64,000 nucleotides of DNA, taken from the NCBI GenBank assembly GCA_009786125.1, contig WQTU01000138.1:12721-76720 (forward strand). Reading direction: 5' to 3'. Below are positions 1 through 64,000 of this stretch, piece after piece. How positions within the stretch are numbered: the stretch's first letter is position 1; every line of letters begins with the position of its first letter. The notes under the pieces were generated by a model. The model did not search any database. It was given only the letters and a program-made list of their open reading frames with translations, and had not been told where the DNA came from. The position numbers and the translations under genes were made by a program. Origin of the DNA: Spirochaetota bacterium (GTDB lineage Bacteria > Spirochaetota > Spirochaetia > CADAEX01).

Positions 1-1034
1 ACAAGATTCCCCAGGAAAATGCAGCTGCAAAAAAATGCCCGGAGTGCAATGGTGAGCTTACAGACTCCAGAAAATTCAACCTTATGTTTAAAACATTTAT
101 GGGTCCTGTTGAAGATGGCGGCAATCTTGTTTATCTTCGCCCCGAAACAGCGCAAGGTATTTATGTAAATTTCAAAAATGTTGTGCAGACAAGCAGGGTA
201 AAAGTGCCGTTTGGCATTGCCCAGGTTGGAAAAGCATTCAGAAACGAGATAACTACTAAAAATTTTATATTCAGAACCTGCGAGTTTGAACAATTGGAAA
301 TGCAGTATTTTGTTGCGCCGGGCGAAGATGATGAGTGGTTCGAATTCTGGAAAAAAGCGCGCTGGGATTATTACAAAAAACTTGGGGTTCGGCACAGCAA
401 GCTTAGGTTTCATCAGCATGGTCCCGGAGAGCTTGCGCATTACGCAAAAGTTGCGTTTGACATTGAGTATGAATTCCCAATGGGCTGGCAGGAGCTTGAA
501 GGCATTCACAACAGAACAGATTACGACCTTGCGCGCCACTCGGAATTTTCCGGCAAAGATCAGTCATATCTTGATGAAGAAACAAAGAAAAAATATATCC
601 CCTACGTTGTTGAAACATCAGCAGGGCTTACAAGAACTGTTCTTGCTGTTCTTTCGGATGCTTACGAAGAGCAGGAAGTCGAAGCAGGGGATACAAGGGT
701 TGTAATGCACTTTCACCCGGCAATTGCACCTGTAAAGCTTGGAGTATTTCCGCTTGTAAAAAAAGACGGGCTTGCAGAGCTTGCGCAGAATATAGAGAAA
801 GATCTTAGGGAAGATTTTACAACTTTTTACGACCACGGCGGCGCAATAGGAAGAAGATACAGAAGGCAAGACGAAGTTGGTACCCCATATTGCATTACAA
901 TAGACTACCAGACAAAAGAAGATAATACAGTAACGCTGCGTTACAGGGATTCAATGGAGCAGGTAAGGGTGAAAGTCGCAGAGATTCCTGAATTTATAAG
1001 AAAAGCAGACAAGGAATACAGGAGAGAGGAATAA
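1..1034 (+). CDS. glyQS: glycyl-tRNA synthetase (dimeric class II), 5'-truncated at window edge
   Basis: The frame is open from nt 3 (KIPQENAAAKKCPECNGELTDSRKFNLMFKT...), typical of the GlyRS anticodon-binding/C-terminal region; the listed ORF 84-1034 is only the part after an internal Met. Confidence 0.88.
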   Translation, partial: KIPQENAAAKKCPECNGELTDSRKFNLMFKTFMGPVEDGGNLVYLRPETAQGIYVNFKNVVQTSRVKVPFGIAQVGKAFRNEITTKNFIFRTCEFEQLEMQYFVAPGEDDEWFEFWKKARWDYYKKLGVRHSKLRFHQHGPGELAHYAKVAFDIEYEFPMGWQELEGIHNRTDYDLARHSEFSGKDQSYLDEETKKKYIPYVVETSAGLTRTVLAVLSDAYEEQEVEAGDTRVVMHFHPAIAPVKLGVFPLVKKDGLAELAQNIEKDLREDFTTFYDHGGAIGRRYRRQDEVGTPYCITIDYQTKEDNTVTLRYRDSMEQVRVKVAEIPEFIRKADKEYRREE

Positions 1035-2266
1035 TGAATAAAGTTTTAGCGCTGCTTCAGGAGCGCGGGTTTGTAAAACAGTGTACAAACCTGGAGCTTC
1101 TCGACAGCAAACTTACGAACAGCCAGCTTACATTTTACTGCGGATTTGATCCAACAGGACCAACTCTTCACGCAGGACACCTTGTCCCGCTTTTTGCAAT
1201 GGCGCATTTGAGCAAAGCCGGGCACAAGGCAATAGCTCTTGTTGGCGGCGGAACAGCAAGAATCGGAGACCCTTCCGGCAAAATAGAGATGAGAAAAATC
1301 ATCTCTAACGAAGAAGTAAAAGCAAATGCACAAAGCATTAAAAAGCAAATAGAAAAGTTTATAGACTTTAGCGAAAACAAAGCAATGCTTGTAGATAACG
1401 CAGACTGGCTTACGAATTTAAACTATATAGATTTTTTGCGCGAGATTGGCTGCCACTTTTCTGTAAACAGAATGCTTAGTTTTGAGACATATAAAAACAG
1501 GCTTGAGCATGGGCTTTCGTTTATTGAATTTAATTACCAGCTTTTGCAATCTTACGATTTTCTTGTTTTAAGAAGAAATTACAATTGCGAGATGCAGATA
1601 GGCGGAGATGATCAGTGGGGGAATATTGTTGCCGGCGCAGATCTTATAAGAAGAATGGATAGCAAAGAGGTTGTCGGACTTACTTTTCCTTTGGTAACGC
1701 GCTCGGATGGAAAGAAAATGGGAAAAACAGAAAAAGGCGCTCTTTTTCTTGATCCTAATGTTGTTTCTCCTTACGAATTTTTCCAGTATTGGAGAAATGT
1801 TGCAGATGCAGATGTTGAAAAATTTCTTTACCTTTATACATTTTTGCCCGGCGAGGAAATTCGGGAACTTGGAAAGCTTAAAGACCAGGAAATAAACAGG
1901 GCAAAAGAAATTCTTGCTTATGAGATAACGAAGATAATACATGGCGAAGAAGAGGCGGAAAAAGCAAAAGAAGCGGCAGGCGCTGCATTCGGCGGAGGAG
2001 CAGACGGAGATAAATCTTCGATTCCGTCGATAGAGATTCAGGAGTTTGAATTAACAGCAGGAATAAATGTTATTGACCTTTTTGCAAAAACAACTTTGTG
2101 TGAATCAAAAGCAGAAGCCAGAAGGCTGGTAACCCAGGGCGGAGCAGTGGTGTCCGAAGAAAAAATATCAAGCGTAGATGCTGTAATTGATTCTTCCTAT
2201 ATAAGGGATGGAGAAATTATGCTAAAAGCCGGAAAAAAAAGGTATTTTAGGTTAATTGTAAAATGA
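1034..2266 (+). CDS. tyrS: tyrosyl-tRNA synthetase
   Basis: HLGHL-type HIGH motif (LHAGHLVPL), KMGKTE (KMSKS) motif and a C-terminal S4-like domain; 410 aa. Confidence 0.95.
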   Translation: MNKVLALLQERGFVKQCTNLELLDSKLTNSQLTFYCGFDPTGPTLHAGHLVPLFAMAHLSKAGHKAIALVGGGTARIGDPSGKIEMRKIISNEEVKANAQSIKKQIEKFIDFSENKAMLVDNADWLTNLNYIDFLREIGCHFSVNRMLSFETYKNRLEHGLSFIEFNYQLLQSYDFLVLRRNYNCEMQIGGDDQWGNIVAGADLIRRMDSKEVVGLTFPLVTRSDGKKMGKTEKGALFLDPNVVSPYEFFQYWRNVADADVEKFLYLYTFLPGEEIRELGKLKDQEINRAKEILAYEITKIIHGEEEAEKAKEAAGAAFGGGADGDKSSIPSIEIQEFELTAGINVIDLFAKTTLCESKAEARRLVTQGGAVVSEEKISSVDAVIDSSYIRDGEIMLKAGKKRYFRLIVK

Positions 2267-3543
2267 GCCCAAAAAGACTTTTTGTCTCGATCGCGGCGCG
2301 CCAAGACACTGCGTTCGTGCTGCGCGCAAGACGCGGCATCCATGCCGCAATACTATTCTTTATTGTAATAGCGTATTCTCATGCACAAACGTCTGTGGAC
2401 AGCGAAGGCAGGTTTACGCCGATTTTTATGTATCCCGGTAACTTTCAGACAAGAACCGTATACAATCTAAGTATAAGGGAAAATAATAGATTTATTGCGC
2501 ATATGGTTAGGGAAGTGCGGGAAAGATATTCGCTTGTTGCGCAAACCGAGGATGAAAAAAAATTCGCAGGGACAGCCTTTATTTTTGAAACGCGGCAAAG
2601 GGGCGGGGTACCGGTTGCTAGGAGAATAGAGAATATAGTTAACGGAAGTTTTACTGTAGACCTGCATGGCGGTGTTGAAAGAGCGGATAACTCATATTTT
2701 CCTTTGCGCGTTGGGTTTCCTGTTTTTCCGAAAATGCAGGGCGTAAGACCCGGAGAAAGATGGATAGCAGAAGGCGAGCTTTTCGTAGACCCGCTGAGGA
2801 CCGGGCATTTTACAAGATTAAATATTATCGCGGAATACACATATACCGGGATAACGCACTTTCAGGGGATAGAGGTACATGCAATAACTGCGCAATACGC
2901 TTTGCGGTACCGCATGGGGGATGACCCGTACGGTGATGAGAATTTGCAAAGTGTTTCCGGCACGCACAGAATTACGATTTATCTTAGGACAGAAGACGCG
3001 CGGCCTTTTTTTATACAGAACAATATTACCGAAACTTATACGTTCGAAGGTTTAACTATTTCCAAACAGGGCTTTTCTCACACATGGTACACTGATGTAA
3101 CTCCAATGAGGCGCGATGTTGTAAAAAGGGGTCTTATGGACTCTATAATCGAAAGTACGCTGGATAACGAAGATTTCGAAATTACCGAAAGAGAAATTGG
3201 GGTCTCCTTAACTACCAGTAACATACATTTTGTTCCGGACAGCGCCGAGCTGCTGCCGGGCGAAAATCAAAAAATAGAGGTTATAGCTGCAATTTTGAGA
3301 AGAGTTCCGGACAGAACTTTTCTTGTTGTAGGCCATACTGCGGATGTTGGCACCAGAGAGAGCCAAATGACGCTTTCTGTGCAAAGAGCGGAAAGCATTG
3401 CCAGGCTTCTTACGCAGAGCGGTATAAGCGCAGAGAGAATTCTTTTTACAGGCAAAGGCGGAACCGAGCCGGCTGCGGATAACAGCATAGAAGAGGGGCG
3501 AGCCAGAAACCGCCGGGTTGAGATTATTATACTTGAGGATTAA
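2263..3543 (+). CDS. OmpA-family protein (C-terminal OmpA/MotB peptidoglycan-binding domain)
   Basis: The C-terminus (NIHFVPDSAELLP...LVVGHTADVGTRESQMTLSVQRAESIARLL...RRVEIIILE) is an OmpA-like domain; the N-terminus is hydrophobic. Confidence 0.75.
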   Translation: MSPKRLFVSIAARQDTAFVLRARRGIHAAILFFIVIAYSHAQTSVDSEGRFTPIFMYPGNFQTRTVYNLSIRENNRFIAHMVREVRERYSLVAQTEDEKKFAGTAFIFETRQRGGVPVARRIENIVNGSFTVDLHGGVERADNSYFPLRVGFPVFPKMQGVRPGERWIAEGELFVDPLRTGHFTRLNIIAEYTYTGITHFQGIEVHAITAQYALRYRMGDDPYGDENLQSVSGTHRITIYLRTEDARPFFIQNNITETYTFEGLTISKQGFSHTWYTDVTPMRRDVVKRGLMDSIIESTLDNEDFEITEREIGVSLTTSNIHFVPDSAELLPGENQKIEVIAAILRRVPDRTFLVVGHTADVGTRESQMTLSVQRAESIARLLTQSGISAERILFTGKGGTEPAADNSIEEGRARNRRVEIIILED

Positions 3544-3555
3544 CGCGGTGTTGTC

Positions 3556-4230
3556 TTGGTAAAACATATTCTTTTTGATGCAGACCAGACTTTATACCCT
3601 GCTTCTTCCGGCGTTGAAGCAGAGATGATACGGCGCATGAATATTTTTGTGGCAGAGTATCTTGGGGTTTCTGTTGAAGAGGCTAAATCTTTAAGAGCAA
3701 ACAGAGATAAAAAACATAACTCAACGCTCGAATGGCTGCAAAATGCCAAAGGGCTTGATAACCCGGAACCTTTTCTTGCAGCTACGCACCCCACGGATTT
3801 TGAAAACTTTTTTCCGAAAAATCCTGCTTTGATTAACTTGCTTTCGAAAATTACAGTGCCCTGCTCGATTTTTACCAATTCATGGGCGCGCCATGCAAAA
3901 AACATTCTGAAATACCTTGAAATTTCCCAATTTTTTACAAATATCTTTGACCTGTGTTTTAACAACTACTTTGGAAAGCCGCATCTCTCTGCATTTACAA
4001 ATGTTCTTGATTTTCTTGGGCTTGAGGCAAAAGATGTGCTTTTTATTGATGATGTAAAAAAGTTTACAGATATTTTCCATTCTCTTGGCGCTAATGTAAT
4101 TCTTGTTGATGAATTAAAAGTCCACCGCCACCCCCTGGGGATTTTTAATAAATATGATGCAAAAAAATATGATAAGGTGTATTATATAGAAGAAATAGAG
4201 CCCATCCTTGAAAAATTAAAGGTCATTTAA
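3556..4230 (+). CDS. HAD-superfamily hydrolase (pyrimidine 5'-nucleotidase-like), TTG start
   Basis: ILFDADQTLY (HAD motif I DxD) and FIDDVKK (motif IV). Confidence 0.7.
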   Translation: MVKHILFDADQTLYPASSGVEAEMIRRMNIFVAEYLGVSVEEAKSLRANRDKKHNSTLEWLQNAKGLDNPEPFLAATHPTDFENFFPKNPALINLLSKITVPCSIFTNSWARHAKNILKYLEISQFFTNIFDLCFNNYFGKPHLSAFTNVLDFLGLEAKDVLFIDDVKKFTDIFHSLGANVILVDELKVHRHPLGIFNKYDAKKYDKVYYIEEIEPILEKLKVI

Positions 4231-4304
4231 AAGGTTAAAAAGATATCAACTTTTTAATCATTTTTTAAATGCAGGGCAAAACATCAGTATAGAAGGAGTT
4301 TTAA

Positions 4305-5600
<1,296 letters not shown>

Positions 5601-5637
5601 ATTTCACTACCCCGTCTTGCGGCATTGCCGCAAGCCA

Positions 5638-5667
5638 CCCCTTCGCTGGCGAAGGGGATTTTTTTAT
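5638..5667 (+). terminator. rho-independent terminator after eno
   Basis: Hairpin ccccttcg-ctgg-cgaagggg followed by a T-run; a second hairpin (ttgcggcattgccgcaa) lies just upstream. Confidence 0.7.
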
Positions 5668-5954
5668 ATACATGTAAATTTACCGATTGATGGTTATATC
5701 GCGATATGGTTCGCACCAAGGCATAAAATTTTTCTCTAAAATGCCTTTGAGCAGCTCTCTGGACATACCGATAGTCGGTTTTCCAGGCAGCATTATACCA
5801 CACCCTGCTCTGTACAGACCAAAACACCGGGCAAAAAAAGAGCAGCTTTCACACGAAAGCTGCTCTTAAGGTAATAATTGCCAATTTTTTTCAAGAGAGC
5901 TAGCCAGAATCTAGCAGACTGTAATGCCTGTTATGAATCTCGGCTAGGCAGTCA

Positions 5955-8153
5955 TTATGCGATTTTAAATCGTTCCACCTCCTTTACCAGGAGATCAATG
6001 TTTTCCTTGTTTTTTACACTTATTTCATTGACTCTGGTTACTGCGATATTTATTTGCTGCGCTCCTGATGCCATTTCATTAATGCCATCAGTAATATCCT
6101 GGGTTACAATTTCCAGGTTTTTGCTTTCCTGAGAAACCTCCTTGCTGCCGTTAAACATTTCTATTGAACCGCCTTTGACCTGTCCGGTAATCTCATTGAG
6201 CTGACCGACTGCTTCAAGGATTTGCTTGCTTCCCTCGCTCTGCTCTTCCATTGCGCTGCGAATAACCTCTTCCTGCTCAGATACAGTTTTTACGCCTGAA
6301 TTAATAGCCTCGAACTTCTCAAGCACATTGCCTGTAGACTCTTTAATCTTGTCGATGGATTCCTTTATCTTCTTCAAAACCGCGCTTGTGGTCTTGGACT
6401 GTGCGCTGGAACTTTCGGCAAGCTGCCGGATTTCGTCAGCCACAACAGCGAAGCCTTTGCCTGCTTCTCCTGCGTGCGCTGCTTCGATGGCCGCGTTCAT
6501 CGAAAGAAGATTTGTCTGGCTGGCAATCTTTTGCATTACAGAGTTGATTTCCAAAAGACCTTCGGACTCCATAGCTATTTTCTGAATGTCCGCTGCTACA
6601 GTATGCAAACTTGCGCTGCCCACCTCAGAGTCGGAAGAAAGTTTGCTCACGCTGCCGCTGTTTTTAATGAGGGTTTGGGTTACGAACTGAATGTTGGCAA
6701 GCATTTCTTCTATGGCAGAAGATGACTGAGCTACGCTGGCTGCCTGGTTTTCCACATATCCGTTCAGCTTGCCGATATTGTCGGTAATCTGCTCCATAGT
6801 AGCGCTGGTCTGGGTTACAGACGCGCTTTGACTGAGCATTTTGCTTTTGATATTCTGGGTATTGGCGGTAATCTCGTTAACCGCTGCAGCAGTTTGGGTC
6901 ATGTTTGCGGCCAGTTCATTGCCGGTGTCCATCATTATTACTGTCTGCTCTTTAATGGTGCCGACAAGGTGTTTGATCTTCTCCATGGTTTTGTTAAAGT
7001 AACGCGACATGTCTGCGATCTCATCGTTGCCTTTTTCCGGAATAGCCCGCGTAAGGTCTCCGTCGCCTTCGGAAATATCTTTAAGAGTATCTGTTACCGA
7101 GACAATAGGTTTGGTAACATAGGCAAGAACTATAAAAACAATAACTGCTGTTATCAAAATAGCTATTAGCGCCAAAACTATGGTAAATTTGCTTATGGTT
7201 CGTACCTCGGCTTGAACATACTCTTCTGTGGTTCCGATCATTATTGACCATGTTGTGTCTGAGCTGCCAATCTGTACTGGCTGTATAACGAGCTCTATGT
7301 TGGTATCAAGAGTAGGATCATACGCGCTGTCTCTATATCCTTTTCCTTCAAGCACAGCCTGGTATGCAAGCTGAATATTCTTGCCGAATTCTTTATCTAC
7401 ATCGATCAGCTTTTTGCCAATTCTATCAGGAAGAAAATGCGCTAAAATAAATCCATTGCCGGAATAAATTATCATTATGGCGATTTCTTCGTGTTCCATG
7501 ATTGTTTTTTCCAATACAGGCTGGATTGGGGCGATATTTATGAGGCAGCCGACAGCTCCTACAGTTTCATTGGTTTGGGGATTGGTGATGGGAACCATGA
7601 ACCTGATCAGGTATGCACTGGTCCCGTTTATATTTCTGGCAAAAGGATGTTCTACTCTGTCGTTTTTCGAACTGCCGCCGTTAAAAAAAGTCATAGTGGC
7701 ATCTATATCTGTACTGGCTCTGCCCAGGATTTCGCCGGTTTCCCTGCTGAAAGCCATTGCATACTGCCCCGATGCGCCGGAGCCTGCCCGCCCTATAAAA
7801 TGAGCATCCATATTGTCAAGAGCATTGGGTTTCCAAATCGAATAGACAGTAATCATATCAGGTTCTGAAACCAAGGTGCTCTTGAGCATATCGTCAAAAC
7901 GGTCCCGGCGCTCCGCTGGCGGCAAATTCTCATAATTTGACATTACGTTTGCAATGGTGCGCAACGCCCGAAGATACCCTTCTTCTCTGCCTTTCCAATA
8001 TTCGGCTTGCTGGCTGGCCAAATATTGGATTCCGCGGAGACTTAAATCCGTGCTGATGCCGGAAGCCTTGTTTAAAAGCAACGCGGCAATTCCAGTGATA
8101 GCTACTGCCATGATAGCGATCACCAATAGACTTAATTTAATTTTGATTTTCAT
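5955..8153 (-). CDS. methyl-accepting chemotaxis protein (periplasmic Cache-like sensor, HAMP, MCP signalling domain)
   Basis: 732 aa with an N-terminal TM, a periplasmic domain, a second TM, and a C-terminal MCP signalling domain with repeated methylation-helix heptads (…[40 protein letters not shown]…). Confidence 0.9.
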
Positions 8154-8221
8154 GCAAATCTCCTTTGGCGGAAATCCGCCTCTTCAAATTTTTCTCTGCA
8201 AACACCAGCAATTGCCTGCAG

Positions 8222-8355
8222 GAAAAGCAGCGGCCAACGCGCCGGCTGTTTTCTGCGCCCCCTCCTTGCGGGCGCTTTATATCATCAATTTCAATTATCA
8301 TCTTTATTAAAAACCGCAAAATACCTTAATCTGAAAAAACCCGGTCGCAAAACCC
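8222..8355. repeat. 134-bp direct repeat copy 1 (downstream flank of cyclase-like gene 1)
   Basis: About 85% identical to 9205-9338 (aaagcagcggccaacgcgccggctg...tttatatcatcaatttcaattatcatcttta...ggtcgcaaaa). Confidence 0.8.
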
Positions 8356-8423
8356 ACCTTATTTACCGACAAAGCGAGAACCGCGGACAAGCTGCCTGGC
8401 GGTCGCTTTGCGCGTAATACCAT

Positions 8424-9080
8424 TTATTTTTTGTTATAAAACAGCGCATGTTCGTAATCTTCTTTTTTTAACCCTTTTATTCCGTGCAGCTTTTTTATAG
8501 TCTCCGGCGAGTCATCAACCCTAACCGGTACAAAGCCTAATTTTGCAGCAGAGGCATTTAATATCAAATTGTTGATGCTGGCTGCCGACTGCAATCTGCA
8601 GGCAAGGTTAATACCATATCCAATATAATCGCGGTACTTGAGCTGCGATATCTCGGCAGATATTTCGTACTTAAACACCTGTTCATTAACAAGCGCTCCT
8701 GCCAGCCCCATATCCGGGTATGACTTAAATAAATCTTTAGTTAAGAAATCTGTGTATGTATTAAATATGGCAAGCGCTTCCTCTGTCGAATATTTATCGT
8801 TCTTGTCCCAAATAACGAGCGCGCCGTCTCCCATAAGCTTGTAATATGAGCAGCCATGTCCAAAATGATTTATACAAGCCAAAAAGTTTGTTGTAAATTC
8901 CTTAATAAGCTTGCAAATGGCATCGCTTGTCTGGGATGATAAAAAATTGCTAAAATTACGAATATCGACGCATAGAATAAGCGCATTTTTACAGACTTTG
9001 TTTAAATATATGCCATCGAAAAGATCGATCGGCATTTTTTTAAGCCCGTCAAGGGAAGCAGTTTTTATTGCGGGTTTCAT
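8424..9080 (-). CDS. minimal class III nucleotidyl (adenylyl/guanylyl) cyclase-like protein, paralog 1
   Basis: Motifs LCVDIRNFSNF (FxDIxGFT-like, metal Asp), YKLMGDGALVIW (KxxGD, specificity Lys and second metal Asp) and YRDYIGYGINLACRLQS (DxxGxxVNxAxR, catalytic Asn/Arg); 218 aa, no other domains; own RBS aaaggag. Confidence 0.6.
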   Translation of the reverse strand: MKPAIKTASLDGLKKMPIDLFDGIYLNKVCKNALILCVDIRNFSNFLSSQTSDAICKLIKEFTTNFLACINHFGHGCSYYKLMGDGALVIWDKNDKYSTEEALAIFNTYTDFLTKDLFKSYPDMGLAGALVNEQVFKYEISAEISQLKYRDYIGYGINLACRLQSAASINNLILNASAAKLGFVPVRVDDSPETIKKLHGIKGLKKEDYEHALFYNKK

Positions 9081-9204
9081 AAATCTCCTTTGATCTCCTT
9101 TGCGAATCTAAGGAATTGCTGATTAAGAACCTACCATTTTAAAAAATTAATAGCAGGTTCTATTTGATTCTAATCAGCTGTTTCCTAATTCGCTTTTTCG
9201 TTCA

Positions 9205-9338
9205 AAGCAGCGGTCAACGCGCCGGCTGTATTCTCCGCCCTTCCTTCAGGCGCTTTATATCATCAATTTCAATTATCATCTTTATAAAAATGTGCAGAAT
9301 ACCTTAAAGTGAAAAAAGCGGGTCGCAAAATACACCCT
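9205..9338. repeat. 134-bp direct repeat copy 2 (upstream flank of cyclase-like gene 1)
   Basis: See copy 1 at 8222-8355. Confidence 0.8.
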
Positions 9339-9575
9339 TTTTGACAGGCTGATGAGATAGGTTTGTAGTTATACCGCGCACAAAGGCACAGCGGCACTAA
9401 GTTTTTTGGATGTGCTCAAAATCCCATTCCAATACACGACCATACCACTCTTTCCAAGGTAAGCTTGCAGCTGGTGCGTGAGCCATCCGCAGTGTCAGCG
9501 AGGACTCTGGCGAATCGCAACAGCCGCAAGCCGGGCGATAACGCGGTCGGCAAAGCCGACGGGTGGTGGAATTTC

Positions 9576-12182
9576 TTAGATTAGTTTTTTTTCCACAGCG
9601 ATGCGAATTAGGTCTGCCAGGTTTTTAGCGCCTGCTTTTGAGTAGATCATGTTGATCACCATTTTTACAGTATTAATCGAAAGGTTGTGGTTTTCTGCAA
9701 TTTCTGCACGCGAAAGACCGTGGGAAAGATCCAGGAGGATTTCGGTCTCCCTTGTCGATAGAGCGATATTGTCTGTAATATGCTTGACCTGCTTGTATTC
9801 TGTAACTACATGAGCCTGGCGTTTGGCATAGGTCGCGGCTTTTCGGTTGATTTTTTCCAGCCATGCTTTTGGGATAGCCGAAGCTGTATGCCGAAGATTT
9901 AGATGTGGATTTATTTCTGTTCCAGCAATATTCGGCGCCGCGGCAACAGCAGCGCCGCCTTCCTTTGCTGCCGCAGAAGTAAGAGTGCGCATATCTTTGC
10001 CCAGTTCAATAAAAGGCATCACAATATCATTAGGCTCTGCTGCCTTATAAGCCTCCAGCAGAGCAGCAAAAGCTTTTTTTTTGTCCTTCAGTTTATAATG
10101 CACACAAGCTTCCATTGCCAGCATTTCTATCCTGCCAAAGAGAAACGACTCCCGCTGCTTCATTTCCTGAATATACGCAAGAAGAGGAGAAAAGTTTCTT
10201 GTCATATAACAAAAGCGCGCTTTTAGCTGATTCCCAAAATTTTCAGTAAAAGCAGCATGGTCATAGGAAGAAAAATTTTCTTTAAGCCAGGCAGGCACAT
10301 TTTCCGGCAGGTCCAGAGCATAGTAATACCATGCAAGAGAAATATCGTAATTGATATAACGATGAGTATATTCATTTTCATCCAACTGATTTTTTGTTTC
10401 TTTCAGCGCCATTTCTGCATTTTCAAAATCCCCTTGCGCAAAGCTTATTCGCAAAGTATAAAGCAAAGCCCTGTGTGCAAACTCAAACTGTTTGTGCTTT
10501 GCTGCAAGGGAGAAAGCAAGAGCAATAAATTTTTCTGCTTCGCGTAAATCTCCCTGGTAAAACTTTAGCTCTCCCTTTGCCAGCTCGCTCTCTCCTGTTT
10601 CAATGTTATTAAAGCAGAGCGAGATAAAGTTAGATGCGCGGGTTAATGCACCGATAAATTTTTCAATAGCCCCTTTTTTGGGAGTGCCAACGCCGCAGAT
10701 CCATGCTCCCGGGCAGCGATTCGCGTATTTGCTGGGATCTGTAGGTCCCAAAAGGCAGTTGTAATATTTTTCAAAGTAAAGGTCAAAATCAAAGTTGTCG
10801 TCTGTTAGGCTCACTAAAAGGCGCAGAAAACCCCAGCAGTAATAGAGACCGCCCAAAGTGCGCTTCCTGAAAAGGCTATTTTTTGGCAGTTTGATGAATT
10901 TTGCCTCATAATATTCTGCCAGCTCAAGCGATTTTTGCCAGAGCCCCAGGCACATATAGCAGCGCAAGTGCATTATAGCAAGGAATTCCACTGTATCAAA
11001 AACCTCCGAAGGAGCTCTTTCAAAAATTTTTATTGCATATTGCGCAATGTCCGCAGGTATTTGAGCAGGTAACGCAAAAAAAATAGATACTATAGAGCTG
11101 TAGCTTCCTGCTTTTTCATAATAAGAGAGAGCATCTATCTTAAAATAATTCTTGCTGCACCAATCACCGGCAATTAAGTAGGTTTTCCGCTTTTCTTCCG
11201 CCGAGAGGAGCTCTTGTCTTTCAGAGAGAAATTCCAATAACAGATGGTGGATAAGATATGCATTTATATAGCTGTCCCTGCGCACATACGCGCTTTGCTT
11301 TTCCAGCTCGGCAATAAGGCTATCGTCATTTTCTGCCAGAAGATCAATAAGTTCAAAAGAGAGGTGACCAATAAGGGAGAGACGCACCAAAAAATTCTGC
11401 AGCCGGACGGAGACCCCATCCCAAATTTCTGTTTCCATTAGCCGGAAGATACTCGTCTTCATGGCATTGCGCAAATAGCCTTCGTAACCCGGCGCTTTTT
11501 GATACGACCGTGCGATAAGGTTTATTGCAAAGACCCAGCCTTCTGTATCCTGCATGATTCCGTGCAGACAATCTGCCTGAAGAGGAATATTTAGCTTTTG
11601 GAAATATTGAGCAAGTTCATTTTCTGTAAAGCGCAAATCGTTTTCACTTATGTTGAATATCCGGTCTTTGGAAACAAGGCTTGCAATATTGATGGATGGG
11701 GTGGAGCGGGAAATTATAACTATCGAAGTTCCGGGCATATTATGGGAGACACACTCTTCGATAAAATGAATTATAGAAGGATTTTCGATAAAATGAAAAT
11801 CATCAAAAACAATAACTCGCCGTTTAATCTCAGCAAGATCATGCACCAGGGACATGTATTTATTTTTTTTGTCTCTGGTATCCGGAAAACCAAGCTTGCC
11901 AGCTGCTTTGGCAAAAGGCACATTAATTTGCGCAAGAGAATAAGTATAGTTTTCCCAAAACCGCCCCCCCGCATTATCGCGTTCGGAAAGCTGTATCCAT
12001 ATTGTTGCTGTCTTGTACTCCTGCGCAAAGTCAGCAACTGCGCTGGTCTTGCCGTAGCCTGTTCCAGCGCATACAACAACCAGCGGATGACGCACAGCTT
12101 CTGTGAACAATCGGTTTATTCGCGGGCGTTCTAAATGGAAAAGAGAGCGATTTTCGTGGTGCCTTTTGAGTTTGTCTTCCAT
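9576..12182 (-). CDS. MalT-like STAND NTPase / LuxR-family transcriptional regulator (P-loop NTPase, helical/TPR-like region, C-terminal LuxR HTH)
   Basis: N-terminus RINRLF...LVVVCAGTGYGKTS is a Walker A like the MalT N-terminus; 868 aa; C-terminus LSTRETEILLDLSHGLSRAEIAENHNLSINTVKMVINMIYSKAG is a LuxR-type HTH. Confidence 0.8.
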   Translation of the reverse strand: MEDKLKRHHENRSLFHLERPRINRLFTEAVRHPLVVVCAGTGYGKTSAVADFAQEYKTATIWIQLSERDNAGGRFWENYTYSLAQINVPFAKAAGKLGFPDTRDKKNKYMSLVHDLAEIKRRVIVFDDFHFIENPSIIHFIEECVSHNMPGTSIVIISRSTPSINIASLVSKDRIFNISENDLRFTENELAQYFQKLNIPLQADCLHGIMQDTEGWVFAINLIARSYQKAPGYEGYLRNAMKTSIFRLMETEIWDGVSVRLQNFLVRLSLIGHLSFELIDLLAENDDSLIAELEKQSAYVRRDSYINAYLIHHLLLEFLSERQELLSAEEKRKTYLIAGDWCSKNYFKIDALSYYEKAGSYSSIVSIFFALPAQIPADIAQYAIKIFERAPSEVFDTVEFLAIMHLRCYMCLGLWQKSLELAEYYEAKFIKLPKNSLFRKRTLGGLYYCWGFLRLLVSLTDDNFDFDLYFEKYYNCLLGPTDPSKYANRCPGAWICGVGTPKKGAIEKFIGALTRASNFISLCFNNIETGESELAKGELKFYQGDLREAEKFIALAFSLAAKHKQFEFAHRALLYTLRISFAQGDFENAEMALKETKNQLDENEYTHRYINYDISLAWYYYALDLPENVPAWLKENFSSYDHAAFTENFGNQLKARFCYMTRNFSPLLAYIQEMKQRESFLFGRIEMLAMEACVHYKLKDKKKAFAALLEAYKAAEPNDIVMPFIELGKDMRTLTSAAAKEGGAAVAAAPNIAGTEINPHLNLRHTASAIPKAWLEKINRKAATYAKRQAHVVTEYKQVKHITDNIALSTRETEILLDLSHGLSRAEIAENHNLSINTVKMVINMIYSKAGAKNLADLIRIAVEKKLI

Positions 12183-12193
12183 AATATACTAGT

Positions 12194-12967
12194 TTATTTT
12201 TTGTTATAAAACAGTGCAGTCAGGCGGTCTTCTTTTTTTAGACCCTTTAAACAGCGTAACTGGTTTAGAATTTCCGGCGATTCATCGACCTTGACCGATA
12301 CGAACCCGGATTTTGCAATGGAGTCATTTAATATTAGTTTGTTAATCCCAGCCAAAGTCTGTAACCTGCAGGCAAGATTAATGCCATAGCCAACATAATC
12401 GCGGTACTTAAGCTGCGATATCTCGGCAGATATTTCGTATTTGAATATCTCTTCATTAACAAGCGCTCCTGCCAATCCCAAACATGGAAATGGCTTAAAC
12501 AAATCTTCGCTTAAGAATTCGTTATAGTTGTTAAATATAGAAATTGCTTCATTTACTGAGTTTTTAGTGGTTTCCTCCCAAATTATTATGGCTCCGTCTC
12601 CCGTAAGTTTGTAATATGAGCAGCCGGATCCAAAGTGATTGATACAAGCAAGGAGGTTTGTCGTGAATTCCCTGATAAGCTTATAAACAACCTCTTCTGG
12701 GTTGGTAGATAAAAACTTGCTAAAATTACGAGTATCGATACATAAAATAAGCGCATTTTTGAAAGCTTTGCCTAAATATACACCATCGAAAATATCGACC
12801 GGCATTTTATCGAGCCCTGTAAGAGTAGCGGCGTTTATTACTATCTGATTTTTCTTATCTGAAGCCCCAATTCCAGCATGACCCGGGATATGACCGGATA
12901 GGTTTTTATTAACAGTAGAGAACTTAAGAATTTTGTTCTCCGGAGAATTCGCAAAGTTGTTAATCAT
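12194..12967 (-). CDS. minimal class III nucleotidyl cyclase-like protein, paralog 2 (about 40-aa N-terminal extension)
   Basis: Same motifs (LCIDTRNFSKF, YKLTGDGAIIIW, YRDYVGYGINLACRLQT); long stretches identical in DNA to paralog 1 (…atcgcggtacttXagctgcgatatctcggcagatatttcgta…); its stop lies 11 nt before the MalT-like start. Confidence 0.6.
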   Translation of the reverse strand: MINNFANSPENKILKFSTVNKNLSGHIPGHAGIGASDKKNQIVINAATLTGLDKMPVDIFDGVYLGKAFKNALILCIDTRNFSKFLSTNPEEVVYKLIREFTTNLLACINHFGSGCSYYKLTGDGAIIIWEETTKNSVNEAISIFNNYNEFLSEDLFKPFPCLGLAGALVNEEIFKYEISAEISQLKYRDYVGYGINLACRLQTLAGINKLILNDSIAKSGFVSVKVDESPEILNQLRCLKGLKKEDRLTALFYNKK

Positions 12968-13029
12968 ATTATAAGGCTATACAAATATAGTTTTTTTTGC
13001 AATACGAAATTAAATAACCATTGTTTAGG

Positions 13030-13060
13030 AAACCGCTGATTTATTCAATCGAGAATAAAT
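13030..13060. repeat. partial inverted copy of the dispersed GC-rich repeat family
   Basis: ggaaaccgctgatttattcaatcgagaat is the reverse complement of attctcgattggataaatcagcggttccc at about 18868-18896. Confidence 0.5.
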
Positions 13061-13274
13061 CAGCAATACATTATTATCCTTTTTTCGCAGTTTTCTGCAA
13101 GAAAACGAGAAAAAATATGGAAGCACTGATTAGAGTCAAATAAGAACCTACTATGAGCCTATCATATATTTTGTCATTTACACAAAATATATGATAGGCT
13201 CCTATTAATGCCAGATGGCTAAAATAACACCTTTTATTTTGAATCAAAATTCCAAATCCGCAGTTTAGATAAGC

Positions 13275-13934
13275 ATGAAAAAACAAACATCAAAGTATAA
13301 TCATATTTTTAATATATCGCGACTAGAAGAAAAGTCGCAGGCTGTTATCGACTGGAAAAAGCAAATCTCCGAATGGTTGGCGCCTAAAAACCTATTGCAG
13401 GCAAAAGGAAAAACGAGAAAAGAAATATTTGCCTTGTTTGGCAATGAATATGAACCCATTGCCGCAATTCCTCTCAAATATCTCAAATATTTAGGCGATG
13501 ATATTACTAATCAAACAGTCTATTCCGGCAAAGGATATTTTATAGACCATGCAGTCAACCATCATCCGGAAGTAGATGCCGTGGAGTATCAAAAAATTCC
13601 AGATATTTTATCTAATCCAGATGATGTAAAGTTAGATAATAGAAAACCTTCTAGAAATTCCCTTGTTTTCATAAAAAAGCATGAAAAATATGATACAGCA
13701 GTAGTAAGTGTTGATACCACAGACGAAGGCAAGATTGTTATCCACAAAACATACTTTGTAAATAAAAAAAGCCCATATACTCAATTACAAAGTATATGGG
13801 CTAAATCGTCGGACGACGCAAACACGTCCATCAGTCATGCGGGAAACCCCGCATCCGCCGGAAAGCGATTTTCCGCTCTTGACGATACATCTTCACTATC
13901 ATCTAAAAATGACCAAAAGTCAAGCAAAACTTGA
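13275..13934 (+). CDS. hypothetical protein (orphan; Ser/Asp-rich C-terminal tail)
   Basis: 219-aa ORF transcribed divergently from cyclase paralog 2. The central block YFIDHAVNHHPEV...IPDILSNPDDVKLDNRKPSRNSLVFIKK...TAVVSVDTTDEGKIVIHKTYF looks like a small toxin/nuclease-type fold, but this is unconfirmed. Confidence 0.4.
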   Translation: MKKQTSKYNHIFNISRLEEKSQAVIDWKKQISEWLAPKNLLQAKGKTRKEIFALFGNEYEPIAAIPLKYLKYLGDDITNQTVYSGKGYFIDHAVNHHPEVDAVEYQKIPDILSNPDDVKLDNRKPSRNSLVFIKKHEKYDTAVVSVDTTDEGKIVIHKTYFVNKKSPYTQLQSIWAKSSDDANTSISHAGNPASAGKRFSALDDTSSLSSKNDQKSSKT

Positions 13935-14009
13935 AAAGCAGCAAAACTTTGTGCCTATATGCACGACTCAATGGCGACTTCGTGCCTTCGTGCGAACCAA
14001 ATTGTGCCC

Positions 14010-14180
14010 TTAGTGCCTTGCGGCATGGACGCCGCATCCCTGCGCAGCGGCATGGACGCCGCGAAACTAGCGCAGGGTCATGCTAACCTAATTGTGCTAA
14101 AAAGCTTAATAAACAGCAAAACCTTGTGTCTTAGCGCCTTGCGGCATGGACGCCGCGAAACTAGCGCAGGGTCATGCGAA
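14010..14180. repeat. cluster of GC-rich REP-like palindromes (gcggcATGGACgccgc x3; 35-45-bp unit x2)
   Basis: The unit ggcatggacgccgcgaaactagcgcagggtcatgc occurs at about 14050 and 14143; the 16-nt palindrome occurs three times; GC-rich in an AT-rich background. Confidence 0.7.
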
Positions 14181-14255
14181 GCATTGGCGTACCCCAAACC
14201 TGTCTCGATGGTTCAAATTTGTTACAAAAATTCAAAGAATTTGCAAAATTTTTTC

Positions 14256-14284
14256 TTGACGTGCAAAAATAGTGTTGCTATAAT
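14256..14284 (+). promoter_or_regulatory. sigma70-like promoter (TTGACG-17-TATAAT) for the outer membrane protein gene
   Basis: Near-consensus -35/-10 with a 17-nt spacer, about 75 nt upstream of the ATG; RBS gaaaggag. Confidence 0.5.
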
Positions 14285-14360
14285 TAATTGAAATTATTTT
14301 TACTAGAAGGGAATATGAAAGTCATAGGCTTTTACCCTAAATTTTGAAAGGAGAATAATA

Positions 14361-15623
14361 ATGAAATTAAAATTTATTTTAGTAGTAGCTCTTGCAGTTT
14401 TTGTAATAGCTCCTGCTGTGGCAAGTCCTACAGTTACCGGCACCATGAGGATGGGCGTTTTTGGCGATGTAATTGATAACCACTATGTTGGAAGGCTGGA
14501 CAGAGCCAGGCTGATTTTTAGCTCTAATATCGATGAGTACAACACTCTTAGACTGGAACTAAGAGCAGATAGGAATAGAGAGGAACTTGGTACTAACAAT
14601 GTGTATGGTGGTGCTATTCCTATGCTTACTCCTGGGAGGACATTTGCTGACTCTGGTGCTCATGATATGAAGTATGCTATGGCTCTTCATGCTGCTACAG
14701 TAAGAACAAACTGGGCAAGGTTTTTTGGATTCGAAGACACTGTAGGTCTTGCAACTACTGTTGGGATGAATGCATTTACAACATTTAGTAGAGTCGGCGG
14801 TTACACAATTTGGGCTACAGGCAGCCAGGAGCTAGGTATTACCAGAAACCTTGGCGGAAGACTGGATTTAACTATTGCAGACGGTCTTGTAAGACCATAT
14901 ATCGCAGGCAGCGCTTATGCATTTAGAGACAATGATAGCCATGTGTTTGGTTTTCTTGGCGGAGTAGGCTTTGATTTTAACGCAATAGATGTACCTTTAT
15001 GGCTCGAAGCTTTCTTTATCCAGGATGGTGATGAAGACCACAGGGCTTTTGGTGTAGAAGCACAATTTGCAATGGAAGTTGCAGACGACATGAACCTTAG
15101 AATTGGCGGTGTTCTTGATATGCGAAATGCTGCTAACTGGGGTGGCAATCATTGGGGTAATGGAGTTTTTAACCCAGATAATGATTGGTTAGCTGCTTTT
15201 AAAGCATTGGCAGATTTCTCTGCTATGGGTGCAACTTTTGGCGTTGCTTTCTTGGGCATACCTAATGTAGGTCCGGACGACGACATGGGATTAGGAAAAC
15301 TTGCTGTATCTTTTGCTTATAATTTTACGAACTTCTTTACTCTACAGGCTGGGGCTAAGTTTGCTTTTGGCAACTATTCAGAATTTCTAGCTAATGACGA
15401 AGTATTTCTTGGAGCAGAATTTGGAGTTAGATTAAGACCAGGCAGAGTTACTTATGCTTTTGGTTATGTATTTCTTAACGAAGATGCTAACGGCGCTTAT
15501 GCATCCGATACTTGGGGACTTGGCGGTGTTGCAAGCAACGATCTTGGACAAATTATAGGTCGCAGTCGGGCAGCAGCTTTGAATACAGGCGCAATCTTCT
15601 TTGGAGTTAACGCTAGCTTCTAG
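14361..15623 (+). CDS. secreted outer-membrane (beta-barrel-like) protein with signal peptide
   Basis: N-terminus MKLKFILVVALAVFVIAPAVASP is a signal peptide; Gly/aromatic-rich alternating sequence; C-terminal ...GVNASF with terminal Phe; 420 aa. Membership of the treponemal major-sheath (MOSP/Tpr) family is possible but unverified. Confidence 0.5.
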   Translation: MKLKFILVVALAVFVIAPAVASPTVTGTMRMGVFGDVIDNHYVGRLDRARLIFSSNIDEYNTLRLELRADRNREELGTNNVYGGAIPMLTPGRTFADSGAHDMKYAMALHAATVRTNWARFFGFEDTVGLATTVGMNAFTTFSRVGGYTIWATGSQELGITRNLGGRLDLTIADGLVRPYIAGSAYAFRDNDSHVFGFLGGVGFDFNAIDVPLWLEAFFIQDGDEDHRAFGVEAQFAMEVADDMNLRIGGVLDMRNAANWGGNHWGNGVFNPDNDWLAAFKALADFSAMGATFGVAFLGIPNVGPDDDMGLGKLAVSFAYNFTNFFTLQAGAKFAFGNYSEFLANDEVFLGAEFGVRLRPGRVTYAFGYVFLNEDANGAYASDTWGLGGVASNDLGQIIGRSRAAALNTGAIFFGVNASF

Positions 15624-15637
15624 TGTTTAATATTTTA

Positions 15638-15684
15638 TGAGCTTCGGCTCACGTTTAAGAGGGGCTTGCGCCCCTCTTTTTTTA
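15638..15684 (+). terminator. rho-independent terminator
   Basis: Hairpins gagcttcggctc and agaggggcttgcgcccctct followed by T7. Confidence 0.75.
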
Positions 15685-15774
15685 GTTCTTTGTGTCGTGT
15701 ACTAAAAATGATAACTGATGCCTGCTTGTTTTATAATGCTGTTCGCAGTAAATCTTGCTTTTATTTGTTGACGT

Positions 15775-15850
15775 AACGAGGGTCGCGGGCAAACAAAGTT
15801 TGCACACAAAGTACCCCTTGCGGGTGTGACCGAGTGAGGAGACAAACAAA
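15775..15850. repeat. inverted copy of the dispersed GC-rich repeat family
   Basis: The reverse complement closely matches 53325-53390 (ggtcacacccacaaggggtactttgtgtgcaaact.cgtttgcccgcga). Confidence 0.7.
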
Positions 15851-15855
15851 ATGTT

Positions 15856-15999
15856 TTATACATTTATTTTAGTTGGTACTGGGAAAGAATGATTATTTAC
15901 AGGGCTATGCCATATATCATGGCTACCCTTGCCGTGACGTACAAAATAGCAGCCGTTTTCTTTAAGGATTTTACGCACCTTTTTTTCATATTCTGCCAT
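15856..15999 (-). CDS. hicA: HicA-family mRNA interferase toxin (47 aa; below the ORF-track size cutoff)
   Basis: Translation MAEYEKKVRKILKENGCYFVRHGKGSHDIWHSPVNNHSFPVPTKINV has the HicA signature (K..L...G......GSH..........VP); its ATG overlaps the upstream hicB stop by 1 nt (TAATG). Confidence 0.7.
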   Translation of the reverse strand: MAEYEKKVRKILKENGCYFVRHGKGSHDIWHSPVNNHSFPVPTKINV

Positions 16000-16241
16000 T
16001 AGGCTATAACCTTAGCACGTTTCTTAATAGAAAAATTAAGGTATACATTTTGATATTCTTTGTTGTTTAATTCCAGTATTTCTGGAGTAGCAAGTCTTAC
16101 TCGCTCAATAAGAAGATCAAGAGAACCGTTTTCAAGGGTGAGCGGTATATCATCGTTTATAGCTATCCATACCCGTGCTTCGTCGTCCCATATAAGCATA
16201 ATTTCATATTCGTTCATGGCTATATCTCCCCTTGTGTTCAT
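15999..16241 (-). CDS. hicB: HicB-like (DUF1902-type) antitoxin
   Basis: 80 aa; YEIMLIWDDEARVWIAINDDIPLTLENGSLDLLIERVRLATPEILELN fits the HicB/DUF1902 N-terminal fold pattern; translationally coupled to hicA. Confidence 0.55.
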   Translation of the reverse strand: MNTRGDIAMNEYEIMLIWDDEARVWIAINDDIPLTLENGSLDLLIERVRLATPEILELNNKEYQNVYLNFSIKKRAKVIA

Positions 16242-16287
16242 TATAACCTATATTATAAGAATATGGCAGTATATTTCTTCGTCTGTG

Positions 16288-16395
16288 TTATTTCCAAATT
16301 GGGCGCGCAAGCCTATCTTCCTTGCCAATTTCACGCGCAGACTCCAGGCGCAGCTCAATATATTCCTCTCTGGCTATTTTCAATAGACTTTTCAT
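16288..16395 (-). pseudogene. degenerate third copy of the rpn C-terminal unit (35 codons; MKSLLKIAREEYIELRLESAREIGKEDRLARPIWK)
   Basis: My own translation; its start overlaps the stop of the 67-aa ORF (ATGA). Confidence 0.5.
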
Positions 16396-16595
16396 AACTT
16401 CTCTACTTCTTCGATGGGAAGTCCAACTCCTTCAGCTATTTGTTCAAGCGAAAGTCCCATAGCTTTGAATTTTCGAGCTGTTTCGAGCAATTTTTCTCTG
16501 CCTTCGGCAAGCCCTTCTTCCTTGCCAATTTCACGCGCAGATTCCAGGCGCAGTTCGATATACTCTTCTCTGGTTATTTTCAATAGGCTTTTCAT
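16392..16595 (-). CDS. stand-alone RpnS-like small protein (duplicate of the Rpn C-terminal domain)
   Basis: The 67-aa MKSLLKITREEYIELRLESAREIGKEEGLAEGREKLLETARKFKAMGLSLEQIAEGVGLPIEEVEKL is 64/67 aligned to the last 64 aa of Rpn; its ATG overlaps the rpn stop (ATGA). Confidence 0.6.
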   Translation of the reverse strand: MKSLLKITREEYIELRLESAREIGKEEGLAEGREKLLETARKFKAMGLSLEQIAEGVGLPIEEVEKL

Positions 16596-17548
16596 AACTT
16601 CTCTACTTCTTCGATGGGAAGTCCCGTTGCCTCTGCAATTTGCGATAAAGAAAGTCTCATAGTCTTGAGTTTTCGCGCTGTTTCGAGTTTTGCCTTGGCA
16701 AGCCCTTCTTCCTTGCCAATTTCACGCGCAGACTCCAGGCGCAGCTCAATATATTCCTCTCTGGTTATTTTCAATAGGCTTTTCATAACTTCCTCCCCGT
16801 GGGTTTCAAGAAACTTTCTTAATATATTATGTTCTATGCATTCCTTAATGGCAAGCCGAAAAGCTTCCTCAAGCTCTTCTTTTTTGGTTAAGCCTGCCTG
16901 CTTCTCCCTTACAATTTCAACGAATTTTGCAAACTCTCCCAAATCGCGATTTTTTGCCATGAGCCTCTTGTTATGTCCAAGGTTAATATTATACACTTTA
17001 ACCTCAAGTTCGAGATTATACTGGAGATTTGTACAAAAATTTATATTTGTTTCGACAACATCCGGTATACCTTCTTCTATCCCAGCTCTTTTTTTAAATG
17101 CTTGAGAAAGACGCAATGTTGTTTCTTCCGGATATGGCGCTTTGCCATTGTAAAACAAATAAAACTCGGGATTTGGGAGCTCAAGTCCCCGCTCTGCATA
17201 GAGTTCTTTGCGGAGAATCATTTTCTCATACAGAGCTGCTACGTATAACAAAAATCTAATAGGCATATTGGGATTAATAGTTGACTGATGCTCTATCAGG
17301 ACAATGGTTTTGTCGCCAATGGTAAAGGATATATCATTCTTTAAGCCTATGCCTAAGGTTTCCTGTAATGTGTTAATGGTCATTGGGGTTTCTTTGCTGT
17401 AAGAAGAGCCAGTAATGGTATTATAAAGCTCCCTTAGTTTGTTTTGGTCAGAAAACAGCATACAGAACACGCTGTCTTTGTATTTCTTATACTTTGATGT
17501 TTGTCTTTTCATATTACTAGTAACTGCGGATTTGGAAATTTGATTCAA
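16592..17548 (-). CDS. Rpn-family recombination-promoting nuclease / putative transposase (YhgA-like, PD-(D/E)XK)
   Basis: 318 aa with an N-terminal nuclease-like region and the characteristic C-terminal ...LSLSQIAEATGLPIEEVEKL tail. An internal GGAGG(N5)ATG sits at 16784-16798, at the start of the C-terminal 64 codons. Confidence 0.75.
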   Translation of the reverse strand: MNQISKSAVTSNMKRQTSKYKKYKDSVFCMLFSDQNKLRELYNTITGSSYSKETPMTINTLQETLGIGLKNDISFTIGDKTIVLIEHQSTINPNMPIRFLLYVAALYEKMILRKELYAERGLELPNPEFYLFYNGKAPYPEETTLRLSQAFKKRAGIEEGIPDVVETNINFCTNLQYNLELEVKVYNINLGHNKRLMAKNRDLGEFAKFVEIVREKQAGLTKKEELEEAFRLAIKECIEHNILRKFLETHGEEVMKSLLKITREEYIELRLESAREIGKEEGLAKAKLETARKLKTMRLSLSQIAEATGLPIEEVEKL

Positions 17549-17570
17549 AATTCTTTGAAAAAAGACTCTG

Positions 17571-17605
17571 TGTTGGAGTTAACGCTAGCTTCTAGTGTTT
17601 AATAT
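17571..17605 (+). pseudogene. remnant 3' end of an outer-membrane-protein paralog (ttggagttaacgctagcttctagtgtttaatattt = ...VGVNASF*)
   Basis: A 35-nt exact match to 15601-15635 (the end of the 14361-15623 gene plus its stop), followed by its own terminator. Confidence 0.6.
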
Positions 17606-17630
17606 TTGGCGGGGTTAACCTCGTGTTTTA

Positions 17631-17660
17631 AGAGCCGGCTTTTTGCCGGCTCTTTTTTTT
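17631..17660 (+). terminator. rho-independent terminator after the gene remnant
   Basis: agagccggc-ttttt-gccggctct followed by T8. Confidence 0.7.
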
Positions 17661-17797
17661 CTTGATAAAAAAATGGATATAAGTTATACTTCTATTAGAG
17701 GTGTATCCATGTGGATGCATGGGTTACCGAAGAGTCGTAAGACACACCCGGGACCAAGTCCTACACCTTTTTTAGGGGGAATCAGAAGGGGTTCCCC

Positions 17798-18058
17798 CTA
17801 TTTTTTAGTTTTTTTCTGGTTTATTGATTCAGCTTTTATGGCTGCCCATGAAGTAAAGTTTTCCGGATGTTCTTTGCGCTCTTTACGCCCTGCCTTAATA
17901 ACTGCTTTTTCGCTTGCAGTTAAATTTGTCTCAATAACAAGCCTATCGTCTTGCTTCATGGCAAGAAAAGAAAGCATTGGGCGTACTATTTCAAGGTTGC
18001 TTTCCGGTATTTTGTCAATATATTGTTTTAACTCTCGTCTTATTGTGATAGCGTCCAT
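17798..18058 (-). CDS. hypothetical 86-aa protein, possible partner (antitoxin?) of the upstream relE-like gene
   Basis: Starts 3 nt after the relE-like stop on the same strand; no recognisable HTH; basic C-terminus. Confidence 0.3.
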   Translation of the reverse strand: MDAITIRRELKQYIDKIPESNLEIVRPMLSFLAMKQDDRLVIETNLTASEKAVIKAGRKERKEHPENFTSWAAIKAESINQKKTKK

Positions 18059-18061
18059 TTT

Positions 18062-18311
18062 TTACTTCTCCCTGTATACTTGCCCTCTATGAGCTATTTT
18101 GAAAACGTCAATTCTATTTTTTTCTATGTCAAAAAGTATTCGATAGTCTCCAACAACAACACGGTATCCGTCCCGGCCTTGCAGTTTTTTAATGTCTCCT
18201 TCCAAGCGGCTCTCTTTCCAGTTTATCAAGGGCGGCAGTTATGCGGCTTAGATATGGCTCATTCAATCGGTGAAACTGTTTTCTTGCCGTGCTGTTTAGC
18301 TCTACCTTCAT
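18062..18311 (-). pseudogene. relE: RelE/ParE-family toxin gene disrupted by a +1 frameshift
   Basis: Translation gives MKVELNSTARKQFHRLNEPYLSRITAALDKLEREPLG(RRH*); in the +1 frame it continues GDIKKLQGRDGYRVVVGDYRILFDIEKNRIDVFKIAHRGQVYREK, the classic RelE/ParE C-terminus. The extra base is in ccgcttGgaagga. Confidence 0.65.
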
Positions 18312-18689
18312 AATTATATATTTTTCTCTTATATTCATTATACCTATATTATAAAAATATGGTATATCTCTTTTTTTAATTGCCCGCTATATGAAAAGGC
18401 ACCCATAAATGTTTAAAACACTACAAGATAAAAACTTTTTCAAAATGGTTAAAATATCATTTGATACTATAGGCTGGCCAAATGGAATTGATTTAGACCC
18501 AGAAATCCTTTATGAAAAATCGAACTTTGTCTAAAAGATAAATTACTCATTTTGACCTATCACTTTAAAGGTTTTGCAGTGGATTGGGGAAAGCCTGTCT
18601 GTTTTATTAACCTATGGAATCGCTGATTAGATTTGACTCTATCCATATTTTTCTTGTTTTCTTGCAGAAAACTGCGGCACTGCAAAGCA

Positions 18690-18950
18690 GACTGCGCTCG
18701 GTCGAAAAAAACATCGGCTGCGAAAAAAGGATACCGCAGCAAAGCTGCGTTTCCTTATTCGCTCGGTAATGTGCGTGCAAGCCCGCCCGCTACACTCGCT
18801 TCATTCGGAAATAAGGTAAAGCAAGCCCCGTTCGGGATGCTTTGCAATTCTCGATTGGATAAATCAGCGGTTCCCTGCCTTAGGAGCCGAGTGCCGCGGG
18901 CAAGCTGCCTGGTGGTCGCGAAGCGTACCCTTTATTGCGAAAGGATTATA
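18690..18950. repeat. composite copy of the dispersed GC-rich repeat family
   Basis: The first half resembles 53395-53460 (gtgcgtgcaagcccgcccgctacactcgcttcattcggaaataa); the second half resembles 8360-8425 (gcgggcaagctgcctggtggtcgcgaagcgtaccctttatt). Confidence 0.7.
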
Positions 18951-19184
18951 AAAAGCTCTTGAAATATGAAGCTATGTATTATACAGTTAAATATCAGGCC
19001 TTAAGATAGAAATGGAACAAGAGGATAGAGAAGTATTAACACGCCAAACGCATGAAATTTTGTAATTCATTACAGGATAAAGACTTAGCTGACATTGCAT
19101 TAAACCTATGTATTTTGTAATTCTTTGCCTTGTAAGAAGATAGCACAATTCATGCGTTTGACGTGCAAAAACTATCAAAAACAA

Positions 19185-19213
19185 TTGACATAAAATCAGG
19201 TTTTTTATATATT
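19185..19213 (+). promoter_or_regulatory. candidate sigma70 promoter (TTGACA-17-TATATA) for the riboflavin operon leader
   Basis: -35/-10 with a 17-nt spacer about 85 nt upstream of the FMN riboswitch. The motif ttgacgtgcaaaaa at 19157-19170 is also shared with the promoter at 14256. Confidence 0.4.
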
Positions 19214-19297
19214 AAACGCAGATAAATAATACTGTTTATCCACATTTTTTGTGGATGGATAACATTTTTTCGCTTTGAAAGCAGCAAAAATGTGGCT

Positions 19298-19432
19298 TTC
19301 GAGGTCAAATATTAAATTCTTCAGGGCAGGGTGAAAGTCCCTACCGGTGGTAAAGCCCACGAGCCAAAAGGCAGATTCGGTGTGATTCCGAAGCCGACAG
19401 TCAGAGTCTGGATGAAAGAAGATTGACGCATT
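19298..19432 (+). ncRNA. FMN riboswitch (RFN element)
   Basis: TCTTCAGGGCAGGGTGAAAGTCCCTACCGGTGGTAAAGCCCACGAGC...GATTCGGTGTGATTCCGAAGCCGACAGTCAGAGTCTGGATGAAAGAAGA matches the RFN consensus; lies directly upstream of ribD. Confidence 0.9.
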
Positions 19433-19519
19433 TATAATATGCAGAAGCTCTGGGATATATCTATGTTCCGGAGCTTTTTTGTTGCCTGCTGCTGAAGAAC
19501 GTTGCGCGAAGGTGTATTG

Positions 19520-20866
19520 ATGAGTTTTGCAATGTATGAAAAATATATGCAAATTGCTTTGGAGCTTGCAGCTAAGGGCAAGGGAAGAGTTAATCCTAAC
19601 CCTATGGTTGGCGCTGTAATTGTAAAAGATGAAAGAATCATAGGGCAGGGGTTTCACGCAAAGTATGGCGGCGCTCATGCGGAGATAGAGGCATTAAGTG
19701 CTTGTTGCAGCAGCGATGCAGCTGGCGCAACATTGTACGTTACTCTTGAGCCGTGCTGTCATCATGGGAAAACTGCTCCGTGCACAGATGCTATAATCGC
19801 GAGTAAAATCTCAAAAGTTGTGATTGGGTGCATTGACCCTAATGCTCTTGTTAGCGGAAAAGGGATCGAGATTTTAAAGGCTCACGGAATTGAGGTTGAG
19901 ACAGGGATCCTTGAAAAAGAATGCAGGGATTTAAACGAAATATTTTTTTATTATACAAGAACAAAAAAACCATATGTGGTTATGAAATATGCAATGAGTG
20001 CTGATGGCAAAATTGCTACAAGCGGTGGGCAGTCGCAGTGGATAACAGGAGAATTGGCGCGCACTTCGACTCATAGGACGCGGGGTGAGTTGTCTGCAAT
20101 TATGGTTGGCACTGGAACTGTTCTTGCAGATGATCCTTTGCTTACGTGCAGGCTCTCGGATAGGGCGGCGGACAGGTTGCCGGGCGGGGCAGCGGAAATG
20201 GAGACAGGCAAGCGCAAGACAGAGGGTAGAAATCCTGTAAGGATTATTTGCGATACTTCTCTAAGAATACCGCTGGATTCAAGGATTGTCCAAACTGCAA
20301 GAACAGTTCCTACTATTGTGGCAACGGCACGGACGCCGTGCTCGGCGCAGCGACACGTGCAAAGCACGCGCAAAGCGAGTGCCGCTTGCGGGTACGGATG
20401 CCGCGAACGCGATAGCGGACAAGGGCAAGCGCCGGCTACAGCTTCACTTAATTGGGTTTCTGCTGCTTCTGGCGATGCTTCCGGGGCTTCGGGTGTTTGC
20501 AGGAATACAAAGAAAACGCAACTCGAAGCTTTGGGAATCCGGGTGCTCGAAACAAAAATAAGGGATTCGAAACTTGATCTGGAAGACTTAATGCAGCAGC
20601 TTGGAGAACTTGGAATCGACAGTATTCTTCTTGAAGGAGGCGGAACTTTAAACTACAGCGCGCTAGAGCAAGGGATTGTCCGCAAATTGCACATATATAT
20701 TGGAGCAAAAATATTTGGCGGCAAAGAGAGTCTTTCTCCTGTAGAAGGTCTGGGTATAAAAAATATCTCAGACGCTATCGCACTAAAGCTGACTAACGTT
20801 AGCGCAATAGGCGAAGATGTTCTGCTTGAATATGAAGTGGGGGAAACAGAGTGTTTACAGGAATAG
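19520..20866 (+). CDS. ribD: bifunctional riboflavin biosynthesis protein RibD (deaminase/reductase) carrying GC-rich in-frame insertions
   Basis: Deaminase motifs HAEIEAL and PCxHHGKTAPC; reductase C-terminus (LLEGGGTLNYS). ATG at 19520 with RBS aaggtg. The ORF is about 90 aa longer than usual because of the low-complexity segments at about 20150-20228 and 20326-20502. Confidence 0.9.
   Translation: MSFAMYEKYMQIALELAAKGKGRVNPNPMVGAVIVKDERIIGQGFHAKYGGAHAEIEALSACCSSDAAGATLYVTLEPCCHHGKTAPCTDAIIASKISKVVIGCIDPNALVSGKGIEILKAHGIEVETGILEKECRDLNEIFFYYTRTKKPYVVMKYAMSADGKIATSGGQSQWITGELARTSTHRTRGELSAIMVGTGTVLADDPLLTCRLSDRAADRLPGGAAEMETGKRKTEGRNPVRIICDTSLRIPLDSRIVQTARTVPTIVATARTPCSAQRHVQSTRKASAACGYGCRERDSGQGQAPATASLNWVSAASGDASGASGVCRNTKKTQLEALGIRVLETKIRDSKLDLEDLMQQLGELGIDSILLEGGGTLNYSALEQGIVRKLHIYIGAKIFGGKESLSPVEGLGIKNISDAIALKLTNVSAIGEDVLLEYEVGETECLQE
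20326..20502. repeat. GC-rich repeat-like in-frame insertion inside ribD
   Basis: Contains ggcacggacgccgtgc, gggtacggatgccgcg and gcggacaagggcaagcgccggc motifs related to the intergenic GC-rich repeats (for example gcggcatggacgccgc and cgcggacaagctgcctggcggtcgc); encodes ...TPCSAQRHVQSTRKASAACGYGCRERDSGQGQAPATASLNWVSAASGDASGASGVCRNTK... Confidence 0.55.
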
Positions 20867-20885
20867 CCGAAGCCAGGGAGGCGGA

Positions 20886-21557
20886 ATGTTCACAGGTATA
20901 GTCGAAGAAACAGGAAAAGTAAAATCGATTCAGCCCGGAGCGAAGTCAGTAAAGCTCACAATAGAAGCAAATATTGTGCTTGATGACTTAAAGATCGGCG
21001 ACAGTGTTTCTGTAAGCGGGGTTTGTCTTACTGCAGCAGCTATTTCTTCGGATAGCTTTGTTGCAGATGTTATGCCTCAGACATTGAGGTTTAGCGCTTT
21101 TGCAAATCTTAAACCAGGCGAGATTGTTAATCTCGAACGAGCCATGCGTGCGGACGGGCGATTCGGCGGGCACATGGTATCAGGCCATATTGATGGCACT
21201 GGCACTATTTCAGATATTAAACAGGAAGATAATGCAGTCTGGGTTAAAATCAATACAGCATCCGAAATTCTAAAATATATTGTAGACAAAGGGTCTGTTG
21301 CAATAGACGGCATAAGCCTTACAGTTGCAGAGCTGGGAGAGGATAGCTTTTCTGTATCGCTTATTCCGCATACCGTAAAAGTAACTTCTCTGCTTAAGAA
21401 AAACAGGGGCGATCTTGTTAATCTTGAATGCGACATGATCGGAAAATATGTTTACAAGTTTATAAATGCAGGCAACGGCGATCTTGCCGGAGGACTTGCT
21501 GCCGCAAAAAAACAGAGTAATGTAGATATTGATTTTTTAAAAAAACATGGTTTTTAA
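20886..21557 (+). CDS. ribE: riboflavin synthase (alpha subunit)
   Basis: MFTGIVEETGKV... with two lumazine-binding repeats (GDSVSVSGVCLT, GSVAIDGISLT). Confidence 0.9.
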   Translation: MFTGIVEETGKVKSIQPGAKSVKLTIEANIVLDDLKIGDSVSVSGVCLTAAAISSDSFVADVMPQTLRFSAFANLKPGEIVNLERAMRADGRFGGHMVSGHIDGTGTISDIKQEDNAVWVKINTASEILKYIVDKGSVAIDGISLTVAELGEDSFSVSLIPHTVKVTSLLKKNRGDLVNLECDMIGKYVYKFINAGNGDLAGGLAAAKKQSNVDIDFLKKHGF

Positions 21558-21581
21558 AAAAGTTTTTAAAGGAGAGGAGAA

Positions 21582-22193
21582 ATGTCATTTAGCACTATTG
21601 AGGAAGCAATAACGGATATAAAAGACGGCAAAATGATTATCGTTACAGATGACCCGGAGAGGGAAAACGAAGGAGACCTTATTTGCGCTGCAAAGTATGC
21701 GACGCCTCAGATTATTAATTTTATGGCAAGCAAAGGAAAGGGGCTTATCTGTATGCCAATGGCTGCAAAATGGATTAAGAAGCTCGATCTTCCCCAAATG
21801 GTAGAAAATAATACTGATCCACACGCAACAGCTTTTACTGTTACCATTGACCATGTTGATACAGGCACAGGAATCTCTGCTTTTGAGCGTTCCTTAACAG
21901 CGATAAAGTGCACAGAGCTTGACGCAAAGCCCGAGGATTTCCGAAGACCCGGCCATATGTTTCCGCTCGAGGCAAGGGATGGCGGCGTGCTTGTCAGGTG
22001 CGGGCACACAGAAGCGACTGTTGATTTTGTGCGGCTGGCCGGGCTTCCGGAAGTAGGGCTTTGCTGCGAAATTATGGACGATGACGGCACAATGATGCGG
22101 GGTTCCAAGCTTGCTGTTTTTGCAAAAGAGTACGGCATTAAGTTGGTAACGATTAAAGACCTTGTGGCTTACAGAAAGAAAAATAATGTATGA
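21582..22193 (+). CDS. ribB: 3,4-dihydroxy-2-butanone-4-phosphate synthase
   Basis: [37 protein letters not shown]... ; 203 aa. Confidence 0.9.
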
Positions 22194-22257
22194 TTGTGAA
22201 AGTAATTATTAATCGACATAGCGCGATTGCGGGCAAAAACCAGGCAGAGGATGGAAA

Positions 22258-22863
22258 ATGTATATATGTGAACTGATGGAGCGTGTGACAAGTGCGAATC
22301 TTCCTACGCGATATGGTGATTTTACCATATATGGCTATGTAAACAAAAAAAGCAAGGAGCATCATATTGCGCTAACAGTTGGCGATGTAACTGGCGGTTT
22401 GCCGGTGCTGGTAAGAGTGCACTCAGAGTGTTTTACGGGCGATATTTTGGGTTCTGCCAAGTGCGATTGCGGGGATCAGTATGATAAAGCTATGCGTGCA
22501 ATTCAGAAAGAGGGGCGGGGTGTTCTGGTTTACTTGCGTCAGGAGGGCAGGGGCATTGGGCTTATCAATAAACTAAAAGCATATTCGTTACAGGACAAAG
22601 GAATGGATACAGTCGATGCTAATCTTGCGCTGGGGTTTTCTGCGGACAGCAGGGATTATACTGAGGGTGCAGAAATTCTGGTTGACCTGGGTGTTAAAAA
22701 GATCAGGCTGATGACAAACAACCCGCAGAAAATAGCAGGGCTCGAAAAGTTCGGGCTTGAGATTATAGAAAGAGTTATAATCGAAACAGAGCAGAAAGAG
22801 CATTGCAAAAACTATATGCAGACAAAAAAGAATAAGATGGGGCACATGCTTGCCCAATACTAA
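22258..22863 (+). CDS. ribA: GTP cyclohydrolase II
   Basis: [20 protein letters not shown] (zinc Cys triad) ... [16 protein letters not shown]; the start codon is uncertain (22258 or 22276). Confidence 0.88.
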
Positions 22864-22897
22864 GATACGAGAAATGTATAGAAAGGGAGTAGAAAAT

Positions 22898-23365
22898 ATG
22901 AAAGTATATGAAGGAAAGTTTTCCGGAAAAGGTGTTAGGGTAGGTATTGTCGCCGCAAGGTTTAACGAACTTATTGTGTCAAAACTCATAGAAGGAGCGC
23001 TTGATGCTCTCCGCCGCCATGATGCAAACGAAGATGATATTTCTATTGCATGGGTGCCCGGAGCATTTGAAATTCCAACAGTAGCTTCGAAGATGGTGAA
23101 ATCCGGAAAATATGATGTTGTAATTTGTCTTGGCGCTGTTATTCGCGGCTCTACTACTCATTATGATTATGTTTGCAGCGAAGTGTCAAAAGGCATTGCC
23201 AGTATTTCGCTTAACTCCGGGGTTCCTGTAATATTTGGAATTGTAACTACGGAAAATATTGAGCAGGCAATTGAGAGAGCAGGAACAAAATCCGGAAACA
23301 AAGGTTTTGATGCAGCGCTTTCTGCGCTGGAAATGGTTAGTCTCTTAAAATCTTTGGAAACATAG
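22898..23365 (+). CDS. ribH: 6,7-dimethyl-8-ribityllumazine synthase
   Basis: [34 protein letters not shown]...; RBS gggag; the ORF-track start at 22850 is probably too long. Confidence 0.9.
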
Positions 23366-23526
23366 GTTTTCGGTTAGCAGCTTTTTGCATCTGACAAAAA
23401 AACATACCATCGGTCGGGAATTTCCCGCTGAGCTAGTAAAGACGAGCGAAGGTTCCCCTCCGGCAAATTGCCAAAAAGATGCAAAATACCGACTGTTGTC
23501 TATGATAAAAGTCAAGCAATTTTGTA

Positions 23527-23668
23527 CAGCAATTCGGAATTTGGATTTTTTCTCTCGAAATATTATCAAAATTGATGAAAAACAGGGGGTTGCTCATCTG
23601 AGCCTACGATTTTATGTGTATTTCGGGGTATTTCGAGCAAGCCTTTTCTAAATTCCGAATTGCTGCAG
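23527..23668. other. 17-bp perfect inverted repeat with about 100-nt spacer (gcagcaattcggaattt ... aaattccgaattgctgc) forming an extended stem-loop candidate
   Basis: Seen directly; contains nested smaller inverted repeats (ctcgaaata / tatttcgag); lies between the ribH end and the ffh promoter. Confidence 0.5.
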
Positions 23669-23683
23669 AATAAAGCGTCATAC

Positions 23684-23712
23684 TTGACAATTTTCCATTA
23701 AAAGAGTATAAA
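23684..23712 (+). promoter_or_regulatory. sigma70-like promoter TTGACA-17-TATAAA for ffh
   Basis: The -10 ends 11 nt before the ffh ATG (23724), implying a near-leaderless transcript with no SD. Confidence 0.5.
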
Positions 23713-23723
23713 TCTTTAAACTT

Positions 23724-25049
23724 ATGCTAGACGGAATATCTACTAAATTTTCTGACATTATCAGAACGATTTCAGGCAAAGCATCAATCTCGGAGAAAAA
23801 TGTTACAGAGGCTGTTGAGGAGATCAAGACAGCGCTGCTTGACGCGGATGTAAATCTGAGGGTTGTGAGGCGCTTTGTTAACTCAACTCTTGAGGAAGCG
23901 GTCGGAGAAAAGGTTCTAAGATCTGTTGCGCCGGGGCAGCAATTTATAAAAATTGTTTACGACAAAATGGTTAGCTTTCTTGGCGATGAAAAGCAGGATC
24001 TTGTGCTTAAAGGCCCGGATGCTACTTCTGTGATTCTTATGCTTGGCTTGCAGGGCTCGGGTAAGACGACCACGACTGCGAAGCTTGCGAATCGGCTTAA
24101 GAGGGATGGGCGCAAGGTGCTTCTGGTTGCAGCAGACTTGGTGCGGCCTGCAGCAGTGGAGCAGCTCTCTGTGCTTGGGAAGCAGATTGGAGTAGATGTC
24201 TATAAGGAGCAGACTACGCCTGAAAAGGTGGTAAAAAATGCTCTTTCTTTTGCGAGGCAGAATCTTTTTAATACTGTAATCGTGGATACGTCGGGGCGCC
24301 TTCATATCGATAGCGATATGATGAAGGAGCTTGAGAATATCAAGAAAATTGCCCAGCCGGATGAATCGCTGCTTGTTGCTGATGCTATGTCAGGTCAGCA
24401 GAGTGCGGATATTGCGAAAGAGTTTAATGAAAAAATCGAGATTAGCGGTGTAATTTTAAGTAAGTTTGACTCTGATACAAGGGGCGGGGCTGCGCTTTCG
24501 CTTAAAACTGTAACAGGCCGGCCTATAAAGTTTATTGGTGTTGGCGAGAAAATCGATGATTTAGATGTTTTTCATCCGGATAGAATTGCTTCGAGAATTC
24601 TTGGAATGGGCGATGTTGTTTCGCTTGTTGAAAAAGCTCAGGCGACGATGGATGCTGCTGAGGCTGAGAAGCTTCAGGAGAAGATGGAGAGCGCGAGCTT
24701 TACTCTTGAGGATTATCTTGAGCAGTTTGGAAGAATCAAGAAAATGGGGAGCCTTCAGTCTCTTGTTGATATGATTCCGGGTCTCAAGGGTAATATTGAT
24801 GAAAGCAAACTGGATGATAAAGAGTTTAAAAAAGAAGAGGCTATAATTCTTTCCATGACTAAAATGGAGCGAAAAAACTATAGAATCATTGGACCTTCGA
24901 GAAGAAAAAGGGTTGCTGCTGGCAGCGGCACTTCTGTTTCAGATGTAAATCGGTTTTTGAAAAAGTTTGAAAAAACGAAGCTTATGATGAAAAAAGTATC
25001 TAAAAATAAAAAATACCAAGCTGATTTATTGTCTCAATTTGGTAATTAG
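23724..25049 (+). CDS. ffh: signal recognition particle protein Ffh
   Basis: N-domain MLDGISTKFSDIIRTISGKASISEKNV..., GTPase motifs GLQGSGKTTT and DTSGR, Met-rich M-domain. Confidence 0.95.
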   Translation: MLDGISTKFSDIIRTISGKASISEKNVTEAVEEIKTALLDADVNLRVVRRFVNSTLEEAVGEKVLRSVAPGQQFIKIVYDKMVSFLGDEKQDLVLKGPDATSVILMLGLQGSGKTTTTAKLANRLKRDGRKVLLVAADLVRPAAVEQLSVLGKQIGVDVYKEQTTPEKVVKNALSFARQNLFNTVIVDTSGRLHIDSDMMKELENIKKIAQPDESLLVADAMSGQQSADIAKEFNEKIEISGVILSKFDSDTRGGAALSLKTVTGRPIKFIGVGEKIDDLDVFHPDRIASRILGMGDVVSLVEKAQATMDAAEAEKLQEKMESASFTLEDYLEQFGRIKKMGSLQSLVDMIPGLKGNIDESKLDDKEFKKEEAIILSMTKMERKNYRIIGPSRRKRVAAGSGTSVSDVNRFLKKFEKTKLMMKKVSKNKKYQADLLSQFGN

Positions 25050-25089
25050 TGTAATACTAGAAGGAATAGTTTAAGGAGGAGAAGTTCGA

Positions 25090-25341
25090 GTGAGTGTAAG
25101 AATCAGGCTGAAACGATTAGGCACAAAGAAAAGACCATACTACAGAGTTGTTGTAATGGACTCAAAAACGCCTAGAGATGGCAAGGCTATTGAAGAAGTA
25201 GGTCTTTACCACCCTATTGAAGCTGAAGAAAGACAGGTAAAACTGGATTCTGATAAAATTAGATACTGGCTTGATAAAGGTGCGCAGCCTAGCGATACAG
25301 TAAAAAAACTTTTGAATAAGAATAATATTTTTCTTAATTGA
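25090..25341 (+). CDS. rpsP: 30S ribosomal protein S16
   Basis: [32 protein letters not shown]...; RBS aaggagga. Confidence 0.92.
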
Positions 25342-25355
25342 GACAGGGAGAAAAG

Positions 25356-25595
25356 ATGTCACTAGAAAAAGATCTTGTTGAGTATATTGCAAAATCTCTT
25401 GTAGATAACCCTGATGGGGTTAGTGTTAATTTGATTGAGGGTGAAAAATCTACAATATTGGAGCTTAAAGTTTCTCCGGATGATATTGGAAAAGTTATAG
25501 GAAAACATGGCAGGATAGCAAAAGCAATAAGAACTGTTTTAAGCGCTTCTGCAACAAAAACCGGCAAAAGGGTTGTTCTGGAAATATTAGACTAA
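25356..25595 (+). CDS. KH-domain RNA-binding protein (UPF0109 / YlqC-like)
   Basis: [18 protein letters not shown] is a KH motif; conserved position between rpsP and rimM. Confidence 0.7.
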
Positions 25596-25619
25596 AAGGT
25601 GCTGGTTTCTAAAGACAGC

Positions 25620-26198
25620 ATGAAAAATAATAATTTAGTAATCGGAAAAATCAGAACATCTTTTGGCGTAAAAGGGTTTGTTAAGATAATGAATTTTTCC
25701 GGAGAGAAAGATCATTTTTTTGAATTAAAAGAAGTTGTTCTGCAGAATGGCAAGATCCGGGAAAAGAAAAAGATAGAAGAAGTTTTGCCGCATGGTAATA
25801 ATCTTGTTATAAGATTTGAGGGTATCCATACTCCTGAGGCAGCTAAAAAATACATTAATTGGGAAATGTGGGTATCGCGCGAGAATGCTTGCGCACTTGG
25901 CGAAGGGGAATACTATTTGGCTGATCTCTACGGCAGCGCTCTTGTAAGCACTCCGGAAAAAGGGTCAAAAGTATATGGAAGGGTAAAATCTGTTATTTGC
26001 GAGTGCGGGACAACGGATTTTCTTGAGGTTGAGAGTATTGGCAAAGATTTGGATGCTGGCGGCAGTGAAGATGAGAAGGATTTGACCGGCAAAGAAGGAA
26101 AAAAGGTTTTCCTTGTTCCTTTTACAAACAAATTTGTTGGCAAGGTTGATACTGAAAACAAGACCATAGAGTTGCTTGAAGAGTGGATTATTCCATGA
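25620..26198 (+). CDS. rimM: 16S rRNA processing protein RimM
   Basis: LVIGKIRTSFGVKGFVKI is the RimM N-terminal barrel, followed by a PRC barrel; within the conserved rpsP-rimM-trmD-rplS cluster. Confidence 0.85.
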   Translation: MKNNNLVIGKIRTSFGVKGFVKIMNFSGEKDHFFELKEVVLQNGKIREKKKIEEVLPHGNNLVIRFEGIHTPEAAKKYINWEMWVSRENACALGEGEYYLADLYGSALVSTPEKGSKVYGRVKSVICECGTTDFLEVESIGKDLDAGGSEDEKDLTGKEGKKVFLVPFTNKFVGKVDTENKTIELLEEWIIP

Positions 26199-26944
26199 AA
26201 ATCAATGTTCTTACGCTTTTTCCTGAAATAATTGATGTTTATTTTAATAACTCAATTATGTTAAAAGCTGTTGAGAAAGGGCTTGTTAAGTTTAATGTTG
26301 TAAATATCAGGGATTTTGCTGAAGATAAGCATAAAACCTGTGATGATTACCCCTATGGGGGCGGGGCAGGAATGATTTTAAAGCCAGAGCCGCTTTTTAA
26401 AGCTTTGGAGTCAGTTTCTGCGTCTTCTATAAGAACAATATATCCTTCTCCTTCAGGCAAGGTCTTTAACCAAGCTTATGCAAGGAATCTTTCGCAAGAG
26501 GAAGAACTTATTTTTATCTGCGGAAGGTATGAGGGTATTGACCAGAGGGTTATTGACAGATATGTTAATGATGAAATATGTGTAGGCGATTATGTTCTCT
26601 CGTCCGGAGAAATTGCTGCACTTGTTATTATTGACTCTGTTTACAGATTGCTGTATGGGGTAATAAATAGCTCTTCTCTTGAAGAAGAGAGCTTTGAAAG
26701 GGGGATACTTGAGTATCCTCAATATACGCGGCCAGCAGAAATTGATGGCGCAAAGGTACCGGATGTATTGCTTTCGGGACATGCGTTGAATATAAAAAAC
26801 TGGAGACTTGAAAAGAGTCTTGAGAAAACAGAAAAATTTAGGCCGGATCTTCTAAGCCGCAATCTGTTCGCCAGGGGCGACTGCGGATTCGAAAAGCACG
26901 GCTGTTTAGGGAAAGTTGGAGGTGAGAAAAATGGACTTGATTAA
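26195..26944 (+). CDS. trmD: tRNA (guanine37-N1)-methyltransferase
   Basis: [13 protein letters not shown]...; SPOUT knot motifs; overlaps the rimM stop (ATGA). Confidence 0.9.
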
Positions 26945-27299
26945 ATCAATTGAGACAAAACAGATGAAGGAAAATGCTGAAAATTTTCGCATTGGCGATA
27001 CTATAAAGGTTTATTTTAAAATTATTGAAGGTGCAACAGAGAGGGTTCAGATTTTTGAAGGCGCTTGTATTGCTAAAAACAACGGCGGGGTAAGAAAGAC
27101 TTTTACTGTAAGAAAATTATCTTATGGTGTTGGTGTTGAAAGAATTTTTCCTCTTCATTCGCCGCGTATTCAAAAAGTAGAAATTGTAAGGGCAGGAAAA
27201 ATCAGAAGGGCAAAACTCTATTACCTTAGAGACAGAGTGGGCAAAGCTGCAAAAATTAAAGAACTTATCAGAAAAAAAGCTGACAAGGTGAATGCTTAA
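26931..27299 (+). CDS. rplS: 50S ribosomal protein L19
   Basis: MDLIKSIE...[16 protein letters not shown]...[18 protein letters not shown]. Confidence 0.9.
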
Positions 27300-27328
27300 G
27301 CTTAGGCGAAGCCTACGCCGAAGATTAA

Positions 27329-28324
27329 GTGCAGATTAACCTTAACTCTGACAACATAAAGCCTGGAACTGTTCGATACAGCGGGGTTATAACAATACTT
27401 GAAAGTGTTTCAGATAAGCATGTTAGAGTTAGACTCTTGCAAAATGGTCTAGCTGGATTGCGGGAGTTTACTGTTTTAAGCAAAAATAATTTTTCCCCCG
27501 GAGATATTATAAAAGGCAATATTATCTCAAGGGGAAATAACTTATATCTTTCTGTTTTACCAAAGCAGGCGAATCTCTCGGGAAATAGCTCTCTTCTTCC
27601 TGCTTCTTCTGCTGAAAATAATCATTTTATAGAAAAAACCGACATTTTATCCAGATTTTTAGCCTCATTTTTGGATTCTGCAGGAAAACCAACAGATAAC
27701 GCCCTGTTATCTATTCTGGAATCCCTTATTTATAGAAAAAGAATTAGAGATATTTTTAGTGCTGCACTTGCCGGGGAAGCCTATTTAAAAGGCTTTAAGA
27801 ACGAATCTGCGGTTTCTGCTTTTTTGGATGCAGTTTCGCCGGATCATGAGAAGAATCAGGGTGGCCAAGAGCATGGCAAAAAAAGCAGCAAAAAAGAGGA
27901 TATAAAAGACACGCTTTCTCAAGCCGTAGCAGACTCAGAAGAAGATAACAGCGCCTTGTTTGTTTTTAACCATTTACCCCTTCCCGACAGAAATTGGGCA
28001 ATTATTCCTTTTCAGATGGATGATATAAAAGGAGATTTAAGGCTTAAAGTTATCGAAAATGAACTTAAGAATCTCATCGTCCATGTGGAAAAAGCTGCTT
28101 TTAAATGGTTTTTTGAGATATTAGCCTTAAAAGAATCTGAAAAAATAGTTAAAATTTATGCAAACAGAGAAGGAAGCGCGGCGTGTGAAGGTAAAAAGTT
28201 TGATTTATTTAAGAAAAAACTTCACAACCTTGGTGTAATAATTGACGATAATATCTATGATATTCATTTATTTAATGGATTCTCAAAGATTGACGCTTTT
28301 TATGATGTAGATTTTAGAATATAG
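27329..28324 (+). CDS. hypothetical protein (GTG start)
   Basis: 331-aa ORF conserved-looking, co-oriented with the following FlhB-C-like gene; no motif recognised. Confidence 0.4.
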   Translation: MQINLNSDNIKPGTVRYSGVITILESVSDKHVRVRLLQNGLAGLREFTVLSKNNFSPGDIIKGNIISRGNNLYLSVLPKQANLSGNSSLLPASSAENNHFIEKTDILSRFLASFLDSAGKPTDNALLSILESLIYRKRIRDIFSAALAGEAYLKGFKNESAVSAFLDAVSPDHEKNQGGQEHGKKSSKKEDIKDTLSQAVADSEEDNSALFVFNHLPLPDRNWAIIPFQMDDIKGDLRLKVIENELKNLIVHVEKAAFKWFFEILALKESEKIVKIYANREGSAACEGKKFDLFKKKLHNLGVIIDDNIYDIHLFNGFSKIDAFYDVDFRI

Positions 28325-28327
28325 CGT

Positions 28328-28573
28328 ATGAAGATTAAAAAAGCTGTTGCATTGCAGTATAATGAAAGCTTAATCGCGCCTGTTATTACAGCAAAGGGCA
28401 GCGGATCTAGCGCGGAGAAAATAGTTGAAATAGCTGCTAAAAATGGAATAGTTATTGTAAAGAACGAGGCGCTATCTGATTCTTTATGTACATTTAATGC
28501 AGGAGATTTTATTACTGAAGAGTATTATGAAATTGTAGCAGAAATACTTGCTTTTGTACTCAAAGTTCGGTAA
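28328..28573 (+). CDS. FlhB C-terminal domain-like protein (EscU/YscU/FlhB family, YlqH-like)
   Basis: 81 aa; ...AVALQYN...APVITAKGSGSSAEKIVEIAAKNGIVIVKNEALSDSL resembles the FlhB C-terminal autocleavage domain. Confidence 0.6.
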   Translation: MKIKKAVALQYNESLIAPVITAKGSGSSAEKIVEIAAKNGIVIVKNEALSDSLCTFNAGDFITEEYYEIVAEILAFVLKVR

Positions 28574-28581
28574 GGGCGGAT

Positions 28582-29736
28582 ATGAAAAAGATAAAAGTAG
28601 CAGAATTAAAAGACGGCGACAAGTTTACTGAATCTATTTACATGGACGAAAAACTCTCCAATATGCTTGTTCCTGCAGACACAAGCATGAAAGCAAAAGA
28701 TCTTGAGCGAATTGTAAAGTGGGGGATTAGCGAAGTATTTACAACCGGTGAGCTCATTAAAGATGCCCAAAAAAAAGAAGAGCCTGCAGCGATTGCCAAT
28801 ATTACTGATGCCGCGGATTCTAAATTTTTCATTACTTATGCATCCATGATAGAGCTTTTTTCCGACATTATGAATGCTCTTAAAAAAGGGAAAAAACCAA
28901 ATGCTGCTGTTATTAATGAGATTGCAGATCAGCTCACAGAAATGGTTGAAAGTGCAGGTGATATAAAAGATATTGATGAACTTGTAGGATATATAAATAA
29001 AAGCGATAAACTTGGTGAAAAGTATGCTGTTAGCGGTATAAATTGCGCTATTTTATCGATCATTGTAGGAAAAGAGCTTAAGCTTACTCCGATACGCATG
29101 AATAATCTTGTAATTGCTTCTTTGCTTCATGATGTTGGAATGCTTAGAATTCCCGAAAGAATATTGGAAAAAAAAGGAAATCTTACACCAGAGGAGCTTG
29201 CTGTTGTTAGAATGCATCCTACTGTTTCGTACCAGATTATTGCAAAAATATTAGGTTTTCCCGAAGGTATTGCCAGGATTGTAATTCAGCACCACGAAAG
29301 ATGGGATGGAAATGGCTATCCAAGCAAACTTGCGGGAGAGCAGATAAATCTTCTTGCAAGAATAATTGCAGTTACAGATTCTTTTGAAGCAATGAACAGG
29401 TCTAAAGCATACAGAACTTCAATGATTGGATATGCTGCGATGAAACAGATATTGAATGAGAATTCAAAAAAATATGATGCAGGCGTAGTCAAAGTCTTGG
29501 TTAAGGTTTTGGGCATATATCCTCCGGGCAGTTTTGTAATTCTTAATGATACCAGCATAGGCAAAGTTGTTAAGGTTAAATCAACAGCTCCGCTGCGGCC
29601 TGTAATAAAACTGCTTATAGATTCTACAGGCGCAAAAGTAGAAAAAAATGAAGAGATAGATTTAGTGGCAAATACAAAACTCTTTATTGTAAAAGTTATT
29701 GATGTTTCGGAAATGGAAGGAAAGCTCTCAGATTGA
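28582..29736 (+). CDS. HD-GYP domain phosphodiesterase (c-di-GMP)
   Basis: LLHDVGMLRIP (HD), HHERWDGNGYP (GYP motif). Confidence 0.85.
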   Translation: MKKIKVAELKDGDKFTESIYMDEKLSNMLVPADTSMKAKDLERIVKWGISEVFTTGELIKDAQKKEEPAAIANITDAADSKFFITYASMIELFSDIMNALKKGKKPNAAVINEIADQLTEMVESAGDIKDIDELVGYINKSDKLGEKYAVSGINCAILSIIVGKELKLTPIRMNNLVIASLLHDVGMLRIPERILEKKGNLTPEELAVVRMHPTVSYQIIAKILGFPEGIARIVIQHHERWDGNGYPSKLAGEQINLLARIIAVTDSFEAMNRSKAYRTSMIGYAAMKQILNENSKKYDAGVVKVLVKVLGIYPPGSFVILNDTSIGKVVKVKSTAPLRPVIKLLIDSTGAKVEKNEEIDLVANTKLFIVKVIDVSEMEGKLSD

Positions 29737-30092
29737 ACAAATATGAGAAGGGTCGGAGAGGGGAAGATATTGCTTGCAAATATCTTGAAGCAGAAGGCTA
29801 TCTTATTTTAGAGAGAAACTATAGGGGGAAGACAGGAGAAATAGATATAATAGCTAAAGATAAAAATGTTGTTGTATTTATAGAAGTTAAGTCCTGGAAA
29901 ACTATTTCTATTATAGAAGCTGGGTTTAGTGTGAATATTATGAAGAAAAGAAGAATTATAAATAGTGCAAGGCAATATATGTTTGAAAATAAAGAAAAAA
30001 TATCTGATTCAGATATCAGGTTTGACTTTCTATTTGTAGATGCAGTCAAAGATAAGATAGCTCATAGCAAGAATATAATTATAGAGAGCTAA
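29733..30092 (+). CDS. yraN: YraN-family (UPF0102) endonuclease
   Basis: MNKYEKGRRGEDIACKYLEAEGYLILERNYRGKTGEIDIIA... ; 119 aa. Confidence 0.7.
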   Translation: MNKYEKGRRGEDIACKYLEAEGYLILERNYRGKTGEIDIIAKDKNVVVFIEVKSWKTISIIEAGFSVNIMKKRRIINSARQYMFENKEKISDSDIRFDFLFVDAVKDKIAHSKNIIIES

Positions 30093-30258
30093 GAATTTAT
30101 GGTAAGAATTGCTAAAGAAACAGATCCTGCCAAATTGGAAGAGCTCAAAATAAAAATTAATGATGAGCAGTATTTGTCTATAGCAATTCAGCAGTTGGCT
30201 CAGGTTTTATCAACTGAGATGCTTGGTATTGATGAAGAAAAATCTATGAGGACTTAAG

Positions 30259-30642
30259 TTGGATAATAAAAGTTTTAGAAAAGATCATAGAAGCAGAAGA
30301 AGAAATAATTTTAATAATTCTCCGAGAGAAAAATCCGAAGAAAACAGAGTTATGCATAAATGCGGAATATGCCAGCAGGATATTCAGGATTTAAGCACAG
30401 CGATTGCATTGCCTGAGGCCGCTGCCCCGGCTCACTTTGATTGTGTAATAAATAAAATTAAAGAAGGCGAAAATCTTGGGAAAAAAGAGCAAGTTGTCTA
30501 TTTGGGCAGCGGCGCTTTTGGTATTGTAGAAAATAATTCGGCTAGCCAGACGCCGAATTTTAAAATAATAAAAAAAATTAGTTTTGAAGAACACGATGAT
30601 ATGCCCGAGTGGCGCAAGCAACTGATTAAACTAAAAATATGA
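30259..30642 (+). CDS. hypothetical protein
   Basis: 127-aa ORF with a basic N-terminus; no motif recognised. Confidence 0.35.
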   Translation: MDNKSFRKDHRSRRRNNFNNSPREKSEENRVMHKCGICQQDIQDLSTAIALPEAAAPAHFDCVINKIKEGENLGKKEQVVYLGSGAFGIVENNSASQTPNFKIIKKISFEEHDDMPEWRKQLIKLKI

Positions 30643-30741
30643 ATATAGGTTTTAGTTTGTTGACAAAATATGCTTGCAGGCTTAGGCTTATTGTGTGTAG
30701 AGATTTGTTTTAGCTAAATTAGAAATTATGGAGGCTATAAT

Positions 30742-31665
30742 TTGGATAACCCTACAATTGGTATAAGAATTGCTAATGGAACATTTTTCCCAATTTTGAA
30801 AGAAGATGACAGAGCTAAAAAAAGGCTCGTTCTTTCTCCTGTAAAAGAAAAGCAAAAAGATGTTAAAATCGATATTTTTAGGGGAGAAGGAGAGGGGATG
30901 TACGACCCTGTCTATGTTGGAAGTCTCATCCTTAATAATATTAATCATAAAGGCGGAAAAGTTCCGGATATTGAACTTCTGATAAGCGTAAGCGACGCTG
31001 GCATACTTGATGTGCAGGCATCTGAGCCAATATCAGGTGTTAAACAGTTTTTATCTGTAAGCCTTGATTCAATTGATAGCAATATTGACTTTTATAATAC
31101 ACAGGACTCTGGCGATTCGGTTGATGCTCCGCGTTTTTCATCTGATTTTGATGAAGATCCAGGCATGGATAATGAGGACGAAGAGAGCGAAGAGGCAAGA
31201 TGGGGTTATGATGCTGAAAAAGATAATAAAAAGAAAAAAACTACTAAAATAGCAGTGATAGTATTAATAGTTTTGTTATTGCTTTTACTGGGTTTTCTTA
31301 TCTTTACACTTATTGCGAAACCTGCTCTTGCAAAAAGAGCTGAGCAAAGAGCTGCAGAGAGTGCTGTTGCAGTTGTTCCTGAGGCAAGGGAGCCGGAACG
31401 AGCCGCGCCTGTTGCGGTGCCGCAGCCGGAACCAGTTCGTGCGGCAGAACCAGAGCCTGCGGCTGTAGCAGAACCAACTCCTGCTGAGCCGGAAAGAACC
31501 GCCGAATATATAAGGTACAGGATAGTATGGGGCGATACCCTTTGGGATATTTCAAATACATTCTATAGAACTCCGTGGCTCTATAGAAGAATCGCCAGAG
31601 ATAATAATATCAGGAATCCGGATCGTATCTACGCGGGGAATTGGTTAATAATAAAAGCAGAATAA
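30742..31665 (+). CDS. LysM domain membrane protein with Pro/Glu/Ala-rich linker
   Basis: C-terminal LysM (YRIVWGDTLWDISNTFYRTPWLYRRIARDNNIRNPDRIYAGNWLII); one TM (IAVIVLIVLLLLLLGFLIF); PEP/AAEP repeats. Confidence 0.7.
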   Translation: MDNPTIGIRIANGTFFPILKEDDRAKKRLVLSPVKEKQKDVKIDIFRGEGEGMYDPVYVGSLILNNINHKGGKVPDIELLISVSDAGILDVQASEPISGVKQFLSVSLDSIDSNIDFYNTQDSGDSVDAPRFSSDFDEDPGMDNEDEESEEARWGYDAEKDNKKKKTTKIAVIVLIVLLLLLLGFLIFTLIAKPALAKRAEQRAAESAVAVVPEAREPERAAPVAVPQPEPVRAAEPEPAAVAEPTPAEPERTAEYIRYRIVWGDTLWDISNTFYRTPWLYRRIARDNNIRNPDRIYAGNWLIIKAE

Positions 31666-31668
31666 GCA

Positions 31669-34146
31669 GTGGTTGAAAATAAAAAGCAGGCTATAACAGC
31701 AGCAGTAATTGCTGTTATAGCCGCATATCTTGTATTTGCAATTTTTTTTGTTAGAACAGGCGTTACAAGCCCGCTGCTGTTTCCCGGGATTTTTCTATAC
31801 AGCTATTATTTTGATTCAGCGTTTTACATTCCTTTATATCTTTTAGTTTGTACATTCTTTTTGTTAAAAAAGAACTTTAACAGAAATAATATAATTTTGC
31901 TTGTTTTAACAATCCTGCCCTTCATTACGATTAGTCTTGTTCTGCGTCTTATGTATGTTGAAACAAACTTAAGTGCGCTTGAAAGAGGGCTTTTGAATTC
32001 ATTCGGGTTATTTGCCCCATTTATTCTCTTTCTTCTCGCATTGGCGCAGCTTTTGCTTATTGTGAGGCTGGGACTTTTTCTGCATTCAAAAAGAAAGATA
32101 AAAGACATTATAGCAGAAAATATGGAAGAAGACAGCGAGGACTCCTTCAGAGATAATGCTGTAGAAAACTGTGAAGCTGCTCAGCCTCATAATCCTGATG
32201 ATATTGACAAATTGTCGTCCGCGAGAACAGGATTTGTTGACTTAAATTTTTCCTACTCTCCTGCTGAATATGCAGCTCCTGATCCCTTTGGTCAAGATCC
32301 GCCTCAAGCAGACGAGCTTTTTCAGCCTTGTGAGCCGGAAGGTTCTGGAAATAAGAAAAGCAACGTAGATTCCAGATTGCAAACAATAGATGGTATTCCT
32401 GATTATATTGATGAAGTTTACACCAGACCTGCCTATTTTAGGATGGAGAAAAAGCCGGAAGGGGAAAAAGATTTTTCGGGTTTGCCGGAAACATCGGCGG
32501 CATTGGAATCAAATGCAGATAACGATACTTTTCTCATCCCGGACCCTGATCTGGCGGGAGTAGATATGGATCCGGGAGAAGAAGGCGAAACCGAAGATGA
32601 TGAAAACGAAGATGAAGATTCTCTTGGGGAAGGCACTGATAAAAACATTGTCGAAGTTATAACACTATCCGATGATAATCCTGTTGTTGTAAAAGAATAT
32701 TTTGCATCGCAGAAAAAAATTAATCTTAAAAAAATCAGCTATAAAATCCCTGTTGATATACTTGATGAATATGAAGAAACAGGCTTTGTAGTAATTGATG
32801 AACGTACTAAGGAAGAATCAAGGATATTAAGGCAGACTCTTGCGGAATTCAAAATAGAGGCAGAGGTTACAGGAATAAAAAAAGGTCCAGTAATTACAAT
32901 GTTTGAAATACTTCCTGCGCCAGGGGTAAAGCTTTCGAAAATTACAAATCTTGCGGATAACATTGCACTGCGTCTTGCTGCATCGAGGGTTAGAATTGTT
33001 GCGCCTATTCCAGGAAAACATGCGGTTGGAATAGAAGTGCCGAACAGAACCAGAGCCATAGTTTCTTTTAGAGAGCTTATTTCTGTGGATTATCCGCAAT
33101 ATTCAAAATATCATCTTCCGGTTATTCTTGGAAAAGATATTACAGGAGGAGAGCAAGTAATTGATCTTACACAGACCCCGCATCTTCTTATAGCAGGCGC
33201 AACAGGCTCGGGAAAATCCGTGTGCGTTAACTCCATAATAGTATCGCTTCTTTATAACAAAAAACCGCAGGAAGTAAGATTGATACTTATTGACCCAAAA
33301 ATTGTAGAACTTAAACTCTATAATGATATTCCCCATCTTCTGACGCCTGTAATTACAGATTCCAAAAAAGCGTTTCAGGCATTGCAATATTGTATTTACG
33401 AAATGGAAAAACGTTATGCGCTTCTCGATGCTCTTGGGGTAAGGGATATTCATTCTTTCAACAAAAAAATAAAAAACAATAAAATTGCAACAATGCCTCT
33501 GCCGTATATTGTTGTAGTTGTCGATGAGTTTGCAGATCTTATGGCAACAACAGGCAAGGAACTTGAATCAACAGTTGCGCGGCTTGCTGCAATGTCAAGA
33601 GCTGTGGGTATACATCTTGTGCTTGCTACGCAAAGACCATCGATTGACGTTATTACAGGACTTATAAAAGCAAATATTCCTTCCCGCATTGCATTTATGG
33701 TTGCAAGCAAAACAGATTCGAGAATTATAATAGACTCTGTTGGAGCGGAAATGCTGCTCGGAAAAGGAGATATGCTTTTTTCGTCATCATGGAACCCATA
33801 CCTTACAAGAATTCAGGGCGCGTATCTTTCAGAGAATGAGGCTGAAAGGGTTGCAGAAAAAGTAAAGGAATATGGCGCGCCTGAATATATTGATGATGAA
33901 ATTTTCATGGATGATGAAGATGATGATGGATTCGAGTTAAACGGTAGTGATTACGGCGAAGATCCTCTTATGGATAAAGCTGTTGAAATTGTTACAACAG
34001 CAGGAAAAGCTTCAGCCTCATACTTGCAGCGCAGATTAAAAATTGGTTACAACAGGGCAGCTCGCCTTGTCGAAGAGATGGAGCGCAGGGGCATTGTCGG
34101 CCCGCAAAACGGAAGCAAGCCGCGGGATATTTTGCGCAAAGATTAG
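31669..34146 (+). CDS. ftsK: DNA translocase FtsK/SpoIIIE
   Basis: N-terminal TM helices, Walker A GATGSGKSVCVNS, C-terminal gamma winged-helix (SASYLQRRLKIGYNRAARLVEEMERRGIVGP); 825 aa; GTG start. Confidence 0.9.
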   Translation: MVENKKQAITAAVIAVIAAYLVFAIFFVRTGVTSPLLFPGIFLYSYYFDSAFYIPLYLLVCTFFLLKKNFNRNNIILLVLTILPFITISLVLRLMYVETNLSALERGLLNSFGLFAPFILFLLALAQLLLIVRLGLFLHSKRKIKDIIAENMEEDSEDSFRDNAVENCEAAQPHNPDDIDKLSSARTGFVDLNFSYSPAEYAAPDPFGQDPPQADELFQPCEPEGSGNKKSNVDSRLQTIDGIPDYIDEVYTRPAYFRMEKKPEGEKDFSGLPETSAALESNADNDTFLIPDPDLAGVDMDPGEEGETEDDENEDEDSLGEGTDKNIVEVITLSDDNPVVVKEYFASQKKINLKKISYKIPVDILDEYEETGFVVIDERTKEESRILRQTLAEFKIEAEVTGIKKGPVITMFEILPAPGVKLSKITNLADNIALRLAASRVRIVAPIPGKHAVGIEVPNRTRAIVSFRELISVDYPQYSKYHLPVILGKDITGGEQVIDLTQTPHLLIAGATGSGKSVCVNSIIVSLLYNKKPQEVRLILIDPKIVELKLYNDIPHLLTPVITDSKKAFQALQYCIYEMEKRYALLDALGVRDIHSFNKKIKNNKIATMPLPYIVVVVDEFADLMATTGKELESTVARLAAMSRAVGIHLVLATQRPSIDVITGLIKANIPSRIAFMVASKTDSRIIIDSVGAEMLLGKGDMLFSSSWNPYLTRIQGAYLSENEAERVAEKVKEYGAPEYIDDEIFMDDEDDDGFELNGSDYGEDPLMDKAVEIVTTAGKASASYLQRRLKIGYNRAARLVEEMERRGIVGPQNGSKPRDILRKD

Positions 34147-34188
34147 TTTTTTTGTTTTTACAATAATAAGTTTCCAGGTATAATAGCA

Positions 34189-37100
34189 GTGATGAATCTT
34201 GATTATACTGCTTATTTTAGCAATTCATTAAAGAAGCTGGTGCCTCTCTATATAAAAAGTTCAGCAAGTGCAAAACTTTTTGACAACAACACAATAGTCA
34301 TTATTCAGAATAAAAATATGGAAGAGTGGCTGCGGTTTGAAATAGCTTCTTTAACAGGGCTTTGCAGCGGAATCAATTTTATGTTTCAGGATAATGCTCT
34401 AAGAAATATTCTTGAAAAGTTTCCTGGCGTGCCGGAAATAATCGAAAAAAAAAGTATTGTCTATCTTGATGACCTAAAAATAATAATATATCGCCAGCTC
34501 AAATTAATATTTTCTCAAATTAAAAACTATCCTGATTTTCAGATTATTAAAAAATATATTGATGAATCAGGGGAAGAAAAAGATTTTGGGGTAAATCAGC
34601 GTGATCCAGAGAGGCTGCAAAAAAGTGATTACGATAATTTATCTTATCTTCAAAGCGAACGGCTTTTTTCGCTTGCGGACAGCATAGCAGGCTTATTTTA
34701 TTATTATGGGTTTAACTGCCCGGAAATGGTTGCGACCTGGGAAGCAGGAAAAAGTTTTATAGAAAATAGTGATTTTGATTATGCTCTGCACCATGAAAAA
34801 TGGCAGGCAGAATTATGGAGAATTATTTTTTCAAAAACATCTCCATATCTGCATCTTGGGCAGCTAATTACAGATATTCTGGAAAACAGATTTAAGGCTC
34901 CTCAGCTTAATTCAAACATCGTAATTTTTGGTTCTTCTTTTTTGAGTGAACAAGCTGTAAACTTTTTTTGCTATCTTTCTGAAAACTGCGGAGTTTGCGT
35001 TAATCATTTTATATTGTCTCCATCGCCTGTTTATAGTAATTCTGCTTTCCCGGATGATTCGGCTTCCGGGCTTGTTGCTGTTGAAAAGTGGGCATCTATT
35101 GTAAAAGGGCTTGCCAATATACTTTGCAGGAAAAAAGTCGCAATTAAGGAGTATTATGAAAGCTTGGCAGCGAACACAATTCTTGAAAAACTAAAAGCAG
35201 CGATTTTTAACAACGAGATTATGCCGGTTAACGATGACGAAGGTTGTTTTAAAGATAATTCAATGGTAATTATATCAGCATCAGGAAAAAAAAGAGAGAT
35301 AGAAATCATCAAGAATAAAATTATTCAGCTTGTTTCGGAAAAAGGTATTAAATTCCACGAGATAGGAGTAGCTGCTCCGGATATAAACGAGTATATCCCA
35401 TTTATCGAATCTATTTTTCCGTCGGACAATGAGCTATTAGATATTCCATACAATATTATGGACATTGATATTGGAAGGGAATCTTCTTATGTAAAAACAT
35501 TTCTTGATCTAACCGAGTTGTGCGGTTCGAGATTTTCCCGCAAAGATCTTTTTAAAATATTTTCAAGTCAATGTTTTATGGAAAGATATGGGGTAACAAG
35601 AAAAGATATTGATGAGTGGCTTTCTATTTGCGATGCGCTTTCGATAAAGTGGGGTGTTGATTATCGGCATAGAAATGATGTTCTTTCTTATGAGGATAAT
35701 TCAGGCACATGGGATTGCGGATTCCAGCGAATAATTGCAGGGCTTGTTTTTGATGAAAGAGAAGGCGAAGTATCATTCCCTGGTAATAAAAAGATTTTGC
35801 CGTATGCTCTTTCTGGCAATAACGAAGAAAAAAAGATTTCAATTATGTTTGCTGTTGTCGAATCGCTCTATAATGATCTTTATTATATTAAAAAATCCAA
35901 AATGAAACTTTCTGAGTGGAGTTCTTTTTTTGAGAAAATAATGGATAAATATCTTACTCCGATAAAAGGAACAGACGATGAGAAAAGCAGGAGTTTTCTT
36001 AAAAATATTTTCAGGCATATTAATAATTTAAAAGCAGTAAGCCTTATCTCTTCTGAAAACATTGGCGAAGTATCCAAAGTGAGCGGCAAAGAGCGAATCG
36101 AAGCTTTTGAAGAAGTCCTTGATTTTAATCTGGAAGATGGAAATCATCTGAAAGACGCGAACGCAGATGCAGATGCGGTTGAATTCCCTGTTTTTAAGGC
36201 GCTGCTCGATGAATATTCTAAAAGCGGCGGGCACTATAAAGGACGTTATCTGTCAACAGGTGTTTGTTTTTCATCAATCAAACCGCTTCGCGCAATTCCA
36301 TTTTCTGCAATTTTTGTGATAGGTATGGATATAGATGTTTTTCCCGGCAAAGAAAAGCCTTTAAGTTATGATCTTAGAAATGTTACAGAAAAAAGTATTG
36401 ATCTTTCAAAACAAAATAGCGATTCATTTGCTTTTCTTGAAACAATAATATCTGCGGAAAAATATTTGGGTATATTATATAATGGAACAGATCCTGTAAC
36501 CGGAGAATCAAGAGAACCGTCTGTTGTTGTTTCTGATATTGGCGATATTTTAGGAAAAAATATTGTGCAGGAAATAACGATGTCCCATCCTCTTTTTCCA
36601 TATAACCCTGCTTATTATATGAAGGATTCAAAATATGGTATATCTTATGATATAAAAAATTATGACCCTGCAGTTTCTTTTTATAAAGATAAAAAAGAGA
36701 GTCCCTTTATTCCGCTGTTTGGGAAAAACAATTATGAATCTGAGAAATCCAGTCGGGAAATTCCGGTACTTATAAGAGATGTTTTAATGTTTTTAAAAAC
36801 TCCTTTAAGTTATTTTCTTAGAAGCGAACTTTCTATTTATGAAAACTCTCTTGAGCTTGCAGAAAATGATGTTAATGAAAACTTGGGAATTGATTATCTG
36901 GAGCAGCTGCATATTGTTGAAGACTTGGGCAAAATAACAGGGGATTTTGATTGTGATTTTTTTGTTGATTCAATTTATAAAAGAAAAATCCTGGAGAGCA
37001 GAGTAGCGGATATTCCGGCAGTAAAAAAAGAATATGAAATGCTTAAACCAAGAATATGTGATTTATATAATAATCTGCATAGAAACAGATATTTTGACTC

Positions 37101-37707
37101 AGATTTAGTTAATGTAATTTTTGGAGATAACTCTGCTGCTCAGGCAAGTAATGAGATTGCGGCAAAGTCTGTTGTGTTTGATGGACGCAAGTTCGGGAAA
37201 CTTGAAATAAGCGGTCTTGTAAAAGGATTAAGAGCAAAGAGGGAAAAAGACCAATTTGATTTTCATGCAATAATTAGTGGAAAAAATTATATAAAAAATA
37301 TTATCCCTCATTTTTTTTGTTACTTGCTGTTCAAAACATCAAATTATGATTTTTGCAACTCATATACAATTTATGATAATCTTGGAGAGAAAATATTTAC
37401 ATTTTCGGATTCTGCGGAATCTTCGAAAATAGATATTAAAGTTTCAACAGCATCTATTGCAGATGCATATATTTTAAACCTTCAGACTCCATATGTTGTA
37501 GATATAGGCTGTATAGAGTTTGGAATTAAAGAATTCAAAAAAGGCAAAAATATAGATGAAGTAATTTCTTCAATGAAAAAATATTACGATTATTACAATT
37601 TTGCAGATTTAAAATATTTAAAAGGATTTAATTCAGTTGATGTAAGATTTGATGATGAAATATTTAAAAAACTTATGGAAAACTTTTTCTTCCATCTGAA
37701 TTTTTGA
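34189..37707 (+). CDS. recC: exodeoxyribonuclease V gamma subunit RecC
   Basis: 1172 aa directly upstream of recB and recD; the N-terminus (IVIIQNKNMEEWLRFEIASLTGLCSGINFMF) parallels the E. coli RecC start (ILVQSTGMAQWLQMTLSQKFGIAANIDF). Confidence 0.75.
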   Translation: MMNLDYTAYFSNSLKKLVPLYIKSSASAKLFDNNTIVIIQNKNMEEWLRFEIASLTGLCSGINFMFQDNALRNILEKFPGVPEIIEKKSIVYLDDLKIIIYRQLKLIFSQIKNYPDFQIIKKYIDESGEEKDFGVNQRDPERLQKSDYDNLSYLQSERLFSLADSIAGLFYYYGFNCPEMVATWEAGKSFIENSDFDYALHHEKWQAELWRIIFSKTSPYLHLGQLITDILENRFKAPQLNSNIVIFGSSFLSEQAVNFFCYLSENCGVCVNHFILSPSPVYSNSAFPDDSASGLVAVEKWASIVKGLANILCRKKVAIKEYYESLAANTILEKLKAAIFNNEIMPVNDDEGCFKDNSMVIISASGKKREIEIIKNKIIQLVSEKGIKFHEIGVAAPDINEYIPFIESIFPSDNELLDIPYNIMDIDIGRESSYVKTFLDLTELCGSRFSRKDLFKIFSSQCFMERYGVTRKDIDEWLSICDALSIKWGVDYRHRNDVLSYEDNSGTWDCGFQRIIAGLVFDEREGEVSFPGNKKILPYALSGNNEEKKISIMFAVVESLYNDLYYIKKSKMKLSEWSSFFEKIMDKYLTPIKGTDDEKSRSFLKNIFRHINNLKAVSLISSENIGEVSKVSGKERIEAFEEVLDFNLEDGNHLKDANADADAVEFPVFKALLDEYSKSGGHYKGRYLSTGVCFSSIKPLRAIPFSAIFVIGMDIDVFPGKEKPLSYDLRNVTEKSIDLSKQNSDSFAFLETIISAEKYLGILYNGTDPVTGESREPSVVVSDIGDILGKNIVQEITMSHPLFPYNPAYYMKDSKYGISYDIKNYDPAVSFYKDKKESPFIPLFGKNNYESEKSSREIPVLIRDVLMFLKTPLSYFLRSELSIYENSLELAENDVNENLGIDYLEQLHIVEDLGKITGDFDCDFFVDSIYKRKILESRVADIPAVKKEYEMLKPRICDLYNNLHRNRYFDSDLVNVIFGDNSAAQASNEIAAKSVVFDGRKFGKLEISGLVKGLRAKREKDQFDFHAIISGKNYIKNIIPHFFCYLLFKTSNYDFCNSYTIYDNLGEKIFTFSDSAESSKIDIKVSTASIADAYILNLQTPYVVDIGCIEFGIKEFKKGKNIDEVISSMKKYYDYYNFADLKYLKGFNSVDVRFDDEIFKKLMENFFFHLNF

Positions 37708-37766
37708 AAATTTGTTGCGGGTAATTGGATTCGTGATAACTGAAGGAGATAAGCGGAAAAATATTT

Positions 37767-40700
37767 ATGGAAGAGTTTGAAATAGACTTAGCAAATCTTG
37801 ATAAAAATATTGTTATAGAAGCCTCTGCCGGGACAGGGAAAACATACAGCCTTGAGCATCTTGTTGTACGTTATATAGCGGAAAAAGGATATGATATTTC
37901 CGAAATTCTTGTAGTAACTTTTACCAAAAAAGCAACATTTGAACTTGAAAACAGAATAAGAACTCTTTTGAAAAACAAAGTCCGGGAAATGGATTCAGGC
38001 GGAAATAAAGTTTATGCAAAAAGATTAAAAAACGCGTTTTCCTGTTTTGCAGATTCGCAAATTTATACAATACATGGTTTTTGTCAATATTGCATTCATA
38101 ATTTTCCTTTTGAGAGCGGAGTATCTTTTAGAACTTCTGTAATGAATTCAGAAGATATTTATAAAGAAGCATCGTTTGATTATTTAAGAACAGCAGGTTA
38201 TAGCGAGCTTTCGGAATTTTATTTAAGCTTTAGAAAAAAGTATAAAAACTTTTCAGATATAATTGATTTATTTATTTCCATGATTGAGACACGTTATGTT
38301 CTTAAAGAAAGCGAAATAATTCCGGATCAGCAGTTTGTTGAAAAAACAGAGAAATATTGTAAAGAGTTTTCGTCTAATAAAGGAGAATTGTACAGCGCAA
38401 TAAAGCAGCTATCTGAATGTGATTATACCCCGCCTGCGATGGAAGAGATTTCAAAAAAAATGAAATTAAGATTTCGCGGTAAAACATTTGAGACTCTTTC
38501 GTTATTACTTGGAATTATTGCAAAAGCGCAAGCTGTTGGAGAAGTTTTTTGCGATGCTTTTCTTGAAGATGCAGCTAGGTTAAAAAAGTATTCTTTTGAT
38601 TATCTTTCAGAAAATAAAGATACATCAAGTCTTAATTCAGATGAGTTATTTTTAACAAGAACAGTCTCGGATATTTTTAACGCCTTAGAAATGTTTAAAG
38701 ATAGTACACCAGATGAAGAAAAATGTAATTATGTTTTTCATAATATAGCATCTTATATTTTTATAAAAAACGCATCTCTCAAAATAATAGATTTTGCTCA
38801 GCAGAAAAAGAAAACCGCAGCTCTATTTGATTTTGACGACCTGATTGAAATTACAAGAAAAGCAGTAACAATGAACAATGGAAATTCTCCATTGGCAAAT
38901 GAACTTAGAAGAAAATATAAAGTAGTTCTGATTGATGAATTTCAGGATACAGATCTTTCGCAATGGGAAATATTCAGCACTATTTTTAAAGGGGATCAGC
39001 ATAAAATTGTGTTAATAGGAGACCCGAAGCAGTCTATATACAGATTCCGCGGCGGAGACCTGGAAGTATATTTTAAAGCAGTAAATGCTCTTTCAAATGC
39101 AACTGCCTATAGACTTGCGACATGCTACAGGTCTACAGATAACATAGTAAAAGGTGTTAACGATATTTTCAGCAAAGTTTTTTCGTTTGCATCTGGCGGC
39201 GGGCATAAAATTACATATTCAAATGTAAAAAGCTGCAAAGATAACCCCAAGCTTAAAAAAGAAAATAAATTACAGACAAGTGTTGTTGAATTGATTGCAA
39301 TTGAAAATGAAACAGATGAAAAATCAAGAACAGATGTAGAAAAAATTGTTGAAGCCATCTATGGCAATGAAATAGTATTTCTTCTTAATCAAGGAGTTCA
39401 GCCCTCTTCGATTGCAATTCTTATGGATACAAACGACAGTTGTAAATCAATGCTTGAGTATCTAAAAAAACTTGGAGTTCCTGCAATGTATGAGGGAGAA
39501 CTCAATATTTTTGATTCATGCGAAGCGTATCAGTTTGTTGATTTGCTCTATGCTCTCTCTTATCCAAATGATATGGCAATGGTGCGCAAATCTCTTTTTT
39601 CCGAATTCTTTGCACTCTCCGCAGACGATATAATTAACATCGAAAATAGTTTACATATGGATCGCACTGCAGAGATTTTTGCGCTCTGGAGTGAAAAAAT
39701 CGCAAAAGGAAAATTATATGAAGTATTTGATGAAGTATTTTATAAAAAAAATCCAGTTGCATCTTTAATCCGTGAAGACAAAGATATTAACAAGCCGTAT
39801 TTTTCCAGAACACTCGAAGAACTTGGGGGCAGGCGGAAAGCTGCAAATGTCATGCAGATATATGAAATGCTCATTGTAAAAAATATGCTGGAAAAACAGG
39901 ATGCAGCCTCTCTTTTGCGTTACATGATGTCTGCAATGAAAGGCTGCGAGCAGGTTGATGATAAATCCAAGCGCCTTGAGAATGAACCGGATTGCATAAA
40001 AATTATGACAATACATGGCAGCAAGGGAAGGGAGTTCCGGATTGTATTTTTCTCAGGAGGATTTGGAAGCTCCAAGCCTTTGCCTGCAATGGAAAACTAT
40101 TATGAATTTATAGAAGGCGAAAAAAGACACATAGATTTTACAAAAAGCACTTTATCCAGAGAAAAACAGTTTCTTGAACTTTGGGAAGAAAAGAAAAGGC
40201 TTTATTATGTTGCCATGACAAGAGCATCAGAAAAATTATATATACCGGTTATAAAAAATTCTCCGGGAACAGATCTTGTAAGTTTTTATGCATCTCTGGT
40301 CTTTGACAAATTATCAGGTGAGTTTGCGAAAAATGGTATTGACTTCTCCATACCTGTAAATACACAAAAAATATCTTTGCCCAAAGATATGAAAGTAACA
40401 GAATTTAATACATTGTTCTGCAACAGGTCATTTGAGCTTATCGAAGATTTTTGTAAAAACAAACAATATTTGAAATTCAGAAAAACAAAAAGCTGTGAAA
40501 TAATAGATGCGCAGGATTTAGTCAAGGATAATAAAGAAGATTTGGAAATATCAGCGCTGTCTTGCCCAACTCCTTTGTATAAAAAAGATGATGCAATAAA
40601 AGGCTTTTGGGTTTACAGCTACAGTATGCTGGTGAGAAATGCTCCGCAGCATGATCTGGAAATACGAAATCTTGAAACTCGCGGAAAAGAGCCGGATAAC

Positions 40701-41588
40701 GAAGAGTATTTGCAAGTTTTAAATACAGATTCACTTTTGTCTCAAAAAAATGTTCCGGAAGATAATCATGAAGATGAAGAAGAGAATATCGGTTTAAAAG
40801 GAGCGGATTTTGGAAATATAATGCATAAAATACTTGAGACAGCTTCTTTTTCCAAAGTGCTGCAACATAAAGATATAGATTCTGCAATTGCAGACCCCGA
40901 GCTTCTTGATTTCGCAGAACAATGTGCAAGAGATTTTGTTAATTCCGAGCTTGCATATAAATCACGCATTTCAACAATAAAACTTTTATACAAAACTCTT
41001 GCTACACCCATAAACGCAGGAGGAGCACTTATACGAATCGGAGACATCCCCGAATCGGACAGAAAGCATGAACTTGATTTTATGTTTAAAATTAAACAGG
41101 GCAAAATAAATTTTGGAAGAGAATTAAACAATATTACATTGGAAGATGGTTTTATAAAAGGATTTATAGATATGATTTTTCGCTTTAATGGCTATTATTA
41201 TATCGTTGACTGGAAAACAAATTTCCTTGGTTCTTCTTTAAATGATTATGAATTGCCAAACCTTGAAAGAGCAATGATTAGCAATAATTACATACTGCAG
41301 ACACAGCTTTATACAATTGCGCTTGATATGCTTATTACTGCCGAAAACAAGAATAGCTTTGAGCAAAATACAAATAAATGGTGCGCTTCAATCGGAAATA
41401 ACGCAAAACACAGGCAAAATAATCTGGGCGGGTGCTTTTTCCTTTTTCTTCGCGGGCTTGATGGAGCAGGTTCTAAGACCCCGAAAAATGATTCCGCTAA
41501 ACTCCAGGAAAAGCAGGGGACAGGAGTTTATTTTACTCCACCTGATTATGATGCTATAGATAAATTTAAGAAAACATTTTTGGAATAG
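37767..41588 (+). CDS. recB: exodeoxyribonuclease V beta subunit RecB (UvrD-like helicase plus PD-(D/E)XK nuclease)
   Basis: IEASAGTGKTYSL (motif I); C-terminal nuclease motif GFIDMIFRFNGYYYIVDWKTN; 1273 aa. Confidence 0.9.
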   Translation: MEEFEIDLANLDKNIVIEASAGTGKTYSLEHLVVRYIAEKGYDISEILVVTFTKKATFELENRIRTLLKNKVREMDSGGNKVYAKRLKNAFSCFADSQIYTIHGFCQYCIHNFPFESGVSFRTSVMNSEDIYKEASFDYLRTAGYSELSEFYLSFRKKYKNFSDIIDLFISMIETRYVLKESEIIPDQQFVEKTEKYCKEFSSNKGELYSAIKQLSECDYTPPAMEEISKKMKLRFRGKTFETLSLLLGIIAKAQAVGEVFCDAFLEDAARLKKYSFDYLSENKDTSSLNSDELFLTRTVSDIFNALEMFKDSTPDEEKCNYVFHNIASYIFIKNASLKIIDFAQQKKKTAALFDFDDLIEITRKAVTMNNGNSPLANELRRKYKVVLIDEFQDTDLSQWEIFSTIFKGDQHKIVLIGDPKQSIYRFRGGDLEVYFKAVNALSNATAYRLATCYRSTDNIVKGVNDIFSKVFSFASGGGHKITYSNVKSCKDNPKLKKENKLQTSVVELIAIENETDEKSRTDVEKIVEAIYGNEIVFLLNQGVQPSSIAILMDTNDSCKSMLEYLKKLGVPAMYEGELNIFDSCEAYQFVDLLYALSYPNDMAMVRKSLFSEFFALSADDIINIENSLHMDRTAEIFALWSEKIAKGKLYEVFDEVFYKKNPVASLIREDKDINKPYFSRTLEELGGRRKAANVMQIYEMLIVKNMLEKQDAASLLRYMMSAMKGCEQVDDKSKRLENEPDCIKIMTIHGSKGREFRIVFFSGGFGSSKPLPAMENYYEFIEGEKRHIDFTKSTLSREKQFLELWEEKKRLYYVAMTRASEKLYIPVIKNSPGTDLVSFYASLVFDKLSGEFAKNGIDFSIPVNTQKISLPKDMKVTEFNTLFCNRSFELIEDFCKNKQYLKFRKTKSCEIIDAQDLVKDNKEDLEISALSCPTPLYKKDDAIKGFWVYSYSMLVRNAPQHDLEIRNLETRGKEPDNEEYLQVLNTDSLLSQKNVPEDNHEDEEENIGLKGADFGNIMHKILETASFSKVLQHKDIDSAIADPELLDFAEQCARDFVNSELAYKSRISTIKLLYKTLATPINAGGALIRIGDIPESDRKHELDFMFKIKQGKINFGRELNNITLEDGFIKGFIDMIFRFNGYYYIVDWKTNFLGSSLNDYELPNLERAMISNNYILQTQLYTIALDMLITAENKNSFEQNTNKWCASIGNNAKHRQNNLGGCFFLFLRGLDGAGSKTPKNDSAKLQEKQGTGVYFTPPDYDAIDKFKKTFLE

Positions 41589-41600
41589 GAGCTTAAGAAA

Positions 41601-43427
41601 TTGCAAAGAGAAACTTCTTTTTTTGACAAGTATTTTAACTATGGAATAGCTCCGGTAAGCTTCATGCTTGCAAGATTTATTTGCACACAATATGGGAAAA
41701 AAGAAGATAGTACTCTTTTTTATTTTATTATTGCATTGTCTCTTATTTTTGACAGAGGTCATATTAGAATTTCTATTGACGAAATAACAAGCGAGTTTGA
41801 AATAATTAAGCTTTCAGCAGTAAATGATTTTGAAAAAGAGTTTTATTCTCTTGTCGCAAAAGCAATAATAAATCCCGAAAAAATAATAAAAGAGAACCCG
41901 GATATATTTTTACCTGTTGAGCAACTTGTTGCGCAAATAGATGGAAATACCGACATAGCTAACAAAACAATTCCTAAGAAAAAAATTGATTCAAAAACAA
42001 GAGCGCCTTATATCTTGCTTGATAATCAAAAACAAATCTCCACAGAAAAACTTTATTTTGAAGAAAAAAGATTTATCGAAAAAATATTAAATTATATAAA
42101 AACAAATAGAAGTAAAAAAGAAACCCCCGTATTAGATAAAGAAGAAATAGAAACCGTAATTGCTGCAATAGAAAAAAACAACAATATTATACTTGAAGAA
42201 AAACAAAAAGAAGCAATAGAAAAATCATTTAAAGAAAAATATCTGATAATCGCAGGAGGTCCGGGAACAGGAAAAACAACAGTAATCAAGGTCGTTATAG
42301 AAGCGCATCTTTTAATTAATCCTTCTTTATCGGGAATGGTTGCTGTGGCTGCGCCTACAGGAAAAGCAGCGCGCCGCCTCGAAGCTGTGCTTGGAAATCT
42401 TGTGACTGGCGGAAAAGTAAAAAAGCCGAAGACAATACACAGCCTTCTTAAACTTGGCTACAGAGAAAGAGATGCATTTGCACTTCTTCCCTACAGAATG
42501 ATTGTTGTAGATGAATCATCAATGCTTGACCTGAAAATGATGCAGGAGTTATTTGCAATGGTTCATGCAGAGTGTTCACTTGTAATGGTCGGTGATCCGC
42601 AGCAGCTTCCTGCAGTAGGCAGCGGAACTCTTTTTTCTGATATAACTGATGGTTTGGAAAACAGCTCTCATCTATTGCACCAAAGCCATGTTATTCTTAA
42701 AAGAGTAAAAAGATCGCATGGAAATATTCCCGAGTTTACAGAAAATATACGAAAAGGAATTTATAAAAAAGAAGATTTCAAAGAAGAGAGTAATATAAAA
42801 CTCCTGACGCCTGATTTTGATACACTTTTGAATTATGCAAAAGAAAAATACAAAAAATTAGCGCTTTGTGCAAAAGAAGGAAATCAAGAGCTTATGCTTG
42901 ATGCACTCTCTTCTTTTGTATTTCTTGCTCCATATAATTACGGCCTCTTTGGCGCAAGAAACCTGAATCATCAGCTTGCAGGTTATTTTGCCAACGGGAA
43001 AAAGCCTTTTTTTCAGGGATTGCCAATTATGATAACAAAGAACGATTATGATAATGGTCTTTATAACGGCGACAGGGGAGTAATAATTTTTGATAATTCC
43101 ATCTATTATACAATATTCAAAACAGCAGATGGGGGGATAAAGCAAATAGCAGCTTCTATTATGAAAGAATGGGAAGTTTCGTATGCGCAGACTGTTCATA
43201 AGAGTCAGGGCAATGAATATGATTCAGTAGCTGTTGTTATCGCAAACGAGACAGACCATACTTCCTTATCCAAGTTAATTACAACTGAAATACTTTACAC
43301 AGCAGTTACAAGAGCTAAAAAAGAAATTACAATTTTTAGCGAAGAAGATACAATGAGGGAAGTGCTTAAAAGAAAAGTCAGCAGAAACTCAGGAATAAAA
43401 AAAGTAATGCTTTCTGCTAACTTTTAG
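41601..43427 (+). CDS. recD: exodeoxyribonuclease V alpha subunit RecD
   Basis: IIAGGPGTGKTT (Walker A), IVVDESSMLDL, VHKSQGNEYD; 608 aa. Confidence 0.85.
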   Translation: MQRETSFFDKYFNYGIAPVSFMLARFICTQYGKKEDSTLFYFIIALSLIFDRGHIRISIDEITSEFEIIKLSAVNDFEKEFYSLVAKAIINPEKIIKENPDIFLPVEQLVAQIDGNTDIANKTIPKKKIDSKTRAPYILLDNQKQISTEKLYFEEKRFIEKILNYIKTNRSKKETPVLDKEEIETVIAAIEKNNNIILEEKQKEAIEKSFKEKYLIIAGGPGTGKTTVIKVVIEAHLLINPSLSGMVAVAAPTGKAARRLEAVLGNLVTGGKVKKPKTIHSLLKLGYRERDAFALLPYRMIVVDESSMLDLKMMQELFAMVHAECSLVMVGDPQQLPAVGSGTLFSDITDGLENSSHLLHQSHVILKRVKRSHGNIPEFTENIRKGIYKKEDFKEESNIKLLTPDFDTLLNYAKEKYKKLALCAKEGNQELMLDALSSFVFLAPYNYGLFGARNLNHQLAGYFANGKKPFFQGLPIMITKNDYDNGLYNGDRGVIIFDNSIYYTIFKTADGGIKQIAASIMKEWEVSYAQTVHKSQGNEYDSVAVVIANETDHTSLSKLITTEILYTAVTRAKKEITIFSEEDTMREVLKRKVSRNSGIKKVMLSANF

Positions 43428-43503
43428 CCCGCCTCTACTCAAGCAAGTTCTAAAACAAGAATAAGTCTGGCCCGAAGTCCTAGAATTAACACATGCACTG
43501 CGT

Positions 43504-44001
43504 CTAAGTGTTTTTGTCTCCGCGCGCCATAAGAGTAACGCCTGTTCTCACAATTTCCAAGACACCGTAAGCTTCAAATGTTTTTTTAACAGCATCTATT
43601 TTCTCCGGCTGTCCGCTTACCTCAAAAGAAATTGTTTTATCTCCTATGTCAACAGCAACTCCCTTCCACGCATTTATAAGCATGAGAAGATCAGATCTTT
43701 TATCTGAAGTACAGTTTATTTTAAGTAACGCAAGCTCTCTTTTTATTATGCTCTTATCTGTATTATCAATAGCATGAACAACATCGACAAGCTTGTTAAG
43801 TTGTTTAATAATTTGCACAAGCGCTTTCTTGCTGCCTGTTGCAGTTATTGTCATCCTTGAAAACTCCGGACTGTTGGATTCTGAAACAACAAGGCTGTCT
43901 ATATTATAACCCCTTCTTGAAAAAAGAAGAGCTATTCTTATAAGAACTCCCGGTTTATTGCTTACAAGCAGACTTATTATATATTTTTTTGTTTCTTCCA
44001 T
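43504..44001 (-). CDS. ilvH: acetolactate synthase small (regulatory) subunit
   Basis: ACT domain IISLLVSNKPGVLIRIALLFSRRGYNIDSLVV; immediately downstream of ilvB. Confidence 0.85.
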   Translation of the reverse strand: MEETKKYIISLLVSNKPGVLIRIALLFSRRGYNIDSLVVSESNSPEFSRMTITATGSKKALVQIIKQLNKLVDVVHAIDNTDKSIIKRELALLKINCTSDKRSDLLMLINAWKGVAVDIGDKTISFEVSGQPEKIDAVKKTFEAYGVLEIVRTGVTLMARGDKNT

Positions 44002-44004
44002 AAG

Positions 44005-45732
44005 TTATGCGCCTCCTGTGGACTTGCTGGCTTTCTTTTTTGGCGGTTCAAGAATCATGTCGCTAAGAGGAGCTCCGGCAGGAACCATTGGATAAACATT
44101 ATCTTCTTTTTCTACTTCAATATCAACAAGGCAAGGTCCGTCATTATATTTTAAAGCTTCGCTTAAAACCTTCCTAACATCCGCGCTTCTTTTTATAAAA
44201 AATCCTTTAATTCCGTAACTTTTTACAAGTTGCACAAAATTAGGATTGCCTACAAGGTCTACCCCGGACAATCTGTTTTCATAAAAAATATTTTGCCACT
44301 GCCTTACCATTCCAAGATATTTGTTATTTATAAGAATAATTTTAATAGGCAATTTATTATTGGCAGCAGTTGCAAGCTCGCTCATTGTCATCTGGAACCC
44401 GCCGTCCCCTACAATAACTACAACTTGTTTTTCAGGCATACCTATCTGCGCTCCAATAGCTGACGGAAGTCCGAATCCCATTGTTCCTGCTCCTCCCGAC
44501 GATATCCACTGATTCGGAAAAGATGTTTTATAAAATTGCGCTGTCCACATCTGATGCTGACCAACATCGGTTGCGACAATTGATTTTCCTTCTGTAAGTT
44601 TATAGAGTTCGTCCAATACGTGCTGTACTTTAAGTTTTCCTTCTTTTTTATATTTTAGAGGATACTGTTTTTTTAGCCGATTGACAGTTTTTATCCACTC
44701 TTCTGTATTGCCTTTTTGTGCAATAGCATTAATTGCCTCAACAATTTTTTTTGCATCCCCAACAATATCAAGATCAACCTGAATAACCTTGTTGATCTCG
44801 GCAGGGTCTATGTCAATATGAATTTTTTTAGCTTTTGCGCAAAAAGCATCTACTTTACTTGTTACCCGGTCATCCCAGCGCGCTCCGATTGCCATTATTA
44901 AATCACATTCCTCAAGCGCTTTGTTTGCATACGCTGTGCCATGCATTCCCGGCATACCCAAATTAAGTTCGTTAGTTTCAGGAAAACAGCCTTTGCCAAG
45001 TAACGTATTTACTACAGGTATTCTCATTTTTTCTACAAGAAAAGAGATTACCTTATGGGCTTTGGAAATAATTGCTCCGTGCCCGATCATAATAATTGGT
45101 TTTTTTGCTTCAGTGAGAAGTCTTGCGGCAGTTTCAATCTTTTTCTGATCAATTTCATCAGAAATATTATGGTAACCCGGCAAATCGAAATTTGAAGATA
45201 AATTCATAGGATCAATCTTTTTGCCCGATACATCTCTTGGCATGTCAATTAAAACCGGTCCAGGTCTTCCTGTTTGTGCAATGTGAAAAGCTTCTTTTAC
45301 AATCCTTGGAATATCTTCTATTTTTTTTATAAGATAGGAGTGTTTTACTATAGGCGCTGAAATTCCAAAAATATCTGCTTCCTGGAAAGCGTCAAGCCCA
45401 AGAGTATGCGTCGGCATCTGTCCGCAGATTACTACAATCGGAATAGAATCCATGTAAGCTGTAAAAATACCTGTTGTTGTGTTTGCGGCACCCGGACCTG
45501 ATGTTACAAGCACAACACCGGGTTTTCCGGTTGCTCGTGCATACCCATCTGCCATGTGAGTAGCGCCCTGTTCGTGTCTTGTTAATATAAATTTTATTGG
45601 AGAATCCAGCAAAGCGTCAAAAATAGGGATAGCAGAGCCGCCTGGATAGCCAAAAATATATTCAGTCCCTTCTTTGTGAACAGCATCTATAAGGATTTCT
45701 GCTCCAGTTTTCATTGTTGTACTCATTTTCAC
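44005..45732 (-). CDS. ilvB: acetolactate synthase large subunit (ThDP-dependent)
   Basis: ThDP-binding motif GDGGFQM...NN; 575 aa. Confidence 0.9.
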
Positions 45733-46077
45733 CTCTAACTATCTATATATTAATTAGAATATATAATATATGGATATTCTAATAATAAAAAAATGTCAAT
45801 AAAAAAACAAAAAAAGATAAAGTTTGGTGTTTTTTTCTTTTTGAGTTTCGATTCCAACCAAAAAAGTGTTTAAAACTGTTAGTTGCTACTTTTTTTCTTA
45901 AAAATCTGATAGATATAATCTAAATCTTGCTTTATTAATTAAAAAAATTAAAAACAAAGGAATTAAATTCTTTTATTTAAGAGAATTGTTTCAAATTTTA
46001 TAGTAAACTCTATATTTATTTGCTATCTTTCTTGATTTTCCTCTTGTTTTACTATACAATTGATTTAATTTACACAA

Positions 46078-46326
46078 ATGTCGAGCAAGATTATGGAGGT
46101 CTTTTTTATGAAAGTGACACTCAAGCAAACAGAAAAATTGTTGGCTGGAGAGGGGCAAAAATTTGAGCAATTTGCATTTTCCATGTTGTTGACGCGTTTA
46201 AGAGAGCGCTATGCGAAAGATTCATCGCAAGCTACTGTGGAGAGCTGTACCAATGAAGTAAATGCATTTTTAGAAAAATATAAGTCAATTATGGCAGAGG
46301 ACTATGCTATAATCCAGAGTTTATAA
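46078..46326 (+). CDS. hypothetical small protein
   Basis: 82-aa ORF 11 nt upstream of 46338; RBS ggaggcga precedes the next gene. Confidence 0.3.
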   Translation: MSSKIMEVFFMKVTLKQTEKLLAGEGQKFEQFAFSMLLTRLRERYAKDSSQATVESCTNEVNAFLEKYKSIMAEDYAIIQSL

Positions 46327-46337
46327 GGAGGCGATCA

Positions 46338-47297
46338 ATGTTAACTACATTTGAAGCAACATCTAAGTTAATTACGGATGCAAAATTGCTCCATATTGCC
46401 GGGACAGAGGCGTTGCTTAGAAAGCTGCCAATGGGGAGATGGATCGGCGGTTCTACCGAGTATTTTATGACAAAAGACGGCGGCAAAGTTTCCGGTGATC
46501 TATTATTTGTAACAGAATTTCCTTTCAAAAATTTTTCCATTAAAACATATAGTGCACAGGATATCAGTCAAGTGACGAAGGATTCATTTGACAATGGTTT
46601 TACTATTTTGGTCATACCATTTGACAGCGCAGTACACAAGGAGTACGCACAAAATGCCGCAAAGTATGAAAAAATGTTTCTGCGAAATATTGTCGGCTGG
46701 ATTTCCGGCATGAATTTGGGTATTCCTGACCAAGTGCCAATCGCTGTTAAGGGAAGCACAGGAGCTTTTACAGATAAAGCTGTTGCATTGCATATAGAAG
46801 TACCGGCGAACAAGACTGTGTCTGTTAATATCATCAATATTTTTGAGCAGGATACAGCATCACCGATAATTAACTTTACAGAAGAAGGGTTCTCGGCTAA
46901 AAAATGTCTTGTAGGCGGTAAAGAAGTCGTACTGGCTGATTACATTCTAAAAAATAATATAGACACCAAACTACCGCTTGTTGGGGATTATTCGGGAAGT
47001 GGTGTTAATATCTCGTTTAAATCTATTGAAAATGGGGTTGTAAATTTCTACGCGCCTGTATTTAGCGGCATTAATTACAGAATGGCGAAATCTATATCAA
47101 ATTATGAGAGTTTGTTCAATAAACGCGTTGCAAAGTATAAAAATAAAGAGGCTGTGTTTTCCTGCAATTGTATTCTTAATTTTCTTTATGGCGAACTTGA
47201 AAACAAAAAAATCGAGGCATTTGCGGGTCCAATTACCTTTGGCGAGATTGCTTATCAGCTTGTGAATCAAACATTGGTGTATGTCTCCATTACTTGA
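46338..47297 (+). CDS. hypothetical protein
   Basis: 319-aa ORF with RBS taaggagg; its stop overlaps the hlyIII start (ATGA-type overlap). Confidence 0.4.
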   Translation: MLTTFEATSKLITDAKLLHIAGTEALLRKLPMGRWIGGSTEYFMTKDGGKVSGDLLFVTEFPFKNFSIKTYSAQDISQVTKDSFDNGFTILVIPFDSAVHKEYAQNAAKYEKMFLRNIVGWISGMNLGIPDQVPIAVKGSTGAFTDKAVALHIEVPANKTVSVNIINIFEQDTASPIINFTEEGFSAKKCLVGGKEVVLADYILKNNIDTKLPLVGDYSGSGVNISFKSIENGVVNFYAPVFSGINYRMAKSISNYESLFNKRVAKYKNKEAVFSCNCILNFLYGELENKKIEAFAGPITFGEIAYQLVNQTLVYVSIT

Positions 47298-47995
47298 GGC
47301 TGGTCATGTCAAACGAAACAGGTTTTTTTGCTTTTTTTGAAAGATTAAAGTCAAAAAAGAAAGAAAGAAGAGAGCTAACAGTTCTTGAAGAAGTATTTAA
47401 TGCAATAACTCATGGTCTTGGAGTTCTTCTCGCAATTGCAGCAACTGTAATTCTTGTAGTTGTTTCTATAAAAAATGGGAGACCTGCATCTATTGTAGCA
47501 GGCACTGCTATTTTTGGGGCTACAATGATTTTTCTGTATCTGATGTCTACGCTTTATCATTCGCTAATTTTTACAAAAGCAGCATCTGTGTTTCAGGTTT
47601 TTGATCATTGCGCAATTTTTTTTCTTATTGCCGGCACATATACTGTAGTATCGTTTCAAGTTGGGGGAGCCTTTGGCTGGATGATGTTTGGAGTAATCTG
47701 GGGTCTTGCTATTATAGGAGTTGTTTTTGAAGCTGTCTTTAAATCAAGAGTAAAAAAACTCTCTATGATATTGTATGTTGTCATGGGTTGGTTTCTTATA
47801 TTTGTCTGGAATCCTGTGCTTGATAGTGTTAATTATGGAATGATTAAGTGGCTACTGGCAGGCGGCATTGCATATACCGGAGGAATTATTTTTTATAAAC
47901 TTCAAAGGAAGTATTTTTTTCATATACTTTGGCATATTGCTGTAGTTACAGGAACTGTATTACATTTCTTTGGCATTCTCTTTTATATAGTATAG
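47294..47995 (+). CDS. hemolysin III / PAQR-family channel protein
   Basis: Seven predicted TM helices; FNAITHGLG...; LYHS and HxxxxxH motifs. Confidence 0.8.
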   Translation: MRLVMSNETGFFAFFERLKSKKKERRELTVLEEVFNAITHGLGVLLAIAATVILVVVSIKNGRPASIVAGTAIFGATMIFLYLMSTLYHSLIFTKAASVFQVFDHCAIFFLIAGTYTVVSFQVGGAFGWMMFGVIWGLAIIGVVFEAVFKSRVKKLSMILYVVMGWFLIFVWNPVLDSVNYGMIKWLLAGGIAYTGGIIFYKLQRKYFFHILWHIAVVTGTVLHFFGILFYIV

Positions 47996-48102
47996 CATAC
48001 TGCCTGGAACGAGGCGAGGCATATGCAATCTTGCTGGAATATGCCAGTGACGCCCTCTGGTGAGCGCAACATTCTGCCGTATTAGCCGCAAATTGAGACA
48101 GA

Positions 48103-48145
48103 ACAAAAAAAAGCTGCCCAAAAACTTTCCGGGCAGCCTAATTCT
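48103..48145. terminator. terminator hairpin (gctgccc-N11-gggcagc), flanked by A8 on the plus strand (T8 on the minus strand), so mainly a terminator for the minus-strand gene 48163-48873
   Basis: Seen directly. Confidence 0.6.
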
Positions 48146-48162
48146 TTAGAAAAATATAATTC

Positions 48163-48873
48163 TTAGATTCTGCTAAGTCTGCCCATTAAAGCAGAAGCCC
48201 AATTTCTTACCTCTGTGCTGTAATTTCCAAACTGCACTTCTGTTATAGCCACATAAAGAAATCTTGGAGACGGCTCATCAGGAAAACCATTGTTTTTTTC
48301 TATAATTCTTTCTATAGCCAGAAGCGATGCAATAGCAAGGTTATTATCCGGAACTCTTTGTCTCGAATTATTCATAAGAACATTTGTTATGGCAATAAGC
48401 GATTCATTGTTTTCATTAAGACCAATCAGACCCAAAGAAAAAACAACCTGAGAAAGAACCATAGATTCATTTTCGCTAGGATTTCTTGTAATATCTATAA
48501 GAGTATCTCTTGCTCTTTCTCCGCCAAGCTCTCCCAGCACTCTGGCAGCCCTTGTTCTTACATCGGGAAAACTGTTTACTCTTCTTGATCCCTCTCTTAC
48601 AACAATAGTAGTGCCTTCTCCTGCAAGATTTGCAAGAACAGCATTAATATGTATATCATTTTGGCGTACTCTTCCTTCGGCAATCATCTGTTCGATCATC
48701 TCAAGCGCTACAAGTTTTTGCTCTCTTGTTTCAGCAGCAGCAAGCGCCGCAATAACCTCAACTTCCATGCTTGGTCTTAAGAAGGCTTCTTCAACAGTTT
48801 CCTGAGCAAAAACTGGGGTAGTTATTGCAAGTATTACTATAATAAAAATTATTTTTTTCATTTTTTTCTCCAA
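48163..48873 (-). CDS. secreted HEAT/PBS-lyase-like repeat protein
   Basis: Signal peptide MKKIIFIIVILAITTPVFAQ; repeated ...ARVLGELGGERA.../...VVFSLGLIG... HEAT-like units. Confidence 0.5.
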   Translation of the reverse strand: MEKKMKKIIFIIVILAITTPVFAQETVEEAFLRPSMEVEVIAALAAAETREQKLVALEMIEQMIAEGRVRQNDIHINAVLANLAGEGTTIVVREGSRRVNSFPDVRTRAARVLGELGGERARDTLIDITRNPSENESMVLSQVVFSLGLIGLNENNESLIAITNVLMNNSRQRVPDNNLAIASLLAIERIIEKNNGFPDEPSPRFLYVAITEVQFGNYSTEVRNWASALMGRLSRI

Positions 48874-48897
48874 ATTTACTAATATAATTTATTTTTT

Positions 48898-49500
48898 TTA
48901 ATTTCTCAAATTTTCAATTTTCCAGTTGCCATCAATCCTAACCAAATGATACAACACCAGCGGTTGTTCATCAACATACATATATGCTCTTACAGTATTA
49001 TCGTCAATAAATGAAATATTATCAAGACGAACATTTGCTCTGCTGGGAACTACTACATAATCAAAATAATCTCTTAAAGTTCTAAGTACGATCCTATGCC
49101 TTCTTAATACATCGGAAGATTCTGAAATTTGCCTTAGATTATCCCGGTTGCTAAAATGGTCTATATAGTTTTGCGTAAGATAGGTTTTCCATGCTGTAAA
49201 ATTCTCGTTGCGAATAATTGTGTTCAAATCTGCAATAAGAGACTCAACATCCGAAAAAGTTTGCTTATAAACTGCTTCTAAAACATTCTGATTATTGACA
49301 GGCTGCGATACTTTTTCTTCAATTATCGTATCCTGTACCTGTATCATATCCTGTACCTGTATTGTTTTTGTTGTCTCTTTGGTGGCACATGATGTAAGTG
49401 CAATTGTTAAAAAAGAAATAAGAAAAATGCAAATAACATTCTTGAAAACCGTAATATTTTTCATATAATTTATACCCTTGTATCTTTTATAATATAACAT
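48898..49500 (-). CDS. hypothetical lipoprotein
   Basis: Signal peptide plus lipobox-like LTSC; 200 aa. Confidence 0.4.
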   Translation of the reverse strand: MLYYKRYKGINYMKNITVFKNVICIFLISFLTIALTSCATKETTKTIQVQDMIQVQDTIIEEKVSQPVNNQNVLEAVYKQTFSDVESLIADLNTIIRNENFTAWKTYLTQNYIDHFSNRDNLRQISESSDVLRRHRIVLRTLRDYFDYVVVPSRANVRLDNISFIDDNTVRAYMYVDEQPLVLYHLVRIDGNWKIENLRN

Positions 49501-49692
49501 TATATTACTTTATGGCGTTTTGTCAAATTTTATACACGACAAACGCATGAATTATGAAGGCAAGGAATTAATAGCATTTAATGCAATGTCAGCTAAGTCT
49601 TTACCCTGTAATGAGTTACAAAATTTCATGCGTTTGGTGTGATTATTTATAATACCTACAATCAGATTTTTTGTAAAATTAAAGGTGTTTTT

Positions 49693-50190
49693 ATGGAGCT
49701 GGCAATGATTAGGGCAGTCTTTCCGGGATCTTTTGATCCACCAACAAACGGGCACATAAATGTAATAAGCAGAGCTTCTAAAATATTTGAAGAGCTTTTT
49801 GTAGTTATATCTGTAAATCCGCAGAAAAACTGCTTTTTTACTCCAAAAGAGCGCCTTGAAATGATGGAAAGTATTTTAACAGGATATGATAATGTTAAAA
49901 TCTGTATATGGGATAAGCTAATAGTAGATTTTGCTTCTGAAAAGGATGCAAAGCTTATTGTAAGAGGCGTAAGGTCTATTATGGATTTTGCGTATGAACT
50001 TGAGCTTTCGATGATCAATAAAGGGCTAAAATCAGATATAGATACTTTTTTTATCCCAACAGATTCAAAATATTCACTCCAACGGTCTTCGGCAGTTAAA
50101 GAACTTGCATCTTTTGGAGGTGATATATCCGATATGGTTCCAAAAGTTGTAGAAGAAGCGCTTAAAAAGCGTTTTGGCACTGCTTATTGA
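49693..50190 (+). CDS. coaD: phosphopantetheine adenylyltransferase
   Basis: AVFPGSFDPPTNGHINVI (T/HxGH motif); RBS aaaggtg. Confidence 0.9.
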   Translation: MELAMIRAVFPGSFDPPTNGHINVISRASKIFEELFVVISVNPQKNCFFTPKERLEMMESILTGYDNVKICIWDKLIVDFASEKDAKLIVRGVRSIMDFAYELELSMINKGLKSDIDTFFIPTDSKYSLQRSSAVKELASFGGDISDMVPKVVEEALKKRFGTAY

Positions 50191-50300
50191 CATTGAAGCT
50201 GCTATAGATTATGTTTTTTAGTATTAATAAATCTGTTATTATATTTTGATATGCAATATGTAATAATATTATAGAGAAGAGTAAAGTAAAGAGGTTATAA

Positions 50301-50489
50301 ATGGCTGTACCAAAAAGAAAACCATCAAAAGCAAAAAGTAGAACAAGAAAGTCCATTAATATGAGAATAGCTGTTCCTACATTAAGCGAATGTGGAACAT
50401 GCGGTAATAAAATTGTTTCACACAGAGTATGTCCAAAATGCGGATTTTATAAAGGAAAACAGTATTTACAGCTTGAAGAAATGGCGTAA
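50301..50489 (+). CDS. rpmF: 50S ribosomal protein L32
   Basis: MAVPKRKPSKAKSRTRKS...; zinc-ribbon CxxC...CxxC. Confidence 0.85.
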   Translation: MAVPKRKPSKAKSRTRKSINMRIAVPTLSECGTCGNKIVSHRVCPKCGFYKGKQYLQLEEMA

Positions 50490-50566
50490 ATAATATATAA
50501 GTTATTCCTTTTTGTAGTTGTTTGATTAGATAGCAAAGCAACAATTATTTGATTATAGGAGAAATT

Positions 50567-50803
50567 ATGGACGAACTTTTCGATAAAGTTAAGAAAATTA
50601 TTGCTGAAAAACTAGATGTTGATGAGTCTAAAATTACCCCGGGAGCATCTTTCAGGCAGGATTTAGGAGCAGATAGTCTTGATACGTATGAACTTGTATA
50701 TGCTCTTGAAGAAGAGATGGGCATACAAATCCCGGATGAAAAAGCAAATGAATTTGAAACAGTTGGCGATGCCGTAGAATTTATTAAATCAGTTGCGAAA
50801 TAA
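50567..50803 (+). CDS. acpP: acyl carrier protein
   Basis: [17 protein letters not shown] (phosphopantetheine attachment Ser in DSLD); RBS aggag. Confidence 0.9.
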
Positions 50804-51578
50804 ATTGAGTATTTTTGGGTTTGGGAAACAATTTAAATTAAACGCCCCTGAAATAACTCTGTCAAGAAAGAAAGAACTGCTATTATTTCAGAGTCATGCA
50901 GAGATAAGGTTCAAAAAGCTTGATTTTTTGAACCTTGCTTTTTGCCACAGATCTTATGCAAATGAAAGCGCAAACAGTACAGATAATAATGAGAAGCTGG
51001 AATTTCTCGGAGATTCTATCCTCGGTTTTGTTACATGCGAATATCTTTTTTGTCTTCTTCCGGATAAAGCAGAAGGCGATCTTGCCAAGATAAAAAGCTT
51101 TGTAGTAAATGAAAACACTTTAAGCAACATCGCAAGAAAAATTAAAATAGACAACTATATTTTGATTGGCAAAGGAGAAGAATATTCCGGAGGCAGGAGC
51201 AAAAAAGCAATACTTGCAGACTGCGTTGAAGCAATAATCGGAGCTTATTATTTAGATTCCGGCTTAAAAGATGCCAGAGCTTTCATTCTCAAGTTTATTG
51301 TGCCGGAAATAATGAAAGTCATCGAAAACAAGCATGATAAAGATTATAAAACCCTTTTACAAGAGCTTGTCCAAAAAAAATATAAAACATACCCAAAATA
51401 CAAACTTATTAACAAAACCGGACCGGATCATGATAAAACTTTTGTTATGGAAGTGAAAATTAAAGAAAAAACATTCGGCTGCGGCGAAGGGAAAAATAAA
51501 AAAACAGCAGAACAAAATGCAGCCCGAATAGCATATACAGCCCTTCTGGCAGAATTTGGAGAAACAGAACCTTCGTAG
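50793..51578 (+). CDS. rnc: ribonuclease III (TTG start; an alternative TTG lies at 50805)
   Basis: [13 protein letters not shown] (RNase III signature); C-terminal dsRBD ([12 protein letters not shown]...[14 protein letters not shown]). Confidence 0.9.
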
Positions 51579-51653
51579 GTCTTGCAAGTCTTTACTGGCA
51601 CCCCCGCACAACAGAGCCCTTAATTTTAGACCTGTTTAGCAAAGCCCCTGCAC

Positions 51654-53009
51654 TTAGACCTCTATACACTTAATCCTGGATTCGTAAAAACTTTTTGCCA
51701 TCTCAATAAGTTTGTCTTCATTATTAAGAGCAGGGTCTTCCAGAACAGAGTCCAGAAGAAATTGCAAAACCAGCCCCATTTGATGACTCTTTGGAATACC
51801 TGCTTTTGAAGAAAGAATATTGCCGTCAACATCAAGATTTTTTATTGAAAATGCAGATTCTCTTTGTAAAATGTCATTTATTCTGCTTACTAAAGAAATA
51901 TCGGTTTGACACTGCCGTGTTTCCCCTTTCATGGCGCTTTTGTCAGCATGCCTGAGTTTTAAAAGATCCTGTATGTTTTCCGGTCCGACTTTTGCTATAA
52001 ACCTTCGTATGGCGCCGTCGGTCCAATCTCTTGTATAATTAAACATGTGGAATTTTATTAGGTGCGTTACCTGCTTTATTGTTTGTTTTGGAAATTTCAG
52101 ATCCGTCAGAATAGTTTCTGCCATTTTTGCAGAAAGAGCATCGTGATTGTAAAATGTAGGCTCTCCGTTTTTGAGGTCAAAGCATCTTGGTTTTCCAATG
52201 TCATGAAGCAGCGCAGCAAGCTTAATAGCAATATTTTTCTCTGCAAAATCCGGTGCAATAACAGAATGCTCAAAAACATCAAATTTGTGCATTATTTTCT
52301 GCTTTATGCCAACGCCTTCCAGCAATTCAGGAATTATATATTTTAATACCCCAGTTTCTTTCATAATATAAAAAGCAATGGAAGGCTTATCTGAAAGAAG
52401 AATGTGCTTAATCTCATCTCGTATTCGCTCAACCGCAATTAATTTCAGCCTTTCTGCTTCCTGTATTATGCCTTTAAAAGTTTTTTCTTCAATGGTAAAT
52501 TGCAGCTGGGAAGCAAACCTGCACGCCCTTAAAACCCTAAGCCCGTCCTCTGCAAATCTCTCCTCCGGAACACCAATCGCTCTTATTATCTTATCGCGAA
52601 GATCTTGCTGCCCATTCTGCGGGTCTATAAGCTCGTCGGTAAGAGGATCAATAGCCATTGCATTTATCGTAAAATCTCTGCGTTCCAAATCAGCATAAAT
52701 AGAAGTGCTGTATTTAATAGAATCCGGGTGCCTGCTGTCTGTATATTTTCCATCGATGCGAAATGTTGTTACTTCGAATTTCATTCCCTCAAAGTGAACA
52801 GTTACAGTTCCGTGGTCGATTCCCGTAGGTATGACATTTTTAAAAAGAGAGATAACCTGCTCCGGCAAAGCATCTGTTGCAAAATCATAATCAGAAGGCG
52901 GGCTCATTCCGCCAACATAATTTCGCACAGCGCCGCCCACAAGATAGCACTGAAACCCCGCGTCTTTTAATATTTTACAAAAATATTTTATTTTTATAGG
53001 TATCTTCAC
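51654..53009 (-). CDS. cca: CCA tRNA nucleotidyltransferase / poly(A) polymerase family with HD domain
   Basis: GGAVRN...DYDFAT head-domain motif; HD motif LHDIGK; 451 aa. Confidence 0.7.
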   Translation of the reverse strand: MKIPIKIKYFCKILKDAGFQCYLVGGAVRNYVGGMSPPSDYDFATDALPEQVISLFKNVIPTGIDHGTVTVHFEGMKFEVTTFRIDGKYTDSRHPDSIKYSTSIYADLERRDFTINAMAIDPLTDELIDPQNGQQDLRDKIIRAIGVPEERFAEDGLRVLRACRFASQLQFTIEEKTFKGIIQEAERLKLIAVERIRDEIKHILLSDKPSIAFYIMKETGVLKYIIPELLEGVGIKQKIMHKFDVFEHSVIAPDFAEKNIAIKLAALLHDIGKPRCFDLKNGEPTFYNHDALSAKMAETILTDLKFPKQTIKQVTHLIKFHMFNYTRDWTDGAIRRFIAKVGPENIQDLLKLRHADKSAMKGETRQCQTDISLVSRINDILQRESAFSIKNLDVDGNILSSKAGIPKSHQMGLVLQFLLDSVLEDPALNNEDKLIEMAKSFYESRIKCIEV

Positions 53010-53254
53010 TTTATCCCATCAGCCAATATAACTTAATTCAATTACTTTATAGTTAACACCTATTACAAATACGATGTCAATAATGCAAGTTGCCTCATAA
53101 TTAATCTAACCCAAATTGTCATAAACCTTTACGCTACAAAGACTTAGCCAAGAAGCTAATTCCTTATAGAATAAGGAGTTATATGTGCCTAAAATCCGCA
53201 AGAAAATTCATAAAAAATTATCATATAAGTCTAAATCTATACAGGATTTAGACT

Positions 53255-53470
53255 TGAGCATGGTTAGGTTTTATTATGAGGCATCACTCGCTCGGTTCAC
53301 AATGGGCATAGCCCCTTTGTCCGCCTCGCCGTTCGGTCACACCCACAAGGGGTACTTTGTGTGCAAACTACGTTTGCCCGCGATTCTCGCTTACTTGGTG
53401 GATGTGCATGCAAGCACGCCCGCGACGCTCGCTTTATTCAGAAATAAAAAAACAAGCACAAAAAAACCGG
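53255..53470. repeat. copy of the dispersed GC-rich repeat family
   Basis: Matches 18690-18830 (direct) and 15775-15850 (inverted). Confidence 0.7.
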
Positions 53471-53526
53471 ACAAGCTCCAATAAGCGCCTGCCCGGTAAT
53501 AATTAAAACTAGAATCTTTGCCCAAA

Positions 53527-54429
53527 TTATTGGAAAAGCTGCATAACTGTCTGAGATCTCTGGTTAGCCTGTGCAAGCATAGCTGTAGCAGCCTGAACAA
53601 GAATCTGATTTCTGACATAAGAAACCATTTCTTTAGCCATATCCGCATCTCGGATTCTAGATTCAGCAGCCTGAAGATTTTCAGCTCCAACTGCAAGCCC
53701 TCTCATTGTGTGTTCGAGCCTGTTCTGGTAAGCGCCAAGGTCTGCTCTTTGCTTGTTTACAATCATGAGCGCATTGTCGATCAGACCTATTGCCATATTT
53801 GCTCTGTCCGGAGTAGTCAAAGAAATAAATGTTGCATGGGCTGGATTTCCAAAAGGACTCTGTATGCCAAGTGCCTGAGCTGTCATAGTTCCTATGAAAA
53901 GTCTTTCTCTCTGGTCCATGTTAGCGCCAATATGGAGCCACATACTTGCTGTTACAACATTCTCGCCTGTTTCGCGTGCAAATCTTCCGGTAAGCATATT
54001 AAGACCATTAAACTGAGCATGAGAAGCTATTCTGTTTATTTCAGCAACAAGCTGAGAAACTTCAACCTGGATCATCATTCTGTCTTCTGATGTGTAGATA
54101 CCATTTGATGCCTGGATAGCAAGTTCTCTGATTCTTATAAGAATTGATTGCGTTTCCTGAAGGTAGCCTTCTGCTGTTTGAATAAAAGAAATACCATCCA
54201 ATGCGTTCATTTCAGCTCTGTTAAGACCTCTGATTTGAGCTCTCATTTTTTCAGATACTGCAAGTCCTGATGCATCATCGCCGGCTCTGTTAATTCTCAG
54301 ACCAGACGATAACCTTTCCATGTCTTTTCCTATTTCCCAGTTGTTAAACTTTTGTGCTCGATGTGCAAACATTGCGCTAAGATTGTGGTTAATTATCATA
54401 TATCCTCCTTGATATTTAGGGGCAGACAT
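53527..54429 (-). CDS. flaB: flagellar filament core protein FlaB (flagellin)
   Basis: [16 protein letters not shown]...[31 protein letters not shown] is the spirochete FlaB N-terminus; conserved C-terminus (LAQANQ...VMQLFQ). Confidence 0.92.
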
Positions 54430-54514
54430 CCTTGTCTGCTCGTCTAATTAATTTTTCGGGTTCCTTTAAAAAAGCTTTAGAAAAAAGAATAAAAATATAT
54501 TAAACTTTTTTTTA

Positions 54515-55153
54515 ATGACAGGACTGATCTTCACAGGCGGCGAAGGCCCTTTCCCCGAAAGAGAGATTCTCGAAATTATTAAAGATGCTTCTATTACAGT
54601 AGCAGCAGATTCTGGTCTGCATTTAGCAGAAAAATTCAATATTAAGCCGGATTTTATACTTGGCGATATGGATTCTATCGGGAATGTTGACGATATATTA
54701 AAAAAATATCCAAAAGAAAGCATATTTCGCTATAAAGAGGATAAAGATTTTACAGATACAGAGCTTGCTCTGTTGTTTCTTGCCGAAAAAGGGTGCAAAA
54801 AAACTATAATTATAGGCGGCGCGGGTGCCAGAACAGACCATTTTTTAGGCATATTTTGCCTTTTTTTTAGAGCGCAGCGGCCTGATATATGGGTCTTAAA
54901 AGAAGAAATAGCATGGAATGTTGAAGGAAAGTTTTCACTCAGCAGCATTAAAGGTGAAACAATTTCTTTTTTTCCATTATCAGAAGAGTGCAGGATGAAA
55001 AGCGCCGGGCTCAAGTGGGAACTTGATTCGCTTATTTGGAAGATTGGCGATGCAGGAATCAGCAATATAGCGCTTGGAGATAAAATCGAGATTGAAATGA
55101 CAAAAGGAAGGCTTTTGCTTGTTAAAAATGTTTGCAAACAGGAATACAGATGA
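54515..55153 (+). CDS. thiN: thiamine diphosphokinase
   Basis: IFTGGEGP...AADSG...LGDMDSI...IIGGAGARTDHFLG motifs of thiamine pyrophosphokinase. Confidence 0.7.
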   Translation: MTGLIFTGGEGPFPEREILEIIKDASITVAADSGLHLAEKFNIKPDFILGDMDSIGNVDDILKKYPKESIFRYKEDKDFTDTELALLFLAEKGCKKTIIIGGAGARTDHFLGIFCLFFRAQRPDIWVLKEEIAWNVEGKFSLSSIKGETISFFPLSEECRMKSAGLKWELDSLIWKIGDAGISNIALGDKIEIEMTKGRLLLVKNVCKQEYR

Positions 55154-57066
55154 AAAGAACTGTTTTTGATGAAATGGCTGTCTCTATTTCTGAAAAAGAA
55201 AGGCGCGATCTTTTAAAAAAAATAAACCGGAACATGAATCTCAATGATCCAAGATTTGAAGAAGCAATATACCATGTAGACCTGCCAAAAGAAGAAAAAG
55301 ATAAATATATAAAAGAGGAAATTGCAAAACTGGGTTTTTTTGAAAGACTTATTTTGAAAATCAAAAAGTTTTTTTCCGGCAAAACAGAAGAAGCAACCTA
55401 TAATGATTTAAAATTTGCAGCGCTTAGAAAAAGTATTTCAAAAAAATCTCCGGGAATTACCAATTTTGATGCACGTACTATTTCAAGATTATTTGCAGAA
55501 ATCGTATATCCTATGGCTTTAAAAACGTCTTCTCTGGTGCATCTCTTCGAAGAATTCTGGAGACAGGGCGATACTTTTCAGAAAATTTTGACTCAGCTTG
55601 TTGAATCAAGGCTTCCAGGAGTTGTTAGAACAATTGACGACCTCTTAAGCGATGAAGATGCAGAAAGTATTGTTTTTGAAAAAGAGACAAAAACAGCAAT
55701 AAAAGACGAGGTTATATTAAGATTCAACAGTTACGCAAAAAAAGTCTCAGATTCGGTTTTTCACGAAATAGAAGAAGAAATTCTCCCACTTTATTATTTT
55801 CGCCCTGTAATAGTTTTCCCATATTATGACTTTTTTAAACTTTTTGGTTTTAATCCATATTCCGCAGCAAGCAGCCTCAAGGGCAGTTCCGGAAATAGCT
55901 CTTTTTCTCTTAAAAGCTCGCCTTCTTTTAGCTGCATAGTTGACATTGAAAGACTCTATTATGCAATTTATATGGTATTAAAGGTTAGCCGGCCTATTAA
56001 AATTGATCCGTTATTGGGAGAACATTTTTGCAGAAACATCAAAGAAGAAAATATAGAGCCGAAAAACAGCCGTGAGATAGGCGCTCAGGACACTCCGGAC
56101 AACCGGGAACTTGACTATGAATATCTTGATGAAGATATAATCAAAAATAGCTTTGACAACTCCGGCAGTAAATCAGATGATAATGAAAGTGCCGAAAATA
56201 AACGTAAATGGTTTTGCGATAAACTGGATGAAATTTATGATGAGAGCAAAAGAATTGACAAAAAAATAGCTTTGGTTGAACTTATAAAATATTACAGAAA
56301 TGACTATTATTACAAACTTGCTTTTTACGTACCCAAACTTCGACTAAAAGAACTCTATTTTGCCAGCCTTAAAATTCAAATTCTCGAACAGATAAATGAA
56401 AAATATGCAAGAGCAAGAAATTCTATGATTGAAAGAAACATCGACAGGCTTTTTAGAGGCAAGACATTTATGAAATTTCTTCATTTTAGAACCTATATTG
56501 GTTTTGATCATGAAAAAATTGGAGTAGCTTATTTTGCAAATATCAGAAGCATGGAACTGCTTTACAACTACCTTGTCTATTATTATAACGACAGAATAAG
56601 GCAAATTTTAGACTTTTCGACAAAAACTATTTTAGCCCAGGATAAAATAACATCAACAAATGTAATGATGCAAGTTTCCACTATAGATGATGCTTTTGTA
56701 AAAATACAGGATTTTGACAAAGCCCTAAGTCCTGATGCAGAAGACGGCAAGCTTTTTCTCAGGCTGCGGCATGGGCTTCTAAGTGACGTAGCTTATCTTA
56801 AAATGTATAAAGGCTTTCTTCTACAAAAAAATAAAACATCCAAAGATATAATAAATCGCTCTCTCGAAGCTTTTGAAAATATAATGCGAACTTTCTCCGA
56901 ATTACTTAATTCTTCCTTGTTTGAAATAAAAAATAGCCTTGCTGTTAGCTATAATATAGATGGCAAAACAAGAAGCTTTAGGGAATTTCTTGTAGAAGCA
57001 GTTGAGAATATAAGGTATTTTAAAACCCTTCTTACGCAGATTATGAAAACCGAAGAAAAAGGCTAA
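55150..57066 (+). CDS. hypothetical protein (large, Lys/Glu-rich, helical)
   Basis: 639-aa ORF; its start overlaps the thiN stop (ATGA); no motif recognised. Confidence 0.4.
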   Translation: MKRTVFDEMAVSISEKERRDLLKKINRNMNLNDPRFEEAIYHVDLPKEEKDKYIKEEIAKLGFFERLILKIKKFFSGKTEEATYNDLKFAALRKSISKKSPGITNFDARTISRLFAEIVYPMALKTSSLVHLFEEFWRQGDTFQKILTQLVESRLPGVVRTIDDLLSDEDAESIVFEKETKTAIKDEVILRFNSYAKKVSDSVFHEIEEEILPLYYFRPVIVFPYYDFFKLFGFNPYSAASSLKGSSGNSSFSLKSSPSFSCIVDIERLYYAIYMVLKVSRPIKIDPLLGEHFCRNIKEENIEPKNSREIGAQDTPDNRELDYEYLDEDIIKNSFDNSGSKSDDNESAENKRKWFCDKLDEIYDESKRIDKKIALVELIKYYRNDYYYKLAFYVPKLRLKELYFASLKIQILEQINEKYARARNSMIERNIDRLFRGKTFMKFLHFRTYIGFDHEKIGVAYFANIRSMELLYNYLVYYYNDRIRQILDFSTKTILAQDKITSTNVMMQVSTIDDAFVKIQDFDKALSPDAEDGKLFLRLRHGLLSDVAYLKMYKGFLLQKNKTSKDIINRSLEAFENIMRTFSELLNSSLFEIKNSLAVSYNIDGKTRSFREFLVEAVENIRYFKTLLTQIMKTEEKG

Positions 57067-57146
57067 ATTCGGCGCTAAAAACAAGCCGCTGGTCGGTTTT
57101 TGGGGCATTTGCAGGCGTTTTTCCGACCATCGGTATGTTTTGCATT

Positions 57147-57962
57147 TTAATCGCGGTTAAAAATGTCCCCATGCGGGTTAATTCTAAAATACTCAAGTAG
57201 AATAGGGTGATCGGTAAGCAGTTCTGCATATCTTCTAAGTGCATTAAGCCTTTGAGTAAATTCTGCTTCCTGGGCTGCTGCCCTAAGTTCCAGCTCCAGC
57301 AAAAAACTCCTTCTGCCTTCTGCAATTTCCCTGTAGAGCCTGGCAGCCAGCCTGTAAAGATTTATATCAGGAAGCTGTCTGGCGGTAACAATCAGCCCAC
57401 TCATTTCAATATTGCGAACACTCGAAGTTATTGCTGCTTTTAGCATTTCCGGCGAGAACATATCCTGTTCAACTTCCGCAGTTGTTAATATAACAAATCT
57501 GGTTTCGATATAACTTTTTAATGCGCTTTGTATCTGCCTGTCTGTTTCTGCAAAAAAATTATCAACACCGGCTTCATAAAATGCTGCGATATTTCTACTT
57601 CGGGCTAAATTATTCAAAAAATTCCTGCTTATGGAATATGTTGCTGTAACTGAAACAGAATAGGAAAAATCAGGATTTTCCTGTAAAATTTGAGAATATA
57701 TATTTCCTGAAGGAAGAGTTCCTCTTGCTGTAATATTCCTGCTTCTCGAAGCATTGCTTATGATATAAGTTTGCGAATTTCGGGGAATAAGCCTTTGCCA
57801 TCTAAAATGAAACTGCCCTGTTTCAAGAACATTTTCATCATAGCCCGTAAGAGTAGAGAAAAATACAGCATAACTGTTTTCCGGCACTCTTATCCATCCA
57901 AAATAAAAAACAATTCCTACTATTGAAGCAGTAAATATTAGATAGAAAATAAATTTTTTCAT
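57147..57962 (-). CDS. hypothetical membrane-anchored protein (possibly SPFH/band-7-like)
   Basis: N-terminal TM (IFYLIFTASIVGIVFYFGWI); 271 aa; C-terminal coiled coil. Confidence 0.4.
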   Translation of the reverse strand: MKKFIFYLIFTASIVGIVFYFGWIRVPENSYAVFFSTLTGYDENVLETGQFHFRWQRLIPRNSQTYIISNASRSRNITARGTLPSGNIYSQILQENPDFSYSVSVTATYSISRNFLNNLARSRNIAAFYEAGVDNFFAETDRQIQSALKSYIETRFVILTTAEVEQDMFSPEMLKAAITSSVRNIEMSGLIVTARQLPDINLYRLAARLYREIAEGRRSFLLELELRAAAQEAEFTQRLNALRRYAELLTDHPILLEYFRINPHGDIFNRD

Positions 57963-58079
57963 GAAATTACTCCGATTATTTATAATAACAGAGGCTAGTT
58001 AGAAAGCCAAGCTCTTAAAAACAATAAAAGTGATAAAGAAGCCTGTTAAAATTAGCAAATTACTGTTACAGTTTACTAA

Positions 58080-58412
58080 ATGATAGAAATAACTAAGCGC
58101 TTTTTTGTCCGAGCCGAAAAATTTATACTCTTTCTCTTTTTTTTACTTTTTTTTACTTTTCTGCTTTACATCACGGGCAACTTTCAATTGTTTCTTGATG
58201 CTAATCAAGTAATGCTTCTTAGAATTGCAAATGCAATTTCTGCGCTTCTTCTTGTTTGCTCTGTTTTTTACGGCAGCATACTGATGGTAACAGACATAGG
58301 AAAAGAGATGAAAAAAGATAAAAGGATTCGCAGATATATTCTTTTTACTTCGCTTTTTCTTTTTAGCGCATTTATTTTTTTTATGTCACGCTTTATCCTC
58401 GTCTGGGTGTAA
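58080..58412 (+). CDS. small hypothetical membrane protein
   Basis: 110 aa with three hydrophobic helices. Confidence 0.3.
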   Translation: MIEITKRFFVRAEKFILFLFFLLFFTFLLYITGNFQLFLDANQVMLLRIANAISALLLVCSVFYGSILMVTDIGKEMKKDKRIRRYILFTSLFLFSAFIFFMSRFILVWV

Positions 58413-58481
58413 AAATTACCCCGCGAGGCAGTATATATTTCAACTTATAGAACACTAGTATCGATAATAGAACTATTATAT

Positions 58482-59300
58482 ATGAATGTCCTCGTAAAAC
58501 ACTCAAGCAAAAATATTGTTCTAAAAACAAGTCTCGACGTATTACACATAAAAAAAGCATGTAAAATAGTAGAAGAACTGCTTATTGCGCTGGGTGCAGT
58601 TATTAAACCGGGCGTAAAAACTATTGATATCGACAAATTTGCAGGAGACTTTATTTTTAAACGAAAAGGCGCTTCGGGTTTAAAAGGATATATGGGCTTT
58701 CCTGCCAATGTGTGTATATCTGTAAATAATGTTGCTGCACACGGAATTGGCTGCGATTATGTCATAAGGGACGGAGATCTTATCACCATTGATACAACCG
58801 TAGGAGTTGATGGCTGGTATGGGGACGGCGCATGGACTTATATTGCCGGCGAAGCGACTCCGGAGAAAAAAAGACTTGTAAAAGCTGCCTGGAAAGCAAT
58901 GCTTGCCGGCATCGCAGAATCTTCTGCAGGTAAAAAACTTGGGGATATTGGAGCATCGGTAAAAAAAACCGCACTACGCTATGGGTGCAATGTTGTCGAA
59001 GACCTTGCGGGTCATGGCATCGGACGCAAAATACACGAAGAGCCTGTAGTTCTTCATGTTGGCAAAAAAGGCACAGGTTTGCCTATTATTCCGGGCATGG
59101 TTTTTACAATTGAACCTATTTTAACCTTAGGCTCCGGCAAAGTTCGATTTCATTCGGATAATTGGTCAATAATAATAGCAGATGACAATTTATCTGCCCA
59201 GTTTGAATGTACACTGGCTGTTTTTAAGAATCAGACTGATGTTCTTACGCTGAGTAATATTAATTTGCAAAAATATATTGACTTTCCCCCGATGTTTTAA
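58482..59300 (+). CDS. map: methionine aminopeptidase type I
   Basis: Metal ligands in GIGCDYVIRDGDLITIDT...HGIGRKIHEEP...EPI; 272 aa. Confidence 0.9.
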   Translation: MNVLVKHSSKNIVLKTSLDVLHIKKACKIVEELLIALGAVIKPGVKTIDIDKFAGDFIFKRKGASGLKGYMGFPANVCISVNNVAAHGIGCDYVIRDGDLITIDTTVGVDGWYGDGAWTYIAGEATPEKKRLVKAAWKAMLAGIAESSAGKKLGDIGASVKKTALRYGCNVVEDLAGHGIGRKIHEEPVVLHVGKKGTGLPIIPGMVFTIEPILTLGSGKVRFHSDNWSIIIADDNLSAQFECTLAVFKNQTDVLTLSNINLQKYIDFPPMF

Positions 59301-59358
59301 TAATAATATCGAGCGGATTAAAAATATCTAATTTAGATATTTTTAAAAATCCTGTTTT

Positions 59359-59432
59359 GCCGCCTTAGCTCAGCTGGCCAGAGCACGTGACTTGTAATCT
59401 CGGGGTCGTCAGTTCGAATCTGACAGGCGGCT
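59359..59432 (+). tRNA. tRNA-Thr (anticodon TGT)
   Basis: Hand-folded cloverleaf: acceptor gccgcct/aggcggc, D-arm gctc...gagc, anticodon loop cTTGTAa, T-arm gtcag-ttcgaat-ctgac. Confidence 0.9.
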
Positions 59433-59497
59433 AAAAGTTGGCAGCAGATTAAGTTGTTGACTTTGATTTCTGTTTCTGTTTAACTGATTTTTGATTA

Positions 59498-59579
59498 GGG
59501 GAGTTTCCCGAGTGGCCAAAGGGGGCAGACTGTAAATCTGTTGGCTTCGCCTTCAGTGGTTCAAATCCACTACTCCCCA
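59498..59579 (+). tRNA. tRNA-Tyr (anticodon GTA, long variable arm)
   Basis: Acceptor ggggagt/actcccc, anticodon loop ctGTAaa, long variable arm, T-loop ggttcaaatcc. Confidence 0.88.
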
Positions 59580-59585
59580 ACTTAG

Positions 59586-59618
59586 CCTGACTGCTAATAA
59601 GTGGTCGGGTTTTTTTTG
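59586..59618 (+). terminator. putative terminator after the tRNA pair
   Basis: Imperfect hairpin cctgac...gtcggg followed by T8. Confidence 0.5.
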
Positions 59619-59717
59619 CTTAGGTAACAAAAGCAGTAGTTTGGTTATAGTGGATTTGATGGTTTTTGCGGCTGAATTGCGGCGTATTTAGGGTTTTTTG
59701 CTGATGAGAGCTAAAAC

Positions 59718-60110
59718 CTATTTTTTATAGTGCTTGTTAATAGTATTTTCTATTCTTTCTAGCAAATCATTTTTTTCATAGGGCTTCATTATGTAATCAG
59801 CAGCGCCCATTTTATAAGCCTTCTTCATATCTTCTTTTTCCTGTAAGTGTGTCAAAAATGCTATAGGAACATCTTGCAGCAAACTAATGCCTCTTATTTT
59901 ACGATATGTTTCCCACCCATCCATGTCCGGCATTATTACATCCAGCAATATTATATGAGGAACGAACCCTTTCAGCAAATAATCCAATGCTTCTTGTCCT
60001 GACTTGGCAGTAATAACTTCGTATTTGTTTTTTAAGATATTTTTGGCAAATAATAGATTAAGGTCATCATCATCTGCCAAAAGTATTTTTTTTGCATCAT
60101 GGCTGCTCAT
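59718..60110 (-). CDS. single-domain response regulator (CheY-like receiver)
   Basis: KKILLADDDD...ILLDVIMPDMDGWET...; 130 aa. Confidence 0.85.
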   Translation of the reverse strand: MSSHDAKKILLADDDDLNLLFAKNILKNKYEVITAKSGQEALDYLLKGFVPHIILLDVIMPDMDGWETYRKIRGISLLQDVPIAFLTHLQEKEDMKKAYKMGAADYIMKPYEKNDLLERIENTINKHYKK

Positions 60111-60112
60111 AT

Positions 60113-60228
60113 ATTCCTACTTTCTCCGAAATTGCCTTGGTGTTCTACTTGTTTATGAGCTCAGACACTTATTCCTACTTTCTCCGAAATTGCCTTGGTG
60201 TTCTACTTGTTTATGAGCTCAGACACTT
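60113..60228. repeat. perfect tandem duplication, 2 x 58 bp (attcctactttctccgaaattgccttggtgttctacttgtttatgagctcagacactt)
   Basis: Seen directly. Unit 1 abuts the response-regulator start codon and contains its SD (ggagaaag on the minus strand). Confidence 0.95.
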
Positions 60229-60378
60229 GGTATTAAACTTCAAAATGCCTAATATCATTTTCAGTTACAAAAAAATAATTCAAAAAGCTAAGAGATTGTC
60301 AGCTGCCAAAGCGAGAATTGGCTTGCGCATCCATCGAATAAGTAAAGAGTTGCGGGCAAATAATGATAATTTCCTGCC

Positions 60379-60858
60379 TTGATTTTCAACCAGCTTTCTG
60401 TTTTGATTATAGAACTTATGAATACCCCATTTTACAACAAGGGCCTTTGCTTTCAGTGTACAAGATGCTCAAAATGCTGCAGGCACGATCCGGGTTATGT
60501 GTTTTTATCAAAAAACGATCTTCTTGCCTTATCTTCCTTTTTAGAAATAAGCAAAGACGATTTTCTCAAAAAATATTGTAAAATCGTAAACCTTGGCGTC
60601 GCCAGACGCATCAGTCTTATAGAGAAAAAAAACAGCGATTGCATTTTTTGGGATAATGGCGGATGCACAATATACGAACATAGACCACTGCAGTGCAAAG
60701 TTTACCCCTTTTGGAGTTCTGCTTTAGGTTCTCCGGAAAATTGGGAAGCGCTTGGTTACAACTGCCCCGGAGTAAACCAGGGAAAACTCTATGCGGCAGA
60801 AGAAATCGAAGAAAAACTGGCGCTGAGACGGCTCGACCCGCTTTTGGAGCCAGAGTAG
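60379..60858 (+). CDS. YkgJ-family (UPF0153) Fe-S/zinc cluster protein
   Basis: CFQCTRCSKCC Cys-rich motif (CxxCxxCC) and a second cluster C...GGC...C; true start probably M at 60418. Confidence 0.6.
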   Translation: MIFNQLSVLIIELMNTPFYNKGLCFQCTRCSKCCRHDPGYVFLSKNDLLALSSFLEISKDDFLKKYCKIVNLGVARRISLIEKKNSDCIFWDNGGCTIYEHRPLQCKVYPFWSSALGSPENWEALGYNCPGVNQGKLYAAEEIEEKLALRRLDPLLEPE

Positions 60859-61031
60859 GCGCTTGTAACACTATCAGTCTAAAAATATTAATATTGACAA
60901 ATAACTTCATACCAGTAAACTCTCTATAATCGCCCCATACTCCTTGGATATAATAGGTGGAGTATAGTTTAATAAGCAATATTCCGATATACTGGTAATG
61001 CAAAGCTTCATGGAGAAAAACTAATAAGTTT

Positions 61032-61976
61032 ATGAAGGTAAAGTTCTGGGGAGTTAGAGGCTCTGTTCCTGTTCCTCTTACAAATATACAGCTTCAGCGA
61101 AAAATCTCTGCAATTGTTCAACGAATCAAGCCTGAAGACCTTATTTCGCCCGAAGCGCGTGAAATCTTTATTTCAAAGCTCCCGGAACACATTTCTACAA
61201 CAGTTGGAGGCAATACAACCTGCGTAGAGGTAATGCTGGAAGATGAAACGCCGATTCTTTTTGATGCAGGAACAGGCTTAAGAGAGTTTGGAATCTCACT
61301 TTTAAAGCAAAATAAGCATTTAAAGCATTATCATATCTTTTTTTCGCATTTTCATTGGGATCATATACAGGGTTTGCCCTTTTTTTCACCGCAGGTTTAT
61401 AGTCCAAAGTGTTCAATTACTTTTTATAGCCCTGTTGAAAATTTCATGGAGATTTTATCAAATCAGATGAAACCTCCATATTTTCCAATTACATTGAATG
61501 AATTTAAGGCTAAAATTAATTTTGTAACTATACCGCCCCAAGGAGTTTTGATTGGCAAGGCGAGAGTTACCAGTATGGCTGTTAATCATCCCGGCGGCTG
61601 TTATGCGTACAGGGTTACAGAAAATAATAAAACTATGGTTTTTTCGACAGATACGGAATTAAGAGAGACAGATTTTCATAAAAACGAAAAGTCAATCAAA
61701 TTTTATGAAAATATCGATCTTCTTGTGATTGATACTCAATATACTCTTGATGAGGCTCTTGAAAAATACGACTGGGGACATACCTCTTTTAGTCTTGCGG
61801 TGGAGTTTGCCTCTGAGTGGATGGTAAAAAAAACTGTCCTTTTTCATCATGAACCGCTATATGAAGATAAAAAACTTTATGGTATTCTGGAAAAGGCGCG
61901 CTGGTATGCCAATAATCTTTACAGTTTTACTCCGGAAGTTATATTAGCGCGTGAAGGTCTTGAAATAGAGGTATAA
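61032..61976 (+). CDS. MBL-fold metallo-hydrolase
   Basis: HFHWDH (HxHxDH) motif. Confidence 0.75.
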   Translation: MKVKFWGVRGSVPVPLTNIQLQRKISAIVQRIKPEDLISPEAREIFISKLPEHISTTVGGNTTCVEVMLEDETPILFDAGTGLREFGISLLKQNKHLKHYHIFFSHFHWDHIQGLPFFSPQVYSPKCSITFYSPVENFMEILSNQMKPPYFPITLNEFKAKINFVTIPPQGVLIGKARVTSMAVNHPGGCYAYRVTENNKTMVFSTDTELRETDFHKNEKSIKFYENIDLLVIDTQYTLDEALEKYDWGHTSFSLAVEFASEWMVKKTVLFHHEPLYEDKKLYGILEKARWYANNLYSFTPEVILAREGLEIEV

Positions 61977-62000
61977 ATATTGAAACTTAATAAACAAGAG

Positions 62001-62144
62001 ATGGTTTTACTTTATGCTCTTTTAAGAAAACATGAAAAAGAACTGGAAAAAGAAATATATACTTTAAAATATCGTCTTGAAAAAGAGTTATTTAATTTTC
62101 TCACAATAGAAGAAATTCAAGCATTGGATAATAAAGCTATATGA
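62001..62144 (+). CDS. small ORF (47 aa, MVLLYALLRKHEKELEKEIYTLKYRLEKELFNFLTIEEIQALDNKAI), helical
   Basis: Below the ORF-track cutoff; its stop overlaps the ATG of the downstream large gene (ATGA), suggesting translational coupling. Confidence 0.3.
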   Translation: MVLLYALLRKHEKELEKEIYTLKYRLEKELFNFLTIEEIQALDNKAI

Positions 62145-64000
62145 AAAGAATTACTGTTGCTTTTGTTTTATTTGCACTATTTTCGTCATTTGCTGCGGCA
62201 GGCGACTCATTTAAAGCAGGGGATCTTTTTTATGATCTTCTTTCGCCTTCTTTGGCTTCTTCGGGAGCTTCCTTTGTAAACCTTGATTCTCCGTTAGCCG
62301 CCATGAATAACCCTGCTGCTGCGGGGTTTCTGCAAAGACCTGTGCTGGAAGCAGCAAACACGTTTGTAAGCGGTTCCGGCGAACATAGCGGCTGGGGGAA
62401 TATTGCAGCTTTGGGATTTGCGTATCCGGGAAAAGCAGGGGTTTTAAGCGCATCTTTGTTTCTTCTTAACAGCAATTTTAATTTTTATAATGAAGCTTTT
62501 TTGGCTGGCATCAATGTTTCCGGCGCAAAGGATATTTATGAAAATTTATCGATTGGCATCGGGCTTAACTTTGGATATGGGAACACCGGGGGTTCGGACT
62601 GGATGCTCTCTGCAGATCTTGGCTTTATTTATTTTCCGCATGAGTTTTTGAACCACAAAAATTTCAGGTGGGGCGCTGTGTTAAAAAATTTGGGGAAGGG
62701 TTTTTCTCCTGATGGAAATTCGGGGGCGCTGCCTGCTTTGTTTTCGCCGGGCGTTGGCGCGGGTATAAATATTTTTGAGACTTCCAGAGTTGCAGGGGAT
62801 CTTACAGCAGATATCTTCTTTCCTTCTTTTCAAAATGTTGTTGTTGATTTTGGCACATATATTACGTTTGCAAATTCTCTTAGATTAAATTTTGCGGCAA
62901 GAGCTAACTATAATATTCTGTCAGATACCGGAGCCAGGGTATCGAGTTTTTCTCCCACAATAGGGGTCTCGTATGGTTTTAGGAGAGACCTTGGAAACTT
63001 AAATATAGAAACGCTAAGAGAAAGGGATTTGGAAAAAACAGATATAATAGCAGATGCTGCTGTTACGCAAATTGCCAGAAACATACGGGGATACGGTATA
63101 GGCGCAAGAATTTTGTTTGGTCTTGAAGATAACGAAGGACCTGTCATAACTATTACTTATCCTGAGATTCAGCATATATCTCCCGGAAATTTCGGAGCAA
63201 ATCATGAACTTCTGTTTCCCATCAGAATCGAGGACAGGCGTTTTGTAATGGGATACACTTTTGACATAATGGATGAAGCCGGAAACATTGTAAGGACTTA
63301 TGAGAACAAAGAAAACAGACCGGAAAATATTAATTTTAGAAATATTTTGGACAGGATTCTTTATGTAAGATCGGGCATTTATGTTCCTGAGACTTTTTCA
63401 TGGGATGGGCTTTGCAATAACCGTCTTCCTGTTCCTGACGGCACATACTTTTTTTCGGTTACTGCATGGGACGACAGCGGAAATGTTTCGACTTCTGCAA
63501 GGTATACTGTAATAGTTGATACTGTGCCGCCGCTATTAATTCTTGAGCAGCCTGCAACTCTTGCAGATATGATTTTCTCGCCTGATGGTGATGGTTACAA
63601 AGATTTTTTTACAATAAGGCAAAGCGGTTCTGTTGAGAAATTCTGGTTAGCTGAAATTTATGATAAAGACGGCAATGTTGTTAGAACTTTTGATTTTAGC
63701 GGACAGGCTCCTGTTGATATAGTTTGGGACGGCAGAGGAGATGATGGCTTGCTTCTTCCGGACGGTGTTTATTCATATAGAATTACAGGCGAGGATTTTG
63801 CAAGAAACAGGACAACGGGGTATATCAGAAATATTGTTATAAGCACTGTTGAGACTCCTGTTGAGCTTAGGATTTCGGATTCTGCATTTTCGCCAGGTAA
63901 CGCCGAAGCCAGAAGTACGCTGACATTTTTTATGGATGTGCCTGTTAAAGAAGGTATAGAAAGCTGGGTACTTGATATTATCTCCGAAAGAGACAACAGG
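62141..64000 (+). CDS. large secreted surface protein with repeated Ig-like (FlgD-Ig/BIG-like) modules, 3'-truncated at window end
   Basis: Reading frame open from the ATG at 62141 to the window end (not in the ORF track because no stop). Signal peptide MKRITVAFVLFALFSSFAAA. Repeats of ...PDGDG...F.....G......DG..V....G......W.G.......PDG.Y. Confidence 0.5.
   Translation, partial: MKRITVAFVLFALFSSFAAAGDSFKAGDLFYDLLSPSLASSGASFVNLDSPLAAMNNPAAAGFLQRPVLEAANTFVSGSGEHSGWGNIAALGFAYPGKAGVLSASLFLLNSNFNFYNEAFLAGINVSGAKDIYENLSIGIGLNFGYGNTGGSDWMLSADLGFIYFPHEFLNHKNFRWGAVLKNLGKGFSPDGNSGALPALFSPGVGAGINIFETSRVAGDLTADIFFPSFQNVVVDFGTYITFANSLRLNFAARANYNILSDTGARVSSFSPTIGVSYGFRRDLGNLNIETLRERDLEKTDIIADAAVTQIARNIRGYGIGARILFGLEDNEGPVITITYPEIQHISPGNFGANHELLFPIRIEDRRFVMGYTFDIMDEAGNIVRTYENKENRPENINFRNILDRILYVRSGIYVPETFSWDGLCNNRLPVPDGTYFFSVTAWDDSGNVSTSARYTVIVDTVPPLLILEQPATLADMIFSPDGDGYKDFFTIRQSGSVEKFWLAEIYDKDGNVVRTFDFSGQAPVDIVWDGRGDDGLLLPDGVYSYRITGEDFARNRTTGYIRNIVISTVETPVELRISDSAFSPGNAEARSTLTFFMDVPVKEGIESWVLDIISERDNR

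Follow-up and report, generated by a model that had tools for sequence, protein, structure and literature searches.

Short, modular, hairpin-forming repeats dispersed between and within genes of a Spirochaetota bacterium

Repeat copies and their modules in the window

The window analysed here is a stretch of 64,000 nt from a contig of an uncultured Spirochaetota bacterium (WQTU01000138.1), and sequence identical to it is present in three independent assemblies (JGI, ENA and Logan). It includes an OmpA-family gene, an accessory region between 8.1 and 19.5 kb with paralogous genes, an OMP gene and a TIGR01784-type gene of the Rpn family (16592-17548), a ribD gene and, near 53 kb, cca and a flagellin gene. 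The assignment to the spirochaetes is based on database labels (Spirochaetes or Spirochaetota bacterium MAG) together with these flagellin and Rpn-family genes. GC-rich patches between such genes had been proposed to be related segments of 60-250 bp that recur at five places and mark the junctions of gene modules.

Self-BLAST and a repeat search of the window revealed that all five places share sequence with at least one other of them. The matches join 8375-8428 with 18888-18936 (76% over 54 nt, with a core of 32 nt at 88%), 18769-18826 with 53402-53457 (83%, E 3e-9 in self-BLAST) and, in inverted orientation, 15773-15850 with 53316-53394 (84% over 79 nt, E 4e-16 in self-BLAST), 13027-13056 with 18847-18876 (93%) and 13086-13121 with 18642-18676 (94%). 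The GC-rich places are united by two short signatures: GCCCGC-N4-CTCGCT, which at up to two mismatches is found nine times in the window versus 1.8 expected, six of these in the flagged loci, and a 28-nt tail, CCGC-N4-CTCGCTTCATTCGGAAATAA (also written CCGC-N4-CTCGCTT-N2-T-N4-AAATAA), with three exact matches and one with two mismatches versus none expected. Given the pairwise matches and two signatures above chance, the observation is real and not a by-product of GC composition; the two example motifs quoted in the original prediction were also both found. The flagged GC-rich patches are copies of a family of short, modular, hairpin-forming repeats. Several details of that prediction need amendment. 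The shared modules differ from pair to pair and no single unit of 60-250 bp is common to all loci; the contrast in GC content is modest at 200-nt resolution (0.44-0.49 for the flagged places versus about 0.38), and 13030-13060 is not GC-rich, being the 12-bp terminal hairpin of an AT-rich element; the five places, all of them real, formed an incomplete list that lacked 14002-14180, 9110-9202, 2289-2350 and 20322-20400.

Side-by-side reading of the copies led to a canonical element of about 60-120 nt which consists of a head stem, a linker (TTTCCTCATTCGCTCGGT), at least one small GC-rich hairpin and, closing it, the conserved asymmetric tail. The head stem, ATAAA-A/G/T-GGT ... ACC-C/T-TTTGT around a variable tip, is kept in 8/8 canonical copies. 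Modules are gained, lost or duplicated among copies, giving mosaics, and units are chained head to tail at the junction of AAATAA with GGTA; GC-rich units are present in either orientation and are also nested in the AT-rich element, which has inverted repeats. The F hairpin comprises 5 bp and a 6-nt loop with the conserved sequence AYGGAY, and its stem occurs in four fully complementary versions (GCGGC/GCCGC, GCGAC/GTCGC, GCAAC/GTTGC and ACGGC/GCCGT). Compensatory changes were observed in three of its five pairs, 94.5% of the cells are paired and the covariation score was reached by 0/500 shuffles, in a set partly chosen by a search that required pairing. The core hairpin has 6 bp and a loop of 2-3 nt, reading GCAAGC-NNN-GCTTGC in some copies and GCAAAC-NNN-GTTTGC in the two E copies of the window, with a G-T intermediate in locus L038, and a third hairpin type is CGYGC-AAA-GCRCG. 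The covariation of the stems, as seen in this partly pairing-selected set, indicates that hairpin pairing is under selection.

A D-type element (8359-8423, minus strand) immediately follows the stop codon of gene 8424-9080; on the minus strand it reads TGGTATTACGCGCAAAGCGACCGCCAGGCAGCTTGTCCGC-GGTT-CTCGCTTTGTCGGTAAATAA, with an exact tail at 8359-8386 and 88-98% identity to loci L013, L027, L028, L032 and L017. It stands between this stop codon and the segment 8224-8364, of which 9204-9342 is a second copy; neither this copy nor the corresponding end of the paralogous gene (12186-12210) has the element, and the shared sequence ends at the element's edges. The sequence on its left, AAAAAATAAA, belongs to the end of the gene itself, and its right end is AAATAA. 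Only one duplication end-point (8364) coincides with an element, and insertion of the element into one of the two duplicated segments explains this better than recombination. In almost every copy ATAAA lies on the left side and the element terminates in AAATAA; these ATAA(A)/AAATAA flanks may represent a specific target or a duplication, or may belong to the element itself, and the ATAA(A) flank pairs within the head stem.

Three F-type GC-rich units at 14002-14180 (plus strand), each with the hairpin GCGGC-ATGGAC-GCCGC, form the most GC-rich intergenic patch of the window (0.56), which falls into two repeat families in the window and has 77-80% identity to L017 4441-4508 and L007 9176-9232. 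At 15759-15868 (minus strand, 84% identity to 53316-53394), downstream of the OMP gene's own terminator (15657-15678), an E module with two hairpins, including GCAAAC-NNN-GTTTGC, is followed by a degenerate tail with two mismatches (15761-15788). A composite between cca and the flagellin gene (53276-53464, plus strand) is made of a unit u1, an E module, a B module and a tail, and has no head stem. Its E module shares 93% identity with L007 5180-5253, and it is within this module, at 53360, that a Logan contig of the same sequence as the window ends, as a repeat would predict.

The AT-rich element is bounded by terminal inverted repeats (AGGGAAsCrCTGATT) and contains three strong hairpins; its fold z-score is about -5. 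A copy of about 135 nt without GC-rich insert lies at 12986-13154 and is 91-95% identical to L043 (1-95), L038 (7187-7286), L039 (4910-5004) and L023 (3915-4004); the element is likewise uninterrupted in L043 and L038. It is filled with GC-rich units at 18601-18885 (plus strand) and in L005, L042, L021 and L023, the empty form reading GGATA followed directly by ATAAGGTA and the filled form GGATA, 82 nt and ATAAGGTA. The architecture at 18601-18885 is that of L042 (89-97%), L005, L023, L029 and L021, and its nested components are an insert (18677-18722), a B unit of hairpin, linker and tail (18735-18814, the exact tail at 18787-18814) and a hairpin unit (18815-18846). An inverted D-type unit abuts this element (18886-18940, minus strand), carries the GCCCGC-N4-CTCGCT signature on the minus strand and has 76-88% identity to 8375-8428 and 82% to L017. 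At 9110-9202 there is a fragment with a relationship to the AT-rich element's terminal hairpin (80% identity to 13104-13154 and to L005 3965-4017), and 19032-19173 belongs to another family with inverted ends.

Copies are held by 7 of the 30 intergenic spacers of at least 60 nt, six of the seven lying between 8.1 and 19.5 kb in the accessory region; they are concentrated in the longest spacers, are also found beside core genes (cca and the flagellin gene), and two more lie within genes of the window. The idea that the repeats mark module junctions is therefore correct only in part; the marking is a side effect of the tolerance of such DNA in long intergenic spacers. The open reading frames 53185-53484 and 18633-18962, correctly suspected of being spurious, consist of repeat sequence, and 53185-53484 had no homologue but itself among 5.8 billion proteins. 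Real small proteins were rejected as an explanation, given that the two E copies differ mostly by non-synonymous changes and by an indel.

Copies in other contigs

A scan of JGI metagenomes by the tail pattern gave 43 loci, about half of them chance matches in contigs that are unrelated and mostly GC-rich. A single metagenome, JGI20163J15578, supplied 19 further loci (18 non-redundant) with a GC content of 0.36-0.47, in which the tail is preceded by the same modules, often ordered as in the window, within new flanks. An all-against-all comparison of the window and these loci (235 kb) identified 50 repeat intervals, about one per 5-7 kb, and a fuzzy search of the same 235 kb detected 27 tails versus 0.0 in shuffles. 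Many loci contain three to five intervals and one per locus was selected for, so the density is not a mere effect of ascertainment. Additional copies, on which the original prediction had been made to depend, thus exist outside the window. Some of them are 97-100% identical in different flanks, which points to recent spread; since every extra copy has its origin in the same metagenome, the contigs may derive from several related populations and not from one genome.

Among the GTDB species representatives, a 19-mer of the E core gave only two chance matches (Hoylesella and an Acidobacteriaceae MAG), and viral contigs scanned with the B, D and E cores gave no match. The rib loci of two relatives showed F-like hairpins just upstream of ribD in one case and none in the other, which suggests that the family is much sparser or absent there. 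The upstream neighbours of the rib operons in these two relatives differ from those in the window, which speaks neither for nor against the conjecture, put forward in the original prediction, that the repeats were recombination substrates in the assembly of the island.

In-frame copies inside genes

A family unit of 60 nt (2290-2349) is placed in frame in the signal peptide of the OmpA-family gene (2289-2350; gene 2263-3543, with a Pfam OmpA match), where it encodes IAARQDTAFVLRARRGIHAA. It contains the hairpin GCGGC-ATGGAT-GCCGC on the minus strand, is 92% identical over 36 nt to L043 1866-1901 and 83% identical to the F module of L007, and corresponds to 20 residues between FVS and ILFFI that homologues P0124, P0126, P0129 and P0130 do not have.

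In ribD (19502-20866) an in-frame insertion of about 58 codons (~170 nt, at about 20333-20506; feature 20322-20506, plus strand) begins with 80 nt or so of family modules, CGGC-ACGGAC-GCCG, GGCGCAGCGACACG, TGCAAAGCACGCGCAAAGCGA and GTGCCGCTTGCGGGTACGGATG, all four ordered as in intergenic copies, and the frame stays open. BLAST of the repeat library against the window gave a match at 20325-20385 within ribD, with 88-97% identity to L028, L027, L032, L007 and L013. A second lineage-specific, GC-rich in-frame insertion of about 20 codons (20159-20227, plus strand), delimited by alignment gaps, is weakly family-like, with 63% identity to the D core and no significant BLAST match to the family. 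The alignment to RibD structures in the PDB skips query residues 220-242 and 278-335, relatives with 68-77% identity over aligned columns have neither stretch, and the protein has 448-454 aa here versus about 365-380 aa in relatives.

At other loci, in-frame copies were identified in proS (a 37-residue alignment gap), in hflX, in the linker between Hpt and kinase of a cheA-like gene, just after the signal peptide of an OMP barrel gene and at the C-terminus of a Mur-ligase-like gene. Insertion in frame into unrelated genes, a feature of the Rickettsia palindromic elements (RPEs), thus recurs here, with reading frames that are open and insertions that are absent from homologues. From these comparisons, family units appear to be tolerated in frame in genes such as ribD.

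Relation to known repeats and possible mode of spread

The REP/BIME elements of enterobacteria and pseudomonads are short, GC-rich imperfect palindromes, single or clustered into mosaics with conserved motifs, which are mostly intergenic and occur in many copies and both orientations (PMC3184786). The spirochaete repeats are alike in these respects, since they include GC-rich imperfect palindromes of only 20-40 nt that can fold into stem-loops and are dispersed as many single or mosaic copies, as the counts of intervals and tails in the 235 kb indicate. However, there is no sequence relationship, the spirochaete host is AT-rich, its elements have a fixed asymmetric head and the 28-nt tail, and their location is not strictly extragenic, several copies being inside genes (ribD, the OmpA-family gene, proS, hflX, the cheA-like gene and the OMP barrel gene); neither a RAYT gene nor a GTAG-type tetranucleotide was identified in the sampled sequence. 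The RPEs are comparable as short hairpin repeats of an AT-rich genome that are found in frame in unrelated housekeeping genes (PMC10969869). An RPE is, however, a palindrome over its entire length of about 100-150 bp, with a conserved encoded peptide for each family, whereas the elements described here consist of small hairpins joined into modular chains that vary in length and are mostly intergenic, in another phylum; the likeness is one of phenomenon only, no RPE sequence having been compared, and membership is not claimed. The pneumococcal BOX elements (boxA-boxB(n)-boxC) similarly have conserved start and end modules around a variable number of internal modules, but their sequences are different, and the spirochaete elements have more module types and nest into another repeat. 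In-frame insertion into housekeeping genes is not known for BOX elements. MITEs and the palindrome-associated elements derived from IS200/IS605 are also small, non-coding and selective in their sites, and the IS200/IS605 type shares subterminal hairpins and the lack of obvious inverted ends; in contrast to both, no parent element or transposase was found here. The kind of element is known, and no description of this particular family was found in the literature.

In all likelihood the segments are multi-copy, short, non-coding, modular interspersed repeats of selfish and non-autonomous character. The proposal that they are MITE/REP-type elements is borne out in the sense that they constitute a dispersed family of the REP/MITE class with copies in 18 non-redundant loci beyond the window, and the best reading is that of REP/BIME-like non-autonomous repeats with an RPE-like tolerance in genes. 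As selfish DNA, the repeats would depend for their copying on an enzyme whose gene lies in another part of the genome, and their new sites would be A-rich ATAA(A) sequences, which are common at stop codons in an AT-rich genome; this would explain the elements that abut gene ends. Within coding regions, only stop-free, in-frame copies in tolerant loops, linkers and signal peptides would survive. The likeliest mobiliser, and the weakest step of this scheme, would be a hairpin-recognising single-strand transposase (HUH/Y1, RAYT- or IS200/IS605-like), which fits best in view of the subterminal hairpins, the lack of inverted ends, the constant flank and the head-to-tail chaining; spread by recombination or gene conversion is possible. 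No transposase was found near the copies, and tblastn with an IS200-like TnpA over about 275 kb gave no match, a result obtained with an approximate query and uninformative for a single-copy gene elsewhere. No host function is needed to account for the pattern. A more far-reaching reading, offered tentatively and open to considerable doubt, is that the family is the spirochaete counterpart of the RPEs, with a candidate enzyme of HUH type, ATAA(A) targets, chains that would arise head to tail because each element regenerates its own target, and in-frame insertions which are tolerated or exploited and recur in essential enzymes and signal peptides.

Several other explanations were weighed against these data. 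Since the modules are short and each has only two copies within the window, chance resemblance among GC-rich, low-complexity stretches might be suspected; its probability is negligible, as it is ruled out by E-values down to 4e-16, by motif counts above those of every shuffle, by tail patterns with 0 matches in any shuffle and by the recurrence of the same module order in other contigs. The copies might also be scars left in the accessory region (8-19 kb) by local segmental duplication or recombination, for which its Rpn-family nuclease gene might be the driver, and not a genome-wide family. Such a process is compatible with the paralogous genes 8424-9080 and 12194-12967, with the resemblance of 8224-8364 to 9204-9342, of inverted 13236-13300 to 17487-17551 and of 15601-15656 to 17573-17628, and with the six repeat-bearing spacers of this region, but the copies at positions 2.3 kb and 53 kb, and those in 18 unrelated contigs whose neighbouring genes differ, exclude it as the sole explanation and leave it very improbable; local duplication may still add local copies. 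Among other candidates, a degenerate CRISPR was rejected because the apparent spacers recur at other loci, the spacing is irregular and elements are found in either orientation as well as within genes, the last two properties also being the grounds for rejecting integron attC sites, and the template and variable repeats of a diversity-generating retroelement were discarded because the substitutions between copies are not adenine-specific.

Small structured RNAs, the alternative contained in the original prediction, would be kept for a function as sRNA genes or as cis elements such as terminators or mRNA stabilisers, and they could be invoked on account of the covarying hairpins, the frequent position of elements just after stop codons and a small hairpin followed by a T-rich run at 18735-18749. 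Nevertheless, in the window nothing overlapped the elements when Rfam covariance models were applied at gathering and E<=1 thresholds, the Rfam matches being an FMN riboswitch and two tRNAs only, and single-sequence folding of the GC-rich parts produced MFE z-scores (+0.03 to -1.6) like those of shuffles. The elements do not coincide with intrinsic-terminator predictions except for one weak hairpin, and separate gene terminators exist, such as that at 15657-15678. Orientation is not biased relative to genes (11 same and 12 opposite for the upstream gene, 10 and 13 for the downstream gene), copies occur inside coding sequences and the module content differs between copies. Random orientation, the lack of Rfam matches and ordinary folding thus favour REP/BIME-like repeats over small RNAs, for which the probability is quite low. 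Classical MITEs would be deletion derivatives of insertion sequences, mobilised by a DDE transposase and marked by terminal inverted repeats as well as target-site duplications; they agree with the size, non-coding nature, copy number and intergenic bias of the elements and with the AATAA-like direct repeats at their flanks. In addition, an abundance of MITE-like repeats has been reported for Spirochaetes genomes (PMC11602168), and inverted ends are present in two other families of the window (12986-13154 and 19032-19173). MITE-type terminal inverted repeats are, however, confined to these two families; those looked for in the GC-rich elements were not found, the elements being asymmetric with a head (ATAAAGGGT...) and a tail (...TTCGGAAATAA) that are not complementary, and they are for this reason not classical MITEs. 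Moreover, the flanking repeat is identical in every copy, unlike ordinary duplications, and no parent insertion sequence was seen, which makes this origin unlikely.

REP/BIME-like repeats of this kind do not challenge current concepts. They have consequences for the handling of such genomes, as they generate spurious open reading frames, one of which was called as a gene in the ENA assembly, may break assemblies, of which the Logan contig ending inside the E module is an example, and inflate apparent protein lengths, as in RibD. Masking of the repeats would aid annotation and MAG binning of such spirochaetes. Next to that of Rickettsia, the family would provide a second, independent case of housekeeping genes that tolerate in-frame hairpin repeats, and it offers a clean set of modules with stem covariation for seeking the enzyme that moves REP-like DNA in spirochaetes.

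Duplicated segments around the Rpn-family gene, and a pair of paralogous genes

Downstream of the Rpn-family nuclease/putative transposase gene (window 16592-17548; TIGR01784) lie two or three additional copies of its final 95-181 nt (85-96% identity; window 16307-16792), which produce small ORFs repeating the Rpn-family C-terminus. At the other end of the gene, positions 17487-17551 and 13236-13300 form an inverted duplicate (86%), by which the start and upstream region of a PBECR3-nuclease-like gene (13275-13934) duplicate the start of the Rpn-family gene. The encoded N-termini are correspondingly alike, MKKQTSKY... in the PBECR3-nuclease-like protein and MKRQTSKY... in the Rpn-family protein, and the duplicate points to a swapped 5' end. 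A 56-nt segment running from the end of the outer-membrane protein gene into the beginning of its terminator region (15601-15656) also recurs, at 82%, at 17573-17628, adjoining the Rpn-family gene.

Two further genes on the minus strand, 8424-9080 and 12194-12967, are paralogous (77% DNA identity over 300 nt) and enclose a MalT/LuxR-type regulator (9576-12182); they were taken for cyclases in the original prediction, and neither had any Pfam or NCBIfam match.

At window 60112-60227, a 58-nt sequence is perfectly duplicated in tandem (copies 100% identical), immediately 5' of the start codon of the response-regulator gene at 59718-60110 (minus strand). Either the promoter/5' region was recently duplicated or the repeat may be an artefact of assembly. 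In L018, a compared locus outside the window, (CAAACAA)n microsatellites, about 8 units long and similarly flanked (116-212 and 3536-3597), occupy the 5' ends of a pair of genes that share a contig and are candidates for phase variation.

An AT-rich repeat and possible tRNA-like neighbors

A third repeat type of about 140 nt, AT-rich and unrelated to the other two, occurs at window 19032-19173, inverted at 49492-49646, and in compared loci L005 (291-427) and L045 (85-161). Its ends are inverted over about 19 nt (CACGYCAAACGCATGAA...), and it resembles a classical MITE. Several copies of the GC-rich hairpin family apparently adjoin tRNA-like sequence, as judged by eye, one lying just 3' of a tRNA-like 3' end (L027, 1315-1423) and others beside reverse-strand tRNA-like sequence (L028, about 8362-8400; L032, about 1990-2025).

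The region upstream of ribD

An FMN riboswitch (window 19313-19427, plus strand; Rfam RF00050, 114.7 bits) is located directly 5' of ribD, and the long spacer 18059-19501 therefore holds repeats and a genuine regulatory RNA together. In the ribD locus of a relative (L048; RibD identity 65%), two tandem double-hairpin units resembling the family's F hairpin, GCGGC-AAGGAG-GCCGC ... GCGAC-AGGAT-GTCGC, are found immediately 5' of ribD (9877-10000), a hint that such hairpin modules predate the genome to which the window belongs.

Follow-up and report, generated by a model that had tools for sequence, protein, structure and literature searches.

The last bases of an outer-membrane protein gene in a spirochaete contig are found a second time about 2 kb downstream, without the gene, and the DNA between the two copies carries toxin-antitoxin (TA) genes and an rpn gene. 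How did the gene end come to be repeated there? An initial annotation of the window, as we call the 64-kb stretch of DNA analyzed here, took the second copy for what was left of a tandem paralog replaced by an Rpn/TA block. We favor a direct-repeat-flanked insertion into a hotspot that accumulates TA and defence genes, in which the porin gene's own tip would have been duplicated, and we put the probability of this reading at roughly 0.5. The features of the locus are collected in Table 1.

Table 1. Features of the locus from the porin-like gene to the DUF2442 remnant (window coordinates)
Feature	Position	Strand	Remarks
Porin-like outer-membrane beta-barrel gene	14361-15623	+	420 aa, intact, ends in GVNASF and stop; basis: ORF, AlphaFold2 (AF2), Foldseek
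R1 (35-mer copy 1)	15601-15635	+	Final 23 coding bases of the porin gene (GVNASF and stop included) plus 12 bases
Small hairpin and intrinsic terminator T1	15638-15678	+	Hairpin 15638-15651, T1 15657-15678; between convergent porin and hicA genes
hicA toxin gene, interrupted	15702-15999	-	Residues 1-45 at 15999-15865; last ~20 residues at 15761-15702
GC-rich repeat element, ~100 nt, splitting hicA	core 15773-15833		Second copy 53333-53394; basis: repeat search
hicB-type antitoxin gene (DUF1902)	15999-16217	-	72 aa; Pfam 58.5 bits
hicBA promoter/5′ UTR segment	16217-16279	-	~84% identical to 18328-18372, upstream of the second TA operon
Standalone Rpn C-terminal tail copies	16303-16595	-	67-aa ORF 16392-16595; truncated third copy 16303-16401
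rpn gene and conserved leader	16592-17551	-	306 aa, ATG 17512; leader 17513-17551; 5′ edge set by paralogs
Intervening segment, 21 nt	17552-17572	.	Between rpn leader and R2
R2 (orphan 35-mer copy)	17573-17607	+	35/35 identical to R1
Small hairpin and intrinsic terminator T2	17609-17654	+	Hairpin 17609-17624, T2 17630-17654; 3′ of R2
Second TA operon	17798-18372	-	ParE/RelE-like toxin 18338-18062 (frameshifted); 86-aa ORF 18058-17798; shared promoter segment 18328-18372
DUF2442 gene, 5′-truncated	18409-18534	+	Residues 42-79 left; intact in L001

RESULTS

An exact 35-nt repeat of a gene end

In the 64-kb window, the 35-mer TTGGAGTTAACGCTAGCTTCTAGTGTTTAATATTT has exactly two occurrences, both on the + strand and 1972 bp apart as a direct repeat; no extra copy was found in the window when up to three mismatches were allowed, and two matches were obtained in 0/100 shuffles. 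The repeat is exactly 35 nt long and its edges are sharp, the flanking bases being t on both sides of R1 and g on both sides of R2. The exact-match search thus agrees with the original observation of 35 nt at the end of the porin gene and again about 2 kb downstream; the second site had been recognized correctly, and its coordinates, given as 17571-17605, were off by 2 bases (17573-17607). The ORF list and the distances likewise agree with the description of this copy as adjoining the rpn start region and having no coding sequence upstream, as the distance from R2 is 21 nt to the conserved 5′ boundary of the rpn unit (17551) and 60 nt to its ATG (17512). The 21 nt 5′ of R2 are not porin-like (anchored alignment, p=0.13). 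Within R1, a hairpin (H1, 15606-15631) spans the porin stop codon.

Nor is the 35-mer a common repeat of unrelated sites, an objection that the initial annotation had itself raised: its 25-base core was not met again in JGI metagenome or viral contigs or in the loci fetched, among them a 19-kb stretch of a 20.6-kb contig belonging to the same assembly. Identity with an integron attC or a dif-like site was considered and rejected, as the core motifs do not fit (judged by eye only).

The duplication is not an assembly artefact. Two independently assembled contigs (Logan, k=31, run SRR5247064) are identical to the window over 14148-15630 and 17578-18753 and end at repeat positions 30 and 6, the de Bruijn graph breakpoints expected for a 35-nt repeat, and this independent assembly has a two-in/two-out branch precisely at the 35-mer. 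The source contig was assembled with k=141, which exceeds the length of the repeat, so reads must span both junctions.

A predicted porin, single-copy in its family

The 420-aa protein is predicted to be a porin-like outer-membrane beta-barrel. It has no Pfam match; a signal peptide and a C-terminal Phe are present, its AlphaFold2 model is a multi-strand beta-barrel (pLDDT 73, pTM 0.71), and the best Foldseek matches of the model are C. jejuni MOMP, OmpU, and OmpF. A promoter-like site lies at 14256-14284 (11/12 in the promoter scan).

Relatives were sought with word-indexed and exhaustive HMMER protein searches and with scans of GTDB genomes and JGI metagenomes, which yielded 31 family representatives and one positional orthologue (L001, 42% identity). 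The family is single-copy in all 15 of the 15 loci fetched with flanks, and a repeated gene 3′ end was seen in 0/10 loci checked. No porin paralog is present in the 64-kb window, and a tblastn search of 15624-19300, with the porin and the 31 members of its family as queries, gave no credible second porin coding sequence. The search for paralogs elsewhere in the genome, suggested along with the replaced-paralog proposal, returned no other protein of this genome from the database, and the only other match (42%) came from a different spirochaete assembly. Across the final 24 aligned bases of the gene, counting the stop, orthologues share only 75% identity, and constraint on the gene end therefore does not explain the 35/35 identity of R1 and R2.

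Hairpins and terminators behind each copy

Each 35-mer copy was said to have its own, different terminator, and we found T1 and T2, each after a short hairpin. The two 3′ regions have an identical three-hairpin layout with equal offsets. Past base 35, their Smith-Waterman score is 32, equal to the score against the unrelated terminator at 17773-17800; alignment anchored at the 35-mer end gives p ~0.007 against random window sequence, with a score still no better than that of unrelated terminators. Homology of T1 and T2 with compensatory changes was considered and set aside as evidence, as scoring against every window position gave a match only at the level of generic terminators. The shared layout and the anchored alignment leave room for two genuine porin-type 3′ ends. 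The R2 region folds into three very stable hairpins that end in a strong terminator (z = -5.0), and an Rfam search of 12.9-19.5 kb found only an FMN riboswitch above threshold.

The bracketed DNA is a composite

What had been called a hicBA/Rpn module is made up of three or more independent pieces, namely the hicBA cassette, the small repeat element that lies within hicA, and the rpn unit together with its additional tail ORFs. At other loci, hicBA and rpn are found apart from each other. Both domains of the HicAB pair are present (HicA_toxin, 32.4 bits, Pfam cut-off 27), and the pair is not intact, as hicA is split by an insertion of ~100 nt, seen against the intact 64-aa HicA of loci L030 and L035. 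The HicB antitoxin has 81 homologues, and the three neighborhoods examined (L030-L035) are unrelated to the window locus; no direct repeats were found around other hicBA cassettes. The GC-rich element, whose other copy follows a flagellin gene in the same relative orientation, was considered as the native 3′ flank of the porin gene and rejected, since it lies inside hicA.

By sequence, the 306-aa protein belongs to the Rpn family (PD-(D/E)XK, COG5464/Transposase_31): it has 3114 homologues, many of them named Rpn (NCBI) or carrying PF04754, and its own direct PF04754 score is 18.5 bits, below the cut-off of 21. The layout of rpn with a 68-aa ORF recurs at the paralogous locus L023, where 84-nt direct repeats derive from the rpn tail itself. 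Traces of fusion and duplication around rpn include a PBECR3 gene to which an rpn leader has been fused and, at L023, a remnant of the tail lying upstream of rpn.

No integrase, recombinase, or transposase was found by Pfam and precomputed annotations over 4.3-25.6 kb or in further ORFs, no inverted repeat pairs the two ends of the block, and the base composition of block and flanks shows no contrast.

A 70-nt spacer in the orthologous locus

In L001, the order is OmpA, HAD/enolase, porin, and DUF2442, with one porin gene, and the DUF2442 gene starts 70 nt after it. In the window, the C-terminal half of DUF2442 (83% nucleotide and 87% amino-acid identity to the L001 gene) is now 2.8 kb downstream of the porin gene. 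The ancestral order is thus shown to be porin, terminator, DUF2442. The secondary arrival of the TA/Rpn DNA, as the initial annotation had it, is upheld by this difference in spacing, and L001 lacks the rpn/TA block, with a porin only 42% identical to that of the window. The intact second outer-membrane protein gene that relatives might have had at this site did not appear, as the only positional orthologue has one porin followed by DUF2442. Another TA system (VapBC) is carried nearby in L001. In the window, the two units share the order 35-mer, hairpin, terminator, convergent TA genes, and promoter, and the promoter segment itself is shared.

DISCUSSION

We propose that the DNA now at 15636-17572, whether foreign or relocated, entered the short porin-DUF2442 spacer by recombination and that the direct repeat arose from this one insertion event. 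This could have happened by single-crossover (Campbell-type or att-like) integration of a circle that already bore the 35 bases, which would give the still intact porin gene a new terminator, T1, and displace its old end (R2 and T2) downstream, or by a staggered break with fill-in repair. The shared TA promoter segment and the same order of the two units suggest that the incoming piece may have come from a related strain whose equivalent locus bore a different TA cargo. The duplication of the 35-mer was probably recent, as the orphan R2 is free of coding constraint and yet carries no substitution. At the identity of the TA promoter pair (84%), 35 matching bases would be expected with a probability of 0.84^35 = 0.002, so the 35-mer pair is younger than the promoter pair. 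A non-coding orphan identical at 35/35 positions, with unalignable sequence beside it, is a sign of recent duplication bounded by breakpoints and not of a decayed paralog.

The arrangement resembles the attL/attR sites of islands that target gene 3′ ends (tRNA, tmRNA, and protein genes), where a direct repeat of the 3′ tip likewise flanks the insert, the target gene stays intact with new downstream sequence, and the original end is displaced. As in a site-specific element, the direct repeats are exact and one overlaps the 3′ end of the target gene. A repeat of this length (tens of bp) that is also imperfectly palindromic would suit a recombinase core site. Unlike such islands, the 1.9-kb block is pieced together from small modules unrelated to each other, with no integrase in or near it, and no attP-bearing copy or empty site was found among the matches. 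An exact direct repeat immediately beside inserted DNA also recalls a transposon target-site duplication; unlike that, this one comes without terminal inverted repeats or a transposase, and its 35 bp far exceed the usual 2-15 bp of known transposon target duplications.

These same differences count against an insertion: the unusual repeat length, the lack, within the block and beside it, of an integrase, a transposase, and terminal inverted repeats, and the lack of an empty site, a circular form, or a second copy of the block among the database matches, which include one positional orthologue at 42%. The matching hairpin layouts of the two 3′ ends, with their anchored alignment (p ~0.007), count against it too. 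So does the lack of flanking target duplications around other hicBA cassettes and rpn genes generally (PMC10400941).

The replaced paralog fared less well, and we consider it unlikely that a lost second porin, whether a tandem paralog or a copy from a relative, once stood upstream of R2 and T2 and had its body deleted or replaced by rpn/TA DNA, leaving its last 7 codons and a terminator. R2 is followed by a correctly oriented hairpin and terminator with the layout and offsets of a real gene end, consistent with the anchored alignment, the interleaved order of 35-mer, TA promoter, 35-mer, TA promoter would fit two copies of a larger unit, and the outer edges of both repeat pairs adjoin the rpn unit, as expected if rpn replaced the intervening DNA. 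However, there is no porin coding sequence beyond the 7 codons, the 21 nt upstream bear no likeness to porin, and the similarity of T1 and T2 is generic background, where a recent tandem duplicate should have its terminator in common as well. A perfect non-coding orphan beside unalignable sequence is unlike a diverged paralog, and the outgroup L001, the 15 single-copy family loci, and the lack of a paralog in the window or among database matches from this genome all argue against a second gene.

Less probable still is an in-situ tandem duplication of a unit of ~0.7-0.8 kb, from 23 nt before the porin stop to the TA promoter, with later replacement of one copy's TA cargo and terminator and insertion of rpn at the joint. 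Two collinear, interleaved repeat pairs do bound units of the same architecture (15601-16279 and 17573-18372), but the interiors are unrelated (hicBA versus the ParE-like toxin and the 86-aa ORF), the terminators cannot be aligned, the repeat pairs differ in age (100% versus 84%), and at least three extra events would be needed, among them a cargo swap and the arrival of rpn exactly at the joint.

Any part played by Rpn in the rearrangement, for which it had been named as a candidate agent, is speculation. Rpn has nuclease activity and stimulates RecA-independent recombination in E. coli (PMC5350276), and rpn genes are reported not to be transposases and not to be accompanied by target duplications (PMC10400941). 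We regard it as a long shot that the 35-mer is what a duplicative joining linked to the rpn unit, 21 nt away, left behind; one example would be Rpn-promoted template-switch or staggered-cut repair that stacked two alternative versions of the TA cargo in tandem. If true, an rpn gene would for the first time be tied to a defined host-sequence duplication by a natural junction, in contrast with surveys of rpn loci, which reported such duplications absent. The locus is like known rpn loci in E. coli and other bacteria (PMC10400941, PMC5350276) in the Rpn family itself, the small tail ORFs downstream, the duplications and fusions, and the TA/defence neighbors, and unlike them in that exact copies of the tip of a host gene stand on both sides of the rpn-containing block, an arrangement not seen in that work.

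It is very improbable that R2 was kept for a function, as a terminator or insulator that protects the promoter region of rpn, or in the form of a small RNA mimicking the 3′ end of the porin mRNA; the stable fold with its strong terminator and the perfect conservation relative to R1 would suit such a role, but no promoter-like site lies upstream on the + strand, the sole Rfam matches to this region are far below threshold, and recency explains the identity equally well. That the locus is misassembled, or a chimera of two strains joined at the repeat, is scarcely credible given the spanned junctions and the graph branch described above, even though the source is a metagenome-assembled genome and no Logan contig encodes the exact HicB, HicA, or Rpn protein, while the porin and the 86-aa ORF have one.

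The surroundings resemble an integration hotspot or defence islet, in which conserved core genes enclose a growing and varying TA/defence cargo. The spacer, 70 nt in the orthologue, has grown to 2.8 kb with two TA operons and an rpn unit, some members are decayed (the split hicA, the frameshifted ParE-like toxin, and the truncated DUF2442), and L001 has VapBC nearby instead; this hotspot behavior is drawn from one contrast between two genomes.

In conclusion, where the tip of a gene recurs as a short exact repeat beside defence genes, a scar of insertion is a better reading than the loss of a paralog. The significance beyond this locus is small. The locus documents how, in a termite-gut-type spirochaete, a 70-nt spacer became a 2.8-kb pile of partly decayed TA and Rpn genes, and if the repeat arose with the movement of rpn, it would bear on how rpn genes spread without being transposons.

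Results

The window contains two exact copies of the 35-mer TTGGAGTTAACGCTAGCTTCTAGTGTTTAATATTT and no more, one at the end of the porin gene (copy 1) and one about 2 kb downstream (copy 2); no near-copies with up to three mismatches were found in the window, and shuffled sequence never gave two 35-mer matches. The initial annotation had rightly reported this duplication, placing the second copy 2 bases off (17573-17607 is correct). Copy 1 comprises the last 23 coding bases of the porin ORF, stop included, and 12 further bases. The bases bordering the repeat differ (t on both sides of copy 1, g on both sides of copy 2), so its length is exactly 35 nt.

The window is part of a 105.8-kb contig that was assembled from a metagenome and belongs to an uncultured spirochaete (ENA ERZ27257345, k141; NCBI locus tag FWC36_10560). 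Two contigs of an independent k=31 assembly (Logan, SRR5247064) exactly match 14148-15630 and 17578-18753, and end at repeat positions 30 and 6. De Bruijn graphs (k=31) are expected to break in this way at a 35-nt repeat, and the first contig also ends, on its far side, within a 37-nt exact repeat (14141-14177). As the contig ends match this behaviour, the repeat is real.

The initial annotation was right that the two copies have different terminators: a short hairpin comes after each copy, and then an intrinsic terminator of its own. The two 3′ regions share a fold of three hairpins at matching offsets, which first pointed to diverged homologues, and their alignment, anchored at the repeat end, beats 99% of random window positions. 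With the region after copy 1 scored at every window position, however, the region after copy 2 reached 32, as did the unrelated terminator at 17773-17800 (other terminators, 28-36), so similarity past base 35 is no higher than terminators here share. The 21 nt before copy 2 have no porin likeness (p = 0.13); in the porin frame they translate to FEKRLCV, unlike the last beta-strand of the family. In agreement with the original claim that no coding sequence precedes copy 2, tblastn searches that used the porin and each of its 31 relatives as queries found no further porin-like coding sequence in 15624-19300. The repeat is a 35-bp block with sharp edges.

The label of outer-membrane protein is correct: the 420-aa product has no Pfam match, but carries a signal peptide and a C-terminal Phe, and its AlphaFold2 model is a beta-barrel (pLDDT 73, pTM 0.71) that, among solved structures, best matches C. 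jejuni MOMP, OmpU, OmpF, and other porins. The family is small, with 31 representatives at 50% identity among 1.8 billion proteins. Just 5′ of the porin promoter, an otherwise AT-rich spacer holds GC-rich local repeats (40 nt, 97.5%; 14047-14086 and 14141-14180).

Only one other close protein cluster exists (42% identity), in a Spirochaetaceae MAG (loci L001/L007), and it is the positional orthologue: an OmpA-family gene, a HAD hydrolase, and enolase lie 5′ of the porin gene in both genomes (70% and 89% amino-acid identity for the last two, a pair inverted in one genome). In L001, a DUF2442 gene lies 70 nt after the porin stop codon, and DUF2442 residues 42-79 remain in the window on the same strand (87% amino-acid identity). 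The order was therefore porin, terminator, DUF2442 in the ancestor, and all of 15636-18408 is later. This supports the proposed secondary arrival of the TA/Rpn DNA.

The DNA between the copies is not the single hicBA/Rpn module originally proposed, but a hicBA cassette, a promoter segment, an rpn unit, and 21 nt. Relatives of the cassette stand alone at unrelated sites, such as within an ABC-transporter operon. A ~100-nt GC-rich repeat element interrupts its hicA, and downstream of this element the last ~20 HicA residues (…KARFTANSIIKQAGISYHF*) lie in another frame; a second copy of the element (90% identical) follows a flagellin gene in the same relative orientation. The unrelated hicBA and ParE-like operons have ~50 nt of promoter/5′ UTR in common (84% identity), and hicBA cassettes of three other genomes (L030, L034, L035) have different upstream sequence. 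Paralogs of the rpn gene in the same and related assemblies (L023-L025) are unlinked to hicBA and set the 5′ edge of the unit at 17551. The 67-aa ORF (within 16303-16595) is 83% identical to the rpn C-terminal tail and overlaps the rpn stop by 4 nt, a layout shared with a paralog of the same assembly (L023 10933-11139); such standalone tail ORFs match the 'downstream small protein homologs' (RpnSs) of some E. coli rpn genes.

Beyond copy 2 and its terminator lie a structured region, an 86-aa ORF with no Pfam match, a ParE/RelE-like toxin gene, and the DUF2442 remnant. The toxin gene is frameshifted at an A-run, and because the independent Logan contig is identical there, this is not an assembly error. 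The structured region folds stably (z = -3.2), has no Rfam match, lies between a promoter-like site and a bidirectional terminator, and could be a small RNA that converges on the TA operon. A ~130-nt dispersed repeat flanks the whole PBECR3-porin-TA region, and a further copy, 97% identical, lies on a different contig of this assembly (L023 3762-3917). Further upstream, a MalT-like regulator gene stands between a pair of paralogs of unknown function, which share 76% nucleotide identity over 650 nt.

Features of the locus, in window coordinates
Feature	Coordinates	Strand	Remark
Paralogous gene pair	8424-9080, 12194-12967
MalT-like regulator gene	9576-12182
~130-nt repeat	13027-13154, 18620-18876		inverted copies; GC-rich insert in the right-hand copy
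PBECR3-domain gene	13275-13934
GC-rich local repeats	13950-14200
Porin gene	14361-15623	+
Copy 1	15601-15635	+
Terminator after copy 1	15657-15678
hicBA cassette	16245 to 15702	-
hicA	15702-15999
GC-rich element	15773-15833 (core), 53333-53394
Promoter segment	about 16217-16279		84% identical to the segment 5′ of the second TA operon, 18328-18372
rpn unit	16303-17551		306-aa Rpn-family gene (3114 homologues), 67-aa ORF, truncated third C-terminal tail copy
Sequence of unknown origin between rpn unit and copy 2	21 nt
Copy 2	17573-17607	+
Terminator after copy 2	17630-17654
Promoter-like site	17662-17690
Structured ~110-nt region	17697-17806	+
Bidirectional terminator	17773-17800
ParE/RelE-like toxin gene	18062-18338
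DUF2442 remnant	18409-18534

Discussion

The simplest account, to which we give a probability of about one half, is that the orphan copy is a duplicate of the porin gene's own tip, linked to an insertion. The DNA now at 15636-17572 would have joined into the porin-DUF2442 spacer, duplicating 35 bp of target, so that the porin gene stayed intact and gained a new terminator, while its old end, copy 2 with the second terminator, was shifted downstream. One possible route is single-crossover integration of a circle that bore these 35 bases, another the filling-in of a staggered break. The succession of 35-mer, hairpin, terminator, convergent TA genes, and shared promoter is seen twice (15601-16279 and 17573-18372), which suggests that a relative carrying different TA cargo at the equivalent locus was the source of the incoming piece; such an origin would account for all four repeat edges and their unequal identities.

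Judged by divergence, the 35-mer duplication is younger than the other repeats in the locus. The two porin gene orthologues are 60% identical in nucleotides overall and 75% over the last 24 aligned bases, so constraint does not account for the 35/35 match, even less so because the orphan copy is non-coding. Had the 35-mer pair arisen as long ago as the promoter pair (84%), it would have stayed unchanged with a probability of 0.84^35, about 0.002.

Several points speak against any mobile-element reading: the lack of an integrase or transposase near the block, of terminal inverted repeats, and of flanking repeats at other hicBA cassettes, and the 35-bp length, too long for a transposon target duplication. 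In addition, Zhong et al. describe rpn genes as lacking target duplications and not being transposases (PMC10400941). No Logan contigs were found for the exact HicB, HicA, and Rpn proteins, whereas the porin and the 86-aa ORF have contigs, and an expected 740-nt unitig (15606-16345) would contain all of hicA and hicB; possible reasons are a cut-off in length or coverage, minor sequence differences, or the block being polymorphic in the sample.

The initial annotation proposed that a tandem porin paralog once stood before copy 2 and was replaced by the block, which we consider unlikely. The orphan does have a properly placed terminator in the layout of a real gene end, and the outer edges of both repeat pairs adjoin the rpn unit, as they should had rpn taken the place of the intervening DNA. 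However, this model requires a duplication seen in no relative (L001 has no second porin gene, the 15 family loci retrieved together with their flanks are all single-copy, and of the 10 checked, none repeats its porin 3′ end), no coding trace is left, and perfect identity beside unalignable sequence goes unexplained. The remaining weight falls on in-situ duplication of a larger unit that starts at the 35-mer, a functional orphan, or an artefact.

Rpn, also put forward at the outset, is a candidate agent of the rearrangement, although the evidence, its unit lying 21 nt from copy 2 and other rpn-linked scars, is suggestive only. The start of the PBECR3-domain gene consists of the conserved leader of rpn and its first 8-9 codons (13236-13300 against 17487-17551, inverted; 90% identity, sharp edges), and it looks as if an rpn 5′ end had been fused to an unrelated nuclease-domain gene. 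On L023, the rpn paralog comes after an rpn-tail remnant and 84 nt that recur behind the paralog's own tail ORF (9706-9814 and 11012-11235; 86% identity), an arrangement that fits tandem rpn-unit duplication followed by deletion. E. coli RpnA is a non-specific endonuclease whose overexpression increases RecA-independent recombination, for which a template-switch model was proposed (PMC5350276). Zhong et al. speculate that Rpn proteins may start rearrangements around their own genes (PMC10400941). Taken together, we regard the locus as a rearrangement scar of an ordinary kind, in a hotspot where genes accrete.

What the first reader, a model, noticed from the sequence alone, without database searches (positions are those of the whole stretch)
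20150..20502. GC-rich repeat-like segments inserted in frame inside ribD, lengthening the enzyme by about 90 aa
RibD here is 454 aa, against about 360 aa typically. Two GC-rich stretches (about 20150-20228 and 20326-20502) encode low-complexity linkers (RLSDRAADRLPGGAAEMETGKRKTEG and TPCSAQRHVQSTRKASAACGYGCRERDSGQGQAPATASLNWVSAASGDASGASGVCRNTK). These fall where deaminase and reductase modules join, or at a surface loop. Their sequence resembles the intergenic palindromic repeats (ggcacggacgccgtgc, gcggacaagggcaagcgccggc). This parallels in-frame palindromic-element insertions described in Rickettsia. Because reading frame and downstream motifs are preserved, the enzyme is probably still functional.
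Basis: partly seen in the sequence, partly recalled or inferred. Interest (0 to 1): 0.65.

Follow-up and report, generated by a model that had tools for sequence, protein, structure and literature searches.

The report
Hairpin repeat inserted in-frame in ribD
A riboflavin-synthesis gene of an uncultivated spirochete carries, without losing its reading frame, a copy of a small GC-rich hairpin repeat that is scattered between genes and inside several other genes of related bacteria, so this is the kind of "selfish DNA inside proteins" best known from Rickettsia, now seen in another phylum with a different element.

Summary
ribD (19520-20866, 448 aa) has two in-frame GC-rich extras that its closest relatives (68-77% identical, 364-381 aa) lack. 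They are ins1, about 20156-20224, and ins2, 20323-20436 (114 nt, 69% GC in a 38.6% GC window).

ins2 is a diverged, composite copy of a dispersed repeat. The repeat is a doublet of 5-bp GC hairpins with AYGGAY loops, plus a second module. Models built without ribD find ins2 (nhmmer E 9e-6; covariance model 28.5 bits, E about 3e-5). The family's three stems show covariation.

Other copies lie between genes in this window. Others lie in frame in three M24 peptidases, a CheA linker and a signal peptide. In two of the peptidases, relatives show the empty site.

AlphaFold gives a normal RibD fold (TM 0.90 to RibG), with low confidence only at the two inserts.

ins1 matches no repeat model, so its origin is open.

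The closest known parallels are the Rickettsia palindromic elements and the TwoAYGGAY RNA motif, whose Rfam score cut-off is not reached. I rate it a new variant of a known kind. How the element moves, and whether its CsrA-site-like loops do anything, was not tested.

The parts
19313..19427 (+). FMN riboswitch aptamer upstream of ribD
   Evidence: Rfam RF00050, 114.7 bits
19520..20866 (+). ribD coding sequence (448 aa from ATG; stop included), a bifunctional deaminase/reductase
   Evidence: Pfam dCMP_cyt_deam_1 and RibD_C. PDB RibG/RibD E 3e-80. Identical protein P0001 in three assemblies. AF2 model TM 0.90 to RibG.
20156..20224 (+). ins1: in-frame GC-rich extra segment (SDRAADRLPGGAAEMETGKRKTE) after the conserved LLTCR motif. 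Origin unresolved. A possibly native LPGG sits in its middle.
   Evidence: Absent from relatives. 67% GC. pLDDT low over 213-238. No hit to the doublet HMM or CM. Weak antisense match to family B, p about 0.03.
20323..20436 (+). ins2: in-frame copy (114 nt, 38 codons) of the dispersed AYGGAY-hairpin repeat, in a composite A-B-A form. GGC precedes both junctions.
   Evidence: DNA alignment with relatives. blastn to L043 over 83 nt, E 2.5e-9, and to L094. nhmmer. CM R1 built without ribD, 28.5 bits, E about 3e-5. pLDDT 34-43.
20324..20339 (+). Hairpin A of ins2: ACGGC-ACGGAC-GCCGT. The outer pair is A-T instead of the family's G-C, changed on both sides.
   Evidence: Alignment A3 and pair counts (column pair 21-36 GC:14, AU:1)
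20355..20379 (+). B module of ins2: ACGTGCAAAGCACGCGCAAAGCGAG
   Evidence: 93-97% identical to L094 4532-4561 and 2706-2734. Family-B HMM 10.1 bits, 0 of 1000 shuffles.
20388..20404 (+). Hairpin B of ins2: GCGG-GTACGGATG-CCGC, containing ACGGAT. It is followed by a GAACGCGATAGCGGACAAGGG tail that resembles the family's GATAAAGCGC..GGG arm.
   Evidence: Read from the sequence. Aligned to L043 and L076 copies. Marginal HMM score for this 3' part, p 0.024.
20437..20502 (+). Native variable loop of the lineage (ATASLNWVSAASGDASGASGVC), not part of the element
   Evidence: Aligns with the loop of relatives P0004 and P0008
14010..14086 (+). Intergenic canonical doublet element (two GCGGC-ATGGAC-GCCGC hairpins plus an 8-bp stem)
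   Evidence: 73.3 bits; this copy is in the training set
14106..14180 (+). Second, partial intergenic copy of the element
   Evidence: CM 25.8 bits, E 1.3e-4. nhmmer.
2285..2358 (-). Doublet element in antisense orientation inside gene 2263-3543. It lengthens the N-terminal region of the signal peptide of an OmpA-family protein (that family assignment is read from the sequence, not tested).
   Evidence: nhmmer E 4e-8 with a model that did not include it. The open frame runs through it. The closest homologue P0257 (59% identity) lacks about 18-20 N-terminal residues.
8359..8425 (-). Family-B GC-rich intergenic repeat (ACGCGCAAAGCGACCGCCAGGCAGCTTGTCCGCGG), related to the B module of ins2
   Evidence: (D8)
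18872..18941 (-). Second family-B copy, in the repeat-rich region upstream of the rib operon
   Evidence: (D8)

Best explanation
ribD of this uncultivated Spirochaetota bacterium has been colonised by a small GC-rich dispersed repeat.

The element. Its basic unit is about 56-60 nt: hairpin 1 (GCGRC-AYGGAY-GYCGC), a linker arm, hairpin 2 of the same kind, GAUAAA, and the complement of the linker arm, which forms an 8-bp stem around hairpin 2. A second module (ACGTGCAAAGCACGCGCAAAGCGAG) can be combined with it.

The ribD copy. ins2 is a 114-nt composite copy (hairpin, truncated second hairpin, B module, hairpin, tail). It sits between a beta-strand (PTIVAT) and the following helix of the reductase domain. 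It adds 38 residues that are predicted with low confidence, and it leaves the frame, the catalytic motifs and the fold intact.

How such copies persist (inferred). Copies land anywhere. Those that disrupt genes are lost. Survivors inside genes have a length divisible by three, no stop codon, and sit in permissive loops, linkers or signal peptides. The element is stop-free in about 83% of copy-by-frame combinations, so this filter is easy to pass.

Shown versus inferred:
- Shown: homology of ins2 to the family, empty sites in relatives, in-frame copies in other genes, covariation in the family's stems.
- Inferred: that the insert is translated and tolerated, that RibD is active, and that the element is or was mobile.
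- Unknown: the transposition or copying mechanism.

ins1 may be an older decayed copy or an ordinary loop expansion. That is unresolved.
For: Insert present here, absent in relatives:
- Relatives at 68-77% identity lack both segments.
- None of the 120 best RibD hits has a comparable insert. The three long ones are N-terminal mis-calls through the riboswitch.

Homology of ins2 to the repeat family:
- blastn to L043 3603-3680, 83 nt, E 2.5e-9; to L094 4532-4561, 97%; to L094 2706-2734, 93%. None of these sites was selected by the search pattern.
- nhmmer with ins2 as query gives E 6.6e-5 and 1.5e-4.
- The doublet HMM built without ribD hits 20311-20357 at E 8.7e-6, scoring 19.8 bits against a maximum of 6.0 in 500 shuffles.
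- CM R1 built without ribD gives 28.5 bits, E about 3e-5.
- A gapped alignment to the window's own array at 14043-14178 scores 31.6, against 21.95 +/- 1.8 for shuffles, with 0 of 200 reaching it.

The family is structured: 92.6% of cells are paired, 11 of 18 pairs change on both sides, 0 of 500 shuffles reach this, and slid controls give 22-54% paired.

In-frame copies elsewhere:
- M24 peptidase P0137 has a 50-aa insert that 11 relatives lack. It shares the peptide STR(K/N)ASA(A/N)CG with RibD.
- M24 peptidase P0142 carries a canonical doublet of about 60 nt (nhmmer 5e-15), while L108 shows the empty site.
- Further copies lie in a CheA linker and in another M24-like gene, and in the window gene 2263-3543.

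Protein:
- AF2 with a 120-sequence alignment gives pLDDT 84.9, low only over 213-238 and 271-330.
- Foldseek gives TM 0.90 to RibG.
- All invariant RibD columns are kept.
- The rib operon and FMN riboswitch are intact.

Not an assembly artefact: the identical protein occurs in one ENA and two Logan assemblies.

Stop-free frames: 70 of 84 copy-by-frame combinations are open, against 57% expected at the same GC content.
Against: - ins1 matches none of the models.
- ins2 is diverged. Its second hairpin and the enclosing stem are broken, and as a whole it folds no better than shuffles (z -1.2).
- No copy closer than about 73% over 83 nt was found, so there is no sign of a recent event.
- No transposase, terminal inverted repeats or convincing target-site duplication were found. 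Only GGC at both junctions, which could be chance.
- The six-frame peptide search of 5.8 billion proteins found only RibD itself, although that search could detect only near-identical full-length copies.
- The rest of this genome could not be searched, because it is not in genome contigs.
- The outside loci were picked with a pattern that ins2 itself matches, so the share of copies lying inside genes is not an unbiased estimate.
- The scoring scheme was chosen after the pattern had been seen.
Confidence: 0.85

Rival explanations
1. Ordinary lineage-specific loop expansion. The two sites are hypervariable surface loops that grew by slippage, duplication and drift, and the GC richness and hairpin resemblance are incidental.
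For: Both sites vary in length among relatives. P0005 has +7 aa and about +20 aa, and P0004 and P0008 have small extras. ins1 matches no repeat model. Within-window BLAST similarity is not significant. An LPGG resembling the relatives' IPGG sits in the middle of ins1.
Against: For ins2 it is contradicted by significant hits from models that never saw ribD and by an 83-nt colinear match to an insert in an unrelated gene of another genome.
Confidence: 0.05
2. Selected RNA element rather than selfish passenger. The AYGGAY hairpins on the sense strand of the ribD mRNA are kept because they bind a regulator (CsrA-type, GGA in a hexaloop closed by AC..GU) or stabilise the transcript, and the peptide is a by-product.
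For: The family's stems covary, which points to selection on structure. Hairpin 2 consensus GCGACAYGGAUGUCGC matches 10 of 12 positions of the SELEX CsrA consensus RUACARGGAUGU, with the same six-base loop and AC/GU closure (PMC7652899). AYGGAY loops of TwoAYGGAY RNAs have been proposed as Csr/Rsm sites (preprint 10.64898/2026.09.22.753630). Hairpin A of ins2 keeps its pairing through a change on both sides.
Against: Copies occur in both orientations relative to genes; the copy at 2285-2358 is antisense. In ribD the second hairpin and the enclosing stem are decayed. No CsrA gene or binding data were examined. Covariation could equally reflect the needs of a copying mechanism. This reading does not exclude the main explanation.
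Confidence: 0.15
3. Artefact: an assembly chimera, or a decaying pseudogene whose open frame is accidental.
For: The source is a metagenome-assembled genome. The flanks are repeat-rich, and the Logan contigs end about 450 nt upstream of ribD.
Against: The identical 448-aa product occurs in three assemblies. The frame stays open over 1,347 nt in a 38.6% GC genome. All invariant residues are retained. The fold is predicted with confidence outside the inserts. The operon and riboswitch are intact.
Confidence: 0.02

Closest known systems
Rickettsia palindromic elements (RPEs; Ogata et al. 2000, 2002, as summarised in PMC10969869)
   Same: Both are dispersed palindromic repeats found between genes and, in frame, inside many unrelated protein-coding genes. 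The hosts are AT-rich genomes. The insertions sit at positions compatible with the fold, and orthologues without the insert exist.
   Different: RPEs are about 100-150 bp, belong to defined alphaproteobacterial families, and each encodes a conserved peptide. This element is a 56-60-nt GC-rich hairpin doublet (114 nt in composite form), occurs in Spirochaetota, and is read in different frames in different genes. No sequence relationship to RPEs was tested or is expected.
TwoAYGGAY RNA motif (Rfam RF01731; Weinberg et al. 2010; preprint 10.64898/2026.09.22.753630)
   Same: Both have two consecutive hairpins with AYGGAY terminal loops and are multi-copy and often clustered. The preprint reports mobile-element-like copy-number variation and 1,693 of 16,086 hits inside annotated CDS.
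   Different: The Rfam model scores 24.9 bits on the best outside copy, against a gathering score of 43, and finds nothing in the window copy. Here the long stem encloses only the second hairpin rather than both. The known hosts are Pseudomonadota and Bacillota. In-frame insertion has not been analysed for that family.
REP/BIME and REPIN elements of Proteobacteria
   Same: They are short GC-rich imperfect palindromes, modular (mosaic) in their combinations, dispersed, and usually extragenic.
   Different: REPs are tied to RAYT transposases and carry a GTAG or CGTC tag (PMC3733652). Neither was looked for successfully here. REPs are defined as extragenic, whereas several of these copies lie inside genes.
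GC clusters of yeast mitochondrial DNA (from my own knowledge, not checked here)
   Same: They are mobile GC-rich palindromic clusters in a very AT-rich genome, including in-frame copies within the var1 coding sequence.
   Different: They are organellar and eukaryotic, and the sequence family is unrelated.

Membership tests
In-frame dispersed palindromic repeats (the RPE-like class, defined by behaviour) | Multi-copy dispersed repeat family | tested here: met
   Four copies in the 64-kb window and about 20 in 124 kb of other low-GC loci
In-frame dispersed palindromic repeats (the RPE-like class, defined by behaviour) | Copies inside unrelated protein-coding genes with the frame preserved | tested here: met
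   RibD, M24 peptidases P0137 and P0142, an M24-like gene in L042, a CheA linker, and an OmpA-family signal peptide
In-frame dispersed palindromic repeats (the RPE-like class, defined by behaviour) | Orthologues with the empty site | tested here: met
   ribD in L005, L006 and L007. M24 peptidases P0139-P0141, P0143, P0144, P0146 and L108.
In-frame dispersed palindromic repeats (the RPE-like class, defined by behaviour) | Hairpin or palindromic structure | tested here: met
   For the family: 92.6% paired and 11 of 18 covarying pairs. For ins2 only partly: hairpin A is intact, but whole-insert folding is not better than shuffles.
In-frame dispersed palindromic repeats (the RPE-like class, defined by behaviour) | Insert lies at a position compatible with the fold | tested here: met
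   The AF2 core is confident and the inserts are low-pLDDT loops. TM 0.90 to RibG. This is a prediction, not a structure.
Rickettsia RPE families proper | Sequence homology to one of the RPE families | not tested
Size, composition and host differ, so membership is not claimed.
TwoAYGGAY RNA (RF01731) | Two hairpins with AYGGAY terminal loops | tested here: met
   Alignments A3 and A5. Loops are ATGGAC, ACGGAC and ATGGAT.
TwoAYGGAY RNA (RF01731) | Score at or above Rfam's gathering threshold (43 bits) | tested here: not met
   24.9 bits, E 0.068, on L020. No match in window 13900-14300 or in six loci.
TwoAYGGAY RNA (RF01731) | Both hairpins emerge from one common basal stem | tested here: not met
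   The covarying 8-bp stem encloses hairpin 2 only. An upstream arm that could enclose hairpin 1 exists in only some copies.
MITE | Terminal inverted repeats and target-site duplication | tested here: inconclusive
   No terminal inverted repeats were recognised. GGC occurs at both ribD junctions and GCA near both L106 junctions, which could be chance.
REP/RAYT | Associated RAYT (IS200/IS605-like) gene and a GTAG/CGTC tag | not tested
   The window's ORFs were not screened for transposases, and the rest of the genome was unavailable.
RibD bifunctional deaminase/reductase | Zinc-deaminase domain plus RibD_C reductase domain with conserved residues and fold | tested here: met
   Pfam. PDB. Invariant columns kept. 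Foldseek TM 0.90.
CsrA/Rsm binding site | GGA in a six-base hairpin loop closed by AC..GU (SELEX consensus RUACARGGAUGU) | tested here: met
   Met at sequence level only. The consensus GCGACAYGGAUGUCGC matches 10 of 12 positions (PMC7652899).
CsrA/Rsm binding site | Actual binding by the organism's CsrA | not testable with these tools
   Needs EMSA or RIP-seq. The presence of csrA in this genome was not checked.

The most novel reading that the evidence does not exclude
The AYGGAY hairpin doublet is a mobile CsrA-binding module. By copying itself into leaders (for example between the FMN riboswitch and ribD in relative L005) and into coding regions in the sense orientation (ribD here), it would place genes under, or titrate, CsrA-type post-transcriptional control. 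The 'TwoAYGGAY RNAs' of other phyla would then be the same kind of selfish regulatory cassette.
Probability: 0.12. Interest if true: 0.85.

Novelty: new variant of a known kind. Interest (0 to 1): 0.62.

Why it matters
In-frame colonisation of genes by palindromic repeats has been called a unique but recurrent feature of Rickettsia. A clear second case would show it to be a general outcome of repeat proliferation in AT-rich genomes, and this one is in a different phylum, with a much smaller GC-rich element read in several frames. It also gives natural 'insertion tolerance' maps for enzymes such as RibD and the M24 peptidases.

The element shares the two-AYGGAY-hairpin design of a widespread RNA motif whose function is unknown. 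The intragenic and empty-site pairs found here therefore offer a direct handle on whether that design is a mobile element, a regulator-binding module, or both.

For annotation, it explains over-long proteins and spurious N-terminal extensions in these MAGs.

Tried and rejected
1. Short-word BLAST of the inserts against the window. The best hits had E 0.15-4 and were not above dinucleotide shuffles (ins1 p 0.29, ins2 p 0.13).
2. Folding of the inserts. z = -0.5 and -1.2, so there is no exceptional stability.
3. ins1 against ins2. Local alignment p about 0.05, not decisive.
4. A concatenated six-frame translation of both inserts against 5.8 billion proteins. Only RibD itself was found. The E-value scale of that database can detect only near-identical long copies.
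5. A genome-contig scan with a 21-mer of the intergenic repeat. It gave three chance hits in 59-68% GC genomes, so this MAG is not in that collection.
6. The metagenome pattern scan. Most of the 95 loci are chance matches in GC-rich genomes, and only the 8 low-GC loci are relevant.
7. The ins1 hit to L036 9722-9758 (E 0.026) lies in an ordinary sensor-domain coding region, so it is chance.
8. Rfam gave no family at gathering threshold other than FMN and tRNAs. The TwoAYGGAY and Bacillaceae-1 hits were only sub-threshold.
9. The first AF2 run, with 14 sequences, was too shallow (pLDDT 63.9) and was replaced by the 120-sequence run.
10. An intein, an intron, or a segment captured from another gene were considered. 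They were dropped on size, on the lack of any protein match in any frame, and on the repeat homology.
11. Other GC-rich islands in the window (ffh G domain, ribB core, a PAPE-rich linker at 31347-31506) are ordinary coding sequence, not elements.
Full report
**What is there.** The window has 38.6% G+C. The rib operon starts with an FMN riboswitch (19313-19427, 114.7 bits), followed by ribD. The mechanical ORF is 19502-20866 (454 aa from TTG). The ATG at 19520 gives the 448-aa product deposited as MCL2295291.1, from a MAG named 'Spirochaetes/Spirochaetota bacterium'. The identical protein is encoded on one ENA contig of 105.8 kb and on two independent Logan contigs, so the sequence is not a one-off assembly error. 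Pfam finds the zinc deaminase domain and RibD_C, the latter split into two stretches. Against B. subtilis RibG, query residues 220-242 and 278-335 have no partner.

**Comparison with relatives.** The 11 closest RibD proteins (68-77% identical over aligned columns) are 364-381 aa long once three N-terminal mis-calls that run through the riboswitch are discounted. All of them lack the two segments. A DNA alignment with four relatives' genes (L004-L007) sets the boundaries:
- ins1 is about 20156-20224.
- ins2 is 20323-20436, which is 114 nt or 38 codons. GGC precedes both junctions.
- 20437-20502 aligns with the relatives' own variable loop, so it is not part of the insert.

ins1 is 67% G+C and ins2 is 69%. 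The ins2 region holds the most GC-rich 100 nt of the window. High G+C alone is not diagnostic, because conserved cores of ffh and ribB also exceed 0.65 over 60 nt.

**Is ins2 a repeat? Evidence from the window alone.** Inside the window, ordinary BLAST similarity to the intergenic GC-rich repeats is not above shuffles. The inserts also fold no better than shuffles. A gapped alignment did place ins2 colinearly on the intergenic array at 14043-14178. It scored 31.6, against 21.95 +/- 1.8 for shuffles, and 0 of 200 shuffles reached it. The scoring scheme was chosen after I had seen the pattern.

**Is ins2 a repeat? Evidence from outside copies.** The genome is not in the GTDB-based collection. 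A pattern scan of metagenome contigs returned mostly chance hits in GC-rich genomes. It also returned eight low-GC loci carrying an obvious repeat: two 16-nt hairpins, GCGRC-AYGGAY-GYCGC, 26 nt apart, joined by arms that pair with each other.

In those loci, at places that the pattern did not select, ins2 finds:
- L043 3603-3680 (83 nt, 73% identity, E 2.5e-9);
- L094 4532-4561 (30 nt, 97%);
- L094 2706-2734 (29 nt, 93%) (nhmmer).

Models built without any ribD sequence also find ins2:
- A profile HMM of 11 doublets hits window 20311-20357 at E 8.7e-6. It scores 19.8 bits, against a maximum of 6.0 in 500 shuffles.
- A covariance model of 14 doublets scores 20314-20384 at 28.5 bits, E about 3e-5. 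That is the best non-training hit in the window.
- The middle of ins2 (ACGTGCAAAGCACGCGCAAAGCGAG) belongs to a second family, 'B', with copies at window 8359-8425 and 18872-18941, in L094 and in L036. It scores 10.1 bits, and 0 of 1000 shuffles reach that.

ins2 is therefore a composite, diverged copy of dispersed repeats. Hairpin A (20324-20339) is intact, and its outer pair changed from G-C to A-T on both sides. The second hairpin and the enclosing stem are decayed.

**The element family.** On 15 copies, the three proposed helices are paired in 92.6% of cells. Eleven of 18 pairs change on both sides, no shuffle out of 500 reaches this, and sliding the partners drops pairing to 22-54%. The structure is therefore under selection, or is required for copying.

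Rfam's closest family is TwoAYGGAY (RF01731), but only at 24.9 bits against a gathering score of 43. It finds nothing in the window's own copy. The long stem here encloses only hairpin 2. I therefore treat the element as similar in design to TwoAYGGAY, not as a member.

A 2026 preprint describes TwoAYGGAY RNAs as multi-copy and mobile-element-like. It reports 1,693 of 16,086 hits inside CDS, and it recalls the proposal that AYGGAY loops bind Csr/Rsm proteins. The hairpin-2 consensus GCGACAYGGAUGUCGC matches 10 of 12 positions of the SELEX CsrA consensus RUACARGGAUGU, with the same six-base loop closed by AC/GU. This is a sequence resemblance only.

**In-frame copies in other genes.**
- The L043 copy lies inside a 465-aa M24 peptidase (P0137). 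Eleven relatives of 388-427 aa show that about 50 residues are extra at a strand-turn-strand position. The peptide there (ARSTRNASANCGTD) is the same reading of the repeat as in RibD (QSTRKASAACGYG).
- A relative, P0142 (L106), carries at the same site a textbook doublet of about 60 nt (nhmmer 5e-15), read in another frame. L108 shows the empty site, TTTTT-GCA-AAAGG.
- Further copies sit within long open frames: in the linker after the Hpt domain of a CheA kinase (L036), and in another M24-like gene (L042).
- In this window, an antisense copy at 2285-2358 lengthens the N-terminal region of the signal peptide of gene 2263-3543. The nearest homologue, at 59% identity, lacks about 18-20 residues there.
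- The core of the element is free of stop codons in 70 of 84 copy-by-frame combinations, against 57% expected for its G+C content and 27% at genome composition. This explains why in-frame survival is easy.

These loci were found with a pattern that ins2 itself matches. The proportion of copies inside genes is therefore not an estimate for any genome.

**The protein.** With a 120-sequence alignment, AlphaFold2 gives mean pLDDT 84.9 and pTM 0.84. Confidence is low only over residues 213-238 (ins1) and 271-330 (ins2 plus the native loop). Both lie inside the reductase domain. ins1 follows the LLTCR motif, before strand 240-244. ins2 lies between strand 265-270 and helix 324-337. Foldseek's best matches are RibG and RibD, with TM 0.90 on the target's length. 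All invariant RibD columns are kept. That the enzyme is active, and that the extra residues form exposed flexible loops, is inference.

**ins1.** No model detects it. Its best outside hit is chance similarity to a sensor-domain gene. An antisense match of 16 of 19 bases to the family-B core is reached by 2.9% of shuffles, and it partly overlaps what may be the native LPGG codons. Its similarity to ins2 has p about 0.05. It may be a decayed element or an ordinary loop expansion, and I leave it open.

**Verdict.** Its central interpretation, an RPE-like in-frame insertion of a GC-rich palindromic repeat, is right for the larger segment and unproven for the smaller one. The phenomenon is of a known kind (PMC10969869). 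The element, its host phylum, its small size, its multi-frame use and its kinship in design with the TwoAYGGAY motif are, as far as the searched literature shows, undescribed. The mechanism of spread, and any RNA-level function, remain untested.

Noticed in passing
L005:9869-9998 (relative's rib leader; FMN aptamer at L005:9646-9760, ribD start at 10001): Two tandem doublet elements sit between the FMN riboswitch aptamer and the ribD start codon of a relative. They lengthen the leader from about 90 nt (as in this window) to about 240 nt, and might interfere with or add to riboswitch control.
   Followed up: partly
window 21582-22193 and 22258-22863: DHBP synthase (RibB) and GTP cyclohydrolase II (RibA) are separate genes with a 64-nt gap instead of the common fused RibBA. 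The same split is seen in relatives L005 and L007, so it is a lineage trait and not a frameshift.
   Followed up: partly
window 19032-19181 and 49519-49646: An AT-rich element of about 140 nt with internal inverted repeats is present twice, in opposite orientations (arms 93% complementary). The two Logan contigs that carry ribD end about 450 nt upstream of ribD, which by my coordinate arithmetic falls in this repeat; it looks MITE-like.
   Followed up: no
L108:4711-5994 (M24 peptidase P0145): A different 37-aa in-frame insert (AAHISQPAYPVPAIGGMLRKPASGQQRCEAGSNKCSA) lies a few residues away from the site used by the AYGGAY element. Its DNA contains a 9-bp inverted repeat (CCTGCTTCG ... CGAAGCAGG), so a second palindromic family may also enter genes in frame.
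   Followed up: no
window 18648-18876 versus 13027-13114: Two short blocks (29 and 30 nt, 93-97% complementary) are adjacent-ish at 13 kb but are separated by about 170 nt of 50-54% GC sequence at 18.7 kb. This suggests nested insertion of GC-rich DNA into another intergenic repeat.
   Followed up: no
window 60112-60227: A perfect tandem duplication of a 58-nt unit.
   Followed up: no
window 16307-16792: Three copies (91-96% identical) of a 95-nt segment, spaced about 200 nt apart, lie in a run of small tandem minus-strand genes next to a HicA/DUF1902 pair (by my coordinate mapping from locus L001).
   Followed up: no
L004:526-1890 (RibD P0005): This relative has small inserts at both of the same sites, and both contain a DTHG motif (PDTHGG and ADTHGE; DNA CCCATGGCGG and CTCACGGAGA). 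They may be worn-down AYGGAY hairpins. No model detects them.
   Followed up: partly
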